Below are positions 1 through 64,000 of a stretch of DNA of 64,000 nucleotides, piece after piece. The position numbers were made by a program, and so were the translations under genes. This stretch comes from Thermoplasmata archaeon (GTDB lineage: Archaea > Thermoplasmatota > Thermoplasmata > Lutacidiplasmatales > UBA184): contig JAKAVQ010000004.1 in the NCBI GenBank assembly GCA_021817245.1, positions 115,403 through 179,402 on the forward strand, read 5' to 3'. How positions within the stretch are numbered: position 1 is the first letter of the stretch; each line of letters begins with the position of its first letter. The notes beneath the pieces are model-generated. The model had not been told where the DNA came from. It did not search any database and saw only the letters and a program-made list of their open reading frames with translations.

Positions 1-359
1 CACGCCCGGACCCGGTCCTTCCCGGTCTCCCGGCAGTACGCCTCGAGCGCTTCGGGAGACCGCCGTCGCTTCTCCCACTCCTCGGGCGTGGTCACGAGCG
101 AGTAGCGGCCCTGGTCGGCGATCTTCCGCTCGACCGCGGGAAGGGCCTCGGCCGAAAAGTCCTCCCACCGCTCGCTGGTCGGGTACCATCGATACGTGCC
201 GTCGTCCCGACGAAAGATCGGCTGAAGGATCTTGCCCATGATGTCGCCGCCGTAGATCAGAAGGTCGGGACGATAGATCGGAGCGGAGTTCAGGAACTTT
301 CGAAAACAGACCTCCGAGCCGTGGAGGTCGCTGACGAAGAAGATACGGAAGCGGCTCAC
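1..359 (-). CDS. metallophosphoesterase-like protein, N-terminal part (gene continues beyond the left edge)
   Basis: Manual minus-strand translation from GTG at 359-357 gives VSRFRIFFVSDLHGSEVCFRKFLN...DLLIYGGDIMGK. The D-x-H-G and G-G-D motifs are typical of calcineurin-like phosphoesterases. It is absent from the ORF track because the window edge truncates it. Confidence 0.55.
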   Translation of the reverse strand, partial: MSRFRIFFVSDLHGSEVCFRKFLNSAPIYRPDLLIYGGDIMGKILQPIFRRDDGTYRWYPTSERWEDFSAEALPAVERKIADQGRYSLVTTPEEWEKRRRSPEALEAYCRETGKDRVRA

Positions 360-462
360 GTAACCGGCTCATCCCTCCGGGCCTATATTACCCGGCTCCG
401 GCGCCAGCGCGCGGCGCGCCCCGGTCGTCCGTGCGGGGAAGACCGGGGGTCCGTCCGGAGCG

Positions 463-1644
463 TCAGCCGACCGGCGCTCCACCCGAGGCTTCGAGCGCGG
501 CGGCGCTGACGAGACGGCCTGCGACCCGTACCAGACTGATCGCCTGGTTGGCGCCCGCCTTTTCGAGCTTGGGGAGCGTGTCCGCCTGCTTGGCGAGGGC
601 AATGATCCGCAGGTTGGGCCGGATCCCGCGGGCCGTGATCACCGTCAGGAGGTTCTCGGCATCCGAGTCCATCGCGGCGACGAGCGCCCGGGCCCGATCG
701 ATGCCGGCCCCTCGCAGCGTCTCCTCCGACGAGGGGTCCCCGAGGTGGGTTCGGTAGCCCTCGGCCCGGAGCACCTCGATCGTCTTCGGGTCGGTCGAGA
801 GAAGGATCGTCCGTGACCCGGCCTCCCGCAGGGCGTCCACGCTGGCCCGAGCCTCGCCGCTCGTGCCACAGACGATGACGTGATCCCGAAGCTCCTCCAT
901 CTGTGCCCGTTCAAGACGCGCAGCGAGCGACTGCAGGCGGCGCTCGAGGAACGGCACGAAGAGGACCACGACCGCGGTTAAGAACGTTCCCACGCCGAAG
1001 AGGATCAGAAGGACCGCGAACAGTCGGGCCGTGTTCGTGAGGGGGAGATAGTTTGCCCCGTTGGTCGAGATGGTCGCGACCGTGAAGTAGAGCGCTTCGT
1101 TCCAGCCCTGGATCGGCGGAGAGAACTCCGTCGCGAGGAAGCGCGCGCCCACCATGCCGAACAGGATCGACAGGAGCGCGGCCACCACGACCAGCATCTG
1201 GGTCGCCTCGGGCCCGGCCGCGGAACCTCGGTAGAACCCGACCCGGTAGGGATAGATCATCGCGACCAGCAGGGTGGACGCCGCGGCGGAGAGGATCGAG
1301 TAGACGTTCGGGCTGAGCGCCGCGATCGAGAGGGTCAGGAGCGGCGCGAAGAGCGAGAACAGCCAGGCGACCGTCGTTCGCTCCCGGATGCGGAAGGAGA
1401 GGGCGAGGAGCAGTAATCCGGCGACCGCGTCGAACGGCGGATCGTACCCGGTGAGCGCGTCGCGGTAGATCGTTGGCTCGACGTAGAGCGCCGAGAGGAT
1501 TCCGAAGAGGAAGACGAGCGCCCCGACCGCCGCGGTGATCGCACCGATCGCGGGGGGGTGGAAGGCGATCGGGCGGCTCCGCGAGGCGGCCCCGGCCCGA
1601 TCCCGAAGAAGCGTGCCCGTGTCCGCGGGCGGGCCCGTCGCCAC
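463..1644 (-). CDS. potassium channel-like protein with C-terminal RCK/TrkA-N domain
   Basis: 393-aa ORF. The N-terminal half is hydrophobic with several TM helices and a pore-like segment. The C-terminal half has a Rossmann-type RCK domain (HVIVCGTSGEARASVDALREAG ... NLRIIALAK). Confidence 0.75.
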   Translation of the reverse strand: MATGPPADTGTLLRDRAGAASRSRPIAFHPPAIGAITAAVGALVFLFGILSALYVEPTIYRDALTGYDPPFDAVAGLLLLALSFRIRERTTVAWLFSLFAPLLTLSIAALSPNVYSILSAAASTLLVAMIYPYRVGFYRGSAAGPEATQMLVVVAALLSILFGMVGARFLATEFSPPIQGWNEALYFTVATISTNGANYLPLTNTARLFAVLLILFGVGTFLTAVVVLFVPFLERRLQSLAARLERAQMEELRDHVIVCGTSGEARASVDALREAGSRTILLSTDPKTIEVLRAEGYRTHLGDPSSEETLRGAGIDRARALVAAMDSDAENLLTVITARGIRPNLRIIALAKQADTLPKLEKAGANQAISLVRVAGRLVSAAALEASGGAPVG

Positions 1645-1728
1645 GACCGTCCGAAGCGCCGGCGGGCCAAAAAGCCGCGCGGTGGTGAAACCGCCCCGGG
1701 TCCGTCGCGGGCGTTGCGGGGAGCCGAC

Positions 1729-3447
1729 TCAGCTCCCGGGATATTTCGGGTACTCGGGGAACCACTGCGCCGCGAGAACTCGATCCCGCAGCGTCTCGGG
1801 GCTCGTCCGCGGAGCTTGTCCGCCGCGCTGGGCCTCCAATCCCACCTCCACCGCGACCTCGACCGCGACCCGCCGCAGGTCGGGGACGGGCGGCAACAGC
1901 GGGGCCGTCGGGTCCGTGGCTGCGGGAGAGAGCGCGGCCAGGGCGCGGGCCGCGGTGAGCACCATGCCGTCGGTGACCCGCCGAGCCCGGGCGGCCACGA
2001 CGCCTAGGCCGAGCGCGGGGAAGACATACACGTTGTTGCACTGAGCGACGGCGATCGTGCGCCCGTCCCAGTCGACCGGAGCGTAGGGAGAGCCGGTCGC
2101 GACCACGGCACGCCCCCGGCTCCAGCGCAACAGATCCACCGGCGCCGCCTCGGAGCGGTTGGTCGGGTTGGAGAGCGGGAAGATGATCGGCCGGTCCGCC
2201 CCGGAGGCCATCGCTCGGACCAGCGGCTCGTCAAAGGCGTTCGCCGCGGTCGAAAGTCCGATGAGGACGGTGGGGCGGACCCCGAGCACGACCTCGGAGA
2301 GCTCCACCCGGCGTGGATCGCTCCGCGGGATCGACGCGACGTCCTCCCAAGCGCGTGCGTAGGTCCGTTGTTCCGCCCGTAGATCGGTCCGGTTCGAGTG
2401 GAGAAGACCGCCCCGGTTCACGAGCCAGAACCGTTGCCGTGCGTTCCTCTCGTCGAGCCCGCCCCCGACCATGGCCGCACGGAGCGCGTCGGCGACGCCA
2501 ACCCCGGCTGCGCCGGCCCCGTAGAGGACGACCCGCTGATCCTCGAGCGAGCCGCCGGTAACGCGGAGGGCCGCGAGGAGCGCAGCGAGGACGACCGCTC
2601 CCGTCCCCTGGATATCGTCGTTGAACGAGAGCACGGTGTCCCGATACCTCTCGAGGTTCGGGCGGGCGTGAGCGACCCCGAAGTCCTCCCATTGCAGCAG
2701 CGTACGCGGCAGCTCCTCGCGGACCGCGCGGACGAACTGCTCGATGAAGTCGGCGTACGCCGCCCCCGAAACGCGTTCGTGCCGCCAGCCAAGATACTCG
2801 GGATCACGGAGCAGCGCCGGGTTGTTCGTCCCGACGTCCAGCACGATCGGGAGCGTGCGCTCGGGCCGGATGCCCCCGATGATCGTGTAGAGGGAGAGTT
2901 TGCCGATCGGGATCCCGAGGCCCCCGACGCCGAGATCTCCGATCCCGAGGATCCGCTCGCCGTCGGTCACGACGATCACGTCGACCTCGCGGTACGGGCG
3001 GTGCTGCAGGAGCTGCCGGATCGAGTCCCTCAGCGGGTACGAGATGAAAAGTCCGCGCGGGCGACGGTAGATGTGGCAGAACTCCTGGCAGCCTTGCCCG
3101 ACCACCGGCGTGTATACGATCGGCATCATCTCCTCGAGGTGGTCGAGGAGGAGGCGGTAGAACAGGACCTCGTTCGTGTCCTGGAGCGCACGGAGGTAGA
3201 TGTGTCGCTCGAGGTCGTCGGTCTTGCGACGGAACGCCTCGTACGCCCGGACGACCTGCTGGTCCAGGGTCTCGATCTGGGGGGGTAGGAGCCCGTGCAG
3301 GCCCAGCGCGGTCCGCTCGTCGGCGGTGAACGCTGTCCCCTTGTTCCACGCGGGGCTGTCCAGCAGGTCCATTCCCCGGAGCGGCGGCCAAGTAATGAGC
3401 GATTCCCCCGGGAGGGGGCGCACCGGAACTGCGGTGGCCTGGGCCAT
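1729..3447 (-). CDS. maeA: NAD(P)-dependent malic enzyme
   Basis: Hallmark malic-enzyme segments are present: LLDSPAWNKGTAFTADERTALGLHGLLPP, FNDDIQGTGAVVLAALL and LYGAGAAGVG. The ORF is open to 3546, but the ATG at 3447 is preceded by GAGGGT, so I prefer the shorter start. Confidence 0.9.
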   Translation of the reverse strand: MAQATAVPVRPLPGESLITWPPLRGMDLLDSPAWNKGTAFTADERTALGLHGLLPPQIETLDQQVVRAYEAFRRKTDDLERHIYLRALQDTNEVLFYRLLLDHLEEMMPIVYTPVVGQGCQEFCHIYRRPRGLFISYPLRDSIRQLLQHRPYREVDVIVVTDGERILGIGDLGVGGLGIPIGKLSLYTIIGGIRPERTLPIVLDVGTNNPALLRDPEYLGWRHERVSGAAYADFIEQFVRAVREELPRTLLQWEDFGVAHARPNLERYRDTVLSFNDDIQGTGAVVLAALLAALRVTGGSLEDQRVVLYGAGAAGVGVADALRAAMVGGGLDERNARQRFWLVNRGGLLHSNRTDLRAEQRTYARAWEDVASIPRSDPRRVELSEVVLGVRPTVLIGLSTAANAFDEPLVRAMASGADRPIIFPLSNPTNRSEAAPVDLLRWSRGRAVVATGSPYAPVDWDGRTIAVAQCNNVYVFPALGLGVVAARARRVTDGMVLTAARALAALSPAATDPTAPLLPPVPDLRRVAVEVAVEVGLEAQRGGQAPRTSPETLRDRVLAAQWFPEYPKYPGS

Positions 3448-3949
3448 ACTACCCTCGGGGGGACCGGGGGAGTGCGGGAAGATGTACGCGCGGTCAACGC
3501 CGATTGACGATGGGAACCGGGCCGAACCGCGGTCGAACGAGGTCAACCTCCGACCCCCGATCCCGAAAGGCGATCGGCGGAGTAAGCGAGGAGGCGCTTC
3601 CCACGAATCCCCGCGGGACCGAGCTGGAAGGGGTAGGTGCGAGCGCCGGCGTCACCGCGGGCCTCGGACCACCCTCGAAGGGTCGGCTTTCGCGCCGCGG
3701 TAGAACCTGCGGCGACGAGGCTCCGAGGGCCGTCCCAGAGGAGGGGGAGCTAGAGGGGTGCGGCTCCCCGGGGCGAACTTCCCGACACCCCCCAACGGCG
3801 GTCCGACCCAGATCTCGGACCGTCCGCAGATCGACGTCGACCGCCGGATCCGCGTATGGCGGGCCGAGCCGTCCCTTTCGGACCTCCACGGTGCGGCGGG
3901 GCACCGCACGAAGGACAATCGTTTTCCGAGCCTCCAGCCGTAGGGGCCC

Positions 3950-5863
3950 GTGCCGAGCGAAGTTCTCGAGCCGAAGCTGGACGACTACGGCCTGATCGGC
4001 AACCTGCACACCGCGGCACTCGTGTCGCGGAAGGGAGCGATCGACTGGGCGTGCCTGCCCCGGTTTGCGGCTCCCAGCGTCTTCGCCCGTCTCATCGGAG
4101 GTTCCGAGGGCGGATACTCCTCGCTCGCGCCGGCGGAAGCGTTCCGCTCGACGCAGCGCTACCGCCCTTCGTCCTGCATCCTCGAGACCCGCTTCGAGCT
4201 CTCGGGGGGTCGGTCGCTGACGGTCACCGACGCCATGCCGATCGTCTCCCGACATCTTTCGGAGGGGGCGCCGATGATCCTCCGCGCCGCCCACGCGGAA
4301 GGGGGGCCGGTCGGGATCGAGGTCCACTTCGACCCGCGCTTCGACTATGGGCGACGCCCGGCACGCTACCGCATCATCGCGGAGGGCGTCGAGGCGAGCT
4401 CCCAGCAGGACCTTCTTCGGTGCGCGACCGTCTGGCCGTTCTCGCTCGAGGGCGGCCGAGCCGTCGCTCGGGGCACGCTCGCCGAGAGCGACCGACTCGA
4501 GGTCGAGTTGATCTGGGGCGGTAGCCGCCCGGTGACGGATTCCTTCTCGGCTCTGGTGGACGGGGCCGAGCGGTTCTGGCGCGAGTGGGTCCACGACTCG
4601 AGCGCGCCGCTCCACCGGCTCGCCCACCCTTGGCACCGCTGGGTCGAGCGATCGGAACTGACCTTGAAGCTCCTCGCGCACGCGGACACCGGCGCGTTCG
4701 TGGCCGCGCCGACCACGAGCCTCCCCGAGTGGCCCGGCGCCGGTCGGAACTGGGACTACCGGTACGCATGGATCCGCGACGCGGCGTTCTCCGCCCAGTC
4801 GCTGCTGCACCTCAATCACTTTTCCGAGGCCCGGGCGTTCCTTCGATGGGCAGTCCTGCGGGTCCGATCGGATCCCAACCGGATCCTACGGGTCGTCTAC
4901 GGCACCCACGGGGAGACCGACCTCACCGAATCGACGCTCGACCACTTCGAGGGACTGTGGGGGTCACGACCGGTCCGGATTGGCAATGCGGCCGCCGAGC
5001 AGTTCCAGCTCGACATCTACGGGGAGCTCCTCGACGCGGCGCTCCTGCTCGAGCGATTTGACCGGGAGTTCGTGGAGGCGGAGTGGGAAGACCTCTCGGG
5101 GCTGGCCGATCAGGTCGTCCGACTTTGGCGCAATCCGGATCGGGGGATCTGGGAGGTCCGGGGGCCGTCCCGCCAGTACGTCCACTCGAAGCTGATGTCC
5201 TGGGTCGCCCTCGACCGCGCGGTGCGCCTCGGCCGTCGGGTGGGCGAGGTCCATCGGCTCGACGGCTGGGCCTCCGAAGCCGAGCAGATCCGTCGGTGGC
5301 TCGAGACCGACGGCGTCGACCCCAAGACCGGCGCCTTCCGCCAGTCCGCGGAGGTGGCCGCGCCCGACGCCGCAAACCTCCGGATCCCGCTCGTGGGCTT
5401 CCTCCCCCACGACGACCCCCGGGTGATGGCGACGGTCGAGCAGGTCCGACGGGAGCTCACGGACGGGCCGTTCGTCTACCGCTACCGGGACCCGGACGGC
5501 CTCCTCGGCCCGGAGGGAGCGTTCCTTCCCTGCTCGTTCTGGATGGTGGAATGCCTCGCGCGGGCAGGTCGCGGCTCGGAGGCCCGCGCGGCCTGGGAAG
5601 GGCTGCTCGCCGCCGCGACGCCGCTCGACCTCTACTCGGAGGAGTTCGACCCTCAGCGAGGCCTTCGGCTCGGGAACTTTCCTCAGGCGCTCTCGCATAT
5701 CGGCATCCTGAGGGCCACCCTCGCGCTCGGGGAGCTCGGTGTCCGCGAGTCCGTGGGCGAGACCAAGCCAAAGCTCCCCCGACGGGCACGTCGCACCGGC
5801 GCTCCCGGAGCGCAACGGCCCTCCACCCGCGCCCGTTCGGATCGAGGCGCCGTGCGCCTCTAG
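3950..5863 (+). CDS. glycoside hydrolase family 15 (glucoamylase/trehalase type)
   Basis: N-terminal DDYGLIGNLHTAALVSRKGAIDWACLPRF, catalytic-domain WDYRYAWIRDAAF, and C-terminal LPCSFWMVECLARAG are classic GH15 signatures. Confidence 0.9.
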   Translation: MPSEVLEPKLDDYGLIGNLHTAALVSRKGAIDWACLPRFAAPSVFARLIGGSEGGYSSLAPAEAFRSTQRYRPSSCILETRFELSGGRSLTVTDAMPIVSRHLSEGAPMILRAAHAEGGPVGIEVHFDPRFDYGRRPARYRIIAEGVEASSQQDLLRCATVWPFSLEGGRAVARGTLAESDRLEVELIWGGSRPVTDSFSALVDGAERFWREWVHDSSAPLHRLAHPWHRWVERSELTLKLLAHADTGAFVAAPTTSLPEWPGAGRNWDYRYAWIRDAAFSAQSLLHLNHFSEARAFLRWAVLRVRSDPNRILRVVYGTHGETDLTESTLDHFEGLWGSRPVRIGNAAAEQFQLDIYGELLDAALLLERFDREFVEAEWEDLSGLADQVVRLWRNPDRGIWEVRGPSRQYVHSKLMSWVALDRAVRLGRRVGEVHRLDGWASEAEQIRRWLETDGVDPKTGAFRQSAEVAAPDAANLRIPLVGFLPHDDPRVMATVEQVRRELTDGPFVYRYRDPDGLLGPEGAFLPCSFWMVECLARAGRGSEARAAWEGLLAAATPLDLYSEEFDPQRGLRLGNFPQALSHIGILRATLALGELGVRESVGETKPKLPRRARRTGAPGAQRPSTRARSDRGAVRL

Positions 5864-5951
5864 TCGCCCGTCGCGGACCCACCGGCGCGAGCGGGCCTGA
5901 GGGAGATCGCCCTGCGTGGGCTTAAGGTCGGCCCGAGGTACCAATCGGCCG

Positions 5952-6542
5952 ATGACACCCGCGTCGCTTCCGCGTCTGCGCTCGACCGCGCGCTATGAGG
6001 TTCTGTCGGCCGGATGCGTCGGCGACCGGGTCGCTTCCACGGTCTCCTACGTCGAGGACGGATCGGTCCGCGTGGTGATCGACCCGGGGATGGTCGCCGA
6101 TCGTCGTGCGCTCCTCCGACCGCTGCGCCGCCGCGGAGTCGACCCGGGGGAGATCACGGACATCATCCTCTCGCATCATCATCCCGACCACACGGTGAAC
6201 TGCGCGCTGTTCCCGAACGCACGGATCCACGATCACTGGGCGATCTACAAGGACGACCTCTGGACGAGCCGCCCGGCGGAGGGTTTCCGTCTCTCGCCGG
6301 CGATCGCCCTGATCGAGACCCCGGGGCACACGCCGCAGGATATCACGACGCTCGTCGGCACGAGCGGAGGTGTCGTGGCGTTCACTCACCTCTGGTGGAC
6401 CGCCGACGGGCCTACGCCGGACCCGCTGGCCACCGACCCCGCATCTATCCTGCGTCAGCGTCGACGGGTGCTGCGCGGCGCGCGGCGCATCGTACCGGGC
6501 CACGGTGCCCCGTTCGAGCCGTCCCCGGACCGGCCGCGCTGA
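5952..6542 (+). CDS. MBL-fold metallo-hydrolase
   Basis: Contains the HxHxDH motif (ILSHHHPDHTVN) and later ligand motifs (TPGHTPQD, VPGHG). The track ORF starts at GTG 5916, but the ATG at 5952 lies 30 nt downstream of a CTTAAGG box, so I prefer 5952. Confidence 0.8.
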   Translation: MTPASLPRLRSTARYEVLSAGCVGDRVASTVSYVEDGSVRVVIDPGMVADRRALLRPLRRRGVDPGEITDIILSHHHPDHTVNCALFPNARIHDHWAIYKDDLWTSRPAEGFRLSPAIALIETPGHTPQDITTLVGTSGGVVAFTHLWWTADGPTPDPLATDPASILRQRRRVLRGARRIVPGHGAPFEPSPDRPR

Positions 6543-6700
6543 AGTCGGATACCGTCCTCTCCGGGCCCGCTCGGTCCTTCTTCGGACGGCGGGCCCGGTG
6601 CCGTTGGTGGCCCCTTCCGGCGGCGACGCGAGAGGCGAAAGGTGAAGCCGGGTCCACTCGGGGATTAAGAAAGCGTCGTCGGCCTCCGGCATCGCCGGTG

Positions 6701-7426
6701 ATGCCGAAGGTACTCCCGGAGCCGTCGGTCGCCTCCTCCGCGACCTCCGTTTACGTGTGGGGAGACGACCGGCGCCAGGTCAACGCGGCGGCGCGCCTCG
6801 TCGGGGCCCGCCTCGCTCCCGGCTTCCTATGGGTCGACGCATCCGCGCCGGCGCGTGACGGCCCTTTAGCCCCCTTTCGGTCGGGGAACCATCGGTGCGT
6901 ATCTCCCAAGGAGTTGGTGCCGAACGCCGGAGTTCTTGAGCGGACGGTCCGGTCCTACCTTCGCCCCGCGTCGGGTCCGCTCTCCCTTGGGCGCGAGCTC
7001 CAAAGCTACCTAAGGCTACCCAACGCGTTGCAGGAGGCCGTGGCCACGCTCCTCGAGCGGAGGGCACCGCGCGTGCTGGTCGTTACGAACGTCGACCGCC
7101 TCGAAGCGTTCGACGCGCGCGAGCACGGCCTCCTCGGGCAGTTCGTGGAGTTCCTGAACCGCCACGGAATATCGTTCGTCGTCGCATCGACCAGCCGACC
7201 TCGTCCGGAGCGCATCGCTTTCGAGTACTCCGTGGCGATCGGCTCGGCGCTCCCGGAACCGTTCCGGACCGAGGGTCCCTTCTGCCAATGGGGGGCCTGC
7301 TCCGCCGCCTGCATCGTCCGAGGGTGCTTCTCGCCCAGAGAGTTTGGCTGCATCGGAGACCTCCGGGCGCGATTCGCGGCGAAGGTCGGCCTCCGGGCGG
7401 TCGCGCCGGGTTTCGCCGCCGAGTAG
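6701..7426 (+). CDS. hypothetical protein, degenerate KaiC/RecA-like fold suspected, Cys-rich C-terminus
   Basis: This is the in-frame ATG at 6701 within track ORF 6014..7426; the upstream part overlaps the MBL gene and is Arg-rich noise. The segment RVLVVTNVDRLEAF...LLGQFVEFLNRHGISFVVAS resembles the strand-helix-strand core of KaiC/RadA-type ATPases. No Walker A GxxGxGKT motif is visible. The tail is CQWGACSAACIVRGCFSPREFGC. Confidence 0.4.
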   Translation: MPKVLPEPSVASSATSVYVWGDDRRQVNAAARLVGARLAPGFLWVDASAPARDGPLAPFRSGNHRCVSPKELVPNAGVLERTVRSYLRPASGPLSLGRELQSYLRLPNALQEAVATLLERRAPRVLVVTNVDRLEAFDAREHGLLGQFVEFLNRHGISFVVASTSRPRPERIAFEYSVAIGSALPEPFRTEGPFCQWGACSAACIVRGCFSPREFGCIGDLRARFAAKVGLRAVAPGFAAE

Positions 7427-7475
7427 TGACGGGCGTCGCGAGACAGCGGTCGGTCCGTGGGATCCGAATCGCGGG

Positions 7476-8024
7476 CTACGTCGGGGCGACGGTCGTCAGC
7501 GGCTCCCACTGGGAACGGACCGAGTAGCCACTGAGAGCGCCCGACCGTACGGTGGGGTCCCCGTACCGTCGGACCGCCGCCCCAATCGCGCTCGAGGCCC
7601 AGGACCGGGCGCGGTCCAGCTCGCCGAAGGCGAGGACGCCCTGGGTTTCGTCGTTCGAGTAGAAGCTTTGGGGGTTGACGAGCAGCTTGCCGCCCCGGTG
7701 CTCGACCGCGCGGCGTAGTCGGCGGATCCCGGCGCCGGCCACCGCGGGATGTGGGGTCGTCCGCGTGTCGAAGACCGCCCACACGACCTCGCCCATCACT
7801 CGGCCCGGTAGACGATCGAGGAACTTTCGGATCGTTCGGTCGAGCTCGGAGCCTCCCGAGGCGCAACCGAGGAAGACGAGCCCCGGCCCCCGGATCTCCG
7901 AGGGGGTAATGTCCGCCGCCGCCCGGGCCTCATACTCTTTCGACCAGCCGACCGCGGTGGCGACCGAGCGGGCTACCCTCGCGATGCTCGCAGACCGTGT
8001 CCCGTAAACCACGTAGACCCACAC
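7476..8024 (-). CDS. flavodoxin-like fold protein (hypothetical)
   Basis: 182-aa ORF with N-terminal VYVVYGTRSASIARVA and later LVFLGCASGG, a pattern reminiscent of flavodoxin-like domains. It has high GC3 and an A/T-rich box upstream. Confidence 0.45.
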   Translation of the reverse strand: MWVYVVYGTRSASIARVARSVATAVGWSKEYEARAAADITPSEIRGPGLVFLGCASGGSELDRTIRKFLDRLPGRVMGEVVWAVFDTRTTPHPAVAGAGIRRLRRAVEHRGGKLLVNPQSFYSNDETQGVLAFGELDRARSWASSAIGAAVRRYGDPTVRSGALSGYSVRSQWEPLTTVAPT

Positions 8025-8056
8025 CGTCGTGCCTGGGCACGGCGTGCGTGAGTTCC

Positions 8057-8064
8057 GTATATCA
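8057..8064 (-). promoter_or_regulatory. TATA-like box upstream of the 7476..8024 gene
   Basis: The minus strand reads TGATATAC about 33-40 nt upstream of the GTG start at 8024, inside one of the few A/T-rich patches of the window (8040-8095). Confidence 0.3.
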
Positions 8065-8131
8065 CCCGGAAGTCAAACCGAATTGATAACGCGGGGACCG
8101 GTAAGGTCCCCGCGACGGGCTCGAACGGAGC

Positions 8132-8914
8132 TTACGCCGGGGAGGCGTCCTCGGTCCAGGGCCGGGCGGAACTCTTGCCGATCCGTGCCGGAGCGACGAT
8201 CTCCGAGGGCGTCGGCTTCGGCTCCTCGAGCCAGGGAAGCGTCGCGTACGCCTCGTCGACCGCCGCGCCGCGCACGTTGTAGCGGCGCCAGCGACTCGGG
8301 GTCAGGGCGCCGAAGCCCGGCACCGCGGAGTCATAGCCGATGTGGCCGAAGAGGACGATCACCGAGAAGAACAGGAGAACGAGCGCCGGGAGCATCACGA
8401 CGATCGCGAGGTAGTTCAGCCAGACGGTCCCGGTGACGAAGCTCAGCCCCCAGAGAAGCGCGGCTCCGAGCGTAAGGACCGAACCCCAGATCGCGGGGCC
8501 GGCCGCGTAGGCGTGCACCCGGGTGTGCCGGCGCAGTTCCACCGAGGTAGAGGCGTACTCCTGCAGGACACGGCCGAGGAAGCTTCCGGGCTCCGGCAGC
8601 TGGCCCGAACCCCCATGGACCGAAACGGTCCGGGCGAGCTCGAGCTCGACCATCCGCACCCGTGCGAAGTCCGAGCTCAACATCGAACCCAGAGTGAAGG
8701 TGACGATCGTGCCCAGTACCAGGGAGAGAGGGAGCCAGAGACTGTCGTCATTGGCGAGAGGGGTGTTGATCCCGACCAGCAGGAGCACGTAGACCACTCC
8801 CACGAACAGCGTCGCAAGGAGCACGCGCCCCTCACGGGTGTCGGGAGCCGGGACCGAAGGGAGATGGATCGAACGGAGGGGGCTCGGGGCCGTGGTCGGC
8901 GTCGAGGCGGTCAC
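8132..8914 (-). CDS. integral membrane protein, unknown function
   Basis: 260-aa ORF with about six hydrophobic helices (e.g. LLATLFVGVVYVLLLVGI, AIVVMLPALVLLFFSVIVLFG). No recognisable family motif. Confidence 0.55.
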   Translation of the reverse strand: MTASTPTTAPSPLRSIHLPSVPAPDTREGRVLLATLFVGVVYVLLLVGINTPLANDDSLWLPLSLVLGTIVTFTLGSMLSSDFARVRMVELELARTVSVHGGSGQLPEPGSFLGRVLQEYASTSVELRRHTRVHAYAAGPAIWGSVLTLGAALLWGLSFVTGTVWLNYLAIVVMLPALVLLFFSVIVLFGHIGYDSAVPGFGALTPSRWRRYNVRGAAVDEAYATLPWLEEPKPTPSEIVAPARIGKSSARPWTEDASPA

Positions 8915-9043
8915 GGCATAGAATGGGGTAGGTATCAGGATATGAACTTACCGCACGTCGTTCGACCCTTCTCCGGGGTGCGCTGAACGACGCGTACGGG
9001 TCGGGAGAAGGGTTCTAATCCGAGAACGCCCCCTCGCGGACGG

Positions 9044-9250
9044 ATGCCCTCGGTCCTCCATCCCTGCCCGACCTGCGGTCACCGCTCGATGGACGATTGT
9101 TGGTCGGCTGGCCAGCAGTTGCTGGCGCGGCAGCGGAAGCTGTGCGTCGACTGTCACGACGAGTGTCTCGCGAAGACGCGCCGTCGCACGACGAAGGCGA
9201 CGCCGGCGAAGTCGCCCCCGAAGACCCCCGACCCACGGATGTTCTTCTGA
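9044..9250 (+). CDS. small zinc-finger protein with basic tail (hypothetical)
   Basis: 68 aa with CPTCGH...CVDCHDEC (two CxxC pairs) followed by a Lys/Arg/Pro-rich tail. Codon third positions are strongly G/C as in the real genes here. Confidence 0.4.
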   Translation: MPSVLHPCPTCGHRSMDDCWSAGQQLLARQRKLCVDCHDECLAKTRRRTTKATPAKSPPKTPDPRMFF

Positions 9251-9364
9251 GCCGATCCGTGCGGGCGTGCCCCCCGAGCGCGCCCTTCCCAAGACCGGAG
9301 CGGCCGAGGAAGGCTCTGGGAAGGCGCCGACCGAGCAAGGGAAGCCGGGACAGGTGCGGCTGGG

Positions 9365-9598
9365 TTACCCTTTCTTCTCTTCCTCGGATCCCTTGAACCC
9401 CTTCTTCGCGCCGGCCGCGAATCCCTTCACTCCGCCGACCAACCCTCGTCCGACCTTTCCCGCGATCACGCCGGTCTCCTTCGCCACATGCGCCGTCTCT
9501 GCCGCGGCGCGCTGTCCGGTGCTGACCGGGCGCCCGCAGGCCGGGCACGCTTTGGCGCCTTCGGGGAGGGGGGCCTGGCAACCTTCGCACGTCATCAT
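9365..9598 (-). CDS. zinc-ribbon protein with Gly/Lys-rich C-terminus (hypothetical)
   Basis: Internal start MMTCEGCQAPLPEGAKACPACGRPV (CxxC...CxxC zinc ribbon). The track ORF extends to 9691, but the upstream part is not convincing. Confidence 0.45.
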   Translation of the reverse strand: MMTCEGCQAPLPEGAKACPACGRPVSTGQRAAAETAHVAKETGVIAGKVGRGLVGGVKGFAAGAKKGFKGSEEEKKG

Positions 9599-9801
9599 GG
9601 ACGTCCTCGCAAGTACACTGTCGGTTGGGGGATAGAAGACCTTCGGCCGGCGCGAGATATGGGGGACGGACGCCGCGAAGGGGTGCCCCACCCCCTCGTC
9701 ACGGTTTTCCGCTGCGCGTCAAGGCGTGTTGACCTTGGGGCTTTCTGCCCCCGGAGCCCCGGGGTGGCTGGAAGGATACGGTCCTTCCGGCGAGGAGGTC
9801 C

Positions 9802-10347
9802 ATGACGGACATCAGTGAAGTAGCCGCCCACGAGGCGGTGGTCTCAGGGTCGGAGAGCGACGACGGTGGTCCGCATGGATTTTCCATGGTGGTCTTCTCG
9901 GGGGACCTCGACCGGCAGATCGCCGCGTTCATCATCGCGAACGGGGCCGCGGCGATGGAGCTGCCGGTGACGATGTTCTTCACGTTCTGGGGGCTGAACG
10001 CGCTCCGGCGCGACGGTCCCGTCCCGATCGCGAACCCGAAGACGACGGTGGAGAAGATGTTCGGCCGCATGATGCCGCGCGGAGCCGAGAAGCTGAAGCT
10101 CTCCCACCTCAACCTCGGCGGGCTCGGCACGCGGATGATCAAGCACGAGATGGAGAAGAAGCACGTCCTCGACCTCCCGCATCTGATCCAGACCGCTCGC
10201 GAACAGGGCGTTCACCTGGTCGCGTGCACGATGACGATGGACCTCATGGGGATCCGGAAGGAGGAGCTGCTCCCGGGGATCGAGTTCGGGGGTGTCGGCA
10301 CGATGGTCTTCGCCTCCGACAACAGCCGTTCGACGCTGTTCATCTAG
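9802..10347 (+). CDS. DsrE/DsrF-like family sulfur-carrier protein (DsrE2/DsrE3-type)
   Basis: FSMVVFSGDLDRQIAAFIIANGAAAMELPVTMFFTFWGL ... GVHLVACTMTMDLMG shows the typical DsrE-family fold pattern with a conserved Cys in the xACxxT segment. GAGGAGG lies upstream of the ATG. Confidence 0.8.
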   Translation: MTDISEVAAHEAVVSGSESDDGGPHGFSMVVFSGDLDRQIAAFIIANGAAAMELPVTMFFTFWGLNALRRDGPVPIANPKTTVEKMFGRMMPRGAEKLKLSHLNLGGLGTRMIKHEMEKKHVLDLPHLIQTAREQGVHLVACTMTMDLMGIRKEELLPGIEFGGVGTMVFASDNSRSTLFI

Positions 10348-10536
10348 TCCGAACCGGTTCGCGGGCCGGTCCCCGCGGGGCTCGATTCCCCCTCCGCCCC
10401 GCGCCCATCGGGCGGGTGACCTACCCCCCCGTTCCCAGCGGGGTGGGACTCCGCACCGGTACGGCCCGTACCGACACGGCCGCGCAGTGCCATCGCACGG
10501 CGGGGAATCGCCGTCAGACGAAATTCACTTTCCCCT

Positions 10537-10542
10537 CTTAAG
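10537..10542 (+). promoter_or_regulatory. TTAAG-type TATA-like box upstream of the tusA-hdr operon
   Basis: CTTAAG lies about 33-37 nt upstream of the ATG at 10575. It follows a 227-nt spacer after the dsrE-like gene. Confidence 0.25.
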
Positions 10543-10574
10543 CGGCGGTCTCCCTCGTTAGCCGTGGGTAGCGC

Positions 10575-10829
10575 ATGGAAGCAGACGAGCTTCGGCACCT
10601 GAAGGTCGACAAGACAGTGGACGCACGGGGCGTGGCCTGCCCGGGGCCGCTCCTCGAGGCGAAACGGGCGGTGGCGAGCGTGCCGCTGCACGGGGTGATG
10701 GAGGTCATCTCCTCGGACGAGGGGACGACCGAAGACGTCCCGCTGTGGGCGAAGAAGGTCGGTCACGAGTACCTCGGAACGGTCCCCGAGGCCGGCATCT
10801 GGCGCGTCTACCTCCGGCGGGGCAAGTAG
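10575..10829 (+). CDS. tusA: sulfurtransferase TusA family protein
   Basis: 84 aa with VDARGVACPGPLLEAKRAV, the canonical TusA Cys-Pro-x-Pro active-site motif. Confidence 0.9.
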   Translation: MEADELRHLKVDKTVDARGVACPGPLLEAKRAVASVPLHGVMEVISSDEGTTEDVPLWAKKVGHEYLGTVPEAGIWRVYLRRGK

Positions 10830-11252
10830 GTGACGCCGAGCGCTCCGGCACCGCGCCGTCCCCGGGTGCTGGTCTTCTCGACGAACGCGATCTCCGACAT
10901 GGGGATCGACCTCGCCGGGAGCTCGCACCTCGACTACGCAGCGTCCGTCGAGGTGATCTCGGTACCCTGCTCCTCCGGGATCCATCCGGAGTGGATACTT
11001 CGGGCGATCCGGGCCGGGTTCGACGGGGTCTTCATCGCCGCGGACGGGCCGGAGTGCTCCTACGTCTCCGATTGCGTCGAACGCACCGGGCGGGTCGTGG
11101 CGGAGGCGCAGGCACTGCTCGAAAAGAGCGGGTACGACGCCGGGCGCCTCAAGATGGCCGCGATCTGCTCGGTCTGCGCGGAGCCTTTCGTCCACCACAT
11201 GCGCCAGTTCGGGGACGCGCTCGCGAGCGCGTCCGCTCCGGCGGTGGGATAG
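10830..11252 (+). CDS. MvhD/FlpD-like hydrogenase iron-sulfur (delta) subunit
   Basis: VLVFSTNAISDMGIDLAG...VISVPCSSGIHPEWILRAIRAGFDGVFIAADGPECSY...ICSVCAEPF matches the methyl-viologen-reducing hydrogenase delta-subunit pattern. The GTG start directly abuts the tusA TAG stop. Confidence 0.8.
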   Translation: MTPSAPAPRRPRVLVFSTNAISDMGIDLAGSSHLDYAASVEVISVPCSSGIHPEWILRAIRAGFDGVFIAADGPECSYVSDCVERTGRVVAEAQALLEKSGYDAGRLKMAAICSVCAEPFVHHMRQFGDALASASAPAVG

Positions 11253-13985
11253 ATGACCGATGTTCCGGCGACCTCGGGCTACGACGTGCTGGTGATCGGC
11301 GCCGGTGTCGGCGGGATGGAGTCCGCGCTCTCCCTCGGCGACATGGGCTTCAAGGTGCTCCTGGTCGAGAAGGAGGCCAGTGTCGGCGGCCGGATGATCC
11401 TCCTGAGCAAGGTCTTCCCGACGCTCGACTGCGCGAGCTGTATCTCGACGCCGAAGATGGCGGCGGTCGGCCACCATCCGAACGTCCGTTCCCTCGTCTA
11501 CTCGGAGGTCGACGAGATCACCGCCCGGCCGGAGGGCGGCTTCTCGGTACGACTCACGCAGAAGCCGACGTTCGTCGATGCCGCGAAGTGCACGGGGTGC
11601 TCCCTCTGCGAGCCGGTCTGTCCGGTACCGGTCCCGGACGAGTTCAACTACGACCTGGCCGGTCGTCGGGCGGCGCACATCGCCTTCCCGCAGGCCGTGC
11701 CCAAGAAAGCCGTCCTTTCTCGCCGGGGCACTTCGCCCTGTTCGTTCACGTGTCCTGCGGGGGTCAAGCCCCACGGGTACATCGCGCTCGTCCGCGCGGG
11801 GAAGTACGACGAGGCGTTCCGCCAGCATCTCGAGGACGCTCCGCTCGTGGGGGTCCTGAGCCGTGCCTGCTACGCCCCGTGCGAAGAGTCGTGCACGCGG
11901 GCGGATCTCGAGGGCACGGTATCGATCCGCGGGATCAAGCGGTTCATGGCCGACCGGTATTACGCCGCCCACCCCGAACCCGAATACGGCCCCCCGAAGG
12001 TCCTGTCGGGAAAGAAGGTCGCGATCGTCGGCTCGGGTCCGAGCGGACTCACCGCCGCCTTCTTCCTCGCAAAGGCGGGACACACCGTGACCATTCTCGA
12101 GTCCGCCGCGGAGCCCGGGGGCATGCTCCGGTGGGGGATCCCCTCCTACCGTCTTCCGAAGAGCGTGCTCGAGCGGGACCTGAAGAATATCACCGCGCTG
12201 GGGGTCCAGCTTCATACCGGGGTCAAGGTCGGTTCGCTCGAGGCCCTCCGCTCCGACGGGTATGACGCGGTGTTCCTGGCGACCGGCACGGTCGGCGGTC
12301 GGACCCTCGGAGTGTCGGGGGACCACCTGAAGGGCGTCTACGACGCGGTCGGGTTCCTGCACGACGTGAACGCCGACGCTCCGCCGGACGTCGCCGGGAA
12401 GAACGTCGCGGTGATCGGCGGGGGGAACGTCGCGATCGACTGCGCCCGCAGCGCGCTCCGCCTCGGGGCGAAGCAGGTCTACCTCGTCTACCGGCGCTCG
12501 CGCGAAGAGATGCCCGCCCATGCCTGGGAGATCCGGGACGCCGAGGAGGAGGGGGTCCACCTTGCGTGCTCGTGGGACGTCGATCAGGTCGTGGGCTACG
12601 ACGGGCGCGTGTGGGCCCTCGAGCTCGTCGGGTCGTCCTCCACGGGCGGCAAGGGTAGGAAGCAGGCCCTCGCGCGCGACGAGAGCCGCCGCGAGACGCT
12701 CCCCGTCGGTGCCGTGATCGCCGCGATCGGTCTCACTCCCGCGACGTCGCCGTTCTCGACCGAGATCGCGCGCGCGGCGAACGGGACCGTAAAGGCGACC
12801 CCCGAGACCCTTCAGACCTCGCTCCCGTACGTGTTCGCGGGCGGGGACGATGTGCTGGGTCCCTCCTCGATCGCCGACTCGATGGGCCAGGGCCGGCGCG
12901 CGGCCTTTTACATCGATCGCTACCTCCGCGGCGTCGAGCTGAGCGGCACCGTCTTCGACGACCCCCTGCCCGAGGTCGACCGCGCTCAGGTGGCCGCCGA
13001 GGCGCGGACGGACGCGCCCGCCCGGCTTCCGGTGCCGGCGCCCCGTCTTGCCGTCGGGGACCGGATCGCCTCGTTCGTCGACTTCGAGGCCGGGCTCACG
13101 GAGGAGGAGGCGCGCGCGAACGCGAACCGCTGCCTCGACTGCGGGATCTGTTCGGAGTGCCGACAGTGCGTCGCGGCCTGCCCCGCGGACGCGATCGACC
13201 TCGGGATGCGGGCGCGGCACGAGACCGTCACGGCGCGCTCGGTCGTCCTTGCGACCGGGTTCTCTCCCTTCGATGCGCGTCAGAAGCCGGCGTACGGCTA
13301 CGGCCGTCTCCCGAACGTGATCACCGGGCCCCAGATGGACCGGATCCTCGCCCCGACCCGGCCGTTCAACGCCGTGGTCCGACCCTCCGACGGAAAGACG
13401 CCGAGCAACGTCGCGTTCGTCCTGTGCACCGGCTCCCGCGACGACCAGGTCGGCAACCGGCTCTGCTCGCGGGTCTGCTGCATGTACTCGATGAAGCAGG
13501 CTCAGCTGCTGATGGGCTCGCTGCCGCTCGCGGACGTCACCATCTACTACATCGACATCCGGGCGTTCGGCAAGGGCTACGAGGAGTTCTACCGGCAGAC
13601 CCAAGGGATGGCCGTCTCGTTCGTGAAGGGGAAGGTCTCCCGCATCGAACCGACCGACGACCAGGACCTCCTGGTCCATTACGAGGACGTCGAGGGCGGG
13701 GGCGGCGAGAAGGTCGCGCGGCACGACCTGGTTGTCCTCGCGGTCGGACTCTTGCCGAACACGGGCGCGCTCAAGCTCTTCCCGGACGGGGCCCCGGCGA
13801 GTGACGTTCACGCCTACATCTCCGAGCCCGACGAGGAGCTCGAACCGGGGAAGACGAGCCTTGCGGGGGTCTTTGTCATCGGGTCGGCGACCGCGGTCCG
13901 CGACATCCCCGACACGATCGTCCACTCGGAGGCCGCCTCGGCCCAGGTCGCCGCGTTCCTGAAGCGGCCGGGAGCGAAGGCATGA
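11253..13985 (+). CDS. HdrA-like flavoprotein with inserted GltD/NfnB/SudA-like NAD(P)H-binding module (HdrL-like fusion)
   Basis: The 910-aa protein has these segments in order: an N-terminal FAD site YDVLVIGAGVGGMESALSLG; a ferredoxin motif CTGCSLCEPVCP; a GltD-type segment CSFTCPAGV...YAPCEESCTR, KKVAIVGSGPSGLTAAFFLAKAGHTVTILE and GKNVAVIGGGNVAIDCA; a second ferredoxin motif CLDCGICSECRQCVAACP; and the HdrA signature VLCTGSRDDQVGNRLCSRVCCMYS. Confidence 0.85.
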   Translation: MTDVPATSGYDVLVIGAGVGGMESALSLGDMGFKVLLVEKEASVGGRMILLSKVFPTLDCASCISTPKMAAVGHHPNVRSLVYSEVDEITARPEGGFSVRLTQKPTFVDAAKCTGCSLCEPVCPVPVPDEFNYDLAGRRAAHIAFPQAVPKKAVLSRRGTSPCSFTCPAGVKPHGYIALVRAGKYDEAFRQHLEDAPLVGVLSRACYAPCEESCTRADLEGTVSIRGIKRFMADRYYAAHPEPEYGPPKVLSGKKVAIVGSGPSGLTAAFFLAKAGHTVTILESAAEPGGMLRWGIPSYRLPKSVLERDLKNITALGVQLHTGVKVGSLEALRSDGYDAVFLATGTVGGRTLGVSGDHLKGVYDAVGFLHDVNADAPPDVAGKNVAVIGGGNVAIDCARSALRLGAKQVYLVYRRSREEMPAHAWEIRDAEEEGVHLACSWDVDQVVGYDGRVWALELVGSSSTGGKGRKQALARDESRRETLPVGAVIAAIGLTPATSPFSTEIARAANGTVKATPETLQTSLPYVFAGGDDVLGPSSIADSMGQGRRAAFYIDRYLRGVELSGTVFDDPLPEVDRAQVAAEARTDAPARLPVPAPRLAVGDRIASFVDFEAGLTEEEARANANRCLDCGICSECRQCVAACPADAIDLGMRARHETVTARSVVLATGFSPFDARQKPAYGYGRLPNVITGPQMDRILAPTRPFNAVVRPSDGKTPSNVAFVLCTGSRDDQVGNRLCSRVCCMYSMKQAQLLMGSLPLADVTIYYIDIRAFGKGYEEFYRQTQGMAVSFVKGKVSRIEPTDDQDLLVHYEDVEGGGGEKVARHDLVVLAVGLLPNTGALKLFPDGAPASDVHAYISEPDEELEPGKTSLAGVFVIGSATAVRDIPDTIVHSEAASAQVAAFLKRPGAKA

Positions 13986-15715
13986 CCGACGAGAAGTCCC
14001 GCCGAATCGGCGTCGTCGTCTGCCAGTGCGGCGGCAACATCTCCGACTACGTCGATACGGAGAAGGTCCGGGAAGCGGCGAGCCACGAACCGGGCGTCGT
14101 CTCGACCCAGGTCCAGATGTTCGCCTGCTCGGACGCCGCCCAGCAGGACGCGATCCGCGAGATCCGGGAAAAGAAGCTCGACGGGATCGTCGTCTGTTCC
14201 TGCTCGCCGAAGCTCCACCTCGCCACCTTCCGTGCGATGGCCGAACGGGCCGGGCTCAACCCCTACGAGTACACCCAGGTCAACATCCGCGAGCAGTGTT
14301 CCTGGGCGCATACCCACGACCCCGCGGGAGCGACCGCGAAGGCCACCGGTCTCGTGATGGCCGGTATCGCCCGGACGGCGCGGTCCCAGCCGCTCGAGCC
14401 GATCCGTGTCGAGACCCTACCCCAGGCGCTGGTCCTCGGGGCCGGGGTCGCCGGACTGCGGAGCGCCCTTGCCCTGTCGGACCTCGGAATCTCCGTCCAC
14501 CTGGTCGAGAGTTCCGACCACGCGGGCGGCCAGGTGATGCGCTGGGGCGACCTCTTCCCGCACGACAAGGTCGGTGCGGAGCTTGTGGCCTCGCTCGTCG
14601 CCGAGGTCGGTCGCCGAGAGAACATCCAGCTCTACCTCGGGACCGAGCTCGTGGAGAAAAGCGGCCGGGTGGGCGCGTTCTCGGTGCGCCTCCGGACGTT
14701 CACCGGCGATCAGATCCCCCTCAAGGTGGGGGCGATCGTCGTCGCGACCGGCTTCGAGCCGTACACTCCCAAGCCGGACGAATTCGGTTACGGCCTTCCC
14801 GGCGTGATCACCCTCCCCGAGCTCAAGGAGGCGCTCGCCCGCCGACCGAAACCGCTCGTCTACGGGGGCCGGGAGATCCGATCGATCGCGTACATCTACT
14901 GCGTCGGCTCGCGACAGTCCGCCGACGACGGAACCGGGCATGCGTACTGCTCCCGCTACTGCTGCAGCGCGACCAGCCACATCTCCACCGTCGTGAACGG
15001 CCTCGACGCGTCCGTCAAGCAGTACCACCTCTTCCGGGACGTCCGAACGTACGGGAAGTACGAAGCGCTCTACGAGAGCGCGCTTCGCGGCGGCTCGCTC
15101 TTCCTCCGGTACGGCGAGGAGGCGCCGCCGGTCGTCCGCTCGCAGGACGGCGCGCTGGTCGTCCAGGTCAAGGACCGGCTGCTCGGCGGAGAGGAGGTCG
15201 AGCTCCGGCCCGACCTCGTCGTCCTCGTGACCGGCATGGTCCCCCGGGACAACGCGGCCCTGACGCGGGTCCTAAAGATCCCGGTAGGACAGGACGGGTT
15301 CTTCCGCGAAGTGCACGTCAAGCTGCGCCCGGTCGAGACCGTCGTCGACGGCGTCTTCATCGTCGGGACCGCCCAGGGACCGAAGAACGTCGCGGAGAGC
15401 GTTCAGAGCGCCCTCGCGGCCGTCTCGAAGGCCGGGGCCCTCCTCCTGAAGGGGTACGTCGACCTCGACCCGCAGGTCGCGAAGGTCGACCCGAACCTCT
15501 GCGTGTGGTGCGACGAGTGCACGAAGGCCTGTCCGTACGGCGCCATCGACCGCGTCGCGTACGGCGACAAGGAGGTCGCCGAGGTGAACCCCATCCTGTG
15601 CAAGGGGGAGGGAGCCTGCGTCCCGGTCTGCCCGAAGCAGGCCGTCAGCGTCCTCGGGTACACGCACGAGCAGGTCACGTCGATGATCGATGCGCTGGCG
15701 AAGGAGGCCGTATGA
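13982..15715 (+). CDS. hdrA: heterodisulfide reductase subunit A-like flavoprotein (full-length HdrA type)
   Basis: Canonical HdrA N-terminal domain RIGVVVCQCGGNISDYVD...VVCSCSPKLHLATF...NIREQCSWAH, FAD site LVLGAGVAGLRSAL, signature CVGSRQS...YCSRYCCSATS, and two C-terminal ferredoxin motifs (CVWCDECTKACP, CKGEGACVPVCP). ATGA overlap with the upstream gene. Confidence 0.9.
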   Translation: MTDEKSRRIGVVVCQCGGNISDYVDTEKVREAASHEPGVVSTQVQMFACSDAAQQDAIREIREKKLDGIVVCSCSPKLHLATFRAMAERAGLNPYEYTQVNIREQCSWAHTHDPAGATAKATGLVMAGIARTARSQPLEPIRVETLPQALVLGAGVAGLRSALALSDLGISVHLVESSDHAGGQVMRWGDLFPHDKVGAELVASLVAEVGRRENIQLYLGTELVEKSGRVGAFSVRLRTFTGDQIPLKVGAIVVATGFEPYTPKPDEFGYGLPGVITLPELKEALARRPKPLVYGGREIRSIAYIYCVGSRQSADDGTGHAYCSRYCCSATSHISTVVNGLDASVKQYHLFRDVRTYGKYEALYESALRGGSLFLRYGEEAPPVVRSQDGALVVQVKDRLLGGEEVELRPDLVVLVTGMVPRDNAALTRVLKIPVGQDGFFREVHVKLRPVETVVDGVFIVGTAQGPKNVAESVQSALAAVSKAGALLLKGYVDLDPQVAKVDPNLCVWCDECTKACPYGAIDRVAYGDKEVAEVNPILCKGEGACVPVCPKQAVSVLGYTHEQVTSMIDALAKEAV

Positions 15716-15963
15716 AGGGGAAGAAGAACCTGCGGAACCTCCGCGAGGTGCTGGCCGACGAGATGGTCGAGCACGACCGCATCCGCGGTCAGCTCCGGGG
15801 GGGTGCGAAGACGATCCCCGAGCTCGCCGCCGCGCTCGACGCGCCGACCGACGAGGTCGTGAAGTGGGTCATGGGCATGCGACGCTACGGCCTCGTCCGC
15901 GACCTCCCGAAGCCGCGCGCCGATGACTACCACCGCTACGAGCTCGTGGAGGCCCGCTCATGA
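15712..15963 (+). CDS. small hypothetical protein (winged-helix-like?) embedded between hdrA and hdrC
   Basis: 83 aa: MKGKKNLRNLREVLADEMVEHDRIRGQLRGGAKTIPELAAALDAPTDEVVKWVMGMRRYGLVRDL... AAGGAGG lies 5 nt upstream. It has ATGA overlaps with both neighbours. It is the only plausible part of track ORF 14026..15963. Confidence 0.6.
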   Translation: MKGKKNLRNLREVLADEMVEHDRIRGQLRGGAKTIPELAAALDAPTDEVVKWVMGMRRYGLVRDLPKPRADDYHRYELVEARS

Positions 15964-16268
15964 AGACCGACCCGACGTTTGTGGACACGCTGCGGCTCGG
16001 CGGCGAGTTCGACGCTCGAATGTGCATGAACTGCGGCGTGTGCACCGCCCTCTGCCCCCTCGGCCTCGAGATCCTCCCGCGGAAGCTCTTCCGGCGGGTG
16101 CTCCTCGGTGACCACACCGCGGTGGAGGGCCAGGAAACGACGATCTTCTCCTGCTTGCTCTGCCGACTGTGCGAGCAGAACTGTCCGGGCGGGGTGCACA
16201 TCGCGGAGAACGTGCGCACGCTGCGCACGTACCTGAACCGGGAGGTTCACGGGCTCGCGGAAGCCTGA
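15960..16268 (+). CDS. hdrC: HdrC-like 4Fe-4S dicluster protein
   Basis: 102 aa with two cluster motifs, CMNCGVCTALCP and CLLCRLCEQNCP, spaced as in heterodisulfide reductase subunit C. Confidence 0.85.
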   Translation: MKTDPTFVDTLRLGGEFDARMCMNCGVCTALCPLGLEILPRKLFRRVLLGDHTAVEGQETTIFSCLLCRLCEQNCPGGVHIAENVRTLRTYLNREVHGLAEA

Positions 16269-16281
16269 GGAGGGACGGATC

Positions 16282-17250
16282 ATGCCGGTACCGATCTCGG
16301 CGACGCTCGGAATGCTGGGCGACAACCTGCGCAAGCGCCGGAGCGCGCTCCCTCTCGGGCGTCGCGTCTCCACCGCGTGGGCCCGTGGGCTCGATCTGCC
16401 GCACGGTGGCTCCACGGTCCTCTACACCGGCCAGATGTGGCAGATGGTCCCCGCCATCAACGCGATGAGCCGACAGCTCTCGAAGTACGAGAACTCGCGG
16501 CTGACCGGCCTCTTCGGTTTCGCGAGGACGCTGAACCGGCTCGTCAACCTGACCCCCTTGCTCGCCCGCACGAAGGCGAGCGAACGAAGGGCGTACAACG
16601 AGCGACTGCGGAACATCGTGCGCCTGCTCCGCGCCGCAGGCGTCGAGTTCGGGTACCTCTATGCGGACGACGTGTACGCGGGCGGGCTGGCCCACGACGA
16701 GGGGCTCGACCGCGCCCTCGAGGAGCACGCGCGCTGGGTCTGGGAGGTGTTCCGGCGGAACGGCGTCCGACGTGTGATCACCGTCGACCCGCACACGACC
16801 AACATGCTGCGCAGCGTCTTCCCGAAGCTGGTCCCGGGCTTCTCGCTGGAGGTGCGGAGCTATCTGGAGGTCCTCGCCGAGAAGCGGCTCACCGCGCGTG
16901 CCCCCCTCGAGCGTACCGCGACCATCCACGACTCCTGCGTCTACGCACGGTACGAGAACGTCGTGGAGCCGCCGCGGACCCTCCTCGCCGGCGCCGGAGT
17001 CCGGCTCGCCGAACCGGAGCTGTCGGGAAAGATGACGTTCTGCTGCGGGGGTCCGATCGAGATGCTCTTCCCCGGAAAGTCCTCGGAGGTCGCGACCAAG
17101 CGGATCAACCAGCTCAAGGCCGTCGATTCGCGGGTCGTCACAGCCTGTCCGCTCTGCTATGCCAACCTCTCGCGGGCGGCACCCTCCGACGTCGAGATCC
17201 ACGACATCTCCGACTACCTGGTCGAGGCATACTGTCCGGTCGAAGCCTGA
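16282..17250 (+). CDS. HdrB-like CCG-domain protein with only one intact CCG motif
   Basis: The C-terminal half carries DSCVY...TFCCGGPIE...ACPLCY (CCG domain). The N-terminal half (VLYTGQMWQMVPAINAM) has no cysteines where the first CCG domain of HdrB normally sits. GGAGGG lies upstream of the ATG. Confidence 0.8.
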   Translation: MPVPISATLGMLGDNLRKRRSALPLGRRVSTAWARGLDLPHGGSTVLYTGQMWQMVPAINAMSRQLSKYENSRLTGLFGFARTLNRLVNLTPLLARTKASERRAYNERLRNIVRLLRAAGVEFGYLYADDVYAGGLAHDEGLDRALEEHARWVWEVFRRNGVRRVITVDPHTTNMLRSVFPKLVPGFSLEVRSYLEVLAEKRLTARAPLERTATIHDSCVYARYENVVEPPRTLLAGAGVRLAEPELSGKMTFCCGGPIEMLFPGKSSEVATKRINQLKAVDSRVVTACPLCYANLSRAAPSDVEIHDISDYLVEAYCPVEA

Positions 17251-17797
17251 CCGGGCGGAAGCCCGGCGCCCGCACGGAGTCGCACATCCTCCCCCTCGGT
17301 CTCGCGACCGAGCCGGGCGCACTCCCATCCTCGGCAAGAAAAGCGATCAGCGGGGCTCAGAGCCCCGAGCCGGCGGGGTCGCCGTCGCATCCCGGGAGCT
17401 GGTCCCCCCGCTGCGGGGGGATAGGGCCCGCGCGACGTCCTCTCGTCGCCGTACGAGACCGCCTACCGGGTGGACGGTCCGGAGTAGAAGGTCCACGCAC
17501 CTTGCCGGAGGTTTCGATCCCCCGCCGAGCAAGTCTCGAAACCCGTTCTTTCGACGATCGCCGGACCTCGCCGCGCCATCGAGGTCCGAGCGGACCCCTC
17601 CGAGAGTGCCGGGACGAGGCGCCTCTCTCCTCGCTCCCGATCACCGACGCTTCACCGGGGAGGTGCGTTCCCTCACGGTCCGCAGGGGACTCGCGCCGGG
17701 CGTTGGTCCTGCGATCGCTTCGATCCGGCTCCGCTCGGGGTCGACGGCCGGTCGCCCAGTCGCGCCGACGACGACACGCATCCTCCGAGGCCACTAT

Positions 17798-17823
17798 GGT
17801 CCCCGCCCACAAGGGCAGGGACC
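17798..17823. terminator. GC-rich stem-loop between convergent genes (terminator candidate)
   Basis: GGTCCCCGCCC-ACAA-GGGCAGGGACC forms an 11-bp stem (one G-U pair). It lies about 35 nt downstream of the stop of the minus-strand gene ending at 17858. There is no clear U tract. Confidence 0.3.
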
Positions 17824-17857
17824 GGCCCCCTCGGAGGGAGAAAAGGTTCTGCTGCGT

Positions 17858-19378
17858 TCACGACCGGCGCCTGCGGTACCAGAGATAGGCCACGCCGCCG
17901 ACGAGGGCGACCGCGACGACCAGCGCGAGCTCCAGGACCGGCCACGGATAATCCCAGGACGAGGCGATGCTTCCGGGAACGGTCGGTGCGGCCCCGCTGG
18001 CAAGCCCCGCCGCCGCGAGGGCGGCGGCGGTCGGGCTCATGGGTTCCGCCGACACCTCCACGGGCGGTACGCCCGTCGCCGAGTAGGTGGGGGCGAGCGC
18101 CCCCGGACCCGAATGCGATCCCATCCCGTCCCCCATCGACACGGCCGAGTCGTTGGTGCGGTAGGCGGCGACGGCGGCACGAGGCTCGAGCGCGCCGAGC
18201 CCTCCCGAGACATCGATCGCGAGCTGCGGGCTCGCGAGATAGGAGAACGCCATTTGGCAGCCGTCCCACTCGCCCGTCCCGTAGTCGAAGAAGTTGGCGG
18301 GCGCTGGGAGGAAGATCAGACCGTCCAACGCGTCGAGCGCGCGCGCGAAGTTCAGGGAGATCAACGGGAGCCGGGTGCCGTTCGGCAGGGTCATCGCGCC
18401 GATCACTGATTCCTCCAGCGAAATATTGCCGGTCGGAGCGAGCGTACCGGACGGAGTACCCCCGAGAGAGATCGTGGCTCCGCTCGCGTTCACCTTCTCG
18501 TACGACCACGAGAGGGACCAGCCGCCGCTTCCGGAGTACGAGCTGTTCGAGCCGTGGGGCTGAGGCCCGAGCGCCCCGCCCGTGCCGCCATTGACCGGTA
18601 CGAGTCCGAGGGGGGGTGTGAAGGTGAGGTCGGCCGACGACTGCCCGGTGGCGCGGAATGTCTCCGTGACGATCCGGACGCCGTTCGGGGTCGTGACCCG
18701 GATGTCCGCGCTCGAGCGCGCCCATGCGTCGGCGGTCGCCGAGGAGTCCCGCGCGGCGAACGCCGGCACGGACCCCCCGTTCGCGTAGACCGACCCGTTG
18801 TTCGTGATGTTGAGGTGGCCCACCGCATGATCGTACGTAGCGTGGTGGAGAACGACCTCGAGGGCCGGCGCGCGACAGTCCGGGGAGCAGTACTGAGTCG
18901 TGAAGTTCGATAGGACGGTGCGGTCGATCGAGAGGCGACTGAGGTTCCCGGAGACGTTCTGTCGATCGTACACGGTGTACCAGCCCAGGTACGCCGAGAT
19001 CGTATGGACCCCCATCGGGGTGGCCGTGCTGACGTTGAACCACCGGTCGGTCCCGTACGCCCAAGCGTCCGGGTTCGCGGGAGAGACCGCGGCGCCGGCC
19101 GCAGACGGAGCGCCCGCCAAGGACAGCGCTCCGAGTACCGTCGCCGCCAAGATCAGTCCGACGAGCCCCACGGCGCGGACCGGGCGCGAAGCTTTCCCCC
19201 ACATGGTGCACCGAACCGCGCCGACGCCGTGGAGAGGCAAAGGGCTCACGTCAAGGTCACCTGACGGACGGGCGACGATCCAGTACCGGCGCCGCTGGGG
19301 GGGGAAGGTGGTCTCCCAGAGGACGCGGGTCCTCTCGACGCCTCCATTGGCCTCTCGCCGGGCGGACGGCTCCGTCAC
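17858..19378 (-). CDS. secreted, C-terminally membrane-anchored surface protein (hypothetical, sequon-rich)
   Basis: 506 aa with an internal signal-like segment VGLVGLILAATVLGALSLAGAPSAAGA, many N-x-S/T sequons, and a C-terminal TM helix plus basic tail (LALVVAVALVGGVAYLWYRRRRS). The start overlaps the upstream gene stop by 4 nt. Confidence 0.65.
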   Translation of the reverse strand: MTEPSARREANGGVERTRVLWETTFPPQRRRYWIVARPSGDLDVSPLPLHGVGAVRCTMWGKASRPVRAVGLVGLILAATVLGALSLAGAPSAAGAAVSPANPDAWAYGTDRWFNVSTATPMGVHTISAYLGWYTVYDRQNVSGNLSRLSIDRTVLSNFTTQYCSPDCRAPALEVVLHHATYDHAVGHLNITNNGSVYANGGSVPAFAARDSSATADAWARSSADIRVTTPNGVRIVTETFRATGQSSADLTFTPPLGLVPVNGGTGGALGPQPHGSNSSYSGSGGWSLSWSYEKVNASGATISLGGTPSGTLAPTGNISLEESVIGAMTLPNGTRLPLISLNFARALDALDGLIFLPAPANFFDYGTGEWDGCQMAFSYLASPQLAIDVSGGLGALEPRAAVAAYRTNDSAVSMGDGMGSHSGPGALAPTYSATGVPPVEVSAEPMSPTAAALAAAGLASGAAPTVPGSIASSWDYPWPVLELALVVAVALVGGVAYLWYRRRRS

Positions 19379-22300
19379 TCTCGTCCGCTCGGCCCGGGGG
19401 GCCCCTCGGTCGGCTCCGTCGGCGTCGCCTCCGGCCGCTTCGGCCGGCCCCGCATCACCACTGCCGTCACCACAACCGCGCCCGCAACGAGCGCCCCCAC
19501 CACCGCGATGTCCGTGGTGGACAGAACCCCGGACGACCCGGACGACGCGGCCGTTGCGGAGAACGTGAGCAGTACGTGGACCGGCGTGCCGGCCACCGTG
19601 AAGGACCCGGTCGATGGAGAGACCAGATAGCCGGGCGCGACCACCCGGAACTCGAACGATCCGTTCGCCAAGGCCAGGTCAAGTCCGTCCGGCCCGGCCA
19701 AGTGGTCCGACCCGGCGAGGGTCAGCACCCAGCTCCCTCCGGCGCCGAGCCCCCGCACCTCGAAGGTGACCGGGTAGGTGTACGGTTGGAACTCGACCGC
19801 TTGCGTGAGCGCCGAGCCGTTCACGATCACCGTGCCCGAGGGCTCCGCGACCGCGAACCCGATCGGCACGCCGATGGAGTACGCGTACGAACCGTTAGGG
19901 AGCGACAGAGAGAGCGCGCCGGATCCGACCCGGTACTCCGCGCCCTCCACGGCCAACACCCACGGAAGACCCGCCGGCAACCCCGTGGACTGCCACGTGA
20001 CGGCGTAAAGGACGCGCTCGAACGCGAGCGTGAGGCCGAGGGATGTGCCCTCGATCGTGACCCTGCCGGACGCCGGAACTGACTCGAACCCCGCCGGCGA
20101 GCCGACGGCGTAGCCGTAGGTCCCGTTCGCCACCGAGATCGCAAGCGTCGGTTCCGTGGACCGGTACGTAGTACCGCCCAACGTGAACCCCCACTCGACG
20201 CCCGCCGGAAGGCCGACCGTGAGGACCGATAGTCCGTAGGTCCGGAGCGCAAACTGGACCGGGACCGATACGTTCTGTCCGACCACCTCGATCGTGCCCA
20301 TGGACGGAGTCGCGGCGTAGTCCGACGCGGCGATCGAGAACGCGTAGCTCCCGTTGGCCGCCGTGAACCCCACCGAGGACGTCGAGGTCGTGACGGCCGT
20401 GCCCGCGAACGTGACGTTCCAGGGGGTGCCGACCGGAAGCCCGGTCGACTCGAAAACGACCGAGTAGTTGGTCGGGGCGGCGACGAACTGGAGGGTCACC
20501 GCGAGGTTCTGGTGGTGCATCACGCCGTGCCCGGACCCGTCATGCGACCGGTACCCGGCGGGAGCGAGCGCCTGGTAGGAGAACGGAGTGAACGCACCGT
20601 TCAGCTCCGGGATCGCGAGCGTGCTCGAGGAGGTACGGAACGCCGTGCCGTTGAAGAGAACTCCCCAGATAGCTCCGGCCGGGAGCCCGACGGCGGAGAA
20701 CGTGACCGCCGAGTAGTTCCAGGGGGCCGCGAGAGGGTACTGGTCGAATATCGTTCCTCCCACGGTGTAGGGCTGGTCGACGATCCCGTCGCTGCCCGGC
20801 ACACTCTGGGCGCTGCCGTTGCTGAGATCAGGGCCGGTCCAGCTACTCCAGTAATTTCCTCCGACCGGGTACCCATCGTCCCAAACCGAGCCTGAAGCGG
20901 CGGCAGAGCCCGAGAGGTCCACAGGCCCGTTGTCCACGAAGTTGTTGTGGTAGACCCGGACCACCCCGGCCGGCGCGAAGTCGATCGGGTTCGCGTTCTG
21001 GTAGAGGTCGTTCGACGCGTAGACGACGCCCGAGCTTCCGTCCTCGACGACACCGACACCGTTCGCGGTCGCGTTGTTGTCGGCGACCACGCCCGCGACG
21101 CCGGCCGATACCTCGAGACCCACCGGCATCGAGCGGATGCTGTTCGCCTCGACCGTGAAGTTGACGGGTCCGCTCAGGGAGATTCCGACGTGACTCTCGC
21201 CGGAAACCACGTTCGACGAGACGGTGACCCCCGTCCCTCCGTCCAGGTGGATCCCTTCGGCGCCGCCGCCCAGGACCTGGTTGCCCGAGACGACGATCGA
21301 ACTCGCTCCCAGCGAGTAAAGGGCGGTGCCGGGCCAGTTCGAAAACGTGTTGCGTGCGATCGTTACGCCGATGCAGTTGGTGAGTTCGATCGCGCGGGGG
21401 GCGGTGGGGGACCCGGTGAGGACCGAGGCCGAGACCTGAAGTTCACGGTCGTTGGAGATCACGAGCCCGGCCGTGATGGGGGAGGCGAAAGTGCTTCCAA
21501 CGACCCAAAGCCGGTTCGAGTAGGAGTCGACGAGCCCGATGTAGTCTTGGCTGGCGGTGTTCTGGGTGAAGTCCAAGCGGCCGTTGGTGGAAAAGCGGTA
21601 ACCCGAGGCGCCCGTCGCCGTCAGGTTGTTCGCCGTGTTGCCGCTCATCTGGACGTTGTGCGATGACGTCATCCCGATCCCCGTCACGGCCGCGCTCGAG
21701 ACGTCGTTGTTGGTGACGGTCCCGTGGACCCCATAGGCGATCGTGATCCCGGCCCCGGCGGAAAAGCGCACGTCGTTACCGGTCAGTGTGAAATCGAGCA
21801 CCTGGTCGATCGAGATCCCCGTGGTGCCGGGCGGACCCCCGGGACCCGTCCTTGCGTGCGAGAGGTCGTTCGATCGCACCGTGACGTACTCGCCGCCCGA
21901 TGCCGCCACGCCGACCACCGTGCGTTCGGCAAGGTTCGAGGCGAGGAGGACGTTGGTCGAGTTGGAAACCGCGAACCCGGTGGCGGTGTCGTTGGCGCGG
22001 TTGCCGACCACGCTGACGCTCGCCCCGCCCTGGAGGATCAGGCCGGCCGCGCTCGCTCCGGCCTCAGCGGAGAGGTCGTTGCCCGTGACGTTCGCCCACG
22101 TGACCTGGGAGAGCCGCAGTCCTGCTTGGGCGGCACCGGAGAGGTCGCTCGCCGCCACGTTCAGGTCGGTGGCGGCCGTGGCCGCGAGCCCGACCGTGGA
22201 GCCGGCGAGGCGCGAGCTCGTGATCTCCACGCCCTGCGACGCTCGGATCTCGAGCCCGACCTGGACCGAGCTCACGGTCACGCCCTGGACCCGGATGGAG

Positions 22301-23121
22301 GTCGAGTTGTCGATCTGCACTCCGAGGCTTGCGTCGGAAAGACTACCGCCGACGATCGAGCTGTTGTGGGAGGTGTGGATCGTGACGGCCGTGGCCCCAC
22401 CGAGCACGGTCATCTCGGCGAGGGTGACGTCAGACGCGGCATCGACCTCGACGGCCGCCGGAACGGATGGAGAAGCGATCACGGAGTACCCATCTCCGGC
22501 GAGCACGCTGCCGTTCCGTTGATCGACGATCGCTCCGTGAAAGTCCGCAGTAAGAGTGTAGACACCGTTCGAAATCGAGACGGGCGCGCTCGGGTCGCTC
22601 AACGTGCCATCGGGGTAGATCACGAGGGTCACGGTGGGGGAAGCACCCCCCGCCGCTCCCCAAGGGCCGGGGGGCCCCGGATTCGCGACGATCGAAGAGG
22701 GCGCGGACGTCAGAGCGGGACTTGCGCGGGCGGCGGCCCCGGGTCCGCTCACCATCGGGAAGAAGCCGCTCAGCAACAGCGCACCCACGACCACAACGAG
22801 GGCGACCGACACGGGGATCGCGGATCGCGCGGGCGCACGGGTGCTCGGACCGCCGCGCGCGACCGCTGGGGCCGGCCGGTGCTCTGGCTCGGGAGACGCG
22901 GGAGAGCTCGGCCGTCGAAAAGATGCTGGCTCGCCCCCGGGTTCTGTGGACAGACCGCGATCGAACATCGAGGCTCCAGAAGGGGCCGAGCGCAATTCCC
23001 GGAGAAAAGCAATCGGTGAAACAGGCTCGACGGGCGGCCGCCCGCGCCCCCGACCGGCCGCCGGTTTTGTCGGGGAGACCGAGGTCCGTCGAGTCCGTTT
23101 CACCCGACGCCCGCCCGCCAA
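19375..23121 (-). CDS. large surface protein with right-handed parallel beta-helix (PbH1/NosD-like) repeats and C-terminal TM anchor
   Basis: 1248 aa. There is a long run of about 22-residue repeats of the type xxNxIxGNxxxxxxxGIxLxxSxxxxV (beta-helix), then repeated Ig-like modules of about 90 aa (YxVTFxxxGLPxGxxWxV pattern), then the TM anchor VVGALVAGAVVVTAVVM. The N-terminal limit is uncertain; an alternative start is MFDRG about 52 codons in. Confidence 0.75.
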   Translation of the reverse strand: MAGGRRVKRTRRTSVSPTKPAAGRGRGRPPVEPVSPIAFLRELRSAPSGASMFDRGLSTEPGGEPASFRRPSSPASPEPEHRPAPAVARGGPSTRAPARSAIPVSVALVVVVGALLLSGFFPMVSGPGAAARASPALTSAPSSIVANPGPPGPWGAAGGASPTVTLVIYPDGTLSDPSAPVSISNGVYTLTADFHGAIVDQRNGSVLAGDGYSVIASPSVPAAVEVDAASDVTLAEMTVLGGATAVTIHTSHNSSIVGGSLSDASLGVQIDNSTSIRVQGVTVSSVQVGLEIRASQGVEITSSRLAGSTVGLAATAATDLNVAASDLSGAAQAGLRLSQVTWANVTGNDLSAEAGASAAGLILQGGASVSVVGNRANDTATGFAVSNSTNVLLASNLAERTVVGVAASGGEYVTVRSNDLSHARTGPGGPPGTTGISIDQVLDFTLTGNDVRFSAGAGITIAYGVHGTVTNNDVSSAAVTGIGMTSSHNVQMSGNTANNLTATGASGYRFSTNGRLDFTQNTASQDYIGLVDSYSNRLWVVGSTFASPITAGLVISNDRELQVSASVLTGSPTAPRAIELTNCIGVTIARNTFSNWPGTALYSLGASSIVVSGNQVLGGGAEGIHLDGGTGVTVSSNVVSGESHVGISLSGPVNFTVEANSIRSMPVGLEVSAGVAGVVADNNATANGVGVVEDGSSGVVYASNDLYQNANPIDFAPAGVVRVYHNNFVDNGPVDLSGSAAASGSVWDDGYPVGGNYWSSWTGPDLSNGSAQSVPGSDGIVDQPYTVGGTIFDQYPLAAPWNYSAVTFSAVGLPAGAIWGVLFNGTAFRTSSSTLAIPELNGAFTPFSYQALAPAGYRSHDGSGHGVMHHQNLAVTLQFVAAPTNYSVVFESTGLPVGTPWNVTFAGTAVTTSTSSVGFTAANGSYAFSIAASDYAATPSMGTIEVVGQNVSVPVQFALRTYGLSVLTVGLPAGVEWGFTLGGTTYRSTEPTLAISVANGTYGYAVGSPAGFESVPASGRVTIEGTSLGLTLAFERVLYAVTWQSTGLPAGLPWVLAVEGAEYRVGSGALSLSLPNGSYAYSIGVPIGFAVAEPSGTVIVNGSALTQAVEFQPYTYPVTFEVRGLGAGGSWVLTLAGSDHLAGPDGLDLALANGSFEFRVVAPGYLVSPSTGSFTVAGTPVHVLLTFSATAASSGSSGVLSTTDIAVVGALVAGAVVVTAVVMRGRPKRPEATPTEPTEGPPGPSGRE

Positions 23122-23183
23122 AGCGTCCGAATCAACCGGGCTTCACGTTCGCCCTATCTGCGCGGACCGCCCATTGGCCGAGC

Positions 23184-26100
23184 ATGCAAGCGGGCGCCTC
23201 GACGCCTCAGCGATGGGCAAAGCGACGTTGGACACGGTTGATCCTCCCGGTCACGATCGCCGTCCTGATGGCGGTCCCCGCCGGCTGGCTCGCGATGGGC
23301 GCAAGCCCGCAACCGCTCGCGGTGGCGACCGGCGCGGACGTGGACCCCTCGTCGACGCTGGACGCGGCGATCGCATCTTTGGGCAACGGTGACGGACCGG
23401 CGGGCGGGTCGCCACTCCAATGCGCCACGACTTCCCCGACCCAAGCCTCCTGCGACTCGGTCACCAGTGCGACCCTCGTGACCAATCCGCCGGGCGGTGG
23501 CGGCGGAGAGAACGAGACCACCTCTTACAACGGAACCTGGCTCACCACCCAGCTGAGCCGCTGGGGCGGCGGCGTGGCCTACGACCCCAACATCGGCGCG
23601 ATCGTCGTGGCCGGCGGCTCCTTCATGGGAGCGGCCGAGGTCTCCTACCTCGGCGACACTTGGTATTTCCAGGACGGGAACTGGACCCACACCTACATCA
23701 CGTCGAGCATGAGCGTGCGCGGCGGGATCTCGATGACGTACGACGCACGGGACCACTACACGCTGATGTTCGGCGGGATTCGCGGCGGTCACGTACTGAC
23801 GGAGAACTGGGTCTTCCAGTTCGGCACTTGGACCCTCCTCAAGCCGGCGATCGTGCCCGCGGCCCGGATCGGCGCGTCCCTGGCGTTCGACTCCGCCGAC
23901 AACACGGTCGTCCTCTTCGGGGGGTATGCCCCGTCCTCCGGCAGCACGGCCGGCGGCACCTACTTCGCGGACACCTGGTACTATTCGGGCGGCACCTGGA
24001 CCCCGGTCACCACGACCTACGCTCCCACACCCCGCGCGAACGCCTCGATGGAGTACGACCCGAACCTGGGCGCGTTGGTCCTCTTCGGCGGAAGCAGCCC
24101 GTCCGGCCCGCTCGCCGACACCTGGACCTTCTCACACGGTCAGTGGACCGACCTGAGCGCGACCCTGAGCGGCGCTGCGCCCCCGGCCCGTGGCGCGTCC
24201 GCGATGGCCTGGGACGATGCGGACCACGAGATGGTCATGATGGGAGGCTCGGGCGCCTCGGGCCCGCTCGGAGACGCTTGGGCGCTCATCGGCGCTCACT
24301 GGTCTCCGCTGCCGGCCGGACCGTCCCCGCGCTTCGGCGCGATGATGGCGTACGACACGCAGCTCCAGGCGCTCGTCCTCTTCGGAGGCGGTGCCGGCAC
24401 GACCGCGCTCGGTGACACCTGGTACTTCCAGGGCGGATCCTGGTCTCAGGACACCCAGGGGATGTCGATCAGCGGACGGACGGGCGCGAGCCTGGTCGTT
24501 CTGCCCTCGACGGGCAGCGCGCTGCTCTTCGGCGGCTGGTCGGGCTCGGGCTACTTGGGCGACAGCTGGATGTTCCGGTGGGGCAGCTGGACGTTGATGG
24601 CCGCCGCCGGCACCGGCCCGGCGCCGCGGACGAACGCGGGGCTCGCCTACGTGCAGACGGGACCGAACGCGACCGACGGCTACGCGGTCCTCTACGGTGG
24701 CTTCGACGGTGCCTACCTCAACGACACCTGGTCCTACGCGAACGGGGTCTGGACTCCGCTCGCGACGAACGGAACGCCGGGCGCTCGGTCGGGGATGGTC
24801 TTTGCCTCGAGCGGAACGACGAGCACCGCCCTGCTCTACGGAGGAATGGGGCCGGCGGGCCTCCTCGCCGACACGTGGGAGTTCAACGGCGCGACACTGA
24901 ATTGGACCGCAGTCTCGAACACCGGAACGACCCCGGTCGCCCGCGCGTTCGCTGCGTCCACCTACGACCCCACCTCGAACTCCGTCCTGATCTTCGGAGG
25001 CGAGGGGAAGTCCGGCTACCTCGGCGACACCTGGGAGGTTACCCTGCCCGACGCGGCCGGTGTGTCCACCTGGACGCAGTATTCCGGGGCCGCTCCGTCG
25101 GCACGGTCGAACTCGAGCTTCGCCTGGGTCCCGATGTACCCGTACAATGGCGGAGTGCTCGTCGGCGGAACCAACCTGACCAGCGTGGCCTTGGACGACT
25201 ACTGGGGCTTCAGCGCCGGCGTCTGGACCCAATACCCGACGCCTCCCGCTGGGGGAGGCGGGGGCTCGAGCGGCGGAGAAGAGAACACGACCGAGGTCGA
25301 GGCGACCTCGCCGATGCCGCGGTCGGGCGGTGCCATGTTCTTCACGCCGGACGACAGCTACCTGACCTACTTCGGCGGGCAGACGTCGGCCGGGGTCCAG
25401 AGCGACAGCTGGTCGCTGGTCCTGTTCCTCGTCCAGCCGTCGGGCAGCTCGGTCCGCGCGGACTCGGGCGCCACGATCCAGTACCACGGGGCGCTGTTCG
25501 GCGGAACGAAGCCGTTCACCTACCTGTGGACGTTCGGCGACGGGAGCACGAGCACTTCCGCGACCCCCACGCACGCCTACGCGATCGGGACGAACCTGAC
25601 CAGCCAGGTGTTCGTGAACACCGTGGTCGTCTCCGATGCCAGCGGGATCACCGACACCCGCACGTTCGACACCGTGGTCTACCCGAGCCTCCAGGTCAAC
25701 TGGACAATCGGCAACACGGCCGCGGACGTCGGCGTGCCGCTTTCGTTCTCGAGCACGATCAGCGGCGGTGCTCCGCCGGTGAAGGTGTTCTGGGACTTCG
25801 GCACCGGTGACCGCTACTACGGCTGCAACGGGAGCTACACCTTCCTCGTCCCGGGCAACCACACCGTGACCTTCCACGCCTTCAGTGGCGGCGGAACGAG
25901 CTACCAGAACACCACGCTGGTCTCGGCCGTGCCGACCCCGACCGCCCAGATCCGGGTGTCGCACCTCGTGACCGACGTCGGGGTCCCGGTGGACTTCTCC
26001 GCGGACGTCCGCAACGGCGTGGGACCGCACCACTACCAGTGGAGCTTCGGCGACGGTGCGAGCTCGGCCGACGCGGCCGCGTCGCACGCGTACTCGACCC

Positions 26101-26972
26101 CGGGGACCTACACCGTCTCGCTCGAGGTCAGCGACGCGTTCGAACAGCCGACGGCGGCGCTCATGAGCGTGACCGTCAACGCCCTTCCGACGATCGAAGC
26201 CGTGGTGGCGATGCCGAGCTCGACGGACGTCGGGTTCCCCGTCCACTTCACGGGCGACGGGTCCGGCGGCACGGGCAACCTGAGCTGGGACTGGGACTTC
26301 GGAGACGGAACGTACTCGAAGGACTACGAGTACAACCACAGCTACGACTACGACACCCCGGCCACCTACGACTACAACTACAGCTACGACTACAATCACA
26401 CCTACCTCAGCCCGGGAGTCTACCACGTCACGGTCTGGGCCAACGACACGCTCGGGATCTCTGCGAGCACGGTCCTGGACGTCACCGTCATGCCCCTGCC
26501 CACGATCGACCAGTTCACCGCGAGCGCGACCCAGCTCAACCTTGGTGACCCGCTGACCCTGCAGGCAGTCGTCTCGGGCGGGGTCGGACCGTACTCCTAC
26601 CAGTACGCGAACCTGCCGTCCGGGTGCCAGGCGGCCGACACCCCCACCGTGGAATGCCGGGTGAACCAGTCGGGCGACTTCTCGGTCACCCTCTACGTCA
26701 CCGACGCGGTCGGAGCCCAGACGTCAAAGATCGTCGCCCTGCACGTCAACAGCCCCAACAGCCCGAGCACCATCTTCGGGACGGGCGATGCCGGCGTGCT
26801 CGAGGCCGTTCTCGTGGTCGCGGTGATCGCGGTCGCCCTGGTGGTCCTCGCCCTCTGGCGGGTCCTGTCGAAGGGACGGTCGAAGAACCAGACGGCGCTC
26901 GGTCCGGGACCGTCGACGACAGGCTCGGAACCCGGGACGGCCCGCACGGAGGAGTCCCGACCGCCCTCCTAG
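23184..26972 (+). CDS. Kelch-repeat plus PKD-domain surface protein with C-terminal TM anchor
   Basis: I chose the start at MQAGASTPQRWAKRRWTRLILPVTIAVLMAV (signal/TM); the track ORF begins at 22722, but that stretch is Arg-rich and overlaps the divergent gene. There are more than 10 Kelch-like repeats (recurrent GDTW/ADTW-x-F/Y...G-x-W) and about 5 PKD-like modules (FGDG...H-x-Y...G-x-Y-x-V). C-terminal anchor is AVLVVAVIAVALVVLALW. Confidence 0.8.
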   Translation: MQAGASTPQRWAKRRWTRLILPVTIAVLMAVPAGWLAMGASPQPLAVATGADVDPSSTLDAAIASLGNGDGPAGGSPLQCATTSPTQASCDSVTSATLVTNPPGGGGGENETTSYNGTWLTTQLSRWGGGVAYDPNIGAIVVAGGSFMGAAEVSYLGDTWYFQDGNWTHTYITSSMSVRGGISMTYDARDHYTLMFGGIRGGHVLTENWVFQFGTWTLLKPAIVPAARIGASLAFDSADNTVVLFGGYAPSSGSTAGGTYFADTWYYSGGTWTPVTTTYAPTPRANASMEYDPNLGALVLFGGSSPSGPLADTWTFSHGQWTDLSATLSGAAPPARGASAMAWDDADHEMVMMGGSGASGPLGDAWALIGAHWSPLPAGPSPRFGAMMAYDTQLQALVLFGGGAGTTALGDTWYFQGGSWSQDTQGMSISGRTGASLVVLPSTGSALLFGGWSGSGYLGDSWMFRWGSWTLMAAAGTGPAPRTNAGLAYVQTGPNATDGYAVLYGGFDGAYLNDTWSYANGVWTPLATNGTPGARSGMVFASSGTTSTALLYGGMGPAGLLADTWEFNGATLNWTAVSNTGTTPVARAFAASTYDPTSNSVLIFGGEGKSGYLGDTWEVTLPDAAGVSTWTQYSGAAPSARSNSSFAWVPMYPYNGGVLVGGTNLTSVALDDYWGFSAGVWTQYPTPPAGGGGGSSGGEENTTEVEATSPMPRSGGAMFFTPDDSYLTYFGGQTSAGVQSDSWSLVLFLVQPSGSSVRADSGATIQYHGALFGGTKPFTYLWTFGDGSTSTSATPTHAYAIGTNLTSQVFVNTVVVSDASGITDTRTFDTVVYPSLQVNWTIGNTAADVGVPLSFSSTISGGAPPVKVFWDFGTGDRYYGCNGSYTFLVPGNHTVTFHAFSGGGTSYQNTTLVSAVPTPTAQIRVSHLVTDVGVPVDFSADVRNGVGPHHYQWSFGDGASSADAAASHAYSTPGTYTVSLEVSDAFEQPTAALMSVTVNALPTIEAVVAMPSSTDVGFPVHFTGDGSGGTGNLSWDWDFGDGTYSKDYEYNHSYDYDTPATYDYNYSYDYNHTYLSPGVYHVTVWANDTLGISASTVLDVTVMPLPTIDQFTASATQLNLGDPLTLQAVVSGGVGPYSYQYANLPSGCQAADTPTVECRVNQSGDFSVTLYVTDAVGAQTSKIVALHVNSPNSPSTIFGTGDAGVLEAVLVVAVIAVALVVLALWRVLSKGRSKNQTALGPGPSTTGSEPGTARTEESRPPS

Positions 26973-27047
26973 CGCCGGCCCCCCCGCCGGTTGTCCGGTA
27001 CCGGCCCGCTCGCCGCGGGCGGGGCCGAGCGGCCGGCGCAACCCTTG

Positions 27048-27071
27048 GGAGGCCCCCGAGAGGGGGCCTCC
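27048..27071. terminator. perfect 10-bp stem-loop between convergent genes (bidirectional terminator candidate)
   Basis: GGAGGCCCCC-GAGA-GGGGGCCTCC is followed by GCCTTTCTCATTCTC on the plus strand. It lies between the Kelch/PKD gene stop (26972) and the MFS gene stop (27079). Confidence 0.45.
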
Positions 27072-27078
27072 GCCTTTC

Positions 27079-28356
27079 TCATTCTCTCCCCGACAACAGT
27101 TGGTCCGCCGCCAGCACGGTTCCGCCGGAGGTCGCCCCGTCGTCCACGCGCCGACGCGCGTTTCCCCGCAACCGCAGGAACCCGAGCGCGACCGCGATCG
27201 CGAGGGCAAACATCCCTCCCCAGAGGAACGTCGGGCCCTCGCTTCCGAGTCCCAGGAGGAGCGCCCCCAGTACGGGGGCGACGACCCGGGCCGCGTTGGT
27301 CGAAGCGTTGTACGCCCCGAAGTACGAGCCCCGACGCTCGGGGCCGGAAAAGCTCGCGACGAGGGACTGCTGGGTCGGACTGACGATGTCCTCGCCGAGC
27401 GTCAGGACCCCCATCGCGAGGAGATAGAGGGGGAAGGTTCCCGCCGCATCGAAGACAAGGAACGCGATACCGTAGGAGATGGTCCCGGCCGCCATCCAGC
27501 CCAGGTACTGGTGTCGGCGCTCGACAATCCGACCGATCGGGAGCTGGAGGAGCACCACGAGAAGCCCATTGAGGGAATAGATGAGTCCGAACTCCGAGTA
27601 CGGGATACCGCGGACCGATCCGAGGAAGAGCGAGAGCGGGGTCCCGAACTGGTTGGTGACGAGGGCGAGGGCGGTCAGCGCCACGAGGAGGCCGAGGAAC
27701 GGTCGGTCGCGGAACGGCGCGGCCACGGAACCGAGCGCCTCGCCCCGAGAAGCCCGTGTACCCTGAAACGACTCCCGAAGCAGCAGGATCAGGATCGTTC
27801 CCTCGATCAGCGAAGTAATGGCGGCAAAGAGGAAGAGCGCCGGTAGGCCGGCGGTGGCGGCGAGAATCCCCCCGACCGCCGGGGAAATCGCGAAACCGGT
27901 GTTGGTGAAGACCCGCTGGACGCTGAAGGCGGTGACGGCGTGCTCGGGTCGCGTCACGTCGCCGATCATCGCGCTTTGGGCGGGGCGGGTGAGTCCTCCG
28001 AAGAGCGAATTGACCGCCCAGAGGCCCATGACGATCGGGATCCCGTGATCCAGGTAGAGCCAGAGGAGCGTCAGCAGCCCCGCGCTGGCGAAGCTCGGGT
28101 AGACCGCGAACGGCCGTCGTCCGAGACGATCCGACAGGTGGCCCCCGGCGAGGAACGCGAGCGTGCTCACCGGTACGATCGCGGCGATGAGGAGTCCGAT
28201 GTAGAGGTAGCTGAGGTGATAGACGTTGGCGAAGACGAGCGGGAGGAAGACGAACGTCGCGGAGCGGCCGATGCTGCGGACGAGACCCGCGCTGCCGAGC
28301 AGGTAGACGCGCCGATCGAGGCGGAACACCGCGGAACGGGAGCCCAGCACGGACAC
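27079..28356 (-). CDS. MFS transporter
   Basis: 425 aa with 12 predicted hydrophobic helices and an MFS loop motif GGHLSDRLGRRP between TM2 and TM3. Confidence 0.85.
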   Translation of the reverse strand: MSVLGSRSAVFRLDRRVYLLGSAGLVRSIGRSATFVFLPLVFANVYHLSYLYIGLLIAAIVPVSTLAFLAGGHLSDRLGRRPFAVYPSFASAGLLTLLWLYLDHGIPIVMGLWAVNSLFGGLTRPAQSAMIGDVTRPEHAVTAFSVQRVFTNTGFAISPAVGGILAATAGLPALFLFAAITSLIEGTILILLLRESFQGTRASRGEALGSVAAPFRDRPFLGLLVALTALALVTNQFGTPLSLFLGSVRGIPYSEFGLIYSLNGLLVVLLQLPIGRIVERRHQYLGWMAAGTISYGIAFLVFDAAGTFPLYLLAMGVLTLGEDIVSPTQQSLVASFSGPERRGSYFGAYNASTNAARVVAPVLGALLLGLGSEGPTFLWGGMFALAIAVALGFLRLRGNARRRVDDGATSGGTVLAADQLLSGRE

Positions 28357-28753
28357 GGCGACCCGAGAGAAAGAACGGTGCCGGCGCGTTCACCGAGCAC
28401 GAAGGAGGGAGTTCGGTCGACGGCGAGGTTCGCGCGGCCGGGCGGTCCCCACCGGGGCCAACGACCGGGCGCGGGAAGGGATGCGAGAAGGTGGGTTCAT
28501 GTCGATCCGAGACCTTCCGCCATCTTGTGCATTGCGCTCCGTTCGGCGGACCCGGTGGATTCGTGGGTCCCAGGCAAGCGACGCCGGCCTCGGGCGAGGA
28601 GCCCCCACGCCGGCCGCTTGGGCAGTGTTCGGTCGGGGACCCGAGCAGTGAGCGGATCTCCCGGCTGGTCCACGCCGGCGCCATGGGGAGCCCCGATGCG
28701 CGCGGCGGACCTGGGCTCCCGTGGGGCGACGGCGGTGCCGCGGTACCCCTGCG

Positions 28754-29392
28754 TCACCGCTCGGACTCGCCGAGGTCGGACTGGGCCGTGGGACGCCGGC
28801 CCCGGATGAAGTAGTAGCGTCCCTGCATTCGCGTTTCGACCCGCTCGAAGCCGGCACCGACGAGAAGGGCGCGCATCTCCTGTGGATCGCGGAGCCGAAC
28901 GCCACCGCCGTGATGCCCCCCGAACGGGGCGGCGAGGAGGCGGGCGGTCAGCGAACCGGGGGCCATCTCCTCGACGACGAGCGATCCCCCGGGGACCAGC
29001 ACGCGCGCCGCCTCGGCGATGAACCGTTCTGCCCGGGCCATGTGGTGGACCGAACGCACCGCGACGACCCGGTCAAAGCTGAGGTCCTCATACGGGAGCG
29101 ACTCCGCGTGACCGACGATGAAACGCAAGTGCGGCCGGTCTCTTCGCGCGAGAGCGACACGTTCTTCCCGGGGCTCGATCACCGACACGTCGGCGAGCCC
29201 GGAAGCGTAGCGCGCGGTGAAGCTGCCAGTGCCACCTCCCACATCGAGGAGGCGGGTCGCGGGTCCGAGCTCGAGCAGCTCACGAAGACGACGGACCTCC
29301 GTTCTCCGGGGCCAGAGTCGGAGCCGGTCCGCCCATCGCTCCGCGGGCGGCACTCCCGGAAAAGGACTCGTACTCGGAGTCTGTGCGGCCAT
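28754..29392 (-). CDS. class I SAM-dependent methyltransferase
   Basis: Internal ATG at 29392 within track ORF 28754..30265. Motif I is LLDVGGGTGSF. Later segments FDRVVAVRSVHHM and LVPGGSLVV are typical of the Methyltransf_11/25 type. Confidence 0.8.
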   Translation of the reverse strand: MAAQTPSTSPFPGVPPAERWADRLRLWPRRTEVRRLRELLELGPATRLLDVGGGTGSFTARYASGLADVSVIEPREERVALARRDRPHLRFIVGHAESLPYEDLSFDRVVAVRSVHHMARAERFIAEAARVLVPGGSLVVEEMAPGSLTARLLAAPFGGHHGGGVRLRDPQEMRALLVGAGFERVETRMQGRYYFIRGRRPTAQSDLGESER

Positions 29393-29415
29393 CCGGAACC
29401 ACCCGCCCCGAGCAC

Positions 29416-30102
29416 TCACGTTCGTTTCAGGGGCGGGCGGCGAGTGGTCGGCGCTCCAGCCCTCAACGGCCCCCCACGCGCCCGAGTCCGGGCGGGCGGT
29501 CGCGCACGGACCTCCATTCCCGGCCGAGTGCCCCGACCCTTCCAGTAGTGGCGAGCGACCCGCGCGCGGTTCCCGCAGCCGGTCGGGGAGCACCAGATTT
29601 GGCTTCCGGTGCGCGCGATCAGTAGATGTGCACACTCCGGAGCGCGGCAGGCGCGCAGCTTGCCGGCCTCGGAACCCGTCAATAGGTGGATCGTCGACTC
29701 GAGGACCGCTTCGGCGACGCGGTCGGATCCCTCGATCCCCGATGGGCGCTCGCTCCACCCTCCCTCCTCCGACCAACGGAGCTCGACCCTGCGCTCTCCT
29801 CCTCGCAGGGCGAGATTCGCCGCCCGAAGCGCGCGCGCGGCCGGGCGACGCCGATCTACGGTCGCATACAGAAGCTCGCGAACCGTGCTCCGCAGCTGGC
29901 GCAGCCGCGCGAGCTCGTGGGGACCGAGAAGATCGAACGCCGGCCCAAAGCGCGGGGTCGCCCATGCGCTGAGCTCGGCGGACGAGGCCAGCGCGTCCTC
30001 GGCACGGCAGCTCGTGCAGGCGACGGTGTTCGCGAAGTCGACGGCGAGCGCGTCGGGACGGCGAAGCTCGACGAAGCCTTCCGGGGGCATCGGGTGGTGC
30101 AT
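29416..30102 (-). CDS. CGNR zinc-finger domain protein (ABATE/zf-CGNR family)
   Basis: C-terminal CRAPECAHLLIARTGSQIWCSPTGCGNRARVARHY contains the eponymous CGNR motif. Confidence 0.8.
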   Translation of the reverse strand: MHHPMPPEGFVELRRPDALAVDFANTVACTSCRAEDALASSAELSAWATPRFGPAFDLLGPHELARLRQLRSTVRELLYATVDRRRPAARALRAANLALRGGERRVELRWSEEGGWSERPSGIEGSDRVAEAVLESTIHLLTGSEAGKLRACRAPECAHLLIARTGSQIWCSPTGCGNRARVARHYWKGRGTRPGMEVRARPPARTRARGGPLRAGAPTTRRPPLKRT

Positions 30103-30163
30103 GCCGCTGACTCCGCGACGCGGAATCCCGTGGGTCGCTCGCGAACGTGCTACACCGAGAGTT

Positions 30164-30170
30164 GATATAA
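30164..30170 (+). promoter_or_regulatory. TATA-like box in the divergent CGNR / copM-like intergenic region
   Basis: GATATAA lies about 40 nt upstream of the ATG at 30204. It is the only A/T-rich patch in the 101-nt divergent spacer. Confidence 0.25.
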
Positions 30171-30203
30171 CCTAATGGTCTCGGAAACTTGAGGGCGTTA
30201 GGC

Positions 30204-30347
30204 ATGACGAAAGTGAAGGACCCGGTCTGCGGGATGACGATCGACGCGGAGAAGGCGGCCGCCAAGCTCGAGTATCCGAGCGGTACGGTCTACTTCTGCA
30301 ACGAGGCGTGCCGGAAGACCTACGAGACCCGCCACCCTCGTGCCTGA
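30204..30347 (+). CDS. small YHS/TRASH-domain metal-binding protein (copper chaperone-like)
   Basis: Manual translation gives MTKVKDPVCGMTIDAEKAAAKLEYPSGTVYFCNEACRKTYETRHPRA (47 aa, below the track cutoff). The C-G-M...Y-F-C-x-x-x-C pattern defines the YHS/TRASH domain. It lies immediately upstream of the copper ATPase. Confidence 0.7.
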   Translation: MTKVKDPVCGMTIDAEKAAAKLEYPSGTVYFCNEACRKTYETRHPRA

Positions 30348-30386
30348 GCGCGCCGACCGCGCAGCCATCGCCACTGCCTACCGCCG

Positions 30387-32507
30387 ATGTCGACGGATCC
30401 GATCTGCGGGATGTTCGTCGACGAAACGACCGCCGACCTGAGTCTGGTTCGCGACAACCGGACGTACTTCTTTTGCTCCACGCACTGCGTCCAGGAGTTC
30501 GCCCAGCCGGAACGCGAGATCGCCCGGCTTCGGAACCGGCTCGCGGTCGCCTGGCCGCTCTCGGTGGCGATCGTGTTCCTCACGTACGGGAACCCCTTCC
30601 CCGACTGGCCCTGGCTCGCGCTGGTTCTTGCGGGCATTGTGCAGTTCTACCCCGGACTTCAGTTCTACCGAGGCACCTGGGACGCCGCGCGGAACCGCGT
30701 CTGGAACATGGACATCCTGATCGCCGTCGGAACCTCGGTGGCGTACGCATACAGCGCGGCAGCGCTCCTGCTCCCTCCACTCCCGGCGACCTACTTCTTC
30801 GACGCTTCGGCGCTGATCGTGACCCTCATCCTGAGCGGCAACTATCTCGAACACCTGGTCCGGGAACGCGCCCGGGGGTCGCTACGGACGCTTCAGCAGC
30901 TCCTGCCGTCCGTCGCCACCGTGTTGCGGAACGGTCGCGAGCTCGAAGTGCCGGTGGCCGAGATCGTCGTGGGAGACCGGTTGATCGTCCGGCCGGGCGG
31001 TCGCTTTGCCACCGACGGCACGATCGTCGACGGCCGGACCTCCGTCAACGAAGCCATGGTCACCGGAGAGAGCCTTCCCTCCTCCAAAAGACCGGGGGAC
31101 CGGGTGATCGCGGGAACGGTCAACGGGGAAGGCCTCGTCGCGGTCACGGCGGACCGAGTCGGGACCGACACCCTGCTCGCACAGATCGGCACGCTCGTGA
31201 CCGAGGCGGAGACCAGCCGAGTCCCTTTGCAGCAGCTCGCCGACCGGATTGCGTCGGTCTTCGTGCCGATCGTATTCCTCCTCGCCGGAGCGGCCGCCGT
31301 CGCCTGGCTCTCCCTCGGCGGCGTCAGCCCCACGCTGGCGTTGCTCGTCTTCGTCTCGGTCGCGATCACCGCATGCCCGTGTGCGTTCGGGATCGCTACG
31401 CCGGCCGCGATCGTGGTCGGCACCGGTCGGGCGGCCGAAGAGGGGATCCTGTTCAAGGGCCGGGACTCGATCGAGCGAGCCAGCCGCATCGATGTGGTCT
31501 TGACCGACAAGACCGGTACGCTTACTCGAGGTGCTCCGACACTTTCCGACCTCAGCGCGGCGCGAGGTACTACGGAAACGGATCTCCTCCGCCTGGCGGC
31601 CGGGGTCGAAGTCGGGTCGGAGCATCCTCTCGCTCGGGCGGTCGTCGAGGCGGCCCAGGGGCGCGGTCTGGTCCCGCTGCCGATCGACTCGATCGAGGCG
31701 GATCCCGGACGGGGGGTTCGGGGCCGCCTCGGTGGCAGCGCGGTCGCCGTCCTGTCGGGAAGCGCGGCTCTGGAAGCCGACCTCGACCTCGGCCTGCTCC
31801 GGGCCGAGGCGGATCGTTGGGCCGAGGAAGGAAAGGCGTGGTCGGTCGTGCTCCGGGACGGACGCCCGCTCGGAGTCCTGGGCTTCTTCGACCAAATCGC
31901 CCCCGGCGTCCGCGAGGCGGTCGCCGCGCTCCAGGGCGATGGGATCGCCGTCGTGATGGCCACCGGAGACCACGCGGCCGCTGCCCGAGCGATCGCCCGG
32001 GACGCGGGGATCGAGGAGATCCACGCGCGGATGACCCCGGCGGATAAGCTCGGACTAATCCGCTCGATCCAAGCGTCCGGGAAGAAGGTGGCGTACGTCG
32101 GCGACGGGATCAACGATGCTCCGGCCCTGGCTCAGGCCGATCTCGGCATCGCGATCGGCGCCGGAACCGATGTCGCCCGAGAGGCCGGCGGCGTCGTACT
32201 GGTCCGCTCGGACTTCCGGGGGGTCGCGCTCGCGCTCCGGCTCGGACGTCGTACCGTACGGAAGGTCCGGGGCAACCTTACCTGGGCGCTGGGATACAAC
32301 TCGGTCCTTCTCCCGATCGCGATGGGGGCGCTCGTCCCAGTGTTCGGCACGGGCGTCTTCCTGGTACTTCCCTTCACCGGCGCGGTCGCGATGGCCCTCT
32401 CATCGACCTCGGTCGTCCTGAACTCCTACTCGCTGCGGTGGGTCTCGCTCGGCTCCCGCCGGAGCCCCGGACCGGCCCCGGTATCCGGAACGGTCATCCC
32501 CTCCTGA
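30387..32507 (+). CDS. copA: heavy-metal (copper) translocating P1B-type ATPase with N-terminal YHS/TRASH domain
   Basis: N-terminus DPICGMFVDE...YFFCSTHCVQEF, TM6 CPC motif (ITACPCAFGIATP), phosphorylation site DKTGTLT, hinge VGDGINDAP. Confidence 0.93.
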   Translation: MSTDPICGMFVDETTADLSLVRDNRTYFFCSTHCVQEFAQPEREIARLRNRLAVAWPLSVAIVFLTYGNPFPDWPWLALVLAGIVQFYPGLQFYRGTWDAARNRVWNMDILIAVGTSVAYAYSAAALLLPPLPATYFFDASALIVTLILSGNYLEHLVRERARGSLRTLQQLLPSVATVLRNGRELEVPVAEIVVGDRLIVRPGGRFATDGTIVDGRTSVNEAMVTGESLPSSKRPGDRVIAGTVNGEGLVAVTADRVGTDTLLAQIGTLVTEAETSRVPLQQLADRIASVFVPIVFLLAGAAAVAWLSLGGVSPTLALLVFVSVAITACPCAFGIATPAAIVVGTGRAAEEGILFKGRDSIERASRIDVVLTDKTGTLTRGAPTLSDLSAARGTTETDLLRLAAGVEVGSEHPLARAVVEAAQGRGLVPLPIDSIEADPGRGVRGRLGGSAVAVLSGSAALEADLDLGLLRAEADRWAEEGKAWSVVLRDGRPLGVLGFFDQIAPGVREAVAALQGDGIAVVMATGDHAAAARAIARDAGIEEIHARMTPADKLGLIRSIQASGKKVAYVGDGINDAPALAQADLGIAIGAGTDVAREAGGVVLVRSDFRGVALALRLGRRTVRKVRGNLTWALGYNSVLLPIAMGALVPVFGTGVFLVLPFTGAVAMALSSTSVVLNSYSLRWVSLGSRRSPGPAPVSGTVIPS

Positions 32508-32834
32508 GCGTGCGCGGCCGATCCCTGAACGACGGTAGGGGCACCCGGGAGACCGCGCCTTTCGCCGCTTCTCCCACTCCAAATCCCCAGCGCAGGTTCC
32601 CCGCCCCCCGCGTCAAGCCCGCGCAGTTCCCGTCGGTCCCGGATCAAAGGGTGACTCAGAGATCCAGTCCCGGCGGGACTCACATCCCGACGCACGAGCA
32701 TGAGGCCGTGCTCCGGCCCGGGCCGCGTTCCAGGGTCGGGTGGTGGGCGGCCTCCCGGGGACGGACGTCCTCGGCGCGACTCCCGGGCCTAGGGGGGACG
32801 CACCCGGCGTGCAGAGTCCGTGTCCACCGGCGTG

Positions 32835-32840
32835 TTTAAG
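32835..32840 (+). promoter_or_regulatory. TTTAAG TATA-like box upstream of the zinc-ribbon/Lrp gene pair
   Basis: TTTAAG lies 32 nt upstream of the ATG at 32867, which is consistent with a short or absent leader. Confidence 0.3.
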
Positions 32841-32866
32841 GCACCCGGCCGCATCGTCCGCCTTGC

Positions 32867-33184
32867 ATGGACCGGTCCGACGGATCCGAGCCGCCGCCGA
32901 TCGACCCCAAGGAGTTCGATCGTCGGATGAACGCCAAGGTCCTCGAATACGGCTCCCGGGAGGATGCCCGCTGCCCTCGCTGCGGCGAGTTCGGCTACCG
33001 CCGCGTCGCGGACTCGGAAATGGTCGCGCTCTATGCCTGCCGGCACTGCGGCAATCAAGACCAGGTCCTTCACGACCCGACGCAAGAGGTCGCGCCCCCC
33101 TTCCGCGAGTACCGGGAGGGTCGCGGACTCCGTGCCGAGCTCGACGGGGAGGAATCCGAGGCCGACGGGCAGAGGTCCCCATGA
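32867..33184 (+). CDS. small zinc-ribbon protein (hypothetical)
   Basis: 105 aa with CPRCGEFG...CRHCGNQD (two CxxC pairs). ATGA overlap with the downstream Lrp/AsnC gene. Confidence 0.55.
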   Translation: MDRSDGSEPPPIDPKEFDRRMNAKVLEYGSREDARCPRCGEFGYRRVADSEMVALYACRHCGNQDQVLHDPTQEVAPPFREYREGRGLRAELDGEESEADGQRSP

Positions 33185-33810
33185 GCGCGGGACGCACGTC
33201 CCGGGTCTCGGAGACCTCATCGCTCCGCTCTCCGTCCGGTCCGGCCCGTTCGGGTGTTCCCCTCGTCCGTCGTGGCCGCCACCGGAGCAGCGCCGGCCCG
33301 ATCGATGCGCTCGATGTGGCCATCGTCGCAGCGCTCCGGGACGACGGCCGGGCCTCCCTGCGGCGGGTGGCCCGTCGGGTCGGTGCGAGCGTCACCACCG
33401 TCAGCACTCGCGTCCGGGCGCTCGAGCGGCTCGGGGTCCTCCAGGGATTCGTTCCGTTGGTCAGCGCCCGTCGGCTTGCCGCGATCGGCCGCTCTCCACA
33501 CTGTGTCGTGCTGCACATCACTCCCCGGGACGCGAGCCGGGTGGGGGTGGAGGCCCTCGCCCGGGCCATCGCTCGCGACCCGAACGTCTGCTACCTGTTC
33601 GAGATGGCCGGCTCCTCCGAACTGATGGCGCTCGCGTCCACCGATCGCGAGGACGAAACTCACCGACTGATCGAGGAGCTCCGCGCGCTACCGTACGTAC
33701 TGCGGGTCCGACCGGTCCCGATCCTCGAGGTCTACAAGGAGCGCCCGGGCCATCCGATCGGGGCCCCCGCGAAGGAAGCCGACGTCGATGCGAACCTCTC
33801 TCGGCCGTAG
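33181..33810 (+). CDS. Lrp/AsnC family transcriptional regulator
   Basis: In-frame ATG at 33181 in track ORF 32740..33810. HTH segment LDVAIVAALRDDGRASLRRVARRVGASVTTVSTRVRALERLGVLQGF is followed by an AsnC-type ligand-binding (RAM) domain. Confidence 0.8.
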   Translation: MSAGRTSRVSETSSLRSPSGPARSGVPLVRRGRHRSSAGPIDALDVAIVAALRDDGRASLRRVARRVGASVTTVSTRVRALERLGVLQGFVPLVSARRLAAIGRSPHCVVLHITPRDASRVGVEALARAIARDPNVCYLFEMAGSSELMALASTDREDETHRLIEELRALPYVLRVRPVPILEVYKERPGHPIGAPAKEADVDANLSRP

Positions 33811-33903
33811 ACGCGATCTCCCGACGACGCCGGACCGGCGGAAGGGGCCGAGCAAAGCCTTATCCTGCCCCCCCCTATTGGACGATTGTCCAGCCGGTGG
33901 CTT

Positions 33904-34740
33904 ATGAGCATCGTCGCTCACCTTCCGCGACGCGCGCTGACGCTCACCGAGGAGGAAGCCGCCGCTCCTCCGACGATGGAGCTCGCCGGTCGGAAGAGGG
34001 CGACCGCCGAGGAGCGGGCGCTCGCGACCACGATCTTCGGCGAGTTCCACGCGGATTCCCGCCATCGAGAGTTCGTGCTCGGCTGCCTCAACTGCGGAGA
34101 GTGTACCACCGGTTGCCCGGCCGCTCGCTTCTACGACTTCTCGCCGCGCGAGATGCTTCAGATCGCCCAGAACGGGGACGCGACCACGCTCTGGGACGCG
34201 ATGCAGGAGAAGATCTGGGCCTGCTGCCAGTGCTACACGTGCAACATGCGCTGCCGCTTTGGCAACGACATCGCCGGCATCATCAGCGTCATGCGGGAAC
34301 TCTCGGTCCGTCACGGGATCGAGTCCACCCGCCGGGCCCTGGCCCCGTTCGGCCGGTCGCTTACGCTCCTCATGACCGTCGGCACTCAGGTCTCGTCGGA
34401 CATGATCCAGCCGGACTTCTTCCGGGACTGGGGACCGTTCGCGACCGGCTCCGACAAGGTCTGGCAGGTGAGCGCCGACATCATGCGCAAGGCGATCCCG
34501 TCGGACGTCCTCCAGACGACCCGTTCGGCCTGGGAGGTCTCGGTCCAGACGTCGCTCGAGCTCTTCCGTATCTACGAGGAGACCGGGGTCCTCGACATGC
34601 TGAGGGGGCTCGACCCCGACCTGACCGAGATGCTGGTCGACATCATCGAGGAGCGACGGGAGGAGTTCGCCGAGGCGCGGGAGCGTTTCGGAGAGGAGCT
34701 TAAGGGGATGCAGGGACCCGTGGCGACGTTCTCGGGGTAA
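33904..34740 (+). CDS. hdrC1: sHdr subunit HdrC1-like 4Fe-4S protein
   Basis: CLNCGECTTGCP and CCQCYTCNMRCRFG cluster motifs. It is the first gene of a C1-B1-A-hyp-C2-B2 array. An alternative TTG start is at 33886. Confidence 0.8.
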   Translation: MSIVAHLPRRALTLTEEEAAAPPTMELAGRKRATAEERALATTIFGEFHADSRHREFVLGCLNCGECTTGCPAARFYDFSPREMLQIAQNGDATTLWDAMQEKIWACCQCYTCNMRCRFGNDIAGIISVMRELSVRHGIESTRRALAPFGRSLTLLMTVGTQVSSDMIQPDFFRDWGPFATGSDKVWQVSADIMRKAIPSDVLQTTRSAWEVSVQTSLELFRIYEETGVLDMLRGLDPDLTEMLVDIIEERREEFAEARERFGEELKGMQGPVATFSG

Positions 34741-34752
34741 GGAATCCGAATT

Positions 34753-36057
34753 ATGCTGAGCGCGAACGAGATCCGTAAGGTCGTGGAAGAGCGGAACGTA
34801 CACCAGCGGGGGACCGGCAAGAAGGTCCTCGATGTCCGCGAGGAGATGTATCACCTCGAAGAGAAGGGGGAGCTCATCGTCCACCGCATCCGGCCGGAGA
34901 ACCGGCCGGTCGAGCTCCGCACCCTTTTCGGATGGACGAAGCGCATCCCGACCGACCGGCTCTGGCACCACAAGTCGTGTGGCCAGTGCGGCAACATTCC
35001 CGGATACCCGTCCTCGCTGCTGTGGCTCATGAACGAGACCGGGCGCACGTACCTCAACGAGCCGCACCAGACCTCGTGCACGGCCTGGAACTACCATGGT
35101 ACGGCGACCTCGAATCCGGTCGCCCTCGCGGCGGTCGCCGCCCGCAACTTCCATCGGGCGTACGAGACCGACCATTTCCCGTTGATCCACTGCGGCACGA
35201 GCTACGGCGATTACAAGGAGATGCGCAAGCTCCTGGTCGAGAACGCCGCGGTGCGCACGAAGGTCCGTGAGGTCCTGCGCAAGATGGGGCGGGATCTGGT
35301 GCTTCCGGAGGAGATCGTTCACTACTCCGAGTGGGTCCACGCGATGCGTCCCGAGATCGTCGCTCGGCAGAAGCACCCGGTCCACGGGGTCGTGACGACG
35401 GTGCACGAGCCTTGCCACTACTACAAGATGGTCCCCGAGGACGCGGTCTACGACGACGCGGTCTACGCCGGTCAGCGGCCGGCGGTGCCGTCGGGCATCC
35501 TCCTCGCGCTCGGGGCGACCGTCGCCGACTACTCGACGTGGTACGACTGCTGCGGGTTCGGTTTCCGGCACATCCTGAGCGAGCGGGAGTTTAGCCGGTC
35601 GTTTGCCAACCTGCGAAAGATCCGGCCGATGGTCGAGGAGGCGCACTCGGACGTCGCGATCACAAGCGATACCGGCTGCGTCACGACGCTCGACAAGAGC
35701 CAGTGGATCGGCAAGAGTCACGGGCTCTCCTACCTCCTTCCGGTCCTCTCGGACGTGCAGTTCGCCGCACTGTCGCTCGGGGCGCATCCGTACAAGATCG
35801 CCCAGGTCCACTGGCACTCCGCCTCCGCCGAGGGTCTTCTGTCGAAGATGGGGATCGACTGGAGGAGCGCGAAGGCAGAATTCCAAGAGTACCTGCGGGC
35901 GCTCAAGAACGGCGCCGCGCCCGAGCTGCTCCACCCGGCGCACGGCGAGATCGAGAAGTTTTTCGCGATCAACAAGGGCCAGGTCCTTCCGGACCCCGAG
36001 GTCGTCCCCGCGCTCTCCGCGGGCTCGGCCACCACGGAGGGGGGGCCCGCCGCGTGA
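34753..36057 (+). CDS. hdrB1: sHdr subunit HdrB1-like CCG-domain protein
   Basis: 434 aa with CGQCGNIPG, WYDCCGFGFRH (CCG motif) and DTGCVTT. Position and size fit HdrB1 of sulfur-oxidising Hdr-like complexes. Confidence 0.85.
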   Translation: MLSANEIRKVVEERNVHQRGTGKKVLDVREEMYHLEEKGELIVHRIRPENRPVELRTLFGWTKRIPTDRLWHHKSCGQCGNIPGYPSSLLWLMNETGRTYLNEPHQTSCTAWNYHGTATSNPVALAAVAARNFHRAYETDHFPLIHCGTSYGDYKEMRKLLVENAAVRTKVREVLRKMGRDLVLPEEIVHYSEWVHAMRPEIVARQKHPVHGVVTTVHEPCHYYKMVPEDAVYDDAVYAGQRPAVPSGILLALGATVADYSTWYDCCGFGFRHILSEREFSRSFANLRKIRPMVEEAHSDVAITSDTGCVTTLDKSQWIGKSHGLSYLLPVLSDVQFAALSLGAHPYKIAQVHWHSASAEGLLSKMGIDWRSAKAEFQEYLRALKNGAAPELLHPAHGEIEKFFAINKGQVLPDPEVVPALSAGSATTEGGPAA

Positions 36058-37091
36058 ACCCGGTCCTCGTCCTTGGCGGGGGCCCCGCCGGACTGAGCGC
36101 CGCCGCCGAGCTGGCGGCCTTGGGCGCCCCCACCCTCCTGGTCGAGCGGGAGAGCTACCTCGGCGGGAACCCCCAGCGCTGGCACTACTCGCTCCTCGCG
36201 CCGGATCTACGGCCGGCGCAGGAGGTCATGGGTCCCCTCCTCTCGCGGGTCGAGAATCATCCGTCCATCGAGCGCCGCCTCTCGACGTCCGTCGTGCGGG
36301 CCGAGCTCCGCCCGAAGGGCTACCAGGTCGTGCTCAAGACCCAGGACTCGACCGAGACCCGCGATGTCTCCGCGGTCGTCCTCGCCACCGGGTTCGACCA
36401 CTTCGATTCCCGGCGGAAGTACGAGTACGGGTACGGGCGGTACCCCGATGTCCTCGACTTCAAGGAGGTCGAGCAGATGCTGCACGAGGACCGGGTCGTT
36501 CGGCCCTCGGACGGAAAGCCGCCCCGCCGGATCGCATGGATCCTCTGCGTGGGGTCGCGGGACGTTCAGGTCGGCAACCCCTGGTGCTGCCGCATGGGGT
36601 GCGTGGTGAGCATCAAGCAGGCGGTGGAGGTCCGCCAGCGCCACCCGGAGATCGACGCCTACGTTTACTACATGGACATCCGGACGTACGGCCTCTGGGA
36701 GGACCTCTACTGGAAGTCGATGCAGGAGTACGGGGTCAAGTTCGTGCGCGGACGCATCGGCGCGGTGACGCTCGCTGAGGGCGGCTCCCGACTGATCGCG
36801 ACCGGTGAGGACACCATCTTGAGCCGGCCGACCGAGGTGCCGTTCGATATGATCGTGTTGGCGAGCGGCATGGAGCCCGGGACCGGGACGAAGGAGGCCG
36901 CCACGCTCTTCGGAGTCCCCGTGGGCCCAGAGGGATTCCTCACCCCGAGGGTCTCCGACCTGAACCCGGTCGACTCGGGACTTCCCGGACTCTTCTTCGC
37001 GGGCGCAGCGACCGGTCCGAAGGCGATTCCCGACGCGGTGACGGAGGGGATGGGCGCGGCGCTGCGCGCCTTCCAATATGCTCGCCTCTGA
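36054..37091 (+). CDS. hdrA: sHdr subunit HdrA-like flavoprotein (short, thioredoxin-reductase-like core only)
   Basis: GTG at 36054 overlaps the hdrB1 TGA (GTGA). FAD site VLVLGGGPAGLSAAAELA. HdrA signature ILCVGSRDVQVGNPWCCRMGCVVS. The size of 345 aa is typical of sHdrA. Confidence 0.85.
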   Translation: MNPVLVLGGGPAGLSAAAELAALGAPTLLVERESYLGGNPQRWHYSLLAPDLRPAQEVMGPLLSRVENHPSIERRLSTSVVRAELRPKGYQVVLKTQDSTETRDVSAVVLATGFDHFDSRRKYEYGYGRYPDVLDFKEVEQMLHEDRVVRPSDGKPPRRIAWILCVGSRDVQVGNPWCCRMGCVVSIKQAVEVRQRHPEIDAYVYYMDIRTYGLWEDLYWKSMQEYGVKFVRGRIGAVTLAEGGSRLIATGEDTILSRPTEVPFDMIVLASGMEPGTGTKEAATLFGVPVGPEGFLTPRVSDLNPVDSGLPGLFFAGAATGPKAIPDAVTEGMGAALRAFQYARL

Positions 37092-37818
37092 CCCTGCCCA
37101 CCGCCCGTCGGAGGGCCTCGGCGCCGACCCGGGGCGGGTCGCCCAGTGCTTCCGCGAGCGGGTCGTGCCGTGCGGCACGGAACCGGTGAACCACCTCGAG
37201 GCGGCGGTGGAGGCGAAGCTGGCGGCCGTCCGCAGCCTGGAATTCGCCCCCGACGCGAGCTTCGCCGCCGACTTCGCTCGCGTGATCGCGAGCGTCGTGG
37301 CGACTCGGCCTCATCGCCCCTCACTGGTCGCCGAGACGGCTCCCGGGGTGGTCCGCGAGATCCTCCGCGCGGCGCGCACGTCCCGGCTCGGCCCGGCCGA
37401 CCTGCCCGCGGTGGCGGACCGACTCGGCGGGGCGCCCGCCGAGGTCCGACTCGACCTTGCCGCCGAGCTCGTCCACGCGGCGGCCCCCGACCGGCTCGCG
37501 CTGCTCGCCCGCTGGGTTTGGAACCCGGTCCGGCGCACCGGTATCCTCTCCGAGTTCGGCGGAGAGCCTCCCGAGAGCTACGCCGGTACGCAGCTCCGCC
37601 TCGGAGAGGTTCGGCTCGAGCTCTCCGCGCTTGGGTTCCCGTCCTCCACCTTCGCCGCGGTCGATGTCCTCTGCGCCCTCACCTACGCCGGTCGGATCGA
37701 CCGGGCGGTCGACGCGAGCTTCCAGGGCGGGGGGATCGAGCGCCTGCTTCCCGGTCCGTTTCCGCTCGCGACGATGCTGCTCGGCGTACGGAGGCGCCTT
37801 TCGAATGCCGATCGTTGA
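37078..37818 (+). CDS. conserved hypothetical protein of the sHdr operon ('hyp')
   Basis: 246-aa ORF between hdrA and hdrC2 that overlaps both neighbours by 14 nt. This position corresponds to the 'hyp' gene in the hdrC1B1A-hyp-hdrC2B2 arrangement. No motif recognised. Confidence 0.6.
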   Translation: MLASDPAHRPSEGLGADPGRVAQCFRERVVPCGTEPVNHLEAAVEAKLAAVRSLEFAPDASFAADFARVIASVVATRPHRPSLVAETAPGVVREILRAARTSRLGPADLPAVADRLGGAPAEVRLDLAAELVHAAAPDRLALLARWVWNPVRRTGILSEFGGEPPESYAGTQLRLGEVRLELSALGFPSSTFAAVDVLCALTYAGRIDRAVDASFQGGGIERLLPGPFPLATMLLGVRRRLSNADR

Positions 37819-38536
37819 GAAGTCGCTCGTGGAGGTCGACCGGAAGGAGCACCTCGAGGTCGAGGGGATCGACGTCTCGGGAGACTGGAACACCTTCCTC
37901 CGCTCGCGGGTCCAGACCGATCTCGACGTGCGGGTCGTGGACTGGGTGAAGGGTCAGCCGCAGGGGGAGACGATCTCCCGATGCTGGCAGTGCGGGACCT
38001 GCACCGCCGGCTGCTGTATGCACACCGACTACGGGCTCACCGACTTCAACCCGCGCTACTTCATCTACCTCGCCCAGGTCGGCTACGAGGAGGAGCTCCG
38101 CCGCTACGCGTCGACGATCTGGCGGTGCGTCTCCTGCAACAAGTGCGTCGAGCGCTGCCCGAAGGGGGTCAAGGTGGAGGAGGTCGTCCACACGATCGGC
38201 ACCTACCTTACGCTCACCGGGGCTGCGGCCGAGAGCCCGGCCGACCGGTTCGACCGCGCGTACACCGAGAACCTGCTGGCCCGGGGAGTCCTCGACGAGG
38301 CCGCCCTCTTCCGCACGTACGAGCGCCTCGAGGGACGCAAGACGCCCGCGAAGAAGCTCCTTTCGATGGGGCTCTCCCTCCTGAGGACGGGGCGGCTCCA
38401 CACCGGTCCGCTCGCCCACCGCACCCGGGGCTGGCGACGGATGCGGACCGTGCTCGAGGCACAGCTCGCCGAGGACGAGCGCCGGCGGAAGGGAGCGCTC
38501 GCACCGGCGACGCCCGCGGCGGGAGGGAACCGATGA
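37805..38536 (+). CDS. hdrC2: sHdr subunit HdrC2-like 4Fe-4S protein
   Basis: In-frame ATG at 37805 in track ORF 37457..38536. Cluster motifs are CWQCGTCTAGC and CVSCNKCVERCP. Confidence 0.8.
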   Translation: MPIVEKSLVEVDRKEHLEVEGIDVSGDWNTFLRSRVQTDLDVRVVDWVKGQPQGETISRCWQCGTCTAGCCMHTDYGLTDFNPRYFIYLAQVGYEEELRRYASTIWRCVSCNKCVERCPKGVKVEEVVHTIGTYLTLTGAAAESPADRFDRAYTENLLARGVLDEAALFRTYERLEGRKTPAKKLLSMGLSLLRTGRLHTGPLAHRTRGWRRMRTVLEAQLAEDERRRKGALAPATPAAGGNR

Positions 38537-39468
38537 GTTCGGCCACACCCCGCGGACCGATCGAGACAACGCCGGCGTACTACCCCGGCTGCTCACTGGA
38601 CGGGCTCGGCAAGGCCTACGAGATCAGTTGTCAGCAAGTCCTCGACCGGCTCGGTCTCTCTCTCGACCGTATCGTGGACTACAACTGCTGCGGGGCGACC
38701 GAGGTGAAGAACCTCTCCGAGGACGTCTCGGTCGCGCTACCGGCGCGCAACCTTGCCCTCGCGCGGACGATGGGCCGCCAACAGGTCGTCGCGGCGTGCA
38801 ACGGCTGCGTCTATTCGCTGACCCGAGCCAATGACGCGGTCGCCGACCCCGCGACCCGCGAGCGCATCAACGCGACGCTCGAGCGCGGTGGGGCTCCCGC
38901 ATACGACGGGGCCGCGTCGGTCCAGCACGTGCTCGAGTTCGTCTACCGACGCGCGGGGCCCGAACGGGTACGCGCGGCGGTCCGACGGCCTCTCGAGGGG
39001 CTCACGATCGCCCCGTACTACGGCTGCCTCTACACCCGACCGAAGCGCTACACGGGCGTTGGGAAGACGCCCGGGACGGACGATCCCGAACACCCCCACT
39101 TCCTCGACGAGCTCCTCGCCGCGTGCGGGGCCCGGGTGCTGACGGACTTCTCCGCGAAGACGATCTGCTGCGGCGGAGGCCATGCGCTCAGCGATCTCGA
39201 CGTCTCGGTCGCGTTCAGCGCGTCGATCCTGAACGAGGCGAAGCGGGCCGGCGCCGATCTCGTCGCGACGATCTGCCCCCTCGGGCAGATCAACATCGAA
39301 AACCATCTCGACCGCATCCGCGCCGAGTACGGTGACGAGGTGGTGCGGCCGGTCGCCTACTTCACGCAACTCATGAGCCTCGCCTTCGGCGCAAGCCTCC
39401 GGGAGGCGCGGCTGGCGGACAATTTCTCGCGACCCGACCTCTTCTTGCGGTCGCGAGGTTTCTCCTAG
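38533..39468 (+). CDS. hdrB2: sHdr subunit HdrB2-like protein with two CCG domains
   Basis: ATG at 38533 overlaps the hdrC2 stop (ATGA). It has YYPGCSLDG...YNCCGATE...CNGCVYS and YYGCLYT...ICCGGGHA...ICPLGQ, which makes two complete CCG motifs. Confidence 0.85.
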   Translation: MSSATPRGPIETTPAYYPGCSLDGLGKAYEISCQQVLDRLGLSLDRIVDYNCCGATEVKNLSEDVSVALPARNLALARTMGRQQVVAACNGCVYSLTRANDAVADPATRERINATLERGGAPAYDGAASVQHVLEFVYRRAGPERVRAAVRRPLEGLTIAPYYGCLYTRPKRYTGVGKTPGTDDPEHPHFLDELLAACGARVLTDFSAKTICCGGGHALSDLDVSVAFSASILNEAKRAGADLVATICPLGQINIENHLDRIRAEYGDEVVRPVAYFTQLMSLAFGASLREARLADNFSRPDLFLRSRGFS

Positions 39469-39488
39469 GACGGTTCGAGGTATCCACC

Positions 39489-39938
39489 ATGGCGATCCTG
39501 AACGGATGCGAGTTCCCTGAGGACCGGGCGTACTTCATCGAGCGAACGCAGATGACCTGGGTGAAGGTCGAGGGGGACCGCATCACGGTCGGCCTCACGG
39601 ACCCGGCCCAGACGCGCGCCGGCAAGATCCTCCACGTGCGCCTCAAGGTGGCCGGCACCTCCCGGGAACGGGGAAAGCCGATCGCCACGGTCGAGAGCGG
39701 GAAGTGGGCGGGCCCGGTGATGGCTCCGGTGACCGGCACCGTCGTCGAGCCGAACGCGGAGGTCGAGAAGGACCCTTCCCTGCTCAACACCGACCCTTAC
39801 GGCCGGGGGTGGATCGTGAAGATGACCGCCACCGTCCCCGCGGAGATCGCAACGCTCCTCACCGGAGCGGAGGCGCTCGCCCGGTTCAAGGAGATCCTCG
39901 AGAAGGACAACATCCGGTGCATGCGATGCCAGACGTGA
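39489..39938 (+). CDS. lbpA: lipoate-binding protein LbpA (GcvH-like)
   Basis: GcvH fold pattern with the lipoyl-lysine motif ATVESGKWAGPVMAPVTG and DPYGRGWIVK. It lies directly downstream of the sHdr genes. Confidence 0.85.
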   Translation: MAILNGCEFPEDRAYFIERTQMTWVKVEGDRITVGLTDPAQTRAGKILHVRLKVAGTSRERGKPIATVESGKWAGPVMAPVTGTVVEPNAEVEKDPSLLNTDPYGRGWIVKMTATVPAEIATLLTGAEALARFKEILEKDNIRCMRCQT

Positions 39939-39960
39939 GCGGGACGCAGGGAGGGAAGCG

Positions 39961-40353
39961 ATGACGGAGACGACGAGCGCCGACCCGGCCGGCAAGAAGA
40001 TCCTGATGGTGATGACGACGGGACCCGAGGACCCCGACAAGACCTACGCCCCGTTCTACACGGCCGCGCTCATGGCGGCGATGGAGATCGACACGACGAT
40101 GTACTTCCTCATGCACGCTCCCGAACTCCTGAAGAAGGGCGCGGCCGAAAAGGTCCCGCTCAAGAAGGGCGGGAGCCTCAAGATGTTCGTCGACATGGCG
40201 CTCGAGAACGGCGTGAAGTTCCTGGCGTGCGCCGAGAGCTGCCGGGACCTCTGCGAGATCGCGCCCGGCGAGCTGATCGACGGCGTGAAGCTCGTCGGCT
40301 CCGCCACGATGGCCGACCTGGCGCTCGAAGCGGACTCGGTCCTGTCGTTCTAG
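39961..40353 (+). CDS. DsrE family sulfur-carrier protein
   Basis: 130 aa: KKILMVMTTGPEDPDKTYAPFYTAALMAAM ... VKFLACAESC, the DsrE-type fold with a conserved Cys. GGAGGG lies upstream. Confidence 0.8.
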   Translation: MTETTSADPAGKKILMVMTTGPEDPDKTYAPFYTAALMAAMEIDTTMYFLMHAPELLKKGAAEKVPLKKGGSLKMFVDMALENGVKFLACAESCRDLCEIAPGELIDGVKLVGSATMADLALEADSVLSF

Positions 40354-40375
40354 GGCCGGCACGAGGTCGCGCGGG

Positions 40376-41500
40376 ATGGCGGCCCGGTGGCGCTGGGTCG
40401 ACCTCGATGGCGTCGACGGGCCCACGATGGTCAACCTCTTCGTCGCGCTCGCCGAGCCGATCGGCACCGCTCGCTCTCCGCCGACCGTTCTCTTCCTCCA
40501 CCCGAGCGCGCCGTTCGCCAACGTCGGCTTTCACCAGGAGGCCGAGCGGGAGCTCGACCTCGAGTACTGCCGGGCGCACGGCGTTCCGGTCGTCCGGCGC
40601 GTCGTGGGCGGCGGAGCGATCCTGGACGGGCCGTGGGAGCAGGACTACATGCTGATCGTCCCTGCGGGGTCGCCGGGGACGGAGGGGGGAGTGGCCGGAT
40701 TCTACGAGCGCTACCTCGCCCCCGTCCGCGCGACCCTCGGCCGGCTGGGCGTCCCGGCAGAGCGCTCCGGGGTGAACGACCTCGCGGCCGGCGGGCGGAA
40801 GGTCAGCGCGAACGGGGCGCTCACGCTCGACGAGAGCTGGGTGCTCGTCGGCGACCTTCTCCTCGACCTCGACGTCGCGGCCATGAGCCGGGTCCTCCGG
40901 GTCCCGGACGAGAAGTTCCGCGGGAAGCTCGCGAGCGGCATGGACGAGTGGCTGACGAGCGTCCGGCGGCTCACCGGCCGCTCGGTGCCGCGCGAGGAGG
41001 TCGGACGGATCCTCCGGGAGGAGATCGAGCGGGCGTTCGCCGTCACGCTCGTTCCGGGCCCCCTTCGACCGGAGGAGACCGAGCGCCTGGACGCGCTCCG
41101 GCGCCTCCGGACCACCGACGATTGGACGTTCCAGAAGGATCGCGCCCACCCGGACCTCGCCGGCGGGCCCGACGCCGGGCACGCGATCAAGATCTCGGCG
41201 GAGGCGACGCTCGCGCGCTACGACCTCAAGGCCGGGAAGCTCCTCCGCGTCACCCTCCTCCACGACCGGGGCGCGGTCCGAGAGGTCCAGTTCGCCGGCG
41301 ACTTCTTCACCCAGCCGTTCGACGGCCACCTCGCCGACCTCGAGGCCGGCCTCCGGGGACTTCCGCTCTCAGAGCCGGAGCTGGCGGCCGCGATCCGAGG
41401 CTGGCTCGAGAGGCGGAACGTCCAGCTTCTCGGCGCCGCTCCCGAGGACCTCGCGCGCGCGGTCGTCGGCGCCGCCGCCCTCCGACCGTCATCGAGCTAG
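40376..41500 (+). CDS. lipoate-protein ligase (LplA-like, sLpl(AB)-type single polypeptide)
   Basis: BPL/LPL catalytic-domain pattern: LFLHPSAPFANVGFHQ..., VVRRVVGGGAILDG, and a conserved Lys in GGRKVSANG. There is a C-terminal accessory domain. Confidence 0.8.
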   Translation: MAARWRWVDLDGVDGPTMVNLFVALAEPIGTARSPPTVLFLHPSAPFANVGFHQEAERELDLEYCRAHGVPVVRRVVGGGAILDGPWEQDYMLIVPAGSPGTEGGVAGFYERYLAPVRATLGRLGVPAERSGVNDLAAGGRKVSANGALTLDESWVLVGDLLLDLDVAAMSRVLRVPDEKFRGKLASGMDEWLTSVRRLTGRSVPREEVGRILREEIERAFAVTLVPGPLRPEETERLDALRRLRTTDDWTFQKDRAHPDLAGGPDAGHAIKISAEATLARYDLKAGKLLRVTLLHDRGAVREVQFAGDFFTQPFDGHLADLEAGLRGLPLSEPELAAAIRGWLERRNVQLLGAAPEDLARAVVGAAALRPSSS

Positions 41501-41610
41501 GCCCCCGTCGGCAGGATCGCCCTCGGCCCGCCACGACCGATCCCTCGTCCACGGCCCGGCGCCCCGGTGCGAAGGGGCCCTCCCCCGCGGTGTGCGGTCG
41601 AGGAGAATCC

Positions 41611-41616
41611 TTTTTT
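41611..41616 (+). terminator. oligo-T tract (archaeal-type terminator candidate) after the sHdr-lbpA-lplA operon
   Basis: TTTTTT is the longest T run I noticed in this GC-rich window. It lies 111 nt after the lplA-like stop and is flanked by the GTCGA...TCGAC inverted repeat. Confidence 0.35.
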
Positions 41617-41696
41617 CGACCATCCGCTCGTTCCTCGGGCGAACGGCCCCCCGCGCCACGGTGCGGGGCGCGCGCGTCCGCAACGAGGAGACGACA

Positions 41697-43673
41697 GTGG
41701 TCCCCGCACGACGGCCCCCCCGGGTCGCGATCGAGAACGTCTGGCCCCAGGTCGACGGGGGAGCTGTTCCGATCGCCCGGACGCCCGGCGAGCCGGTCGA
41801 CGTCTACGCGGACGTCTTCGCCGATGGGACGGCGGGAGTGCGGGTGGCGATCCGCTGGCGACGGAGGCCCGCGACCGAGTGGCGCTGGACGCCGATGACC
41901 CCCGTCGGCAATGACCGCTGGCACGGGGCGTTCGTGGTCCCCGAGGCCGGAGCATACGAGTTCGCCGTCGCGGGATGGGTCGACCCGTACCTCACCTGGA
42001 GGGAGCTGCTCGACCGCCGGATCGCCACGGGGTCCGTCACCGAGGGCGACCTGCAGGAAGGGGCCGATCTCTTGCGGGCCGCCGCGCGCCGCACGCAGGG
42101 GCCCGACGCGAGCCGTCTTATCGAGCACGCCGGTCGGCTCCGCTCCCTCGCGGCAGGGCCTCTCGCGGAAGCGGCCCGTTCGGCGACCGACCCCGAGCCG
42201 CTCGAGCTCGTCGCCCGGTCCCCCGATCGCTCCGCGATCTACCTCTCCCCGACGGTCCTCCGGATCCGGGTCGACCCGCCCCGGGCTCGGGCGAGCGCGT
42301 GGTACGAGCTCTTTCCCCGCTCCACGAGCCCCAAGGCGGGTCGCCCGGGGACCCTTCGGGACCTCCGGCAGCGCCTCTCGTACATCGCCGACCTCGGGTT
42401 CGACGTCGTCTACCTCCCCCCGATCCACCCGATCGGGCGGACCGGCCGTCGGGGCCCGGACAACCGGCACGATCCGAACGCCTCGGGTCCGGGCAGCCCT
42501 TGGGCGATCGGTTCCGAGGCCGGCGGCCACACCGCGGTCGATCCCGCGCTCGGGACGATCGACGAGTTCCGGGAGCTCGTTGCGGAGGCCGGCCGGCAAG
42601 GACTGGAGGTCGCCCTCGACCTCGCCTTCCAGTGCTCGCCGGACCATCCGTGGGTGACCGAACATCCCGCATGGTTCCGCCACCGTCCGGACGGGTCGAT
42701 CCGGACCGCGGAGAACCCGCCGAAGCGGTACGAGGACATCTACCCCCTCGATTTCGACTCGCGTGACTGGAGGGCCCTCTGGGCCGCGCTCCGGGAGGTC
42801 GTCGAGTTCTGGATCGGGCTTGGCGTGCGGTGGTTCCGGGTCGACAACCCGCACACCAAGCCGTTCGAGTTCTGGCGCTGGCTCATCGCGGAGGTCCGTC
42901 GGGACCACCCCGAGGTCCTCTTCCTCGCCGAGGCGTTTACGCGCCCGAAGGTCATGGTGCGGCTCGCGGAGGTCGGGTTCACCCACTCCTACACCTACTT
43001 CGCGTGGCGGACGACCCGCGCCGAGATCGAACGGTACTTCCGGGAGCTCCACGAGGGAGTCTCCCACGAGGTCCTGCGCCCTCACCTCTGGCCGAACACC
43101 CCCGACATCCTGACCGAGCAGTTCCATTCCGGCCGAAGGAGCGTCTTCGTCCAACGACTGGTCCTGGCGGCGACGCTCGGGTCGCACTACGGGATCTACG
43201 GGCCCGCGTACGAGCTCCTCGAGCATCGCCCGCTCCAAGCGGCCAGTGAAGAGTACGCGCGTTCCGAGAAGTACGAGCTCCGGCACTGGGACCTCGACGC
43301 CCCGGGGTCGCTCGCTCCCGAGCTCCGGAGGATCAACCGCATCCGGCGGGAGAATCCGGCGCTTCACGCCGGCCGGAACCTCGCTTTCCACGGGGTCGAC
43401 AACGACCGCCTGATCGCCTACAGCCGACGGAGCGACGACGGCACGAACACCGTGCTCGTGGTCGTCAACCTGGATGCGGAGTCGCCCCAGGCCGGCTGGA
43501 CCTGGCTCGACCTGCGGGAGCTCGGCGTCGCGCCGGAGGAGCCCTTCGAGGTGGAGGACCTCTGGAACGGACCCCGCTACCGCTGGGCCGGCGCCCGCAA
43601 CTTCGTCCGCCTCGACCCCCAGGCGGAGACCGCCCACGTCTTCCGCGTCCGCCGGCTGGGTGGGGGGTCATGA
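41697..43673 (+). CDS. glgE: alpha-1,4-glucan:maltose-1-phosphate maltosyltransferase
   Basis: GTG at 41697 is preceded by GAGGAG. The N-terminus PPRVAIENVWPQVDGGAVPIARTPGEPVDVYADVFADG and catalytic WFRVDNPHTKPFEFWRWLI...LFLAEAFTRPKVM are characteristic of GlgE. Confidence 0.9.
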   Translation: MVPARRPPRVAIENVWPQVDGGAVPIARTPGEPVDVYADVFADGTAGVRVAIRWRRRPATEWRWTPMTPVGNDRWHGAFVVPEAGAYEFAVAGWVDPYLTWRELLDRRIATGSVTEGDLQEGADLLRAAARRTQGPDASRLIEHAGRLRSLAAGPLAEAARSATDPEPLELVARSPDRSAIYLSPTVLRIRVDPPRARASAWYELFPRSTSPKAGRPGTLRDLRQRLSYIADLGFDVVYLPPIHPIGRTGRRGPDNRHDPNASGPGSPWAIGSEAGGHTAVDPALGTIDEFRELVAEAGRQGLEVALDLAFQCSPDHPWVTEHPAWFRHRPDGSIRTAENPPKRYEDIYPLDFDSRDWRALWAALREVVEFWIGLGVRWFRVDNPHTKPFEFWRWLIAEVRRDHPEVLFLAEAFTRPKVMVRLAEVGFTHSYTYFAWRTTRAEIERYFRELHEGVSHEVLRPHLWPNTPDILTEQFHSGRRSVFVQRLVLAATLGSHYGIYGPAYELLEHRPLQAASEEYARSEKYELRHWDLDAPGSLAPELRRINRIRRENPALHAGRNLAFHGVDNDRLIAYSRRSDDGTNTVLVVVNLDAESPQAGWTWLDLRELGVAPEEPFEVEDLWNGPRYRWAGARNFVRLDPQAETAHVFRVRRLGGGS

Positions 43674-46600
43674 GCCCCGCGGCGAGCGAGCGTCCCCCGG
43701 GATCGACCGGGGGAGCCGCGGGCCCGCAGACCCCCTCCACGTCGGTCGACCCCACGTGGTACAAGGATGCGGTGATCTACGAGCTGCACGTCCGTTCCTT
43801 CTCCGACAGCACCTCGGACGGCACCGGTGATTTTCCCGGACTGACGGCGAAGCTCGATTACCTCCGCGACCTCGGCGTCACCGCGCTCTGGCTCCTCCCG
43901 TTCTACCCGTCGCCGCTCGTCGACGACGGCTACGACATCTCCGACTACACGGCGATCCACCCGTCGTACGGAACGCTGCGGGACTTCCGCAACTTCCTGC
44001 GGGAGGCGCACGCCCGCGGGCTGAGGGTGATCACCGAGCTCGTCCTGAACCACACCTCCGACCAGCACTGGTGGTTCCAGCGCGCGCGCCGCGCCCCTCC
44101 GAACAGCATCGACCGCGACTTCTACCTCTGGAGCGAGACGCCGGACAAGTTCTCCGGGGCTCGCGTGATCTTCAAGGACTTCGAGCCATCGAACTGGACC
44201 TGGGACCCGGTCGCGAAGGCGTACTACTTCCATCGCTTCTACAGCCATCAGCCGGACCTGAACTACGACAATCCGGCCGTGCAGCGCGCGATGGTACGCA
44301 CGATCGATTCCTGGCTCGAGATGGGCGTGGACGGACTCCGGCTCGACGCCGCGCCGTACCTGTACAAGCGGGAGGGGACGAACTGCGAGAACCTGCCCGA
44401 GACCCATGCCTTCCTGAGGACCCTGCGCCGGCACGTGGACGAGCACTTCCCGGGCCGGATGCTCCTCGCCGAGGCGAACCAGTGGCCGGAGGACGCCGCC
44501 GCGTACTTCGGACGGGGCGACGGCGACGAGTGCCACACCGCCTTCCACTTCCCGCTGATGCCGCGGCTGTTCATGGCCGCCCACATGGGAGGGCGATTCC
44601 CCATCATCGACGTCCTCCGCCAGACCCCGGCGATCCCGATGAGCTGCCAGTGGCTGCTCTTTCTGCGGAACCACGACGAGCTCACGCTCGAGATGGTCTC
44701 GGACGAGGAGCGCGACTACATGTACCGCGTGTACGCGCACGACCCGCGCATGCGGCTGAACCTCGGGATCCGCCGGCGGCTCGCACCGCTCCTCGGGAAC
44801 GACCGGCGCTTGATCGAGCTCATGAACGGGCTATTGTTCGCGCTCCCCGGCACCCCGGTCCTCTACTACGGCGACGAGATCGGGATGGGGGACAACGTCT
44901 ACCTCGGGGACCGCAACGGCGTCCGCACGCCGATGCAGTGGAGCCCGGATCGCAACGGGGGCTTCTCCCGAGCGAACCCCCAGCGACTCTACCTGCCGGT
45001 CATCATCGACCCCGAATACCACTACGAGCGCGTGAACGTCGAGGTCCAGCAGGCGAGCCCGACCTCGCTCCTCTGGCATATGAAACGCCTCATCGCCCTC
45101 CGTCAGGAGACGCGGGTCTTCGGGCGGGGAACCATTGCGTTCCTCTACCCCGCGAACCCCCGCATCCTGGCGTTCCTCCGCGCGTACGAGGGCGAGCAGG
45201 CGCTGACCGTCGCCAACCTCTCGCATCTCGCGCAGGCGGTCGACCTCGACCTGAAGGCGTACGCGGGGATGCGCCCGGTCGAGCTGTTCGGTCGCACCGC
45301 CTTCCCCCCGATCGGCGACGCGCCGTACCGGCTCACGCTCGGCCCGTTCGGCTTCCTGTGGTTCCGTCTCGAGGTACCGACGAGCCCCGGCCCCTCCGAG
45401 GAGGCGGCGACGGTCGAGCCCCTCGCCGTCGTCGGGAGAGGCACCTGGGAGGACCTCGAGGACCCCGGGACCCGCTCCCGCATCGAGGCGTTCCTGCCCC
45501 GCTATCTCCTGAGACAGCGGTGGTACCGGGGAAAGGGCCTGTCGATCGAGTCGGTCCGGCTCCTCCCGTCGGTCGCGCTCGGGAGCGACCCCGAGCGGAT
45601 CCGGTTCGCCTTCGTCGAGGTCCGATATTCCGAGGGCGAGCCGCACGTCTACCTCCTCCCTCTCGCTCTCGGCGATGCGGGCCCGCCCGCCTCCCTGGCG
45701 GAGAGCCCGCCGAGCCACATCCTCGCGACGTTCCGGCCGTCGGGCGGGGGGACCGAGCGCGTCCTCTACGACGTCGCGCAGGACGCCGAGTTCGTGCACC
45801 AGATCGTCCAGCGGATCGGCCGGAACCGCCGACGCCTGGTCAATGGGGGCGCCGAACTGATCGCCCTCCGCACGCCCGCGTTCGAGAACGAGGAGGGGGC
45901 GCCGACCGCGGAGCTGCCGGTGGCTGCCCTACGGAACGAGCAGTCGAACTCCTCGTCGAAGATCGGCGATCGGTACATCCTGAAGCTGTTCCGGCTCTTC
46001 GAGGCCGGCGCAAACCCCGAGGTCGAGCTCGGGGAGTTCCTCAGCCGCCGGGCGGCCAGCCCGGTAGCCCCGCTCGCCGGCCACGTCGAGTACCGTAACG
46101 CGGTCGGGGAGCGCTACACGATCGCCTCCCTCCACGCGCTCGTCCCGAACGAGGGGGACGCTTGGGGGGTCACGCTCGATCACCTGAAGGGGTACTTCGA
46201 CCGGGCGCGTGCCCGCCTCGTGACCCAGGGCCGCCCGCCGACCGACGACGAGCTCCGGATCGACCTCGGCGGGACCGAACCCTCTCCGGCCGCCCGAGAG
46301 CTCGTCGGGTCGTACCTCGAGCTCGCGCGCCGTCTCGGCGAGCGCACCGCGGAGCTCCACCGCGCCCTCGGAAGCGAACCGTACGACCCCGCGTTCGCCC
46401 CCGAGCCGTTCGACCAGCTCTACGTCCGTTCGGTCCTCCAGCGGATGCAGACGCTCCGCCAGCAGGCGTTCGAGCTCCTCCGCTCCGCCCGGGAATCGAT
46501 GCCGGAGGTGCTCCGTCCGCTCGCCGAGGAGGTCCTCGGCCGCGAGGCGGAGCTCGACGGCCGCTTCCGCGCGCTCACCGGCCGTCGGTACACGGGGCAG

Positions 46601-47071
46601 CGGATCCGGATCCACGGGGACTATCACCTCGGGCAGGTCCTCTGGACCGGCAAGGAGTTCGTGATCATCGACCTCGAGGGGGAGCCGATGCGCGCGTTGA
46701 GCGAGCGGAGGCTGAAGCGCTCCCCGCTGCGGGACGTCGCGGGGATGATGCGCTCCTTCGACTACGCCGCCCGGGTCGGCCTGCGCGGCATCCCGCTCTC
46801 CCCCGACGGCGGACCGGCCGAGCGGGACGCGCTCGGGCGGCTCGCGGACCAGTGGACGGCGTGGGTCTCGGGAGCCTTTCTCCGGGGCTACTGGGCGGCG
46901 TCGGAGTCCACCCCCTATGTGCCGCACGATCCCGAGGAGCGCCGCCTCCTCCTCGGGGCGTTCGTCCTCGAAAAGGCGGTCTACGAGCTCGGGTACGAGC
47001 TGACGAACCGGCCCAGTTGGGTCGACATCCCGCTGCGCGGTCTTCTCCACCTGCTTTCCTCGGAAGGATAG
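43670..47071 (+). CDS. treS: trehalose synthase / maltokinase fusion (TreS-Mak/Pep2)
   Basis: The N-terminal GH13 TreS part has [29 protein letters not shown]...[19 protein letters not shown]. The C-terminal kinase part has [27 protein letters not shown] (maltokinase motif). ATGA overlap with glgE. Confidence 0.9.
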   Translation: [1133 protein letters not shown]

Positions 47072-47083
47072 GAAGAGGGCGGG

Positions 47084-48967
47084 ATGGTCCGGGCGCTCCC
47101 TGAGCCCTTGCTTTCCCGGGCGAGAAGAGCCGGCCTGCTCCCTCGCTACCGGAGCCTCGACAAAGAGGTGCGAGCGCTTCTGCCGGAGACCGCCCGCGCA
47201 CTTCTTTGCGAACTCACGGGTGCGGGGCGCGGTGCCGACCGTCGCGCGAGGACGGGCCGGGCTCCGAGCGGCCGGTCGCCTGCGGCCGAAAGCGCCGCGG
47301 TCGCCCCCCCGGTCCTGCTCTCGCTGTCGCGGAGCGAGCGCCGAGCCCTTGGGGTCCGCGCACCGGGGACCGCCGCCCGACTCTACGTCCGCGAGGAGGG
47401 ATCGCCCACGTGGAGAAGGCTCAACCGCCTACCGGGGGGACGACGGTTCGTGCTGCCGCGCGATCTCGGCCCGGGCTGTCACTCCCTCTCGGCCGATCCG
47501 GAGGGCGCGGGCCTCCCCCAGCTGGTCGTGGCCGGACCCCCGCGATTGCGCGCGCACGGGCCGCGACGGCGGTGGGGGCTCTTCGTGCCGGTGTACGCGC
47601 TTCGGGACCGGGGCACCTGGGGGTGCGGGGACCTCTCCGCCTTCGAGCGCCTCGGTGGCTGGGCCGCCCGGGCGGGAGCCAGCGTTCTCGCGACCCTGCC
47701 GCTGCTGCCGACCTTTTTGGACCGGCCGTTCGACCCGAGCCCCTACCGGCCGGTCAGCCGACGCTTCTGGAACGAGATCTACCTGGACCCCCGCGCGACG
47801 CCCGAGTTCGCCCGGTCCGGCGCGGCCCGAGAGCTCGTGCGCGAGCGTTCCTTCCGCGAGCAGGTCGCCCTCCTCGAAGAGCGGAGCCACGTCGATTTCC
47901 GGGTCGTCGCGCGACTCAAGCGCTCGGTCCTGGAAGCGATGCGCTCCGACTTCCCGAGGAGCGCATCGGCCGCGCGCCGCGGCGCGTTCGCGGCGTTCGT
48001 CCGATCGACGCCCGACCTCGAGGAGTACGCGCGCTTCCGGGCCTTTGCCGAGCGGGGCGGAGAGGGTGCGGCCGAGTACCACCGCTTCGCCCAGTGGCTC
48101 GTCGACGAACAGTTCCGCGCGGTCGCCCGCCGCCTCCAAGGCATCGGCGTCGACCTCTACCTCGACCTGCCGATCGGCGTTCACCCCCGGGGGTTCGACG
48201 TCGCGCACGCCCCGGACACCTTCGCCCGCGGGGTCTCCCTCGGTTCGCCACCGGACCCGGGGGTGCCGGAGGGGCAGGACTGGGGTCTTCCCCCGTGGCG
48301 TCCCGCCGCCCTAGTGCGCTCGGGCTATCGGCCTTGGATCGAGCCGCTCGCGCACCACTTCACCGTAGCCCGATTCCTCCGGGTCGACCACGCACTGGGC
48401 CTCCACCGCCAGTTCTGGATCCCCACCGGCCGGCCGGCGTCGGAAGGAGCGTACGTGCGGTTTCCGGCGCGCGAGCTCTACGCGACGCTGGTCGCCGAAG
48501 CGGCCCGTTTCGGTGCGGAAGTGGTCGGCGAGGACCTCGGGACGACGCCTCCCGAGCTTCGGAGCACGCTCCGCCGACGCGGGATCCTGCGTCTTTACGT
48601 CGCGCAGCTCGAGTGGGACGGGCTCCGCCCCCGGCATCGCGTCCCCGCGGACTCGGTCGCCTCCCTGAACACCCACGACTTCCCGCCGTTTGCAGCCTAC
48701 TGGGACCGCCTCGGGGAACCCGGGCGCGCGGCGGCGCCCGCAGCCGCAGCCTTCCGCACCGCGACGGCGCGCCTCGCTCGGAGTCCCGCGCGGCTCCTGC
48801 TCGTCAACCTCGAGGACCTCTGGGGCGAGATGGCTCCCCAGAACGTTCCGGGGAAGGGGGGGCCGCGGCAGTTCTCGCGACGCTGCGCGGTGGACCTGCC
48901 GACGATCCTCCGTCGCGCGGACTGGAGCGAATGGCTTTGTGCCCTCGACGCTCTGCGGCGGGCGTAG
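47084..48967 (+). CDS. malQ: 4-alpha-glucanotransferase (GH77 amylomaltase) with N-terminal extension
   Basis: WGCGDLSAFERLGGWAARAGASVLATLPLLP, PSPYRPVSRRFWNEIYLD, LYLDLPIGV, GSPPD...GQDWGLPPW and VDHALGLHRQFW are GH77 signatures. Confidence 0.85.
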   Translation: MVRALPEPLLSRARRAGLLPRYRSLDKEVRALLPETARALLCELTGAGRGADRRARTGRAPSGRSPAAESAAVAPPVLLSLSRSERRALGVRAPGTAARLYVREEGSPTWRRLNRLPGGRRFVLPRDLGPGCHSLSADPEGAGLPQLVVAGPPRLRAHGPRRRWGLFVPVYALRDRGTWGCGDLSAFERLGGWAARAGASVLATLPLLPTFLDRPFDPSPYRPVSRRFWNEIYLDPRATPEFARSGAARELVRERSFREQVALLEERSHVDFRVVARLKRSVLEAMRSDFPRSASAARRGAFAAFVRSTPDLEEYARFRAFAERGGEGAAEYHRFAQWLVDEQFRAVARRLQGIGVDLYLDLPIGVHPRGFDVAHAPDTFARGVSLGSPPDPGVPEGQDWGLPPWRPAALVRSGYRPWIEPLAHHFTVARFLRVDHALGLHRQFWIPTGRPASEGAYVRFPARELYATLVAEAARFGAEVVGEDLGTTPPELRSTLRRRGILRLYVAQLEWDGLRPRHRVPADSVASLNTHDFPPFAAYWDRLGEPGRAAAPAAAAFRTATARLARSPARLLLVNLEDLWGEMAPQNVPGKGGPRQFSRRCAVDLPTILRRADWSEWLCALDALRRA

Positions 48968-48976
48968 GTATGTGCG

Positions 48977-50929
48977 ATGGATCCCCGGTCGACTCCGCGG
49001 CCGAAAGGCAGCCCGGCCCCTCCGGCCGGTGCGGCCGTCTCGCGCCTCACTGACTACGATCTGCACCTCTTCAACGAAGGCACCCACCTGCGCCTCTACG
49101 ACAAGCTCGGCGCCCATCCGGCGGGTCCCGACGCGGCCGATGGGGTGTGCTTCGCGGTCTGGGCCCCGAACGCCGAACGCGTGAGCGTGGTCGGGGACTT
49201 CAACGGGTGGACTCCGGGCGCCGATCGGCTCGAGGTTCGGGGTTCCTCTGGGATCTTCGAAGGCACCGTGCGGGGCGCGCGGGCGGGAGAGCGGTACAAG
49301 TACCGTATCCGCTCGCGATTCGGCGGCTACGAGGTCGACAAGGCCGATCCGGTCGGCTTCCGCCAGGAGCTGCCGCCCGCGACGGCGTCGGTCGTCTGGG
49401 ACCTGGCGCACGACTGGAAAGACGGGGAGTGGCTCGAGCGGCGGGGCGAGCGGTTCTCCCGAAGCGCACCGGTCTCGATCTACGAAGTGCACCTCGGGTC
49501 CTGGCGACGGGTGCCCGAGGAGCGGCGTCGCTCGTTGACGTACCGTGAACTCGGTGAGCGGCTGGTCGATCATGTCCGGGACCTTGGCTTCTCCCACGTG
49601 GAGTTCCTTCCGTTGACGGAGCACGCGTTCTACGGCTCGTGGGGGTACGAGCCGACCGGGTTCTTCGCGCCGACCACGCGGTACGGGGAACCCCAGGGGC
49701 TCATGGCGCTGGTCGAGGCGCTGCACCGGGCCGGGATCGGGGCAATCCTGGACTGGGTGCCGGCGCACTTCCCCGCCGACGGCCACAGTCTCAGTTACTT
49801 CGACGGCACGCACCTCTACGAGCACGCGGACCCCCGTCGGGGCTGGCACCCTGACTGGCATACGATGCTCTTCAACTACGGGAGGAACGAGGTCCGGGCG
49901 TTCCTCGGGAGCAGTGCGCTCTTCTGGCTCGATCGGTACCACTTCGACGGGCTGCGGGTCGACGGAGTCGCTTCGATGCTCTACCTCGACTACTCGCGGC
50001 GCCCCGGCGAGTGGGTTCCGAACGAGCAGGGAGGCCGCGAGAACCTCGACGCGGTCCGATTCCTCCGGTGGCTCAACGAGTCGATCTATGCGACGATCCC
50101 GGGAGTGCAGACCGTCGCCGAAGAGTCGACGGCGTGGCCGTCGGTCTCGCGCCCGACCTCGATGGGCGGGCTCGGTTTCGGGTACAAGTGGGACATGGGC
50201 TGGATGCACGACACGCTCGAGTATTTCCGCCACGACCCGGTGCATCGGAAGTTCCACCAGGAGGAACTGACCTTTCGGATGGTCTACGCCTTCCAGGAGA
50301 ACTTCGTCCTTCCGCTCTCGCACGATGAGGTCGTCTACGGAAAGGGCTCCCTCGTGGGTCGCATGCCCGGCGACCCCTGGCAGAAGTTCGCCAACGTCCG
50401 GCTCTTGCTCGGCTACCAGTACGGCCAGCCCGGAAAGAAGCTCCTGTTCATGGGCTCGGAGTTCGGCCCGTGGCGCGAGTGGAACCACGACGATAGCCTC
50501 GACTGGCATCTCGCCGAAGAGCCGATGCACGCCGGTCTCACCGAGTGGGTCCGGACGCTGAACCGGCTCTACCGGGAGATCCGGTCGCTCCACGAGCTCG
50601 ACCACGAGCCTCCCGGTTTCGAGTGGGTCGACCACGCCGATCACGACCAGAGCGTGATCTCTTTCCTGCGGATCGGGAACGGCAGCCCCGAGCGCGTCCT
50701 GGCCGTCTACAACTTCACTCCGGTCCCCCGGGCCTCGTACCGGATCGGCGTGCCCCGGGACGGTCGGTGGGAGCTCCTCGCGAACAGCGACGACGCGGCG
50801 TTCGGCGGGAGCGGTGCAGGTACCCACGGGCCGGTCGCCGCCGAGCCGATCGCCTGGCACGGCCGGCCGTATTCGGTGGTGCTCGACCTACCTCCGCTCG
50901 GCGCCCTCTTCCTCCGCTCGGTGGGGTGA
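48977..50929 (+). CDS. glgB: 1,4-alpha-glucan branching enzyme
   Basis: CFAVWAPNAERVSVVGDFNGW, YEVHLGSWRR, WGYEPTGFFAPTTRYG, ILDWVPAHF and LRVDGVASMLYLDY are canonical GH13_9 GlgB motifs. Confidence 0.93.
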   Translation: MDPRSTPRPKGSPAPPAGAAVSRLTDYDLHLFNEGTHLRLYDKLGAHPAGPDAADGVCFAVWAPNAERVSVVGDFNGWTPGADRLEVRGSSGIFEGTVRGARAGERYKYRIRSRFGGYEVDKADPVGFRQELPPATASVVWDLAHDWKDGEWLERRGERFSRSAPVSIYEVHLGSWRRVPEERRRSLTYRELGERLVDHVRDLGFSHVEFLPLTEHAFYGSWGYEPTGFFAPTTRYGEPQGLMALVEALHRAGIGAILDWVPAHFPADGHSLSYFDGTHLYEHADPRRGWHPDWHTMLFNYGRNEVRAFLGSSALFWLDRYHFDGLRVDGVASMLYLDYSRRPGEWVPNEQGGRENLDAVRFLRWLNESIYATIPGVQTVAEESTAWPSVSRPTSMGGLGFGYKWDMGWMHDTLEYFRHDPVHRKFHQEELTFRMVYAFQENFVLPLSHDEVVYGKGSLVGRMPGDPWQKFANVRLLLGYQYGQPGKKLLFMGSEFGPWREWNHDDSLDWHLAEEPMHAGLTEWVRTLNRLYREIRSLHELDHEPPGFEWVDHADHDQSVISFLRIGNGSPERVLAVYNFTPVPRASYRIGVPRDGRWELLANSDDAAFGGSGAGTHGPVAAEPIAWHGRPYSVVLDLPPLGALFLRSVG

Positions 50930-51061
50930 TCCTTCACGGAGACCACGGCTCCCCTCGGTGCGACGATCTCCCCGTCCGGCGCCGCTCGATTTCTCCTCTG
51001 GGGCCCCCGACTCGATCGCCCCCGTCTCGTCCTCCGCGGTCGCTCGACCGAGCGGGTACCG

Positions 51062-52789
51062 ATGGAGCGGCTACCGAACGGCTACTGGGGCCGGGAGGTC
51101 GACGGGCTGGCACCGGGGACGCGCTACGGCTACGCTTTCGGCCCCGGAGCGGTCGTGCTTCCCGATCCCGCGTCCCGGTCCCAGCCCGAGGGAGTGCACG
51201 GGCTCTCGGAGCTCGTCGCGCCCGAGCGCTTCCGATGGCGCGACGGCGGCTGGACGGGAGTGCCGCAGGACCGCCTGATCTTCTACGAGCTCCATGTCGG
51301 GACGTTCAGTCGGAAGGGCTCGTTCGACGGCGTGGTCGCCGAGCTCGATCGGCTCGTGCGGCTTGGCGTGACGGCTCTCGAGCTTTTGCCGGTGGCCCAG
51401 TTCCCCGGCACGCGGAACTGGGGCTACGACGGCGTTTATCCGTTCGCGGTCCAGTCCTCGTACGGCGGGATCGCCGGGCTCGAACGGCTCGCCGACGCCT
51501 GTCACCGGAAGCGCCTTGCGCTCTTCGTGGACTTCGTGCCGAACCACCTCGGGCCCGAGGGGAACTACCTCGACCGCTTCGGTCCGTACTTCACCGACCG
51601 GTACCGTACGCCGTGGGGAACGGCGCTGAACTTCGACGGGCCGGCCAGCGACGAGGTGCGCCGGTTCTTCCTGGAGGCGGCGACCGGCCTGGTCGAGATC
51701 GCGCACCTCGACGGGCTGCGCGTCGATGCGGTTCATGCGATCGTCGACCCGACGGCCCGTCCGTTCCTCGCCGAGCTCACCGCCGGTCTCCGGTCGATCG
51801 GGACCCGAACCGGGATCCCGCGGCGGACGATCGCCGAGAGCGCCCTCAACGATCCCCGCGTGGCCCGGACGGAAACGGACGGTGGCCTCGGCTTCGACGC
51901 CCTGTGGAACGACGACTTCCACCACGCGCTCCATGTCGCGCTGACCGGAGAGCACGAGGGGTACTTCGTCGACTTTGACGGAGTCCGCGACCTCGCAACG
52001 GTCCTCGCGGAGGGGTTCGCGCTCGCCGGCAGGGTCTCCTCGTTCCGCGGGCGCCGACACGGCCGCCCGGCCGAGGGGCTGCCCGGCGAGGCGTTCGTGG
52101 TGTTCGCACAAAACCACGACCAGGTGGGGAATCGGCCGTTCGGCGAGCGCCTTTCGACCCTCGTTCCCTTCGAGGCGCTGAAGCTCGCCGCCGGGATCCT
52201 TCTCCTCGGTCCGTACCTCCCGCTCCTGTTCATGGGGGAGGAGTACGGCGAGCGGGCCCCGTTCCTCTACTTCACGAGCCATTCCGACCGCCGGTTGGCG
52301 AGGGCGGTGCGGGAAGGTCGGCGGAAGGAGTTCGCTGTCGCGGACGGGGGGCGTCGGCCGCCGGATCCTCAATCCCCGGGCACTTTCGCCCGGTCCCGGC
52401 TCGATCCGACCGTCGCTGCGCGGGGCCGCCCCCGCACGCTGCTTCGCCTCTATCGCCAATTGATCGCGCTGCGCCGCGCGCACGTCGCCGTGCGCCGGCT
52501 CGGGAAGACCGAGGTGGTAACTGGCCCCGATGACCCCACCGTCCTCTCGCTCGTCCGGAGCTCGGCCCCTCCGGGGGCCTCCCTTGCGGTCTTCCACCTC
52601 GGTACCGGGACGGCCCGGGCGCGCGTGGCGGGTCCCTCCGTTCCGCTCACGCTCCGGCTCGCTTCGGCCGACCGTGCGTGGGGGGGGCCCGGCACCGAGC
52701 TCCCGTCCTCGCTCCGGTCGGGTACCGGGGGGACGCTCGCCCTTCCGCCGTGGTCGTTCGCCTTCTATACGGAGAACCCTTCGGAGTGA
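51062..52789 (+). CDS. treZ: malto-oligosyltrehalose trehalohydrolase (first ATG; N-terminal domain homology continues upstream to about 50930)
   Basis: PDPASRSQPEGVHGLSELV, IFYELHVGTFS, NWGYDGVYPFAVQSSYG, DFVPNHLGPEGNY and LRVDAVHAI are TreZ motifs. The 44 codons between the in-frame glgB TGA and this ATG encode LGATISPSGAARFLLWGPRLDRPRLVL, the usual TreZ N-terminus. Confidence 0.85.
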   Translation: MERLPNGYWGREVDGLAPGTRYGYAFGPGAVVLPDPASRSQPEGVHGLSELVAPERFRWRDGGWTGVPQDRLIFYELHVGTFSRKGSFDGVVAELDRLVRLGVTALELLPVAQFPGTRNWGYDGVYPFAVQSSYGGIAGLERLADACHRKRLALFVDFVPNHLGPEGNYLDRFGPYFTDRYRTPWGTALNFDGPASDEVRRFFLEAATGLVEIAHLDGLRVDAVHAIVDPTARPFLAELTAGLRSIGTRTGIPRRTIAESALNDPRVARTETDGGLGFDALWNDDFHHALHVALTGEHEGYFVDFDGVRDLATVLAEGFALAGRVSSFRGRRHGRPAEGLPGEAFVVFAQNHDQVGNRPFGERLSTLVPFEALKLAAGILLLGPYLPLLFMGEEYGERAPFLYFTSHSDRRLARAVREGRRKEFAVADGGRRPPDPQSPGTFARSRLDPTVAARGRPRTLLRLYRQLIALRRAHVAVRRLGKTEVVTGPDDPTVLSLVRSSAPPGASLAVFHLGTGTARARVAGPSVPLTLRLASADRAWGGPGTELPSSLRSGTGGTLALPPWSFAFYTENPSE

Positions 52790-52793
52790 ACGG

Positions 52794-55214
52794 GTGCCTC
52801 GGTACGTCTGTGTCCACGGACATTTCTACCAGCCTCCCCGGGAGAACGCGTGGCTGGAGGAGGTCGAGACGCAGGACGGCGCGGCGCCGTACCACGACTG
52901 GAACGAGCGGATCACCGCCGAGTGTTACCGGCCGAACGCCTGGTCCCGCATCCTCGACAGCTCGGGACGGATCGTGCGCATCGTCAACAATTACGCGAAC
53001 ATCAGCTTCAACGTCGGGCCGACGCTGCTGAACTGGCTCGAGCGCCACGCTCCCGAGGTCTACGCCGCGATCGTCGCCGCCGACCGGACGAGCCGGGAAC
53101 GCTTCTCGGGGCACGGCTCTGCGCTCGCGCAGCCGTATCATCACTCGATCCTGCCGCTCGCCTCGCGCTCGGATAAGGAGCTCCAGATTGCCTGGGGGAT
53201 CCGGGACTTCGAGGAGAGGTTCGGCCGTTCGCCCGAAGGGATGTGGTTCCCCGAGACGGCGGTCGACCTCGAGACGCTGGACCTCGCCGCGGGAGCCGGC
53301 ATCCGGTTCACCGTCCTCTCCCCCTACCAGGCCCGACGGTTCCGTCGCCACGGCACCGAAGGATGGACGGAACCCGGCCCGGGCGACATCCCGACCACCC
53401 GCGCCTACTCGGTCCGGCTGCCGGAGGGTCGGTCGATCTCGGCCTTCTTCTACAACGGGACGATCTCTTCGGACCTCGCGTTCCACGGCTTGCTCCACAG
53501 CGGGAGCGAATTCGCCGACCGCCTCGCGTCGGCGTTCGACCCGGGCCCCGACGACGAGCCGCAGCTGGTCCACGTCGCGACGGACGGAGAGACCTACGGA
53601 CACCACCACCGCCACGGCGACATGGCGCTCGCCTTCGCGCTGGACCGGCTCGCGCACCGGTCGGACCTCGCGCTCACGAACTACGGTGAGTTCCTCGAAC
53701 GGCATCCCCCGACCCACGAAGCGGAAGTGCACTTCCCTTCCTCCTGGAGCTGCGCGCACGGGGTGGGACGCTGGCAGAGCAACTGCGGGTGCAATACGGG
53801 GCTTCGGCCGGGCTGGAGCCAGGCATGGCGCGCCCCCCTGCGGGCCGCGCTCGACGCGGTGCGCGACGAGCTCCGCCCGCAGGTCGCGCGGGCCACCGAG
53901 CCGCTCTTCACCGACCCGCGCGCTGCTCTGCTGGACTACGTACGACTGGTCGCCCACCGATCGACCGAACGGGCGGCCCAGTTCCTCGATCGGCATGCCG
54001 CCCGGACCCTCACATCCGCCGAGGCGACGACCGCGCTCTCGCTGCTCGAGATCGAACGGCAGATCCAGCAGATGTACACGAGCTGCGGATGGTTCTTTGA
54101 CGAGGTCTCGGGGATCGAGACCGTGCAGGTCCTCCAGTACGCCTCGCGCGCGCTCCAGCTGGCCCGCGACGTCCTCGGCCATCCCAACGAGGAGGGGTTC
54201 CGGGCGCTCCTCGCGAAGGCTCCGAGCAACCTCCCCGAGATCGGCGACGCCCGGGCGGTGTACGATCGGACCGTGCGACCGACCGCCATCTCGCTGCGGA
54301 ACGTCTGCGCGCACTACGCGCTGAGCTCCCTCTTCGAGGAGTATCCGGACGTCGCCTCCGTCTACTGCTACACGGTCCGGGGGCTGGAGCGAAAAGGCGC
54401 GACCGCCGGCACCGCCCGTCTCGCCGTCGGCCGGGTCGAGGTCGTCTCCGAGATCACTCTCGAATCGGCGGGGTTCACCTACGGGGCCCTGCACATCGGA
54501 GGCCAGAACCTCTTCGGCGGGGTCCGACCGTTCCTCGGCGTCGGGCCGTTCCGAGCGACCGCGACCGAGCTGCTCGAGGCGTTCGAGCGCGGCGACCTTC
54601 CCGAGACGATCCGCAGGGTCGACTCCAACTTCGGGGAGTCGACCTACACGCTGCGCCTTCTCTTCCGCGACGAGCAGCGCAAGATCGTGGGGTTGCTCTT
54701 CGACTCGATGCGGGACGGGATCGAAGCGTCGTTCCGGAGGATCTACGAGTCGACCGTGCCCATCCTCCGGAACCTCGCTTCCTCGGGCGCGGTGGCGCCC
54801 CCTGCGCTCCGGGCCGCGGCAGAGTTCTACCTGAACGAACTCGTGCGCCGCGCCCTCGACAAGTTCCCTCCCGAGACCTCCCAGGTCGGCGAGCGGCTGC
54901 GCGAGCTCGGGCGACTGAAGCTCTCGGTCGACACCGCAACGATCGGGTTCGCGTGGGCCCGAGCCGCCGAGCGGTTGATGGACGCCACGACCGAGGCGCC
55001 GAGGAACCTTGCGCTCCTGCAGAGCTTGCGCGGGCTGATCGAGCTCGCATCGGCCCACGAGGTCGAGGTCGACCTCTCCCGGGTGCAGAACCGCTACTTC
55101 GAGATCCTCGAGGCCCGCGACCGGACGACCCCCGCTCCCGGGCCGCTCGGCGCCGATGCGTGGGACCCTGAGTTCCGCGCGCTCGGCACCGCACTGGGCA
55201 TCGGGCCCCGCTAG
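52794..55214 (+). CDS. glycoside hydrolase family 57 protein (with long C-terminal DUF3536-like region)
   Basis: GTG at 52794 in track ORF 52530..55214. VCVHGHFYQPPRENAWLEEV, ISFNVGPTLLNWL and TDGETYGHHH are GH57 signatures. Confidence 0.85.
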   Translation: MPRYVCVHGHFYQPPRENAWLEEVETQDGAAPYHDWNERITAECYRPNAWSRILDSSGRIVRIVNNYANISFNVGPTLLNWLERHAPEVYAAIVAADRTSRERFSGHGSALAQPYHHSILPLASRSDKELQIAWGIRDFEERFGRSPEGMWFPETAVDLETLDLAAGAGIRFTVLSPYQARRFRRHGTEGWTEPGPGDIPTTRAYSVRLPEGRSISAFFYNGTISSDLAFHGLLHSGSEFADRLASAFDPGPDDEPQLVHVATDGETYGHHHRHGDMALAFALDRLAHRSDLALTNYGEFLERHPPTHEAEVHFPSSWSCAHGVGRWQSNCGCNTGLRPGWSQAWRAPLRAALDAVRDELRPQVARATEPLFTDPRAALLDYVRLVAHRSTERAAQFLDRHAARTLTSAEATTALSLLEIERQIQQMYTSCGWFFDEVSGIETVQVLQYASRALQLARDVLGHPNEEGFRALLAKAPSNLPEIGDARAVYDRTVRPTAISLRNVCAHYALSSLFEEYPDVASVYCYTVRGLERKGATAGTARLAVGRVEVVSEITLESAGFTYGALHIGGQNLFGGVRPFLGVGPFRATATELLEAFERGDLPETIRRVDSNFGESTYTLRLLFRDEQRKIVGLLFDSMRDGIEASFRRIYESTVPILRNLASSGAVAPPALRAAAEFYLNELVRRALDKFPPETSQVGERLRELGRLKLSVDTATIGFAWARAAERLMDATTEAPRNLALLQSLRGLIELASAHEVEVDLSRVQNRYFEILEARDRTTPAPGPLGADAWDPEFRALGTALGIGPR

Positions 55215-58061
55215 ATGGACCCGACGGTACCGTCCGCGACGTACCGCCTCCAACTCGATGCGCGCTTCGACCTCGATGCCGCCCGACGGCTCCTTCCGTA
55301 CCTCCGCCGGCTCGGCATCGATACCCTCTACCTTTCCCCGGTGCTGGAGTCCCGGCGCGGCAGCCGCCATGGGTACGACGGGGTTCGTCCGGATCGGATC
55401 GATCCCGGGCGCGGGGGGGAGAACGGCTTCCGGCGACTCGTCCGCGACGCCCGGCGGAACCACCTCGCGCTCCTCCTCGACATCGTGCCGAACCACCTCG
55501 CCGCATCGTTGGAGAATCCGGCCTGGGCCGACGTTCTCGCTCGGGGACCGAGCTCGCGGTTCGCCCGCCTGTTCGACATCGACTGGAATCGAGCGCCCGG
55601 TCGGCCGAAGCTCGCGCTTCCCTGGCTCGAAGAAGAGCTCCCCGAAAGCTTCCGGAGCGGCAAGGTCGCGTTCGTTCGGCAAGGCCGCCGCCTCGTGCTT
55701 CGCTGCGGCGGCGTTTGCCTCCCGGTCCCCGGCGACGTTCTGCGTCACCTGCGCTTGACGGAGGGGTCCCGGCGCCGCGGCGGTGCGCGCGAGCGACGGG
55801 CGATCTCCCGCGCGCTCGAGCGCGTGAACGCCGGTAGTTCGGCCGGGGACCGTGCGCTACGGGACGCGCTGCTCGACCGCCTCTGGTATCGATTGATCCC
55901 GTGGCGCTCCTACTCTGAGGTCAACTACCGCCGCTTCGCCGACGTCGCCGATCTCGTCGCCGTGCGCTCCGACACGCCCTTCGGGTTTCGGGCCGTTCAC
56001 GGTCGGCTCCTCGCCGCCGTCGCCGCCGGAGGGATCCGGGGGGTCCGGGTCGACCACGTCGACGGGATCGCACGGCCAGCCGTGTACCTCCGCCGCCTAC
56101 GTCGCGCGCTCGACCGGGCGCGCCCGAAAGGCGCCGGGGCTCGGCCGTACGTCGTCGTGGAGAAGATCCTCTCCCCCGAGGAACGGCTGCGGGCGGACTG
56201 GCCCGTAGATGGCACGACGGGCTACGAGGCGCTCCACCGGATCACCGGGGTCTTGCTGCCGGCCGCCTCCGGACCGGCTCTGGACTCGGCCTATCGACGC
56301 GTCTGCCCGCGGAGCCCGAACGACTACGGCGCGATCGCGTTCGCGGCGAAGCGGGAGGTCATCGACCGGCTGTTCCCGGGCGAACGGGCCGCACTGGCGC
56401 GACGGCTTTCCGTTGTCCGTGCCGACCCCCCGGCCTCGGAGGAGCGGTGGCGTGACGCGATCGGAGGGCTGACGGCGGCGCTCTCCGTCTACCGGACCTA
56501 TCTGCGGCCGGAGGGCGTCGCGCAGGAGGACCTCGCGTACCTGCGGGCCGCGCGCCGGGAACTCTCGTCGCGGGACCCCTCCCTCGCCGCGACGGCAGAG
56601 AGCCGGGCCCTTCTGCGCGGGCTCGGATCCGGCGAGCTGGTGCGCCGGGCGCCCGAGGCGGTCGAGCGGTGGCAGCAGTGGAGCACGGCGGTGGCTGCGA
56701 AGGGGACGGAGGACACGGCGTTCTACCGGTTCCCACGCTTTCTCGGCGCGAACGAGGTCGGTGGAGATCCGGCGAAGGTCGGCAGTTCTCTCCAGGAGTT
56801 CCACGCGTTCATGGCCGAACGCGCGCGGCGCTGGCCTGACGGACTCACTGCCACGTCGACCCATGATTCGAAATGGGGGGAGGACGCCCGCGCGCGCGCG
56901 ATCGCGCTCGGGGAGCACGCCGCCGACTGGTCGCGGGCCGCCGACCGGTGGGCCCGGCGGCTCTTGACGGCCTCGGGGACGGTCACGCGGGCTGGTGGAT
57001 CCGGCTCGGCGGAGACGTACCGGCTCTTCCAGGTCTGGGCCATGACCGCTCCGGCGGACCGGCCGTTCGGCGCAAGCTATCTGCGCCGCCTCGAGGACCA
57101 CGTCCGCAAGGCGACGCGGGAGGCGAAGCAGGAGAGCTCCTGGACCCTCCCGGATCTGACGACCGAGGACCGGCGGATCGCGACTGTGAGGCACCTGGCC
57201 CGGGCTCCCGGCGCCGACCGTTTCCGCCGCGAATTCTCCCGCTGGCTCCGTCGCCTGGACCGTTTCGGTCGGTACTACGCGCTCGCCCAGGTCGCTCTCC
57301 GTACGACGGTGCCGGGAATCCCGGACCTCTACCAGGGATCGGAGGGCTGGAACCTCTCGATGGTGGACCCGGACAACCGGCGGGAGGTCCGGTTCCGACG
57401 CTTCGAACGCGGGTTGCAGCAGCTCGACCGCGAGGGCCTTCACGCCCGGATCCCCGAACGCCGGCTGCGACCGGGGCGCACCGGTCCGGGCGAGCTCCTC
57501 AAGCTCGCGGTCACCGCGCGTCTCCTCCGCTACCGCGCCGCAAACCCGCTCCTCTTCGCTCAGGGCCGCTACCTTCCGCTCAATGAGCTCGGGCGCCCGA
57601 ACGTTCCGGACCCGGTCCTCGCCTTTGCGCGCCGGACCGAGCGGGCGTGGCTCCTGACGGTCGTGGGCCGCGGTCTCGCCGCGGTCGCCGGGACGACCTG
57701 GCGGGGGCCGATCGGTTCCCGGTGGCGAGGCCGCGCCCTCCGGCTTCCGCGCACGGCGCCGGGGGAATGGACGGATGTGCTCACGGGCCGGACGACCGCC
57801 GCGACCCGCCGGGGCCCCGATCGCGTCCTTCTCCTGGAGCGGCTCTTCGCCGACCTTCCCCTCGCCGTGCTGTCGGGAGGCGATGCGGACCCACTCCCTC
57901 CGGCCCGCAGCGGAGGCACCGGCCCGGTCGAGAGATCTCGGATCCGGCGGGCCGGGCCGGTCAATCGAAGCGGGGGGCCGACGCGACGAGCCGTTCCAGC
58001 TCCGGCCGCTCGGGGGCGCCGGGCGGGAGGGACTCGAGCGCGGAGGGGTGGCCCGGGGTGA
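55215..58061 (+). CDS. treY: malto-oligosyltrehalose synthase
   Basis: TYRLQLDARFDLDAARRLLPYLRRLGIDTLYLSPVLESRRGSRHGYD, LLDIVPNHL, VRVDHVDG and TSTHDSKWGEDAR are TreY signatures. The ATG abuts the GH57 TAG. The last 57 codons or so are an Arg/Gly/Pro-rich tail that overlaps the convergent gene. Confidence 0.88.
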   Translation: MDPTVPSATYRLQLDARFDLDAARRLLPYLRRLGIDTLYLSPVLESRRGSRHGYDGVRPDRIDPGRGGENGFRRLVRDARRNHLALLLDIVPNHLAASLENPAWADVLARGPSSRFARLFDIDWNRAPGRPKLALPWLEEELPESFRSGKVAFVRQGRRLVLRCGGVCLPVPGDVLRHLRLTEGSRRRGGARERRAISRALERVNAGSSAGDRALRDALLDRLWYRLIPWRSYSEVNYRRFADVADLVAVRSDTPFGFRAVHGRLLAAVAAGGIRGVRVDHVDGIARPAVYLRRLRRALDRARPKGAGARPYVVVEKILSPEERLRADWPVDGTTGYEALHRITGVLLPAASGPALDSAYRRVCPRSPNDYGAIAFAAKREVIDRLFPGERAALARRLSVVRADPPASEERWRDAIGGLTAALSVYRTYLRPEGVAQEDLAYLRAARRELSSRDPSLAATAESRALLRGLGSGELVRRAPEAVERWQQWSTAVAAKGTEDTAFYRFPRFLGANEVGGDPAKVGSSLQEFHAFMAERARRWPDGLTATSTHDSKWGEDARARAIALGEHAADWSRAADRWARRLLTASGTVTRAGGSGSAETYRLFQVWAMTAPADRPFGASYLRRLEDHVRKATREAKQESSWTLPDLTTEDRRIATVRHLARAPGADRFRREFSRWLRRLDRFGRYYALAQVALRTTVPGIPDLYQGSEGWNLSMVDPDNRREVRFRRFERGLQQLDREGLHARIPERRLRPGRTGPGELLKLAVTARLLRYRAANPLLFAQGRYLPLNELGRPNVPDPVLAFARRTERAWLLTVVGRGLAAVAGTTWRGPIGSRWRGRALRLPRTAPGEWTDVLTGRTTAATRRGPDRVLLLERLFADLPLAVLSGGDADPLPPARSGGTGPVERSRIRRAGPVNRSGGPTRRAVPAPAARGRRAGGTRARRGGPG

Positions 58062-58974
58062 CCGAATAGGCCTCGATGAGCTCGGGACCTGCCACGACCG
58101 CGGCCAGATAGCGATCGGCGCCCGGGGCGGAGAAGACGAGGAGCCCCCGCGGTCCGGCGATGCGGATCCTCCGGACGAGGCCGGGGGTGGACGAAGAGGA
58201 GGGCGGAAGCTCCCGCCAGGAGGGATCGCCGTGCCGCACGAGCGTCTCCGACCGGAAGCGGGCTTCCTCCGCCGTCGTGGGTGCCCCGGGACGGACGCGA
58301 AAGAGGCCCTCCGCCTCGAACGCCGTAACGAGCTGGGTCGTGAGCTCCTCCGCCCTGGGCACGGTGCCCGCCTCCGCCTCCCAGGAGGAGACGGCTCGCT
58401 CGACCTCCCGCCGGAGCAACGGCCGGAGGGCGGGGTCGGGAAGCCGGTACAGGTCCGCCATCGCTCGGTGGTCCGTCCGGAGGAGGAAACCACCGACCAG
58501 GATGTGGGCTCCCTCCCAGTCGCCCCCGGCGTTCCCCGAGACCTTGCGGTCCCCCACCACGATATCGCTCGGAGGACGCAGGGACGCCGGCAGTCCCAGC
58601 TGCCGGGCCGCGCGCACCGGGGCCGCGAGGTAGTGTGCGAGGTCGCCGGGGCCGCCCGGTCCCCCGCCGTCGTCGCGGTACACGAGCTGGTAGAACAGCT
58701 GGTCGCGATCGAGGTACGTCGTCCCCCCGCCCTCCACCCGACGCAGGACCGGAAGGCGGCGACGTTCGAGGAACCCGGGGTCGATCTCCTCCCGGAACGA
58801 CTGGTGGAATCCGAGGGAGACGTACGGGGCCGACGGGCGGACGATGATGAGCGTGTTGGGAGCGAGGCCGCGACCGACCGCCTCGGCCAGCGCTTCGACG
58901 AACGTCTGGGCCCGAGCCGGTTCCGCGATGCCGAGCTCGAGGAGCCGCCAGACGGGCAGTTCTCCGCCCGCCAT
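57961..58974 (-). CDS. lipoate-protein ligase-like protein (second copy)
   Basis: ATG at 58974 (MAGGELPVWRLLELG) within track ORF 57961..59178. It has LIIVRPSAPYVSLGFHQ, VLRRVEGGGTTYLD and a catalytic Lys in VGDRKVSGNAGG. Confidence 0.8.
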   Translation of the reverse strand: MAGGELPVWRLLELGIAEPARAQTFVEALAEAVGRGLAPNTLIIVRPSAPYVSLGFHQSFREEIDPGFLERRRLPVLRRVEGGGTTYLDRDQLFYQLVYRDDGGGPGGPGDLAHYLAAPVRAARQLGLPASLRPPSDIVVGDRKVSGNAGGDWEGAHILVGGFLLRTDHRAMADLYRLPDPALRPLLRREVERAVSSWEAEAGTVPRAEELTTQLVTAFEAEGLFRVRPGAPTTAEEARFRSETLVRHGDPSWRELPPSSSSTPGLVRRIRIAGPRGLLVFSAPGADRYLAAVVAGPELIEAYSVTPGHPSALESLPPGAPERPELERLVASAPRFD

Positions 58975-58991
58975 CGAGGGGTCCGCGCCGC

Positions 58992-59390
58992 TCACCCCGT
59001 ACCCTCGGACCCGACCGGCGTTCCCAGCCGCTCGAGCGCCTCGGGATCCTTCGGCTTCCAGCGACACAGCCAGGCCGCCCCGAGCGGGTCCCGGTGGAGG
59101 AGGCTGGGGTCGCTCTCGAGCGCTGAGTTCGTGTCGAGGACCGTCCCATCGACGGGCAGCGCGAGATGTCCGACCCACTTGTCCGACTCGATCGACATCG
59201 CCGGCTCGCGGGCCCGGTAATATCGACCGGGCTCCGGCCCCCGGTACCGGGCGACCCGCCCGGCGCGTCGCTCGGCCCCGTCGGTCAGTCCGAGCAAGTA
59301 GCTCCCGTCGGCCTCCCGGCGGTACCAGAGATCGGGGCCCACCGCGCAGGCCTTCCCCGGAGGGAGCGCGGATGCGGCCGACGGGCTCAT
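58992..59390 (-). CDS. lbpA: lipoate-binding protein LbpA (GcvH-like), second copy
   Basis: 132 aa with lipoyl-lysine motif MSIESDKWVGHLALPVDGTV and DPLGAAWLCR. It ends 17 nt upstream of the ligase gene. Confidence 0.8.
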   Translation of the reverse strand: MSPSAASALPPGKACAVGPDLWYRREADGSYLLGLTDGAERRAGRVARYRGPEPGRYYRAREPAMSIESDKWVGHLALPVDGTVLDTNSALESDPSLLHRDPLGAAWLCRWKPKDPEALERLGTPVGSEGTG

Positions 59391-59394
59391 CGCC

Positions 59395-60081
59395 CTAGTG
59401 GGGGGGCGCGGCGGTGGCGCGACCGAGCCGTTTCAGGAGGACGAGCGCGACCTTGAGGCCCCGTTGGGTCTCGGGATCGCCGAGCGCGCGTCCGAGGGAG
59501 AAGATCCCCGATACCTCGGGAATCTCCTGGATCGCCTTCTCGCGCGCGTTGGGGTCGCCGAGCACCTCGGTCGAGTCGGAGAGCATCGCGAGCGTCGGTG
59601 CGGCCCGGACGGCCGCATGGACGAGCGGCTCGATCTCCTCCTTCGGCGGCAACGACTCGACGAAGTGGATCCAGCCGATGGCGGAAGCGCCGGCGTGAGC
59701 CACCATGTGGTCCGTCGTCGCCTGGGAGACGCCGACGAGACCCTCCGCGAGCGTCACGAGCGTCTCGAGGGCACCGGTCTCCTTCCATTCGGCGAGCCGG
59801 TCGATGAGGTAGAGGACGGTGTCCCGACGCCGCTCGTCCTGGGCGATCCAGTCGAGCAGCGAGAGCGCCCCGATGAGGGTGGAGCCGGCCGAGACCAGCA
59901 TGCGGTCGGTGACCGCGTCGGAGACCCCGACCGCTCCCTCGGCGAGGGAGAACAGGCGGTCGAGCGTCCCGTCCGACTGCCAGCGGGCGAGCCGCTCTCC
60001 GAGGAGCTGGAGGGTGGCGGTGCCGTCGGGGGGCGAGGTCGGCGTGGGGGTGGGGGACGATGCGGCAGGAGGTGCAGTCAT
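59395..60081 (-). CDS. DUF1641-like protein
   Basis: ATG at 60081 in track ORF 59395..60762. It has two internal repeats (LDRLFSLAEGAVGVSDAVTDRMLVSAGS / LETLVTLAEGLVGVSQATTDHMVAHAGA), typical of the DUF1641 proteins that accompany NADH-dehydrogenase/SQR-like flavoproteins. Confidence 0.6.
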   Translation of the reverse strand: MTAPPAASSPTPTPTSPPDGTATLQLLGERLARWQSDGTLDRLFSLAEGAVGVSDAVTDRMLVSAGSTLIGALSLLDWIAQDERRRDTVLYLIDRLAEWKETGALETLVTLAEGLVGVSQATTDHMVAHAGASAIGWIHFVESLPPKEEIEPLVHAAVRAAPTLAMLSDSTEVLGDPNAREKAIQEIPEVSGIFSLGRALGDPETQRGLKVALVLLKRLGRATAAPPH

Positions 60082-60092
60082 GGTGGCACCCC

Positions 60093-61241
60093 TCAGAACA
60101 GCGCCCGCGCCGTCAAGTCCCAGTACGTCCGGTTGTAGATCACTTTGTTCCAGTAGTGCGCGAACGACGGGGTCGGCGGGTGCGGGGGGTGCAGGTAGTC
60201 GAACTTGATGTACGTCGCCTGGGCGAGACCGGTCATGATCCAGCAGTAGACCCGGCCCTCGTAGCGGGCGGTCGGCGTCTCCCCCCGGACCATGGACGCG
60301 ACGTTCTGCGTGACGACCTCCGCCTCGTAGTCGGCGGTCGATCCCGCCTTCGAGATCGGGATGTTGGTCGCATCCCCGAGCACGAAGACGTTCTCCTTTC
60401 CGTCGGCCTTGAGGCTGTAGCGGTCCGTCGGGATCCAGTTCCCCTTGTCGCCGAGCCCGGATGCGCCGACGTAATCGGAGCCCCGGTGCGGGGGAATCGC
60501 GATGAGCAGGTCGTAGGGGATCGATTCCCCCTCGACGCCCTTGATCGTCTTTCCCGCCGGATCGATCTTCTCGACGTTGAACGGGATGTGGATGTTGACG
60601 CCGCGCTCGCCCATCAGGCGCTGCATCGGAGCGGCGACCGTGTCGATCCCGAAGACCTTCGGGATCGGGTAGGTGTAGTGGATCTCGCACTTCTCGCGGA
60701 TCCCGCGGGATCGGAGGAAGTCGTCGAGCATGAACGTCACCTCGAGCGGAGCGACCGGGCACTTGTACGGCATTCCCGCGACCGAGATCACGACCTTCCC
60801 GCCCGAGAAGGAATGCAGTGCCGTGCGCAGCTTCTGGGCGTTGGCGAGGTCGTAGAAACTGTGCGCTCCCTCGACAAAACCGGGGGTAAGCTCGGGGTGA
60901 ATCACCGAGCCGCTCGCGATGACCAGGATGTCGTACGTGAGCTCCTTGCCTCCCTTCAGGAGGATCTTGTTCGCGGCGGAGTCCACCTTCTCGACCTCCG
61001 CCTTCACGAGCTGGATGGAGTGGTGGAGCAACTGGCTCTCGTCCCGACGGGTCTCCTCGGGACGCATCTTCTCGAAGACGACCATGAGGTAGCCCGGTTG
61101 GTAGGCATGGATGCCTTCCCGGTCGACCAGCTGGATCTGGACCTGGCCTCCTGCGACCTCGGCCTCCAGCGCCTTGCGAATCCGGTTCGCCACCGTCGTT
61201 CCGCCGATGCCGCCTCCCAGTACGACCACACGCTTCGCCAC
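60093..61241 (-). CDS. sulfide:quinone oxidoreductase-like FAD-dependent pyridine nucleotide-disulfide oxidoreductase
   Basis: GTG at 61241 is preceded by GGAGGA. FAD site KRVVVLGGGIGG, PYKCPVAPLE (SQR-type conserved Cys segment), FVLGDATNIP, and a C-terminal Cys in GRVYCWIMTG. Confidence 0.75.
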   Translation of the reverse strand: MAKRVVVLGGGIGGTTVANRIRKALEAEVAGGQVQIQLVDREGIHAYQPGYLMVVFEKMRPEETRRDESQLLHHSIQLVKAEVEKVDSAANKILLKGGKELTYDILVIASGSVIHPELTPGFVEGAHSFYDLANAQKLRTALHSFSGGKVVISVAGMPYKCPVAPLEVTFMLDDFLRSRGIREKCEIHYTYPIPKVFGIDTVAAPMQRLMGERGVNIHIPFNVEKIDPAGKTIKGVEGESIPYDLLIAIPPHRGSDYVGASGLGDKGNWIPTDRYSLKADGKENVFVLGDATNIPISKAGSTADYEAEVVTQNVASMVRGETPTARYEGRVYCWIMTGLAQATYIKFDYLHPPHPPTPSFAHYWNKVIYNRTYWDLTARALF

Positions 61242-61261
61242 AGTTTCCTCCGTTCCGTTCG

Positions 61262-61540
61262 TTACTCGTGCGACTTGCGGATCACGTACCGGTCGAAACC
61301 GGACTCGTTCTCCACCTTGATCAGCTCGTGTCCGGCCTTCGTGAGCCACATCGGGACATCCTTGCGGGACCCCTCGTCGCTCGAGAGCAGCTCGAACTCG
61401 GTGCCGACCGGCTCCTCCTTGATCACGCGGACCAGCTCCATGAGCGGGCCGGGGCACCAGCTGCCCCGGGCATCGACGACCATCCGGTGGAGGTCCTTCC
61501 CTTCCGGGTCCACGGCCGGTGGGACAGCGTCTCCGCTCAT
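61262..61540 (-). CDS. tusA: sulfurtransferase TusA family protein
   Basis: VVDARGSWCPGPLMELVRVIKE is the Cys-Pro-x-Pro TusA motif. Confidence 0.88.
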   Translation of the reverse strand: MSGDAVPPAVDPEGKDLHRMVVDARGSWCPGPLMELVRVIKEEPVGTEFELLSSDEGSRKDVPMWLTKAGHELIKVENESGFDRYVIRKSHE

Positions 61541-61974
61541 ATGAAGTAACTGACGCTGGCCGATCGCGTGCGGTCGATGAACGTCGCCACTCCCGTCACG
61601 CTTTCCACCAGGGGGTCGAGGTCCGCCTTCGTGAGACCGAGGATCTCCATCGACTGGGAGCAGGCGTAGATGTGGAGCTCGCCGAGCGATTTCGCCATCT
61701 CGAGGATCGCCTTCCAGTTCGGGGCGTTCTTGCGGCGGAGCGCCTCCTCGAGCGCCGTTCCGCCTTCCCCATGGCCGGGGCTCACCGATGCGGGGGGCGG
61801 GCCGGCACGGGCCTTGAAGGCGACGAGACCCCAGTAGCTCGCGAAGACGTCGACCCTCATGCCCATCGCGATCGCCCCGCTCACCAGCGTCGCGAACGGG
61901 AGCAGCTTGTCGGCGGCATCCTCCGTGAGGACGATCGCCATCTGTTCGTTCGGGGGGGCCGCGTCGTCCGCCAT
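61537..61974 (-). CDS. DsrE/DsrF-like family sulfur-carrier protein
   Basis: MAIVLTEDAADKLLPFATLVSGAIAMGMRVDVFASYWGL ... LHIYACSQSMEILGL is the DsrE-family pattern. ATGA overlap with the downstream tusA. Confidence 0.8.
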   Translation of the reverse strand: MADDAAPPNEQMAIVLTEDAADKLLPFATLVSGAIAMGMRVDVFASYWGLVAFKARAGPPPASVSPGHGEGGTALEEALRRKNAPNWKAILEMAKSLGELHIYACSQSMEILGLTKADLDPLVESVTGVATFIDRTRSASVSYFI

Positions 61975-61998
61975 GCGCGGCCCCCCCTTCCCCCCGCT

Positions 61999-62454
61999 CT
62001 AGATGAACAGGGTGAGGGCGTCCGGCCGGGACGCAAGCTCGAGATACGTGCTCGCCCCGATCACGTCATCGACCTCGTTCACCAGGCTCGACTTGGTCAT
62101 GCCGAACATGTCCATCGTCGGCGAGCAGGCGTGGATGTGAACCCCGGCCTGCTTCGCCTGCTGCATGAACTGCTCGACCGTAGGGAACTTCGCGGCGATC
62201 GCCCGCTGCATCTCGGGCGGGAAGACGTCCATCGACTTCTTGCGTCCCTCGGGGGTCAAGAGCTGCATCCCCCAGAACGTGAAGTAGATGTGCGCGTCCA
62301 TTCCGAGCGCCCTCGCCGTGGTCGCGAGGATGAGCGAGGGGTAGGCCATGTCGGCTCCACCCTTCGACATCACGAGGATGAGGGACTTCTTTCCCTCGCG
62401 CTTCGCCGCTTCGATCGTCTCTGTGCCCTTCGCCGCCGCTGCTCCTCCTGTCAT
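61999..62454 (-). CDS. DsrE/DsrF-like family sulfur-carrier protein
   Basis: ATG at 62454 is preceded by GGAGGA. LILVMSKGGADMAYPSLILATTARALGMDAHIYFTFWGM ... VHIHACSPTMDMFGM. The rest of track ORF 61999..62964 is rejected. Confidence 0.8.
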   Translation of the reverse strand: MTGGAAAAKGTETIEAAKREGKKSLILVMSKGGADMAYPSLILATTARALGMDAHIYFTFWGMQLLTPEGRKKSMDVFPPEMQRAIAAKFPTVEQFMQQAKQAGVHIHACSPTMDMFGMTKSSLVNEVDDVIGASTYLELASRPDALTLFI

Positions 62455-62477
62455 GGTTCCTCCGGTTCCCCCTTTCC

Positions 62478-62714
62478 TTACTTGTGTTCCAGCACGAATC
62501 GGTACGTTCCCGCGTCCTCGGTATGCTCGCGCAACGGGTGGCCGGTGCGCTTCGAGAACGCGACGAAATCCGACGGAGCCGCCGGATCGTCGGCGAGCAC
62601 TTCGAGCCGCTCGCCCGGCTTCAACGACTCGATCATCTGACTCGCCTTCAGGATCGGCATCGGACAGAAGAGTCCCCGCGCGTCGAGCCGAGCGTTCGTA
62701 GCCGAAGCGGTCAT
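62478..62714 (-). CDS. tusA: sulfurtransferase TusA family protein
   Basis: LDARGLFCPMPILKASQMIESL is the canonical TusA motif. 78 aa. Confidence 0.9.
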   Translation of the reverse strand: MTASATNARLDARGLFCPMPILKASQMIESLKPGERLEVLADDPAAPSDFVAFSKRTGHPLREHTEDAGTYRFVLEHK

Positions 62715-62758
62715 GAAAACAATCCTCGCCGGGGGATACCGACTTCGCTATTTTGACT

Positions 62759-63172
62759 TTACGATTGTCCAAGTAGCGCGTCGCGGCCGATCCCTTCTCC
62801 GGACCGGGAGTCGTGGATCCGCACGTCGCGTCGCTCAACGATCGTGCCCTTCGGCACCGTGAGGACGTTTCGATAGGCCGGGAAGAGGTCCTTTCCGTAC
62901 CTCTCCTCCAGCAGGGGATTCTCCTCGCGCAACGCGACCTCCCCGAGCGCGAGGAACTCGTCATCTTCCCGCAGGAGGATCCCGCCGGCGTGGAAGATCG
63001 GACCCGGGATCCGTTCGGGCCGGTCCGGGAACTCGAGCGGGTTCGGGTCTCGGTACCGGACGTAGACCAGGACGACCTCGGGCGAGGGGGCGCCGGCGAC
63101 CTCGGAAGGTCGCAACGGCGCCTCCGGGTGCATCGGCAGGGGAGTGAACGGCACAGGGACCTCCTCGGTCAT
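62759..63172 (-). CDS. hypothetical protein, cysteine-free, translationally coupled to the dsrEFH-like genes
   Basis: ATG at 63172 overlaps the upstream gene stop (ATGA). 137 aa, MTEEVPVPFTPLPMHPEAPL...VVLVYVRYRDPNPLEFPD...GGILLREDDEFLALGEV... No family recognised and no Cys. Confidence 0.5.
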   Translation of the reverse strand: MTEEVPVPFTPLPMHPEAPLRPSEVAGAPSPEVVLVYVRYRDPNPLEFPDRPERIPGPIFHAGGILLREDDEFLALGEVALREENPLLEERYGKDLFPAYRNVLTVPKGTIVERRDVRIHDSRSGEGIGRDALLGQS

Positions 63173-63495
63173 GAGAGCTGGACCACCTTCTCGGCCGACA
63201 TGAGCGCTTCGACCAGCTCCGGATAGGTCACCGTCCGGCCGAGCGCCCCCGGGGGCAGCCGTAGTCCGCGTCCCGACCGGTCGGCCTCGAGGACCCAGCA
63301 GGGGACGTCCGGCACGGTCGGAGCGCTCGCTGAGCGTTCGGCGTCGTACGCCGCGGTGCCGGTCAGCACCTCGACCACTTCGCGCTCGATCTCGCGGGCC
63401 TCCCGCACCACTTCCCTCAACACGCCGGCCTCCTCGACGGACAACGGTCCGGACCGCACGAGGATCCAGCGCCGGGGCTCGATCCCGGCGCTCAC
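63169..63495 (-). CDS. DsrH/TusB-like protein
   Basis: The C-terminus TVTYPELVEALMSAEKVVQLS resembles the DsrH/TusB C-terminal pattern. It is third in an E-F-H-like gene order. GTG at 63495 overlaps the upstream TGA; an alternative GTG is at 63516. Confidence 0.55.
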   Translation of the reverse strand: MSAGIEPRRWILVRSGPLSVEEAGVLREVVREAREIEREVVEVLTGTAAYDAERSASAPTVPDVPCWVLEADRSGRGLRLPPGALGRTVTYPELVEALMSAEKVVQLS

Positions 63496-63860
63496 AGGGG
63501 GACCACCTTCCCGCACCGAACCACCCAGCGGGCGGCCTCAGCGTCGTCCACGATTGCGACCGGCACATCGAAGCGGAGCGCACCGGGGTCAAGGCCCCGC
63601 CGCGCGAGCGACGGGCCGTGGACAAGGGCCGGCCGCTCCGGGGTCACGATCCCCGCGAGCGACTTCGCGATCGGCGGACCATAGCGAAATGGCTCCGGGC
63701 CCGGGACGACCGCCCGCACTCCTTCGGCGACGAACAGGAAACGCACCGTCTCTCCCAGCGCGGTCGCCATCGCCGCCAACCGGATCGACTCCGCGAGATG
63801 CACCGTCGAGAACGGTGGGCTCCGCACCCAGAGTAGGGTCGATGGGGGTCGGTCCGTCAC
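63492..63860 (-). CDS. DsrF/TusC-like protein
   Basis: 122 aa: LLWVRSPPFSTVHLAESIRLAAMATALGETVRFLFVAEGV shows the DsrE/F-fold pattern without the active-site Cys segment. It sits between the DsrE-like and DsrH-like genes. The GTG start overlaps the upstream TGA. Confidence 0.6.
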   Translation of the reverse strand: MTDRPPSTLLWVRSPPFSTVHLAESIRLAAMATALGETVRFLFVAEGVRAVVPGPEPFRYGPPIAKSLAGIVTPERPALVHGPSLARRGLDPGALRFDVPVAIVDDAEAARWVVRCGKVVPL

Positions 63861-64000
63861 GTCTCTCCCGTGAACGCGAGGAACCGATCCGAGCTGTTCA
63901 GGAGGTCGACGAGGTCCTCGAGCGTACCGTTCCGGGCCCCGGGGAAGAGGTCCTCATCCCGCAGTCCGCGAAACCGGGCGCAGGTGGCGCAGGTCACGAC
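63857..64000 (-). CDS. DsrE/TusD-like protein, C-terminal fragment (gene continues beyond the right edge)
   Basis: Manual minus-strand translation gives ...VVTCATCARFRGLRDEDLFPGARNGTLEDLVDLLNSSDRFLAFTGET*. The Cys-x-x-Cys-A-x-x-RG segment and C-terminal pattern are as in DsrE/TusD. Confidence 0.6.
   Translation of the reverse strand, partial: VVTCATCARFRGLRDEDLFPGARNGTLEDLVDLLNSSDRFLAFTGET

Follow-up and report, generated by a model that had tools for sequence, protein, structure and literature searches.

The window analysed here is a 64,000-nt stretch from a Thermoplasmata archaeon (GCA_021817245.1, contig JAKAVQ010000004.1, positions 115,403-179,402). On its plus strand, positions 9802-17250 contain eight open reading frames encoding, in this order, a DsrE2-like protein, TusA, an MvhD-like protein, a 910-aa HdrA with a GltD module (HdrA(GltD)), a 577-aa HdrA, a protein of 83 aa (x83), an HdrC-like and an HdrB-like protein. 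An independent gene caller made identical calls on the source contig (ENA ERZ27237313 k141_559356). The GC3 of the eight frames is 0.89-0.91, that of the other genes passing the same composition filter 0.80-0.96. Domains were assigned by Pfam and NCBIfam profile searches, and the matches agree with the families that an earlier note had named for these packed, same-strand genes. The tusA/mvhD and mvhD/hdrA(GltD) junctions are abutting, and 4-nt overlaps join hdrA(GltD) to hdrA577, hdrA577 to x83 and x83 to hdrC, an arrangement that suggests co-translation. The earlier note had described only such junctions from tusA onward; this holds for the first five, but hdrC and hdrB are separated by a 13-nt gap.

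Synteny was analysed in 80 species-representative loci, with denominators of 66-80 where counts are given per gene. At least 80 species of archaea and bacteria carry the module, drawn from the Thermoplasmata and from over ten bacterial phyla. Its hosts include sulfate reducers, soil Acidobacteriota, Gemmatimonadota, Alphaproteobacteria and a Chthonomonas MAG, and among cultured organisms Desulfofundulus thermobenzoicus, D. thermosubterraneus and Desulfallas. Nearly all 80 loci show the order tusA-mvhD-hdrA(GltD)-hdrA-x83, and since it recurs across 80 species-level genomes, the arrangement is far beyond chance. Wherever the contig extends far enough, tusA lies immediately upstream of mvhD (77/77); mvhD is present in 76/77 loci, hdrA577 immediately follows the fusion gene in 70/71, and x83 occurs in 70/71. 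A DsrE-superfamily gene accompanies the module in 69 of the 80 loci, lying upstream of tusA in some and downstream of hdrB in others, so the proposed adjacency of tusA and dsrE to the hdr genes is kept in relatives. The terminal module is HdrC plus HdrB in 44 loci; in 20 of 66 a QmoC-like membrane protein stands in its place, with TusA still there.

Both putative sulfur carriers retain their cysteines. The DsrE2-like protein (9802-10347, 181 aa; Pfam DrsE_2 PF13686, E 4e-53) scores 82 bits against the NCBIfam DsrE2 model, under its cutoff of 210, and has a single conserved cysteine, Cys142, kept in 99% of 70 homologues. TusA (10575-10829, 84 aa; Pfam TusA, E 1e-19) carries in a CPGP motif its active-site Cys22, a residue kept in 97% of 76 homologues. 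The two genes are separated by a spacer of 227 nt (10348-10574) that becomes locally AT-richer ahead of tusA. A sigma-70-like promoter was looked for in this spacer and none was found, as expected for an archaeal host. In 35 of the 80 loci, the corresponding spacer is about 400-470 nt long and contains, immediately upstream of tusA, an ArsR-family gene with a conserved cysteine, whose product matches, among other PDB entries, the sulfide/persulfide sensors BigR and SqrR. This gene is absent from the spacer in the window, and tblastn revealed no remnant within the window.

The gene at 11253-13985 encodes the HdrL-type fusion, in which HdrA parts flank Fer4_20 and Pyr_redox_2 domains (PRK12771, 491 bits; HdrA2 model, 426 bits). 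[quoted passage not shown] PDB matches cover query residues 628-903 (HdrA) and 160-639 (NfnB/StnC-like chains). The insert follows “FPQAVPKK” and precedes the second cluster motif of the inserted ferredoxin domain, the same position as in HdrA9-11 of ANME-1 (PMC9012536). More than 120 protein clusters match the fusion at equal length and 62-94% identity. Across 81 homologues, G260xG262xxG265, E283, G389-G391, N392, D396 and G531-D532 are invariant with the exception of G390 (80/81), A394 is found in 78, and all cluster cysteines are invariant or nearly so; the window protein also shows “YRR” at the predicted 2′-phosphate site. No glycine motif for FAD or NAD(P)H is lost, and the module is complete, as had been claimed. 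The fusion further keeps the invariant pair Cys60/Cys63, of which Cys63 corresponds to Cys197 of HdrA in PDB entry 5ODC.

The second HdrA (13982-15715, 577 aa; HdrA model, 442 bits) had been taken for a canonical full-length protein, which it is not. It consists of an N-terminal cluster domain, an FAD domain and a C-terminal ferredoxin domain and aligns to residues 4-234 and 317-638 of 5ODC_A; because the alignment skips residues 235-316, the inserted ferredoxin domain is missing. The Cys194/Cys197 pair is also missing, “FPTNDCSIC” of 5ODC reading “FPHDKVGAE” here, whereas cysteines 14, 16, 49 and 74, then 307, 323, 327 and 328, and those at 507-550 are conserved. Since the domain losses of the two proteins complement each other, they look like a heterodimer at the level of sequence. 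The same pattern has been taken as heterodimer evidence for HdrA pairs of ANME archaea (PMC9012536).

The MvhD/FlpD-like iron-sulfur protein (10830-11252, 140 aa; Pfam FlpD, E 3e-25) belongs to a divergent subfamily and is no ordinary MvhD: aligned to chain D of 5ODC, the canonical N-terminal CCxxC reads S-T-N-A-I. Four of the six canonical cysteines are gone, which makes its cofactor uncertain, while cysteines 47, 76, 82, 113 and 116 are kept in at least 99% of 78 homologues. The cysteine-free x83 (15712-15963) has no family match in Pfam or NCBIfam at E ≤ 0.01. Its AF2 model (pLDDT 86.9) shows a long helix and a winged helix-turn-helix, with generic wHTH matches only in the PDB (best E 2e-3), and 330 representatives are found among 1.84 billion proteins. 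The fold is of the DNA-binding type, and some members are named MarR regulators by NCBI. Fused forms also occur, in which x83 is joined either with a TusA-like domain (P0315; L022 6857-7810) or with the C-terminal ferredoxin domain of HdrA (P0324, P0353), and x83 is probably a subunit.

In paralogous mini-clusters of Thermoplasmata, the TusA-like domain fused to x83 has its cysteine replaced by serine, so that a purely structural role of the TusA fold is possible. This would suit a bifurcating NAD(P)H/ferredoxin/disulfide complex of the HdrL type whose substrate is not TusA-bound sulfur but, say, quinone or a disulfide that is DsrC-like or of low molecular weight, with TusA, DsrE2 and x83 as accessory structural subunits, non-cubane-cluster maturation factors or regulators. 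Such a role would also agree with the generic fold of x83 and with the published HdrL/HdrA/MvhD/HdrBC sets of Desulfobacterium autotrophicum and ANME-1, for which no TusA link is stated. We nevertheless consider it unlikely: the carrier cysteines of the main family are conserved, tusA and the DsrE-family gene are tied to the module more tightly than accessory genes would be, and the module has neither a ferredoxin gene nor a free ferredoxin-docking domain, its inserted ferredoxin domain being occupied by the GltD module.

The HdrC-like protein (15960-16268, 102 aa; Pfam Fer4_17 and Fer4_8) is a 2x[4Fe-4S] protein corresponding to no more than the ferredoxin half of a canonical HdrC (NCBIfam HdrC models matched over 27-98 of 192), and none of its eight cysteines varies among 48 homologues. 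The HdrB-like protein (16282-17250, 322 aa) departs from the usual two-CCG type: it has one Pfam CCG match (214-296) with a single motif (C219, C254, C255, C289, C292), its N-terminal half is cysteine-free, and this pattern is kept across 49 homologues. It is the only subunit of the module whose fold is known for thiol/disulfide chemistry. Its AF2 model (pLDDT 79.9) is closest in the PDB to M. smegmatis EtfD (9ojn, E 1.5e-11, TMq 0.66), followed by LutA and then HdrB (5odc_B, E 1e-5, TMq 0.48). EtfD is a quinone-linked electron-transfer protein and not an HdrB, a relationship that also speaks for the HdrL-type complex with accessory carriers. Reduction of TusA-bound sulfur or of a lipoyl disulfide at HdrB is therefore not a secure assumption: given the single CCG motif, the proximity to EtfD and the loci that retain TusA while lacking HdrB, the sulfur chemistry may not take place at this subunit.

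Reduction at HdrB would be at the centre of a simpler enzyme, a non-bifurcating NAD(P)H:persulfide or polysulfide reductase in which the persulfide of TusA/DsrE2 is reduced at the single-CCG subunit, either to detoxify reactive sulfane sulfur or to supply sulfide, with a thiol-sensing ArsR repressor as switch; in effect, an anaerobe-type counterpart of the NAD(P)H persulfide/polysulfide reductases. DsrK, to which the module shows a weak NCBIfam DsrK/TmcB match, is a precedent for a single-CCG catalytic subunit able to act on protein-bound sulfur. The intact NAD(P)H module, the ArsR-family regulator of relatives with its BigR and SqrR matches and the physiologically diverse hosts, which fit a housekeeping role, are consistent with such an enzyme. 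We still judge it rather unlikely, because a two-FAD heterodimeric HdrA core with MvhD goes far beyond what a two-electron reductase requires, TusA persists where the QmoC-like protein takes the place of HdrB, and the window lacks the ArsR gene.

Based on gene content, we infer an NAD(P)H-linked sulfur-relay redox function, and we see about an even chance that tusA to hdrB, together with dsrE2, specify a single soluble iron-sulfur flavoenzyme of the HdrA type, built of several subunits and served by a dedicated TusA/DsrE2 sulfur relay. In favour of this reading stand the domain content and cofactor motifs, the conserved synteny, the close gene junctions, the x83 fusions, the conserved carrier cysteines and the ArsR-family regulator of relatives. 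Its core would be the heterodimer of the two incomplete HdrA paralogues suggested by their domain complementarity, to which the 910-aa protein would donate both the Cys197 equivalent completing the N-domain cluster and the sole inserted ferredoxin domain, interrupted by the GltD/NfnB-type module. NAD(P)H or NAD(P)+ would react at this insert, on what in methanogen Hdr is the ferredoxin branch. A second port may run through HdrC to the single-CCG HdrB-like subunit, where the QmoC-like membrane subunit of other lineages implies quinone, and a third may be the MvhD-like protein, with TusA and x83 probably adjoining. The likeliest net function would be to reduce or interconvert protein-bound sulfane sulfur in a reaction linked to NAD(P)H, with a persulfide, polysulfide or TusA-DsrE2 di- or trisulfide as candidate forms. 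Coupling to a third couple by flavin-based bifurcation or confurcation may occur; the persulfide/sulfide couple is not obviously a good high-potential acceptor for bifurcation.

The same ports could also be run oxidatively. Electrons of TusA-bound sulfane sulfur would then enter at the MvhD/x83/TusA port and bifurcate at the HdrA flavin, one branch reaching quinone (through the QmoC-like protein) or the HdrCB-like module as high-potential acceptor and the other reaching NAD(P)+ through the GltD insert, so that NAD(P)H would be made without reverse electron transport. By analogy with the methanogen complex, electrons would come in through MvhD, with HA3-HdrC as their high-potential route and the inserted ferredoxin domain as the low-potential one, which in this module would be hard-wired to NAD(P). 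The universal presence of TusA, the MvhD-like protein and x83 next to a variable terminal module, as well as the x83 fusions linking TusA and the HdrA C-terminal domain, would fit this direction. The host moreover carries a full sHdr sulfur-oxidation system: a canonical operon (hdrC1-B1-A-hyp-C2-B2-lbpA-dsrE-lplA) lies at about 33886-41500 of the window, and another tusA/dsrE/lbpA cluster is found toward its far end. We regard oxidation as distinctly improbable, since no catalytic site that oxidises thiols or persulfides is known from MvhD-type proteins, many of the hosts live as anaerobic sulfate reducers or as heterotrophs and not as sulfur oxidisers, and the reading is wholly inferential.

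The full-text literature searched contained no description or test of this TusA-headed module. The earlier claim of an undescribed Hdr arrangement stands in this respect but not for its parts: heterodimeric HdrA pairs are already published (PMC9012536), and so are HdrA/GltD fusions, namely HdrL1-3 of Desulfobacterium autotrophicum (PMC2702500) and HdrA9-11 of ANME-1 (PMC9012536), in which HdrA carries a glutamate-synthase-small-subunit/NfnB-like module. Compared with the window fusion by their published descriptions, both share the NAD(P)H module and a co-located mvhD; in HdrA9-11 the insert likewise interrupts the inserted ferredoxin domain, and locus VIII of D. autotrophicum has tandem hdrL/hdrA with hdrB/C-like genes (PMC2702500). 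In contrast to our module, the descriptions compared include no TusA, DsrE or x83 partner, and some HdrL are selenoproteins, one with a predicted fumarate reductase domain.

The methanogen MvhADG-HdrABC complex (5ODC) shares the HdrA FAD domain with an HA3-type cluster and MvhD-, HdrC- and HdrB-like partners. Its HdrA is a homodimer, whereas the module would have a heterodimer over which the ferredoxin domains are distributed, the N- and C-terminal ones on the 577-aa and the inserted one on the 910-aa protein. The module further lacks the MvhAG hydrogenase, has the ferredoxin branch taken by the NAD(P)H module, and differs in its one CCG motif instead of two, its half-length HdrC and its MvhD without canonical N-terminal cysteines. 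QmoABC and QmoAB-HdrCB resemble it in two different HdrA paralogues, an MvhD-type element and a terminal module that is either QmoC or HdrCB, but have no TusA, and QmoA and QmoB are not known to carry a GltD/NfnB insert. QmoA and QmoB are linked to aprBA; apr genes are absent from the flanks of the window module and of the few related loci for which flanks were annotated.

FlxABCD-HdrABC of Desulfovibrio is also a pyridine-nucleotide-linked Hdr with an MvhD-like connector, for which a protein-bound sulfur or disulfide carrier has been proposed as substrate; its NADH module, however, belongs to another family and is split over the separate proteins FlxABC, its HdrA and HdrB are canonical, and its partner is DsrC, not TusA. 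The sHdr system (HdrC1B1AHypC2B2 and LbpA, with TusA/DsrE3 feeders) is likewise an Hdr-type complex linked genetically to TusA/DsrE-family carriers. In sHdr a single small HdrA goes with two HdrBC pairs, Hyp and LbpA, and an NAD(P)H module is absent, while our module lacks lbpA and is also found in sulfate reducers. The sHdr operon and our module occupy separate loci of the same genome, in agreement with the suggestion that the module is an addition to, and not a replacement of, a complete sHdr operon with its own lbpA.

Eight genes at positions 9802-17250 of the window had been proposed to form one module headed by TusA and a DsrE-like protein, and ORF analysis, independent gene calls and profile searches all bear this out. 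The eight ORFs lie on the plus strand of a sequence with a G+C content of ~70% and show GC3 values of 0.89-0.91; a different gene caller, applied to the 194.8-kb metagenomic ENA contig ERZ27237313 k141_559356 that includes the window, returned the identical eight genes. The first encodes a DsrE-like protein of the DrsE_2 family (9802-10347; Pfam E = 4e-53). After a spacer of 227 nt follow the genes for TusA (10575-10829; Pfam E = 1e-19) and a FlpD/MvhD-like protein (10830-11252; Pfam E = 3e-25), the latter abutting the gene for a 910-aa HdrA (11253-13985), for which Pfam, NCBIfam and PDB matches revealed a Fer4_20 plus Pyr_redox_2 (GltD/NfnB-like) module. Downstream of this fusion gene lie genes for a second HdrA of 577 aa (13982-15715; 442 bits), an 83-aa protein without assigned family, termed x83 (15712-15963), an HdrC-like protein of 102 aa with two [4Fe-4S] clusters (15960-16268; Fer4_17) and an HdrB-like protein of 322 aa with one CCG domain (16282-17250; a single profile match). 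From tusA onward, all junctions had been described as abutments or 4-nt overlaps; this holds for two abutments and three overlaps, but a 13-nt gap separates hdrC from the hdrB-like gene. A scan for bacterial-type promoters and terminators gave nothing informative on this archaeal sequence. The closest homologues of the window proteins come from metagenome-assembled genomes (MAGs) labelled "Thermoplasmata archaeon". Directly downstream of the module, the region 17858-26972 encodes predicted surface proteins of very large size that contain NosD/beta-helix repeats and Kelch/PKD domains, and a YHS-domain P-type ATPase is encoded at 30387-32507.

The window TusA matches the Pfam TusA family above the gathering score and contains the motif ACPGP, whose Cys22 is kept in 97% of its homologues. 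It has the TusA fold and the conserved CPxP cysteine of a putative sulfur carrier. The DsrE-like protein belongs to Pfam DrsE_2 (180 bits) and has the conserved cysteine; its score of 82 bits against the NCBIfam DsrE2 equivalog NF047629 falls short of the cutoff of 210. None of the 78 homologues of the MvhD-like protein carries the canonical N-terminal CCxxC, and five other cysteines are conserved instead, a pattern that marks it as a divergent subfamily.

The same gene order recurs in at least 80 species of archaea and bacteria. An alignment built on the fusion protein, run against a single GTDB r232 genome for each species, retrieved at least 80 full-length relatives with 54-72% identity. 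Their hosts are Thermoplasmata, Dehalococcoidia, Acidobacteriota, Gemmatimonadota, deltaproteobacterial MAGs, Ignavibacteria, Zixibacteria, Caldisericota, Armatimonadota, Kiritimatiellales, Aminicenantes, Planctomycetales and Alphaproteobacteria; cultured hosts are Desulfofundulus thermobenzoicus DSM 14055, D. thermosubterraneus DSM 16057 and a Desulfallas sp. A larger count of 529 genomes, based on short peptide patterns from the HdrA part, may take in HdrAs without the fusion, and the 80 full-length loci were used instead. Searching these loci with the eight window proteins by tblastn showed a matching gene order on a single strand. Considering only loci whose contig extends far enough, tusA is present in 77 of 77, mvhD in 76 of 77, and the partner hdrA and x83 each in 70 of 71, while a gene of the DsrE superfamily accompanies 69 of all 80 loci. 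The adjacency of tusA and dsrE to the hdr genes is therefore conserved among relatives, as the proposal of a common module demands. Both archaeal and bacterial loci (35/80) have a gene for an ArsR-family regulator directly upstream of tusA (e.g., positions 6679-7047 of the related locus L057); 92% of these regulators contain one cysteine near the C-terminal helix and about half a second one. No ArsR gene or remnant was found in the dsrE-tusA spacer of the window (10348-10574), and some close relatives share this short, ArsR-free spacer. Thermoplasmata also possess paralogous mini-clusters in which x83 is accompanied only by a TusA-like gene and another fusion gene, the product of which is 68-69% identical to the window fusion protein (related loci L013, 15724-19203, and L022). 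Neither a partner hdrA nor hdrCB was seen in the mini-cluster of L022; the contig of L013 ends too early to tell.

The two HdrA paralogues complement each other in their domains. The 577-aa protein had been regarded as a canonical, full-length HdrA, a description that does not hold. Aligned to HdrA of the methanogen MvhADG-HdrABC structure (PDB entry 5ODC), it covers residues 4-234 and 317-638, and because the alignment skips the residues in between, the inserted ferredoxin domain is missing. The motif FPTNDCSIC, which contains Cys197 in 5ODC, is replaced by FPHDKVGAE. In its C-terminal ferredoxin domain, the second cluster motif (aa 540-550, nt ~15599-15631) reads CKGEGACVPVCP versus CKGCGTCPAGCP in 5ODC HdrA, with a glutamate in place of one cysteine ligand. 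The 910-aa protein, judged from its domains, is the mirror image: it begins at the FAD fold, without an N-terminal cluster domain, and stops after the thioredoxin-reductase-like domain, without a C-terminal ferredoxin domain. It retains the Cys197-type motif as FPTLDCASC, with C60 and C63 invariant in 81 homologues, and holds the only inserted ferredoxin domain of the pair, split by ~460 residues. In ANME archaea, heterodimeric HdrA pairs were deduced from just such a pattern, with the N-terminal domain present but Cys197 missing in one copy and the reverse in the other (Chadwick et al., PMC9012536).

In the PDB, the 910-aa protein matches HdrA as well as NfnB/StnC-like chains, and the best matches of its ~460-residue insert are NADPH modules of the NfnB/StnC type. 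In agreement with the proposed NAD(P)H-linked function, its NAD(P)H- and FAD-binding residues are intact: G260xG262xxG265, E283, G389-G391, N392, D396 and G531-D532 are invariant in the 81 homologues except for G390 (80/81), and A394 is found in 78. At the predicted 2'-phosphate site (aa 413-415 of the 910-aa protein), 56 of the 81 homologues from related loci (L005-L084) read YRR and 25 read CLE. YRR occurs in the window and most bacteria and CLE in most Thermoplasmata, Dehalococcoidia and Kiritimatiellales, which suggests NADPH- and NADH-type subfamilies of the fusion protein.

The x83 protein is free of cysteines and has no match in Pfam or NCBIfam at E ≤ 0.01. In its AlphaFold2 (AF2) model (pLDDT 86.9), a long helix leads into a winged helix-turn-helix; the Foldseek matches of this model were all of a generic ArsR/MarR/Zalpha type (best E = 2e-3). 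A relationship to DsrD or another known family was considered, and the DsrD idea was dropped: up to E = 10, Pfam gave only weak, generic winged-helix matches, and those from Foldseek were likewise generic. Searching 1.84 billion representatives exhaustively with a profile turned up only 330 relatives. This small family occurs inside the module wherever the genomic context is visible. A protein with a winged helix could act as an autoregulator of its own operon, but the translationally coupled position of x83 between hdrA and hdrC, together with its fusions, favours a role as a subunit. Some members of the family are fused to a TusA-like domain with serine in place of the active-site cysteine (P0315; L022, 6857-7810) and others, P0324 and P0353, to an HdrA C-terminal ferredoxin domain, pointing to a place near TusA and the C-terminal domain of HdrA.

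Only one set of CCG cysteines (C219, C254/C255, C289 and C292) is present in the HdrB-like protein, whose N-terminal half lacks cysteines in 49 of 49 homologues. The AF2 model of the HdrB-like protein (pLDDT 79.9) is nearest to EtfD of M. smegmatis (E = 1.5e-11), then LutA and then HdrB (E = 1e-5). In a sequence search against the PDB, EtfD was the sole match and HdrB was not reached, so that a predicted relation to HdrB is visible at the level of the modelled fold only. The terminal module consists of hdrC and the hdrB-like gene in 44 of 66 loci. In another 20, from Acidobacteriota, Gemmatimonadales and deltaproteobacterial MAGs, it is a single protein of 374-407 aa, in which a 2x[4Fe-4S] domain precedes hydrophobic, His-containing and likely transmembrane segments and which is by this architecture QmoC/HdrE-like. 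An exchange between QmoC and HdrCB is already known for Qmo (PMC10504309).

Other clusters of the window also bear on sulfur metabolism. A separate canonical sHdr operon had been noticed, and a complete type-I operon is indeed present at ~33886-41500 (plus strand; hdrC1-B1-A-hyp-C2-B2, then lbpA, a dsrE-family gene and an lplA-type ligase). Upstream of it lies a gene for an AsnC-type regulator, and the region is identical in the NCBI MAG GCA_027316005.1. A third sulfur-relay cluster (57961-62714, minus strand) contains an lplA-like ligase, a second GCV_H/LbpA-like gene, an HMP-family gene, a Pyr_redox_2 flavoprotein, tusA (61262-61540), a DrsE_2 gene, dsrE and another tusA (62478-62714), so that the organism has dedicated TusA/DsrE genes besides those of the Hdr module. 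Between these two lies an alpha-glucan cluster (41592-58061, plus strand) encoding a GlgE-like maltosyltransferase, a TreS-Mak fusion, GH77, a branching enzyme, GH57 and further alpha-amylase-family proteins.

Hdr-type flavoenzymes are the best-known case of flavin-based electron bifurcation, and TusA and DsrE constitute a general cytoplasmic sulfur relay. The sequence motifs of the module provide for NAD(P)H and three flavins, an FAD in each HdrA and another in the GltD part, as well as many clusters. Its HdrA halves are complementary, and it strictly co-occurs with TusA and a DsrE protein whose active-site cysteines are conserved. The best-supported reading, to which we give about an even chance, is an NAD(P)H-linked redox reaction of sulfane sulfur bound to TusA/DsrE2, possibly coupled by bifurcation or confurcation to the third redox couple. 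Its core would be a heterodimeric HdrA with three ports. At the first, the GltD module would take the ferredoxin branch of methanogen Hdr (N-domain cluster, then inserted ferredoxin domain). The second would lead from HA3-type clusters via HdrC to the single-CCG HdrB-like protein or, in other lineages, to the QmoC-like quinone module. The third would comprise the HdrA C-terminal ferredoxin domain and the MvhD-like protein, where the fusions place x83 and TusA. Since the HdrB-like protein is absent from about one-third of the lineages and TusA from none, sulfur may be handled at one of the universal subunits (the MvhD-like protein, x83 or HdrA) and not at the CCG cluster.

A less likely rival is a plain persulfide reductase serving sulfane-sulfur homeostasis, for which the paired HdrA halves would be more elaborate than needed. 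Also less likely is an HdrL-type complex to which TusA, DsrE2 and x83 are only accessory; here, the strict co-occurrence with the carriers is the feature to account for. Bolder, and in our view unlikely, is the idea that the module represents an unrecognised, widespread class of TusA-dependent bifurcating enzymes that works oxidatively and produces NAD(P)H. The GltD insert would then hard-wire the HdrA ferredoxin branch to NAD(P)+, TusA and x83 would take over the hydrogenase port of MvhD, and electrons from sulfane sulfur would be split between NAD(P)+ and a high-potential acceptor, which would be quinone, reached through the QmoC-like subunit, or else the HdrB module with its single CCG. Such an enzyme would form NAD(P)H directly with sulfur compounds as the electron source and would need no reverse electron transport; operating the other way, NAD(P)H together with quinol or a thiol could drive reduction of low-potential sulfur on TusA, for example a thiosulfonate.

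On the favoured reading of NAD(P)H-linked sulfane-sulfur chemistry, the module, conserved across both domains and with an NAD(P)H port of its own, would newly connect the pyridine-nucleotide pool to protein-bound sulfane sulfur and, in some lineages, to the quinone pool. MAG studies probably label its genes as 'HdrABC/MvhD' or 'FAD-dependent oxidoreductase' and may infer methanogen-like energy conservation from them. The presence of the module in cultured Desulfofundulus species makes it directly testable, and it would offer a natural heterodimeric HdrA in which to ask how symmetry breaking steers electron flow.

Published work already covers the components and the logic of the heterodimer. 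The name HdrL was given in 2009 to HdrA/glutamate-synthase fusions of Desulfobacterium autotrophicum (PMC2702500), so the fusion as such is not new. The window protein, combining an HdrA FAD domain and a GltD/NfnB-like Fer4_20/FAD/NAD(P)H module on one polypeptide next to mvhD, is alike in architecture to D. autotrophicum HdrL and ANME-1 HdrA9-11, as far as the text of these papers describes them. In the full-text literature searched, we found no description of the TusA-headed arrangement and no characterised complex to which its gene order is assigned, although an earlier mention in subscription literature is possible. What appears undescribed is a conserved module of seven to eight genes in which TusA is joined by a dedicated, putative winged-helix subunit, an MvhD of divergent type and an HdrB with one CCG motif, as well as its QmoC-like variant and its breadth across archaea and bacteria.

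The view that the module stands outside the known Hdr arrangements is supported by comparison with each of them. Methanogen HdrABC-MvhADG has a four-domain, homodimerising HdrA and an HdrB with two CCG motifs, whereas the window splits the domains and Cys197 between two paralogues and its HdrB-like protein has one; no hydrogenase gene (MvhA/MvhG) is found among the genes called within 10 kb on either side. In sHdr, the order is hdrC1-hdrB1-hdrA-hyp-hdrC2-hdrB2 plus lbpA, while the module has one HdrC, one HdrB-like protein, two HdrA paralogues and no lbpA. NfnAB/SudAB pairs a GltD-like large subunit with a PyrK-like small subunit (FAD, [2Fe-2S]); the window locus has no gene for the latter, and its GltD-like module sits inside HdrA. 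QmoABC combines two HdrA paralogues with the membrane subunit QmoC beside aprBA, in contrast to the soluble HdrC/HdrB-like proteins of the window, which lacks apr genes. Closest in logic are Flx-Hdr and Qmo, in which a pyridine-nucleotide- or quinone-linked Hdr core is combined with a protein-bound sulfur carrier, but the subunit families differ and the carrier of the module would be TusA instead of DsrC.

Follow-up and report, generated by a model that had tools for sequence, protein, structure and literature searches.

The window analysed here (64,000 nt) belongs to a hot-spring Thermoplasmata archaeon and ends in a head-to-tail array of minus-strand genes (Table 1). The original prediction described twelve of these genes at 57961-64000, and all of them are present. 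It also placed the operon start beyond the window edge, where contig L001 supplies the complete dsrE, a gene for a 79-aa protein and one for an Mrp/NUBPL-type ATPase. Since the latter two genes are additional, the array comprises 14 genes. AprBA, TauE, and etf genes lie immediately upstream of the operon on the same contig.

Table 1 Features of the array and of the shdr cluster in the window. Genes within the window are numbered g1 to g12 from the upstream end.
Feature	Position	Strand	Description
Whole array	57961-65372 (window-equivalent)	minus	14 genes
mrp	first gene of array		Mrp/NUBPL-type P-loop NTPase; PF10609, 245.7 bits
h79	L001, outside window, upstream of dsrE		79-aa protein
dsrE (g1)	63857..64000	minus	TusD/DsrE-type, 3' part, cut by window edge; PF02635, 50.2 bits; complete gene 118 aa, L001 7029-7385
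dsrF-like (g2)	63492..63860	minus	122 aa; PF02635 (DsrE/DsrF-like), 21.5 bits, below the 22.7 cut-off; TIGR03010 (TusC/DsrF), E 0.0015
dsrH position (g3)	63169..63495	minus	108 aa; DsrH-like by position and size only
h137 (g4)	62759..63172	minus	hypothetical, 137 aa, without cysteine; no Pfam match
AT-rich element	62747..62761	minus	TAAAGTCAAAATAGC; ends 32 nt ahead of the tusA1 ATG
tusA1 (g5)	62478..62714	minus	78 aa, CPMP motif; PF01206, 80.9 bits
dsrE-family (g6)	61999..62454	minus	151 aa, HACS cysteine; PF13686, 100 bits
dsrE-family (g7)	61537..61974	minus	145 aa, YACS cysteine; PF13686, 61 bits
tusA2 (g8)	61262..61540	minus	92 aa, CPGP motif, directly upstream of sqr; PF01206, 63.6 bits
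sqr (g9)	60093..61241	minus	type III sulfide:quinone oxidoreductase, 382 aa; PF07992 (Pyr_redox_2); NF049943, 361 bits, E 6e-108
DUF1641 (g10)	59395..60081	minus	228 aa, predicted all-helical, internal repeat; PF07849, 37.7 bits (cut-off 21)
lbpA2 (g11)	58992..59390	minus	GcvH-like, lipoate-binding; PF01597, 79.8 bits; may start at GTG 59342 (116 aa)
lplA2 (g12)	57961..58995	minus	lipoate-protein ligase, 344 aa; PF21948, 89.3 bits; GTGA overlap with lbpA2
Type II shdr cluster	33.9-41.5 kb		shdrC1-B1-A-H-B3-lbpA1-dsrE-lplA1
lbpA1	39558-39863
lplA1	40376-41500

Junctions g1/g2, g2/g3, g3/g4, g7/g8, and g11/g12 are 4-nt overlaps (GTGA or ATGA), and the remaining junctions in the window are spacers of 4-44 nt, several with GGAGG-like motifs. 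The 14-gene array has six 4-nt overlaps, one 1-nt overlap, and spacers of at most 44 nt. All 14 genes are colinear in L002 and L003, two further Thermoplasmata MAGs, with 39-91% amino acid identity per gene, indicating a conserved array, not a chance run of ORFs. Judging from this layout, the array is probably co-transcribed as one operon. The largest intergenic gap (44 nt) contains the AT-rich element, which is kept in L002 and L003; 12-mers with at least nine A/T start at just 32 of the 64000 window positions. It is a candidate archaeal BRE/TATA promoter inside the array. No T5 run (oligo-T terminator) is present across the array. Of the internal signals that could split the array, as considered in the original prediction, a candidate promoter is thus found, but no such terminator.

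The flavoprotein, earlier called SQR-like, is a type III SQR. In the alignment with human SQOR (6oi5, E 1.6e-39), C161 and C333 correspond to C201 and C379, respectively. Both residues are invariant in alignment A1, and both cysteine motifs are retained in 71 of the 77 SQR family members. The N-terminal motif is GGGIGG. Assignment as an NDH-2 is ruled out by the NF049943 match together with the two redox cysteines.

Both TusA proteins keep the CPxP cysteine. The best PDB match of g6 is 2qs7 (DsrE2B of S. solfataricus, E 2.6e-20), which is also matched by g7 (E 3e-24). DsrE2B is the closest solved relative of both proteins, which we count against the main explanation given below. The g6 gene is the most conserved in the array (91% and 81% identity in L002 and L003, respectively), and its product is 52% identical to the DsrE adjoining a tusA-lplA-lbpA cluster in a Marsarchaeota MAG. 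The g7 protein is the best match for 41 of the 59 DsrE genes that immediately precede tusA-sqr in other loci, and by sequence it is the SQR-linked DsrE type (DsrE4/DsrE2-like).

In a neighborhood survey of archaeal and bacterial loci, TusA immediately precedes sqr in 65 of the 75 that could be evaluated, DsrE is found upstream of sqr in 55 of the 75, and sqr is immediately followed by DUF1641 in 53 of 77. The dsrE-tusA-sqr-DUF1641 core is therefore a widespread cassette, and the linkage proposed originally is conserved. The tusA-sqr-dsrE trio, the core of the operon here and of most of 81 related loci, has precedents. Adjacency to sqr and tusA was the criterion by which Liu et al. 2014 (PMC4175335) defined the DsrE4 group. 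A type III-like SQR gene adjoins TusA and a DsrE-family carrier in the tusA-sqr-dsrE4 sulfur island of Metallosphaera cuprina (Mcup_1722-1724, PMC4175335), and a type III SQR gene lies next to TusA and DsrE in Methylacidiphilum fumariolicum (MFUM_v2_0219-21, PMC10205796). The Methylacidiphilum sqr(type III)-tusA-dsrE operon is H2S-induced and is linked to H2S to S0 detoxification (Schmitz et al. 2023, PMC10205796). A DUF1641 gene is, however, mentioned in neither PMC4175335 nor PMC10205796, and the array here differs further in having two TusA/DsrE pairs, a DsrEFH-like set, an Mrp-like ATPase, and a lipoate-binding protein with its ligase. The arrangement was at first regarded as unrecognised as a whole; the linkage of SQR, TusA, and DsrE is already published (PMC4175335, PMC10205796), whereas its fusion with the DsrEFH-like/Mrp module and with lbpA and the ligase was not found in the searchable literature. 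Four modules are fused in the array, and this fusion is confined to this Thermoplasmata lineage. The building blocks are known, and what is new, relative to the searchable literature, is the SQR-DUF1641 pairing and the fused layout.

The DUF1641 protein, treated earlier as a mere partner of SQR, should be noted, since its possible role in quinone conduction is probably the most informative feature of the locus. PF07849 matches nine of ten sampled sqr neighbors taken from ten different lineages. The profile of the protein matches B. subtilis ForE1/YjgD (8rqz, E 0.032), with the similarity confined to a 38-residue domain. Its AF2 model is poor (pLDDT 59) and gives no structural match. In work from 2021-2026, DUF1641 proteins serve as quinone conduits for soluble oxidoreductases (PMC8808070, PMC13524794): ForE is needed for menaquinone binding and formate:menadione activity (PMC8808070), and Ncp and HucM are quinone-conducting tubes for Ndh and Huc, respectively (PMC13524794). 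A DUF1641/flavoprotein pair of Ignicoccus (Iho_0672/0673) is co-regulated (PMC3149612). Like ForE (B. subtilis ForCE), HucM (Huc hydrogenase), and Ncp (Ndh-Ncp), the protein here is small and helical, lacks cofactors, and has its PF07849 domain at the C terminus; its gene directly adjoins that of a quinone-reducing oxidoreductase without a transmembrane anchor. It differs in having SQR as partner in place of a hydrogenase, formate dehydrogenase, or NDH-2, in its archaeal host, in its greater length, and in its internal repeat. By this analogy, the DUF1641 protein is a putative quinone-conducting scaffold for SQR. No description of an SQR-DUF1641 pairing was found in the searchable literature.

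The lbpA2 gene begins 4 nt after the DUF1641 gene. Its product scores below the GcvH equivalog cut-offs (79 vs 117 bits), and its lipoyl-Lys motif is IESDKW (ESEKW in L002 and L003). LbpA2 and LplA2 are 37% and 34% identical to LbpA1 and LplA1, respectively, of the type II shdr cluster in the same window. The 3' end of lplA2 overlaps a convergent treY-like gene by 101 nt. In the sHdr-LbpA systems with a sulfurtransferase cascade, including type II shdrC1B1AHB3-etfAB-emo, shdr genes are likewise accompanied by TusA, DsrE-type, LbpA, and lipoate ligase genes (Tanabe et al. 2024, PMC11094781). DsrE3B is reported there as the sole transferase of type II Thermoplasmatota, whereas the genome here carries three TusA genes, five or more additional DsrE-family genes, and another LbpA/ligase pair; moreover, no SQR is described there within shdr clusters.

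The upstream module begins with the Mrp-like ATPase gene and contains three consecutive small genes (~110-120 aa), whose stops overlap starts, flanked by the ATPase and two orphan proteins. A heterotrimer-type DsrEFH had been predicted here, and the E subunit is borne out: the top PDB match of the trio DsrE is A. vinosum DsrE (2hy5_A, E 3.6e-7), whose active-site Cys78 aligns with the first Cys of 'VVTCATCARFRG'. The F subunit is sub-threshold; its gene overlaps dsrE by GTGA, and its product is 48-57% identical in L002 and L003. The protein in the dsrH position has no Pfam, NCBIfam, or PDB match, and its AF2 model (pLDDT 55, beta-alpha-beta topology) gives no fold match. It has just three homologues in a word-seeded search of 5.8e9 proteins, and hhalign against E. 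coli TusB gives a probability of 7%. The h137 protein, 60-62% identical in L002 and L003, has only ten relatives at E <= 1e-3 among 1.84e9 representatives, and nine of these, scanned against Pfam, give no significant match. The full DsrEFH-like set is found only here and in the closest relatives, L002 and L003.

We consider it modestly probable, overall, that the operon brings together four cytoplasmic sulfur-oxidation modules. In the first module, dsrE-tusA-sqr-DUF1641, the type III SQR would oxidise H2S at the Cys161/Cys333 pair and FAD. The electrons would pass to the membrane quinone via the DUF1641 protein, a putative helical scaffold in complex with SQR that, like HucM, ForE, and Ncp, would bring quinone to an enzyme without a strong membrane anchor. 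The SQR-bound sulfane sulfur would not be freed as polysulfide; TusA2 would accept it as persulfide and hand it to the DsrE-type carrier. The second module, tusA1-dsrE(g6), would be another carrier pair, of the type found beside lbpA/shdr, for onward relay. The third, lbpA2-lplA2, would equip the type II sHdr of the window with a lipoylated carrier of its own and the matching ligase. This sHdr would convert the delivered protein-bound sulfane sulfur to sulfite, and AprBA could oxidise sulfite further. The fourth, mrp-h79-dsrE-dsrF-(dsrH)-h137, would combine a DsrEFH-like carrier with a P-loop ATPase of the Fe-S-carrier type; it would act as one more relay station or else help to mature sHdr and Apr, which are rich in Fe-S.

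For the upstream module, it is possible, if doubtful, that the function is biosynthetic and lies outside the dissimilatory relay, namely sulfur or Fe-S delivery to maturing sHdr, Apr, or thiolated cofactors; this would be compatible with the main explanation for the remaining operon. The NUBPL/Mrp-type iron-transfer NTPase as first gene, the function of TusBCD-type complexes in thiolation, and the possible internal promoter between this module and the rest are consistent with such a role. Further, a search for a DsrC/TusE acceptor gave none in the window, in L001, or among the E <= 1e-3 matches in L002-L003, a result that also weighs against the main explanation, and in L005 mrp-h79-dsrE-dsrF accompanies lbpA-dsrE-lplA, not sqr. 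However, the Mrp-like protein carries CPHG, while CPxC is usual in Mrp/Nbp35 proteins. The module is also limited to four loci, and the trio DsrE retains the Cys78-equivalent persulfide-carrying cysteine of dissimilatory relays.

It is unlikely that the modules are merely juxtaposed in a sulfur-metabolism island and functionally independent, the cassette being self-contained in sulfide detoxification or sulfane handling and lbpA2-lplA2 and tusA1-dsrE(g6) serving sHdr only. Most of the 81 loci, among them those of Archaeoglobus, Leptospirillia, Bacillota, and Chloroflexota, have the cassette by itself, and the detoxification assigned to the Methylacidiphilum operon (PMC10205796) agrees with independence. 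Since some organisms that have the cassette (Archaeoglobus, Ignicoccus, and Methylacidiphilum) are not known to use sHdr, and since shdr genes lie within 10 kb of it in only ~10 of 83 loci, it can work without sHdr. In L082 the cassette lacks lbpA-lplA, and the lbpA-lplA pair directly follows DUF1641 only in three closely related loci (here, L002, and L003). The AT-rich element could begin a separate transcript. Contrarily, the stretch from tusA1 to lplA2 has 4-24-nt gaps, one 4-nt overlap, and no oligo-T terminator, and the gene order is kept across three diverged Thermoplasmata MAGs. In L002 the operon abuts lplA1-dsrE-lbpA1-shdr, and in L082 etfBA-emo and shdr come directly after the cassette. 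The cassette also adjoins shdr, etf, or lbpA genes in ~10 other loci, spread over two or more very distant lineages (Thermoplasmata/Marsarchaeota and Alphaproteobacteria). In the alphaproteobacterial L022 and L026, it forms the 3' end of shdr-lbpA clusters, as shdr-lbpA-(dsrE-tusA)x2-sqr-DUF1641 on one strand. This adjacency supports the idea, plausible from gene neighborhoods, that the SQR cassette and the sHdr-LbpA system are functionally connected.

It is very improbable that the flavoprotein acts on a protein-bound substrate instead of free sulfide and passes electrons to quinone via DUF1641, for example by re-oxidising dihydrolipoyl-LbpA2 or by oxidising or reducing TusA/DsrE-bound persulfide or polysulfide: the 4-nt spacing to lbpA2, the two-dinucleotide-binding-domain fold with a redox-active cysteine pair shared by SQRs and dihydrolipoamide dehydrogenases (Pyr_redox_2), and the occurrence of the SQR family in sulfur/sulfate reducers with no obvious need for sulfide oxidation (PMC3149612) would fit, but the nearest characterised relatives (type III SQR of NF049943 and human SQOR) are sulfide oxidases, LbpA adjoins the cassette in a small minority of loci while TusA is almost universal, and the homologous Methylacidiphilum operon is sulfide-induced (PMC10205796).

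The C terminus of SQR agrees with the proposed scaffold. The family ends 27 residues past the SQOR-aligned region, where human SQOR has 57 more residues. The type III SQR of Caldivirga reportedly binds membranes by itself, so the scaffold may not be obligatory. All DUF1641-linked SQRs share a ...YW.(S/T)ARG(L/I)L tail, whereas DUF1641-less SQRs end in ...VPKGRV.

The twelve consecutive minus-strand genes that had been claimed at 57961-64000 are present with the coordinates assigned to them, and the operon start does lie past the window edge. The same contig occurs in a public assembly (ENA ERZ27237313, 194.8 kb; locus L001), in which the dsrE gene is complete (118 aa) and is preceded by a 79-aa gene (h79) and, ahead of h79, a gene for a NUBPL/Mrp-type P-loop NTPase (PF10609, 245.7 bits). 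These two further genes make a 14-gene array. The tight spacing also holds, with six 4-nt overlaps (five within the window), one 1-nt overlap, and remaining gaps of 4, 11, 20, 23, 24, and 44 nt. Gene identities are backed by Pfam and NCBIfam except for the gene in the dsrH position and the hypothetical gene h137, while the dsrF-like match is sub-threshold.

Positions of the genes in the operon, the type II sHdr cluster, and the second Hdr-type locus in the window
Feature	Position	Strand	Size or remark
dsrE, 3' end only	63857-64000	-	cut at window edge
dsrF-like	63492-63860	-	122 aa
gene in dsrH position	63169-63495	-	108 aa
h137, hypothetical	62759-63172	-	137 aa
tusA1 (g5)	62478-62714	-	78 aa
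dsrE-family g6	61999-62454	-	151 aa
dsrE-family g7	61537-61974	-	145 aa
tusA2 (g8)	61262-61540	-	92 aa
sqr (g9)	60093-61241	-	382 aa
DUF1641 gene (g10)	59395-60081	-	228 aa
lbpA2	58992-59390	-	132 aa
lplA2	57961-58995	-	344 aa
shdrC1	33904-34740	+	type II sHdr cluster
shdrB1	34753-36057	+	type II sHdr cluster
shdrA, shdrH	between shdrB1 and shdrB3	+	type II sHdr cluster
shdrB3	37981-39468	+	type II sHdr cluster
lbpA1	39558-39863	+	downstream of shdrB3
dsrE-family gene	39960-40353	+	between lbpA1 and lplA1
lplA1	40376-41500	+	end of cluster
DsrE, second Hdr locus	9835-10344	+	
TusA, second Hdr locus	10617-10820	+	
MvhD/FlpD, second Hdr locus	10830-11252	+	
HdrA::GltD-like fusion, second Hdr locus	11253-13985	+	910 aa
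HdrA-like protein, then HdrC, HdrB, second Hdr locus		+	577 aa (HdrA-like)

The flavoprotein, originally described as SQR-like, is predicted to be a type III SQR, as placed by its profile and PDB scores. The top profile is NF049943 (type III SQR, selenoprotein subtype; 361 bits, E = 6e-108), followed by the next family at 60 bits; a score under the 525-bit cut-off of this model is expected because the query has Cys and not Sec. Among solved structures, human SQOR comes closest (E = 1.6e-39), scoring 140 bits in the PDB search, followed by FCSD (76), type V (74), type I (53), and NDH-2 (about 40). C161 (PYKCPVAP) and C333 (VYCWIMTG) align with the catalytic residues C201 and C379 of human SQOR, and their positions agree with the Cys159/Cys339-type cysteines quoted for type III SQRs (PMC13047784). 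Both residues are invariant in the SQR alignment (16 sequences, 45-88% identity), and, across the fetched loci, 71 of 77 family members retain both motifs. An NDH-2 identity is ruled out by the presence of both SQR cysteines and by the far better match to the type III SQR profile.

SQRs are textbook monotopic membrane enzymes; they either release polysulfide or depend on a small-molecule acceptor. The present family is short (about 380 aa), stopping 27 residues past the SQOR-aligned region, where human SQOR runs on for 57. The family is also large, with 3712 matches at E <= 1e-20 and 600+ genome stretches. When genomes were scanned with the SQR alignment, >600 stretches matched, of which 80 loci were kept and their ORFs searched by iterative HMM; the nearest records are hot-spring Thermoplasmata archaeon MAGs with 84-85% SQR identity. 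TusA lies immediately 5' of sqr in 65 of 75 evaluable loci, a DsrE-family gene lies upstream in 55 of 75, and a DUF1641 gene follows immediately 3' in 53 of 77, DUF1641 being confirmed by Pfam in 9 of 10 lineages whose downstream neighbors were sampled. Two TusA/DsrE pairs accompany sqr in about 25 of 67 loci. These loci, whose cassette is represented here by dsrE(g7)-tusA2-sqr-DUF1641, belong to archaea (Thermoplasmata, Marsarchaeota, Sulfolobaceae, Archaeoglobus, Haloarculaceae) and to bacteria (Bacillota, Leptospirillia, Nitrospirota, Alpha-, Beta-, and Gammaproteobacteria). Chloroflexota loci carry two DsrE-TusA pairs without DUF1641, and nothing conserved occupies the place downstream of sqr in them.

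The pairing of SQR with the DUF1641 protein should be noted. The DUF1641 gene starts 11 nt after the end of sqr, and its product has a C-terminal PF07849 domain (residues 185-221, 37.7 bits versus a cut-off of 21). Its profile matches ForE1 (8rqz; E = 0.032) across this domain alone, and a single-sequence PDB search gave no match. The AF2 monomer, built from a 25-sequence alignment, is all-helical at low confidence (pLDDT 59, pTM 0.33), and Foldseek found no PDB structure matching the model at E < 0.7. Residues 30-62 (RLARWQSDGTLDRLFSLAEGAVGVSDAVTDRML) and 95-127 (RLAEWKETGALETLVTLAEGLVGVSQATTDHMV) form an internal repeat, and two or three copies of such G-x-L-[DE]...D-x-x-[TV]-[DE] repeats are found in homologues from Sulfolobaceae, Marsarchaeota, and Ferrovum. 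The DUF1641-linked SQRs (window 60093-60180, minus strand; L002-L081) all end in ...YW.(S/T)ARG(L/I)L, with ARGLL in 30 of 57, whereas the SQRs of 20 loci without DUF1641, mostly Chloroflexota, end in ...VPKGRV. This correlation is confounded by phylogeny because the loci lacking DUF1641 are essentially one clade. C-terminus length is nearly the same (85 versus 89 residues after SKAGS with and without DUF1641, respectively), and the difference is confined to the terminal motif.

DUF1641 proteins of other respiratory enzymes provide the motivation for a functional pairing. ForCE requires ForE both to bind menaquinone and for its formate:menadione activity (PMC8808070), and HucM of the Huc hydrogenase and Ncp form tetrameric hydrophobic tubes that conduct quinone (PMC13524794). 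Bacillus subtilis Ndh has none of the usual membrane-binding residues and relies on Ncp via a specialized C-terminus (PMC13524794). A proteomics table for Ignicoccus lists the adjacent Iho_0672 (DUF1641) and Iho_0673 (FAD-dependent disulfide oxidoreductase) as co-induced (PMC3149612). No link of DUF1641 to SQR was found in the literature located on DUF1641. An SQR-DUF1641 complex is a well-motivated hypothesis and not a result, because the ForE1 match is limited to the C-terminal domain, the model is poor, and the tail correlation is confounded. Tentatively, and as a reading that falls somewhat short of probable, SQR and DUF1641 would constitute a fourth class of DUF1641 respiratory complex after Huc, ForCE, and Ndh-Ncp, the first in sulfur metabolism and in Archaea, in which a largely soluble SQR gets quinone via a protein conduit and passes its persulfide straight to TusA, and which is here hard-wired to sHdr-LbpA by a dedicated LbpA. 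If the pairing is real, with DUF1641 as quinone conduit and a protein as persulfide acceptor, the recently discovered principle of a quinone-conducting scaffold would extend to sulfide oxidation and Archaea, and the pairing would explain how toxic sulfane sulfur stays protein-bound from SQR to the cytoplasmic oxidation machinery.

The putative persulfide acceptors are clear in part. Both TusA proteins match PF01206 (80.9 bits for g5, CPMP; 63.6 bits for g8, CPGP) and carry the N-terminal CPxP cysteine. The DsrE-family proteins g6 (PF13686/PF02635-type fold, 100 bits) and g7 (61 bits) have HACS and YACS cysteines, respectively, and both align full length, ACS motif included, with 2qs7; their closest solved structure is DsrE2B. 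The g7 protein is the top match for the DsrE adjoining tusA-sqr in 41 of 59 loci and fits the context definition of DsrE4 (beside sqr; PMC4175335), though its nearest solved structure is DsrE2B. The g6 type is rarer than g7, and its best relative outside the lineage comes from a Marsarchaeota MAG, where it adjoins a tusA-lplA-lbpA cluster.

As for the heterotrimer-type DsrEFH set of the original prediction, dsrE is clear, dsrF is borderline, and the gene in the dsrH position is unrecognizable by sequence or model. DsrE matches PF02635 (50 bits) and 2hy5_A (E = 3.6e-7), with the Cys78-equivalent cysteine aligned. The dsrF-like protein reaches 21.5 bits, under the 22.7 cut-off, and TIGR03010 at E = 0.0015. 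The protein in the dsrH position has no Pfam or PDB match, hhalign against Escherichia coli TusB gave a probability of 7%, and only three homologues were found; its single cysteine is not conserved, and its low-confidence AF2 model (pLDDT 55) gave only thioredoxin-like noise in a fold search. A divergent "DsrEFH-like" trio is known from YTD clusters, which contain a DsrE/Chp1/Chp2 trio (PMC13047784). For a DsrC/TusE acceptor, tblastn with E. coli TusE gave no match below E = 2 in the window (64 kb) and none at E <= 1e-3 in L001 and the closest Thermoplasmata relatives, L002 and L003; the query was validated by a 58%-identical match beside dsrEF in the Magnetospirillum locus L046. The products of h137 and h79 (L001 6790-7029) are orphans conserved within the lineage. 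A full HMMER scan found 10 weak relatives of h137 among 1.84e9 representatives, with no significant Pfam match in the nine scanned; h79, also found in the more distant Thermoplasmata MAG L005, has a conserved motif, ...LFYDS.VDLG.LVR....YVCT..GW, with one cysteine.

The lbpA2 product matches PF01597 at 79.8 bits, and GcvH equivalog models give 59-79 bits versus cut-offs of 116-117; the lipoyl-lysine motif ESDK is conserved. The ligase gene lplA2 overlaps lbpA2 by 4 nt and encodes an LplA/B catalytic domain (PF21948, 89.3 bits, residues 26-227). Judging from these scores, the ligase linkage, and the type II shdr cluster in the same window, the protein is predicted to be LbpA and not a bona fide GcvH.

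The whole array is conserved far more narrowly than the cassette. L002 and L003 carry all 14 genes in the same order (39-91% identity per gene), and mrp-h79-dsrE-dsrF also occurs in L005, there adjoining lplA-dsrE-lbpA. The proposed sqr-DUF1641-lbpA linkage therefore divides: sqr-DUF1641 is widespread, but lbpA-lplA right after DUF1641 is confined to L001-L003. The gene sets differ in distribution among the loci, and the array accordingly consists of four fused modules, mrp-h79-dsrEF(H)-h137, tusA1-dsrE(g6), dsrE(g7)-tusA2-sqr-DUF1641, and lbpA2-lplA2. In a 49%-identical relative (L083 7643-9485, minus strand), genes for an ArsR/HTH_5-type regulator, DsrE, and a second SQR/FCSD-like flavoprotein are divergent from tusA-sqr-dsrE; the regulator may be a persulfide-sensing regulator of the cassette.

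Because the host is an archaeon, AT-rich boxes and oligo-T runs were scanned in place of sigma-70 promoter/terminator models. The 14-gene array contains no T run of length 5 or above. The largest gap, 44 nt ahead of tusA1, holds the AT-rich element TAAAGTCAAAATAGC, which is kept in L002 and L003; in the window (G+C ~70%), AT-rich 12-mers like it begin at only 32 of 64000 positions. This element could be an archaeal BRE/TATA box for a second transcript from tusA1 to lplA2. An internal promoter splitting the array into unrelated units accordingly has a candidate element, but the units so split would be related. No Rfam families or tRNAs were found in the window.

The sHdr cluster of the window contains no etf genes, which are located past the window edge (L001 1-361). 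Between the cluster and the operon lie 16 kb (41500-58061, plus strand) of glycogen/trehalose genes (alpha-amylase-family, GH57, treY-like), of which the treY-like gene (55215-58061) is convergent with lplA2 and overlaps its 3' end by 101 nt. In L002, lplA2 directly abuts lplA1-dsrE-lbpA1-shdr (13270-21000), so the block seems to have been inserted into one sulfur island. The cassette adjoins shdr, etf, or lbpA genes in L002, L004 (Marsarchaeota), L005, and L082, and in the proteobacterial loci L008, L022, L024, L026, and L056. In the 73%-identical relative L082, dsrE-tusA-sqr-DUF1641-etfB-etfA precedes shdrC1B1AH..., with an opposite-strand emo between the two, while L022 (the isolate Microbaculum sp. 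FT89) and L026 carry shdrC1-B1-A-...-B, lbpA, (dsrE-tusA)x2, sqr, and DUF1641 on one strand. That this proximity recurs in lineages so far apart argues for a functional link. The data also point to sulfide as a substrate that enters sHdr directly through SQR. The cassette stands alone in most loci, so it is not dependent on sHdr.

The interpretation originally offered is partly supported as a whole. The arrangement was said to be unrecognized; its core cassette is already known, though biochemically unexplored, whereas the SQR-DUF1641 pairing and the fusion are new to the located literature. A type III SQR-TusA-DsrE operon of Methylacidiphilum is up-regulated by H2S (Schmitz et al. 2023, PMC10205796), and sHdr is served by a TusA/DsrE3/LbpA cascade (Tanabe et al. 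2024, PMC11094781). New relative to the literature found are the pervasive SQR-DUF1641 pairing, for which recent DUF1641 structures suggest a plausible mechanism, and a fusion specific to this lineage, in which the cassette, within a type II sHdr island, is joined to a DsrEFH-like/Mrp module and a second LbpA/ligase pair. DsrE3B was stated to be the sole transferase in type II Thermoplasmatota (Tanabe et al. 2024, PMC11094781); the present genome plainly encodes further transferases, and the sulfurtransferase set of type II sHdr Thermoplasmata is far richer than had been described. Cultured carriers (Microbaculum sp. FT89, Magnetospirillum fulvum, Archaeoglobus fulgidus, Sulfobacillus) offer experimental access.

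Other genes around the operon are also observed. Divergent from the operon start (L001 1-5745) are genes for DUF1059, ferredoxin, AprB, AprA, metallophosphoesterase, TauE with DUF1634, and etf, through which sulfite could be oxidized and exported beside the relay operon. A second Hdr-type locus (9835-17250, plus strand) has its own sulfur carriers and is not of the sHdr type; a DsrE-TusA pair ahead of such an MvhD-HdrABC-type complex is unusual. Two divergently transcribed Ser/Thr/Gly-rich proteins of 1248 and 1416 aa (19375-26972) carry hydrophobic anchors at their C-termini and numerous N-x-S/T sites, and are probably located at the cell surface.
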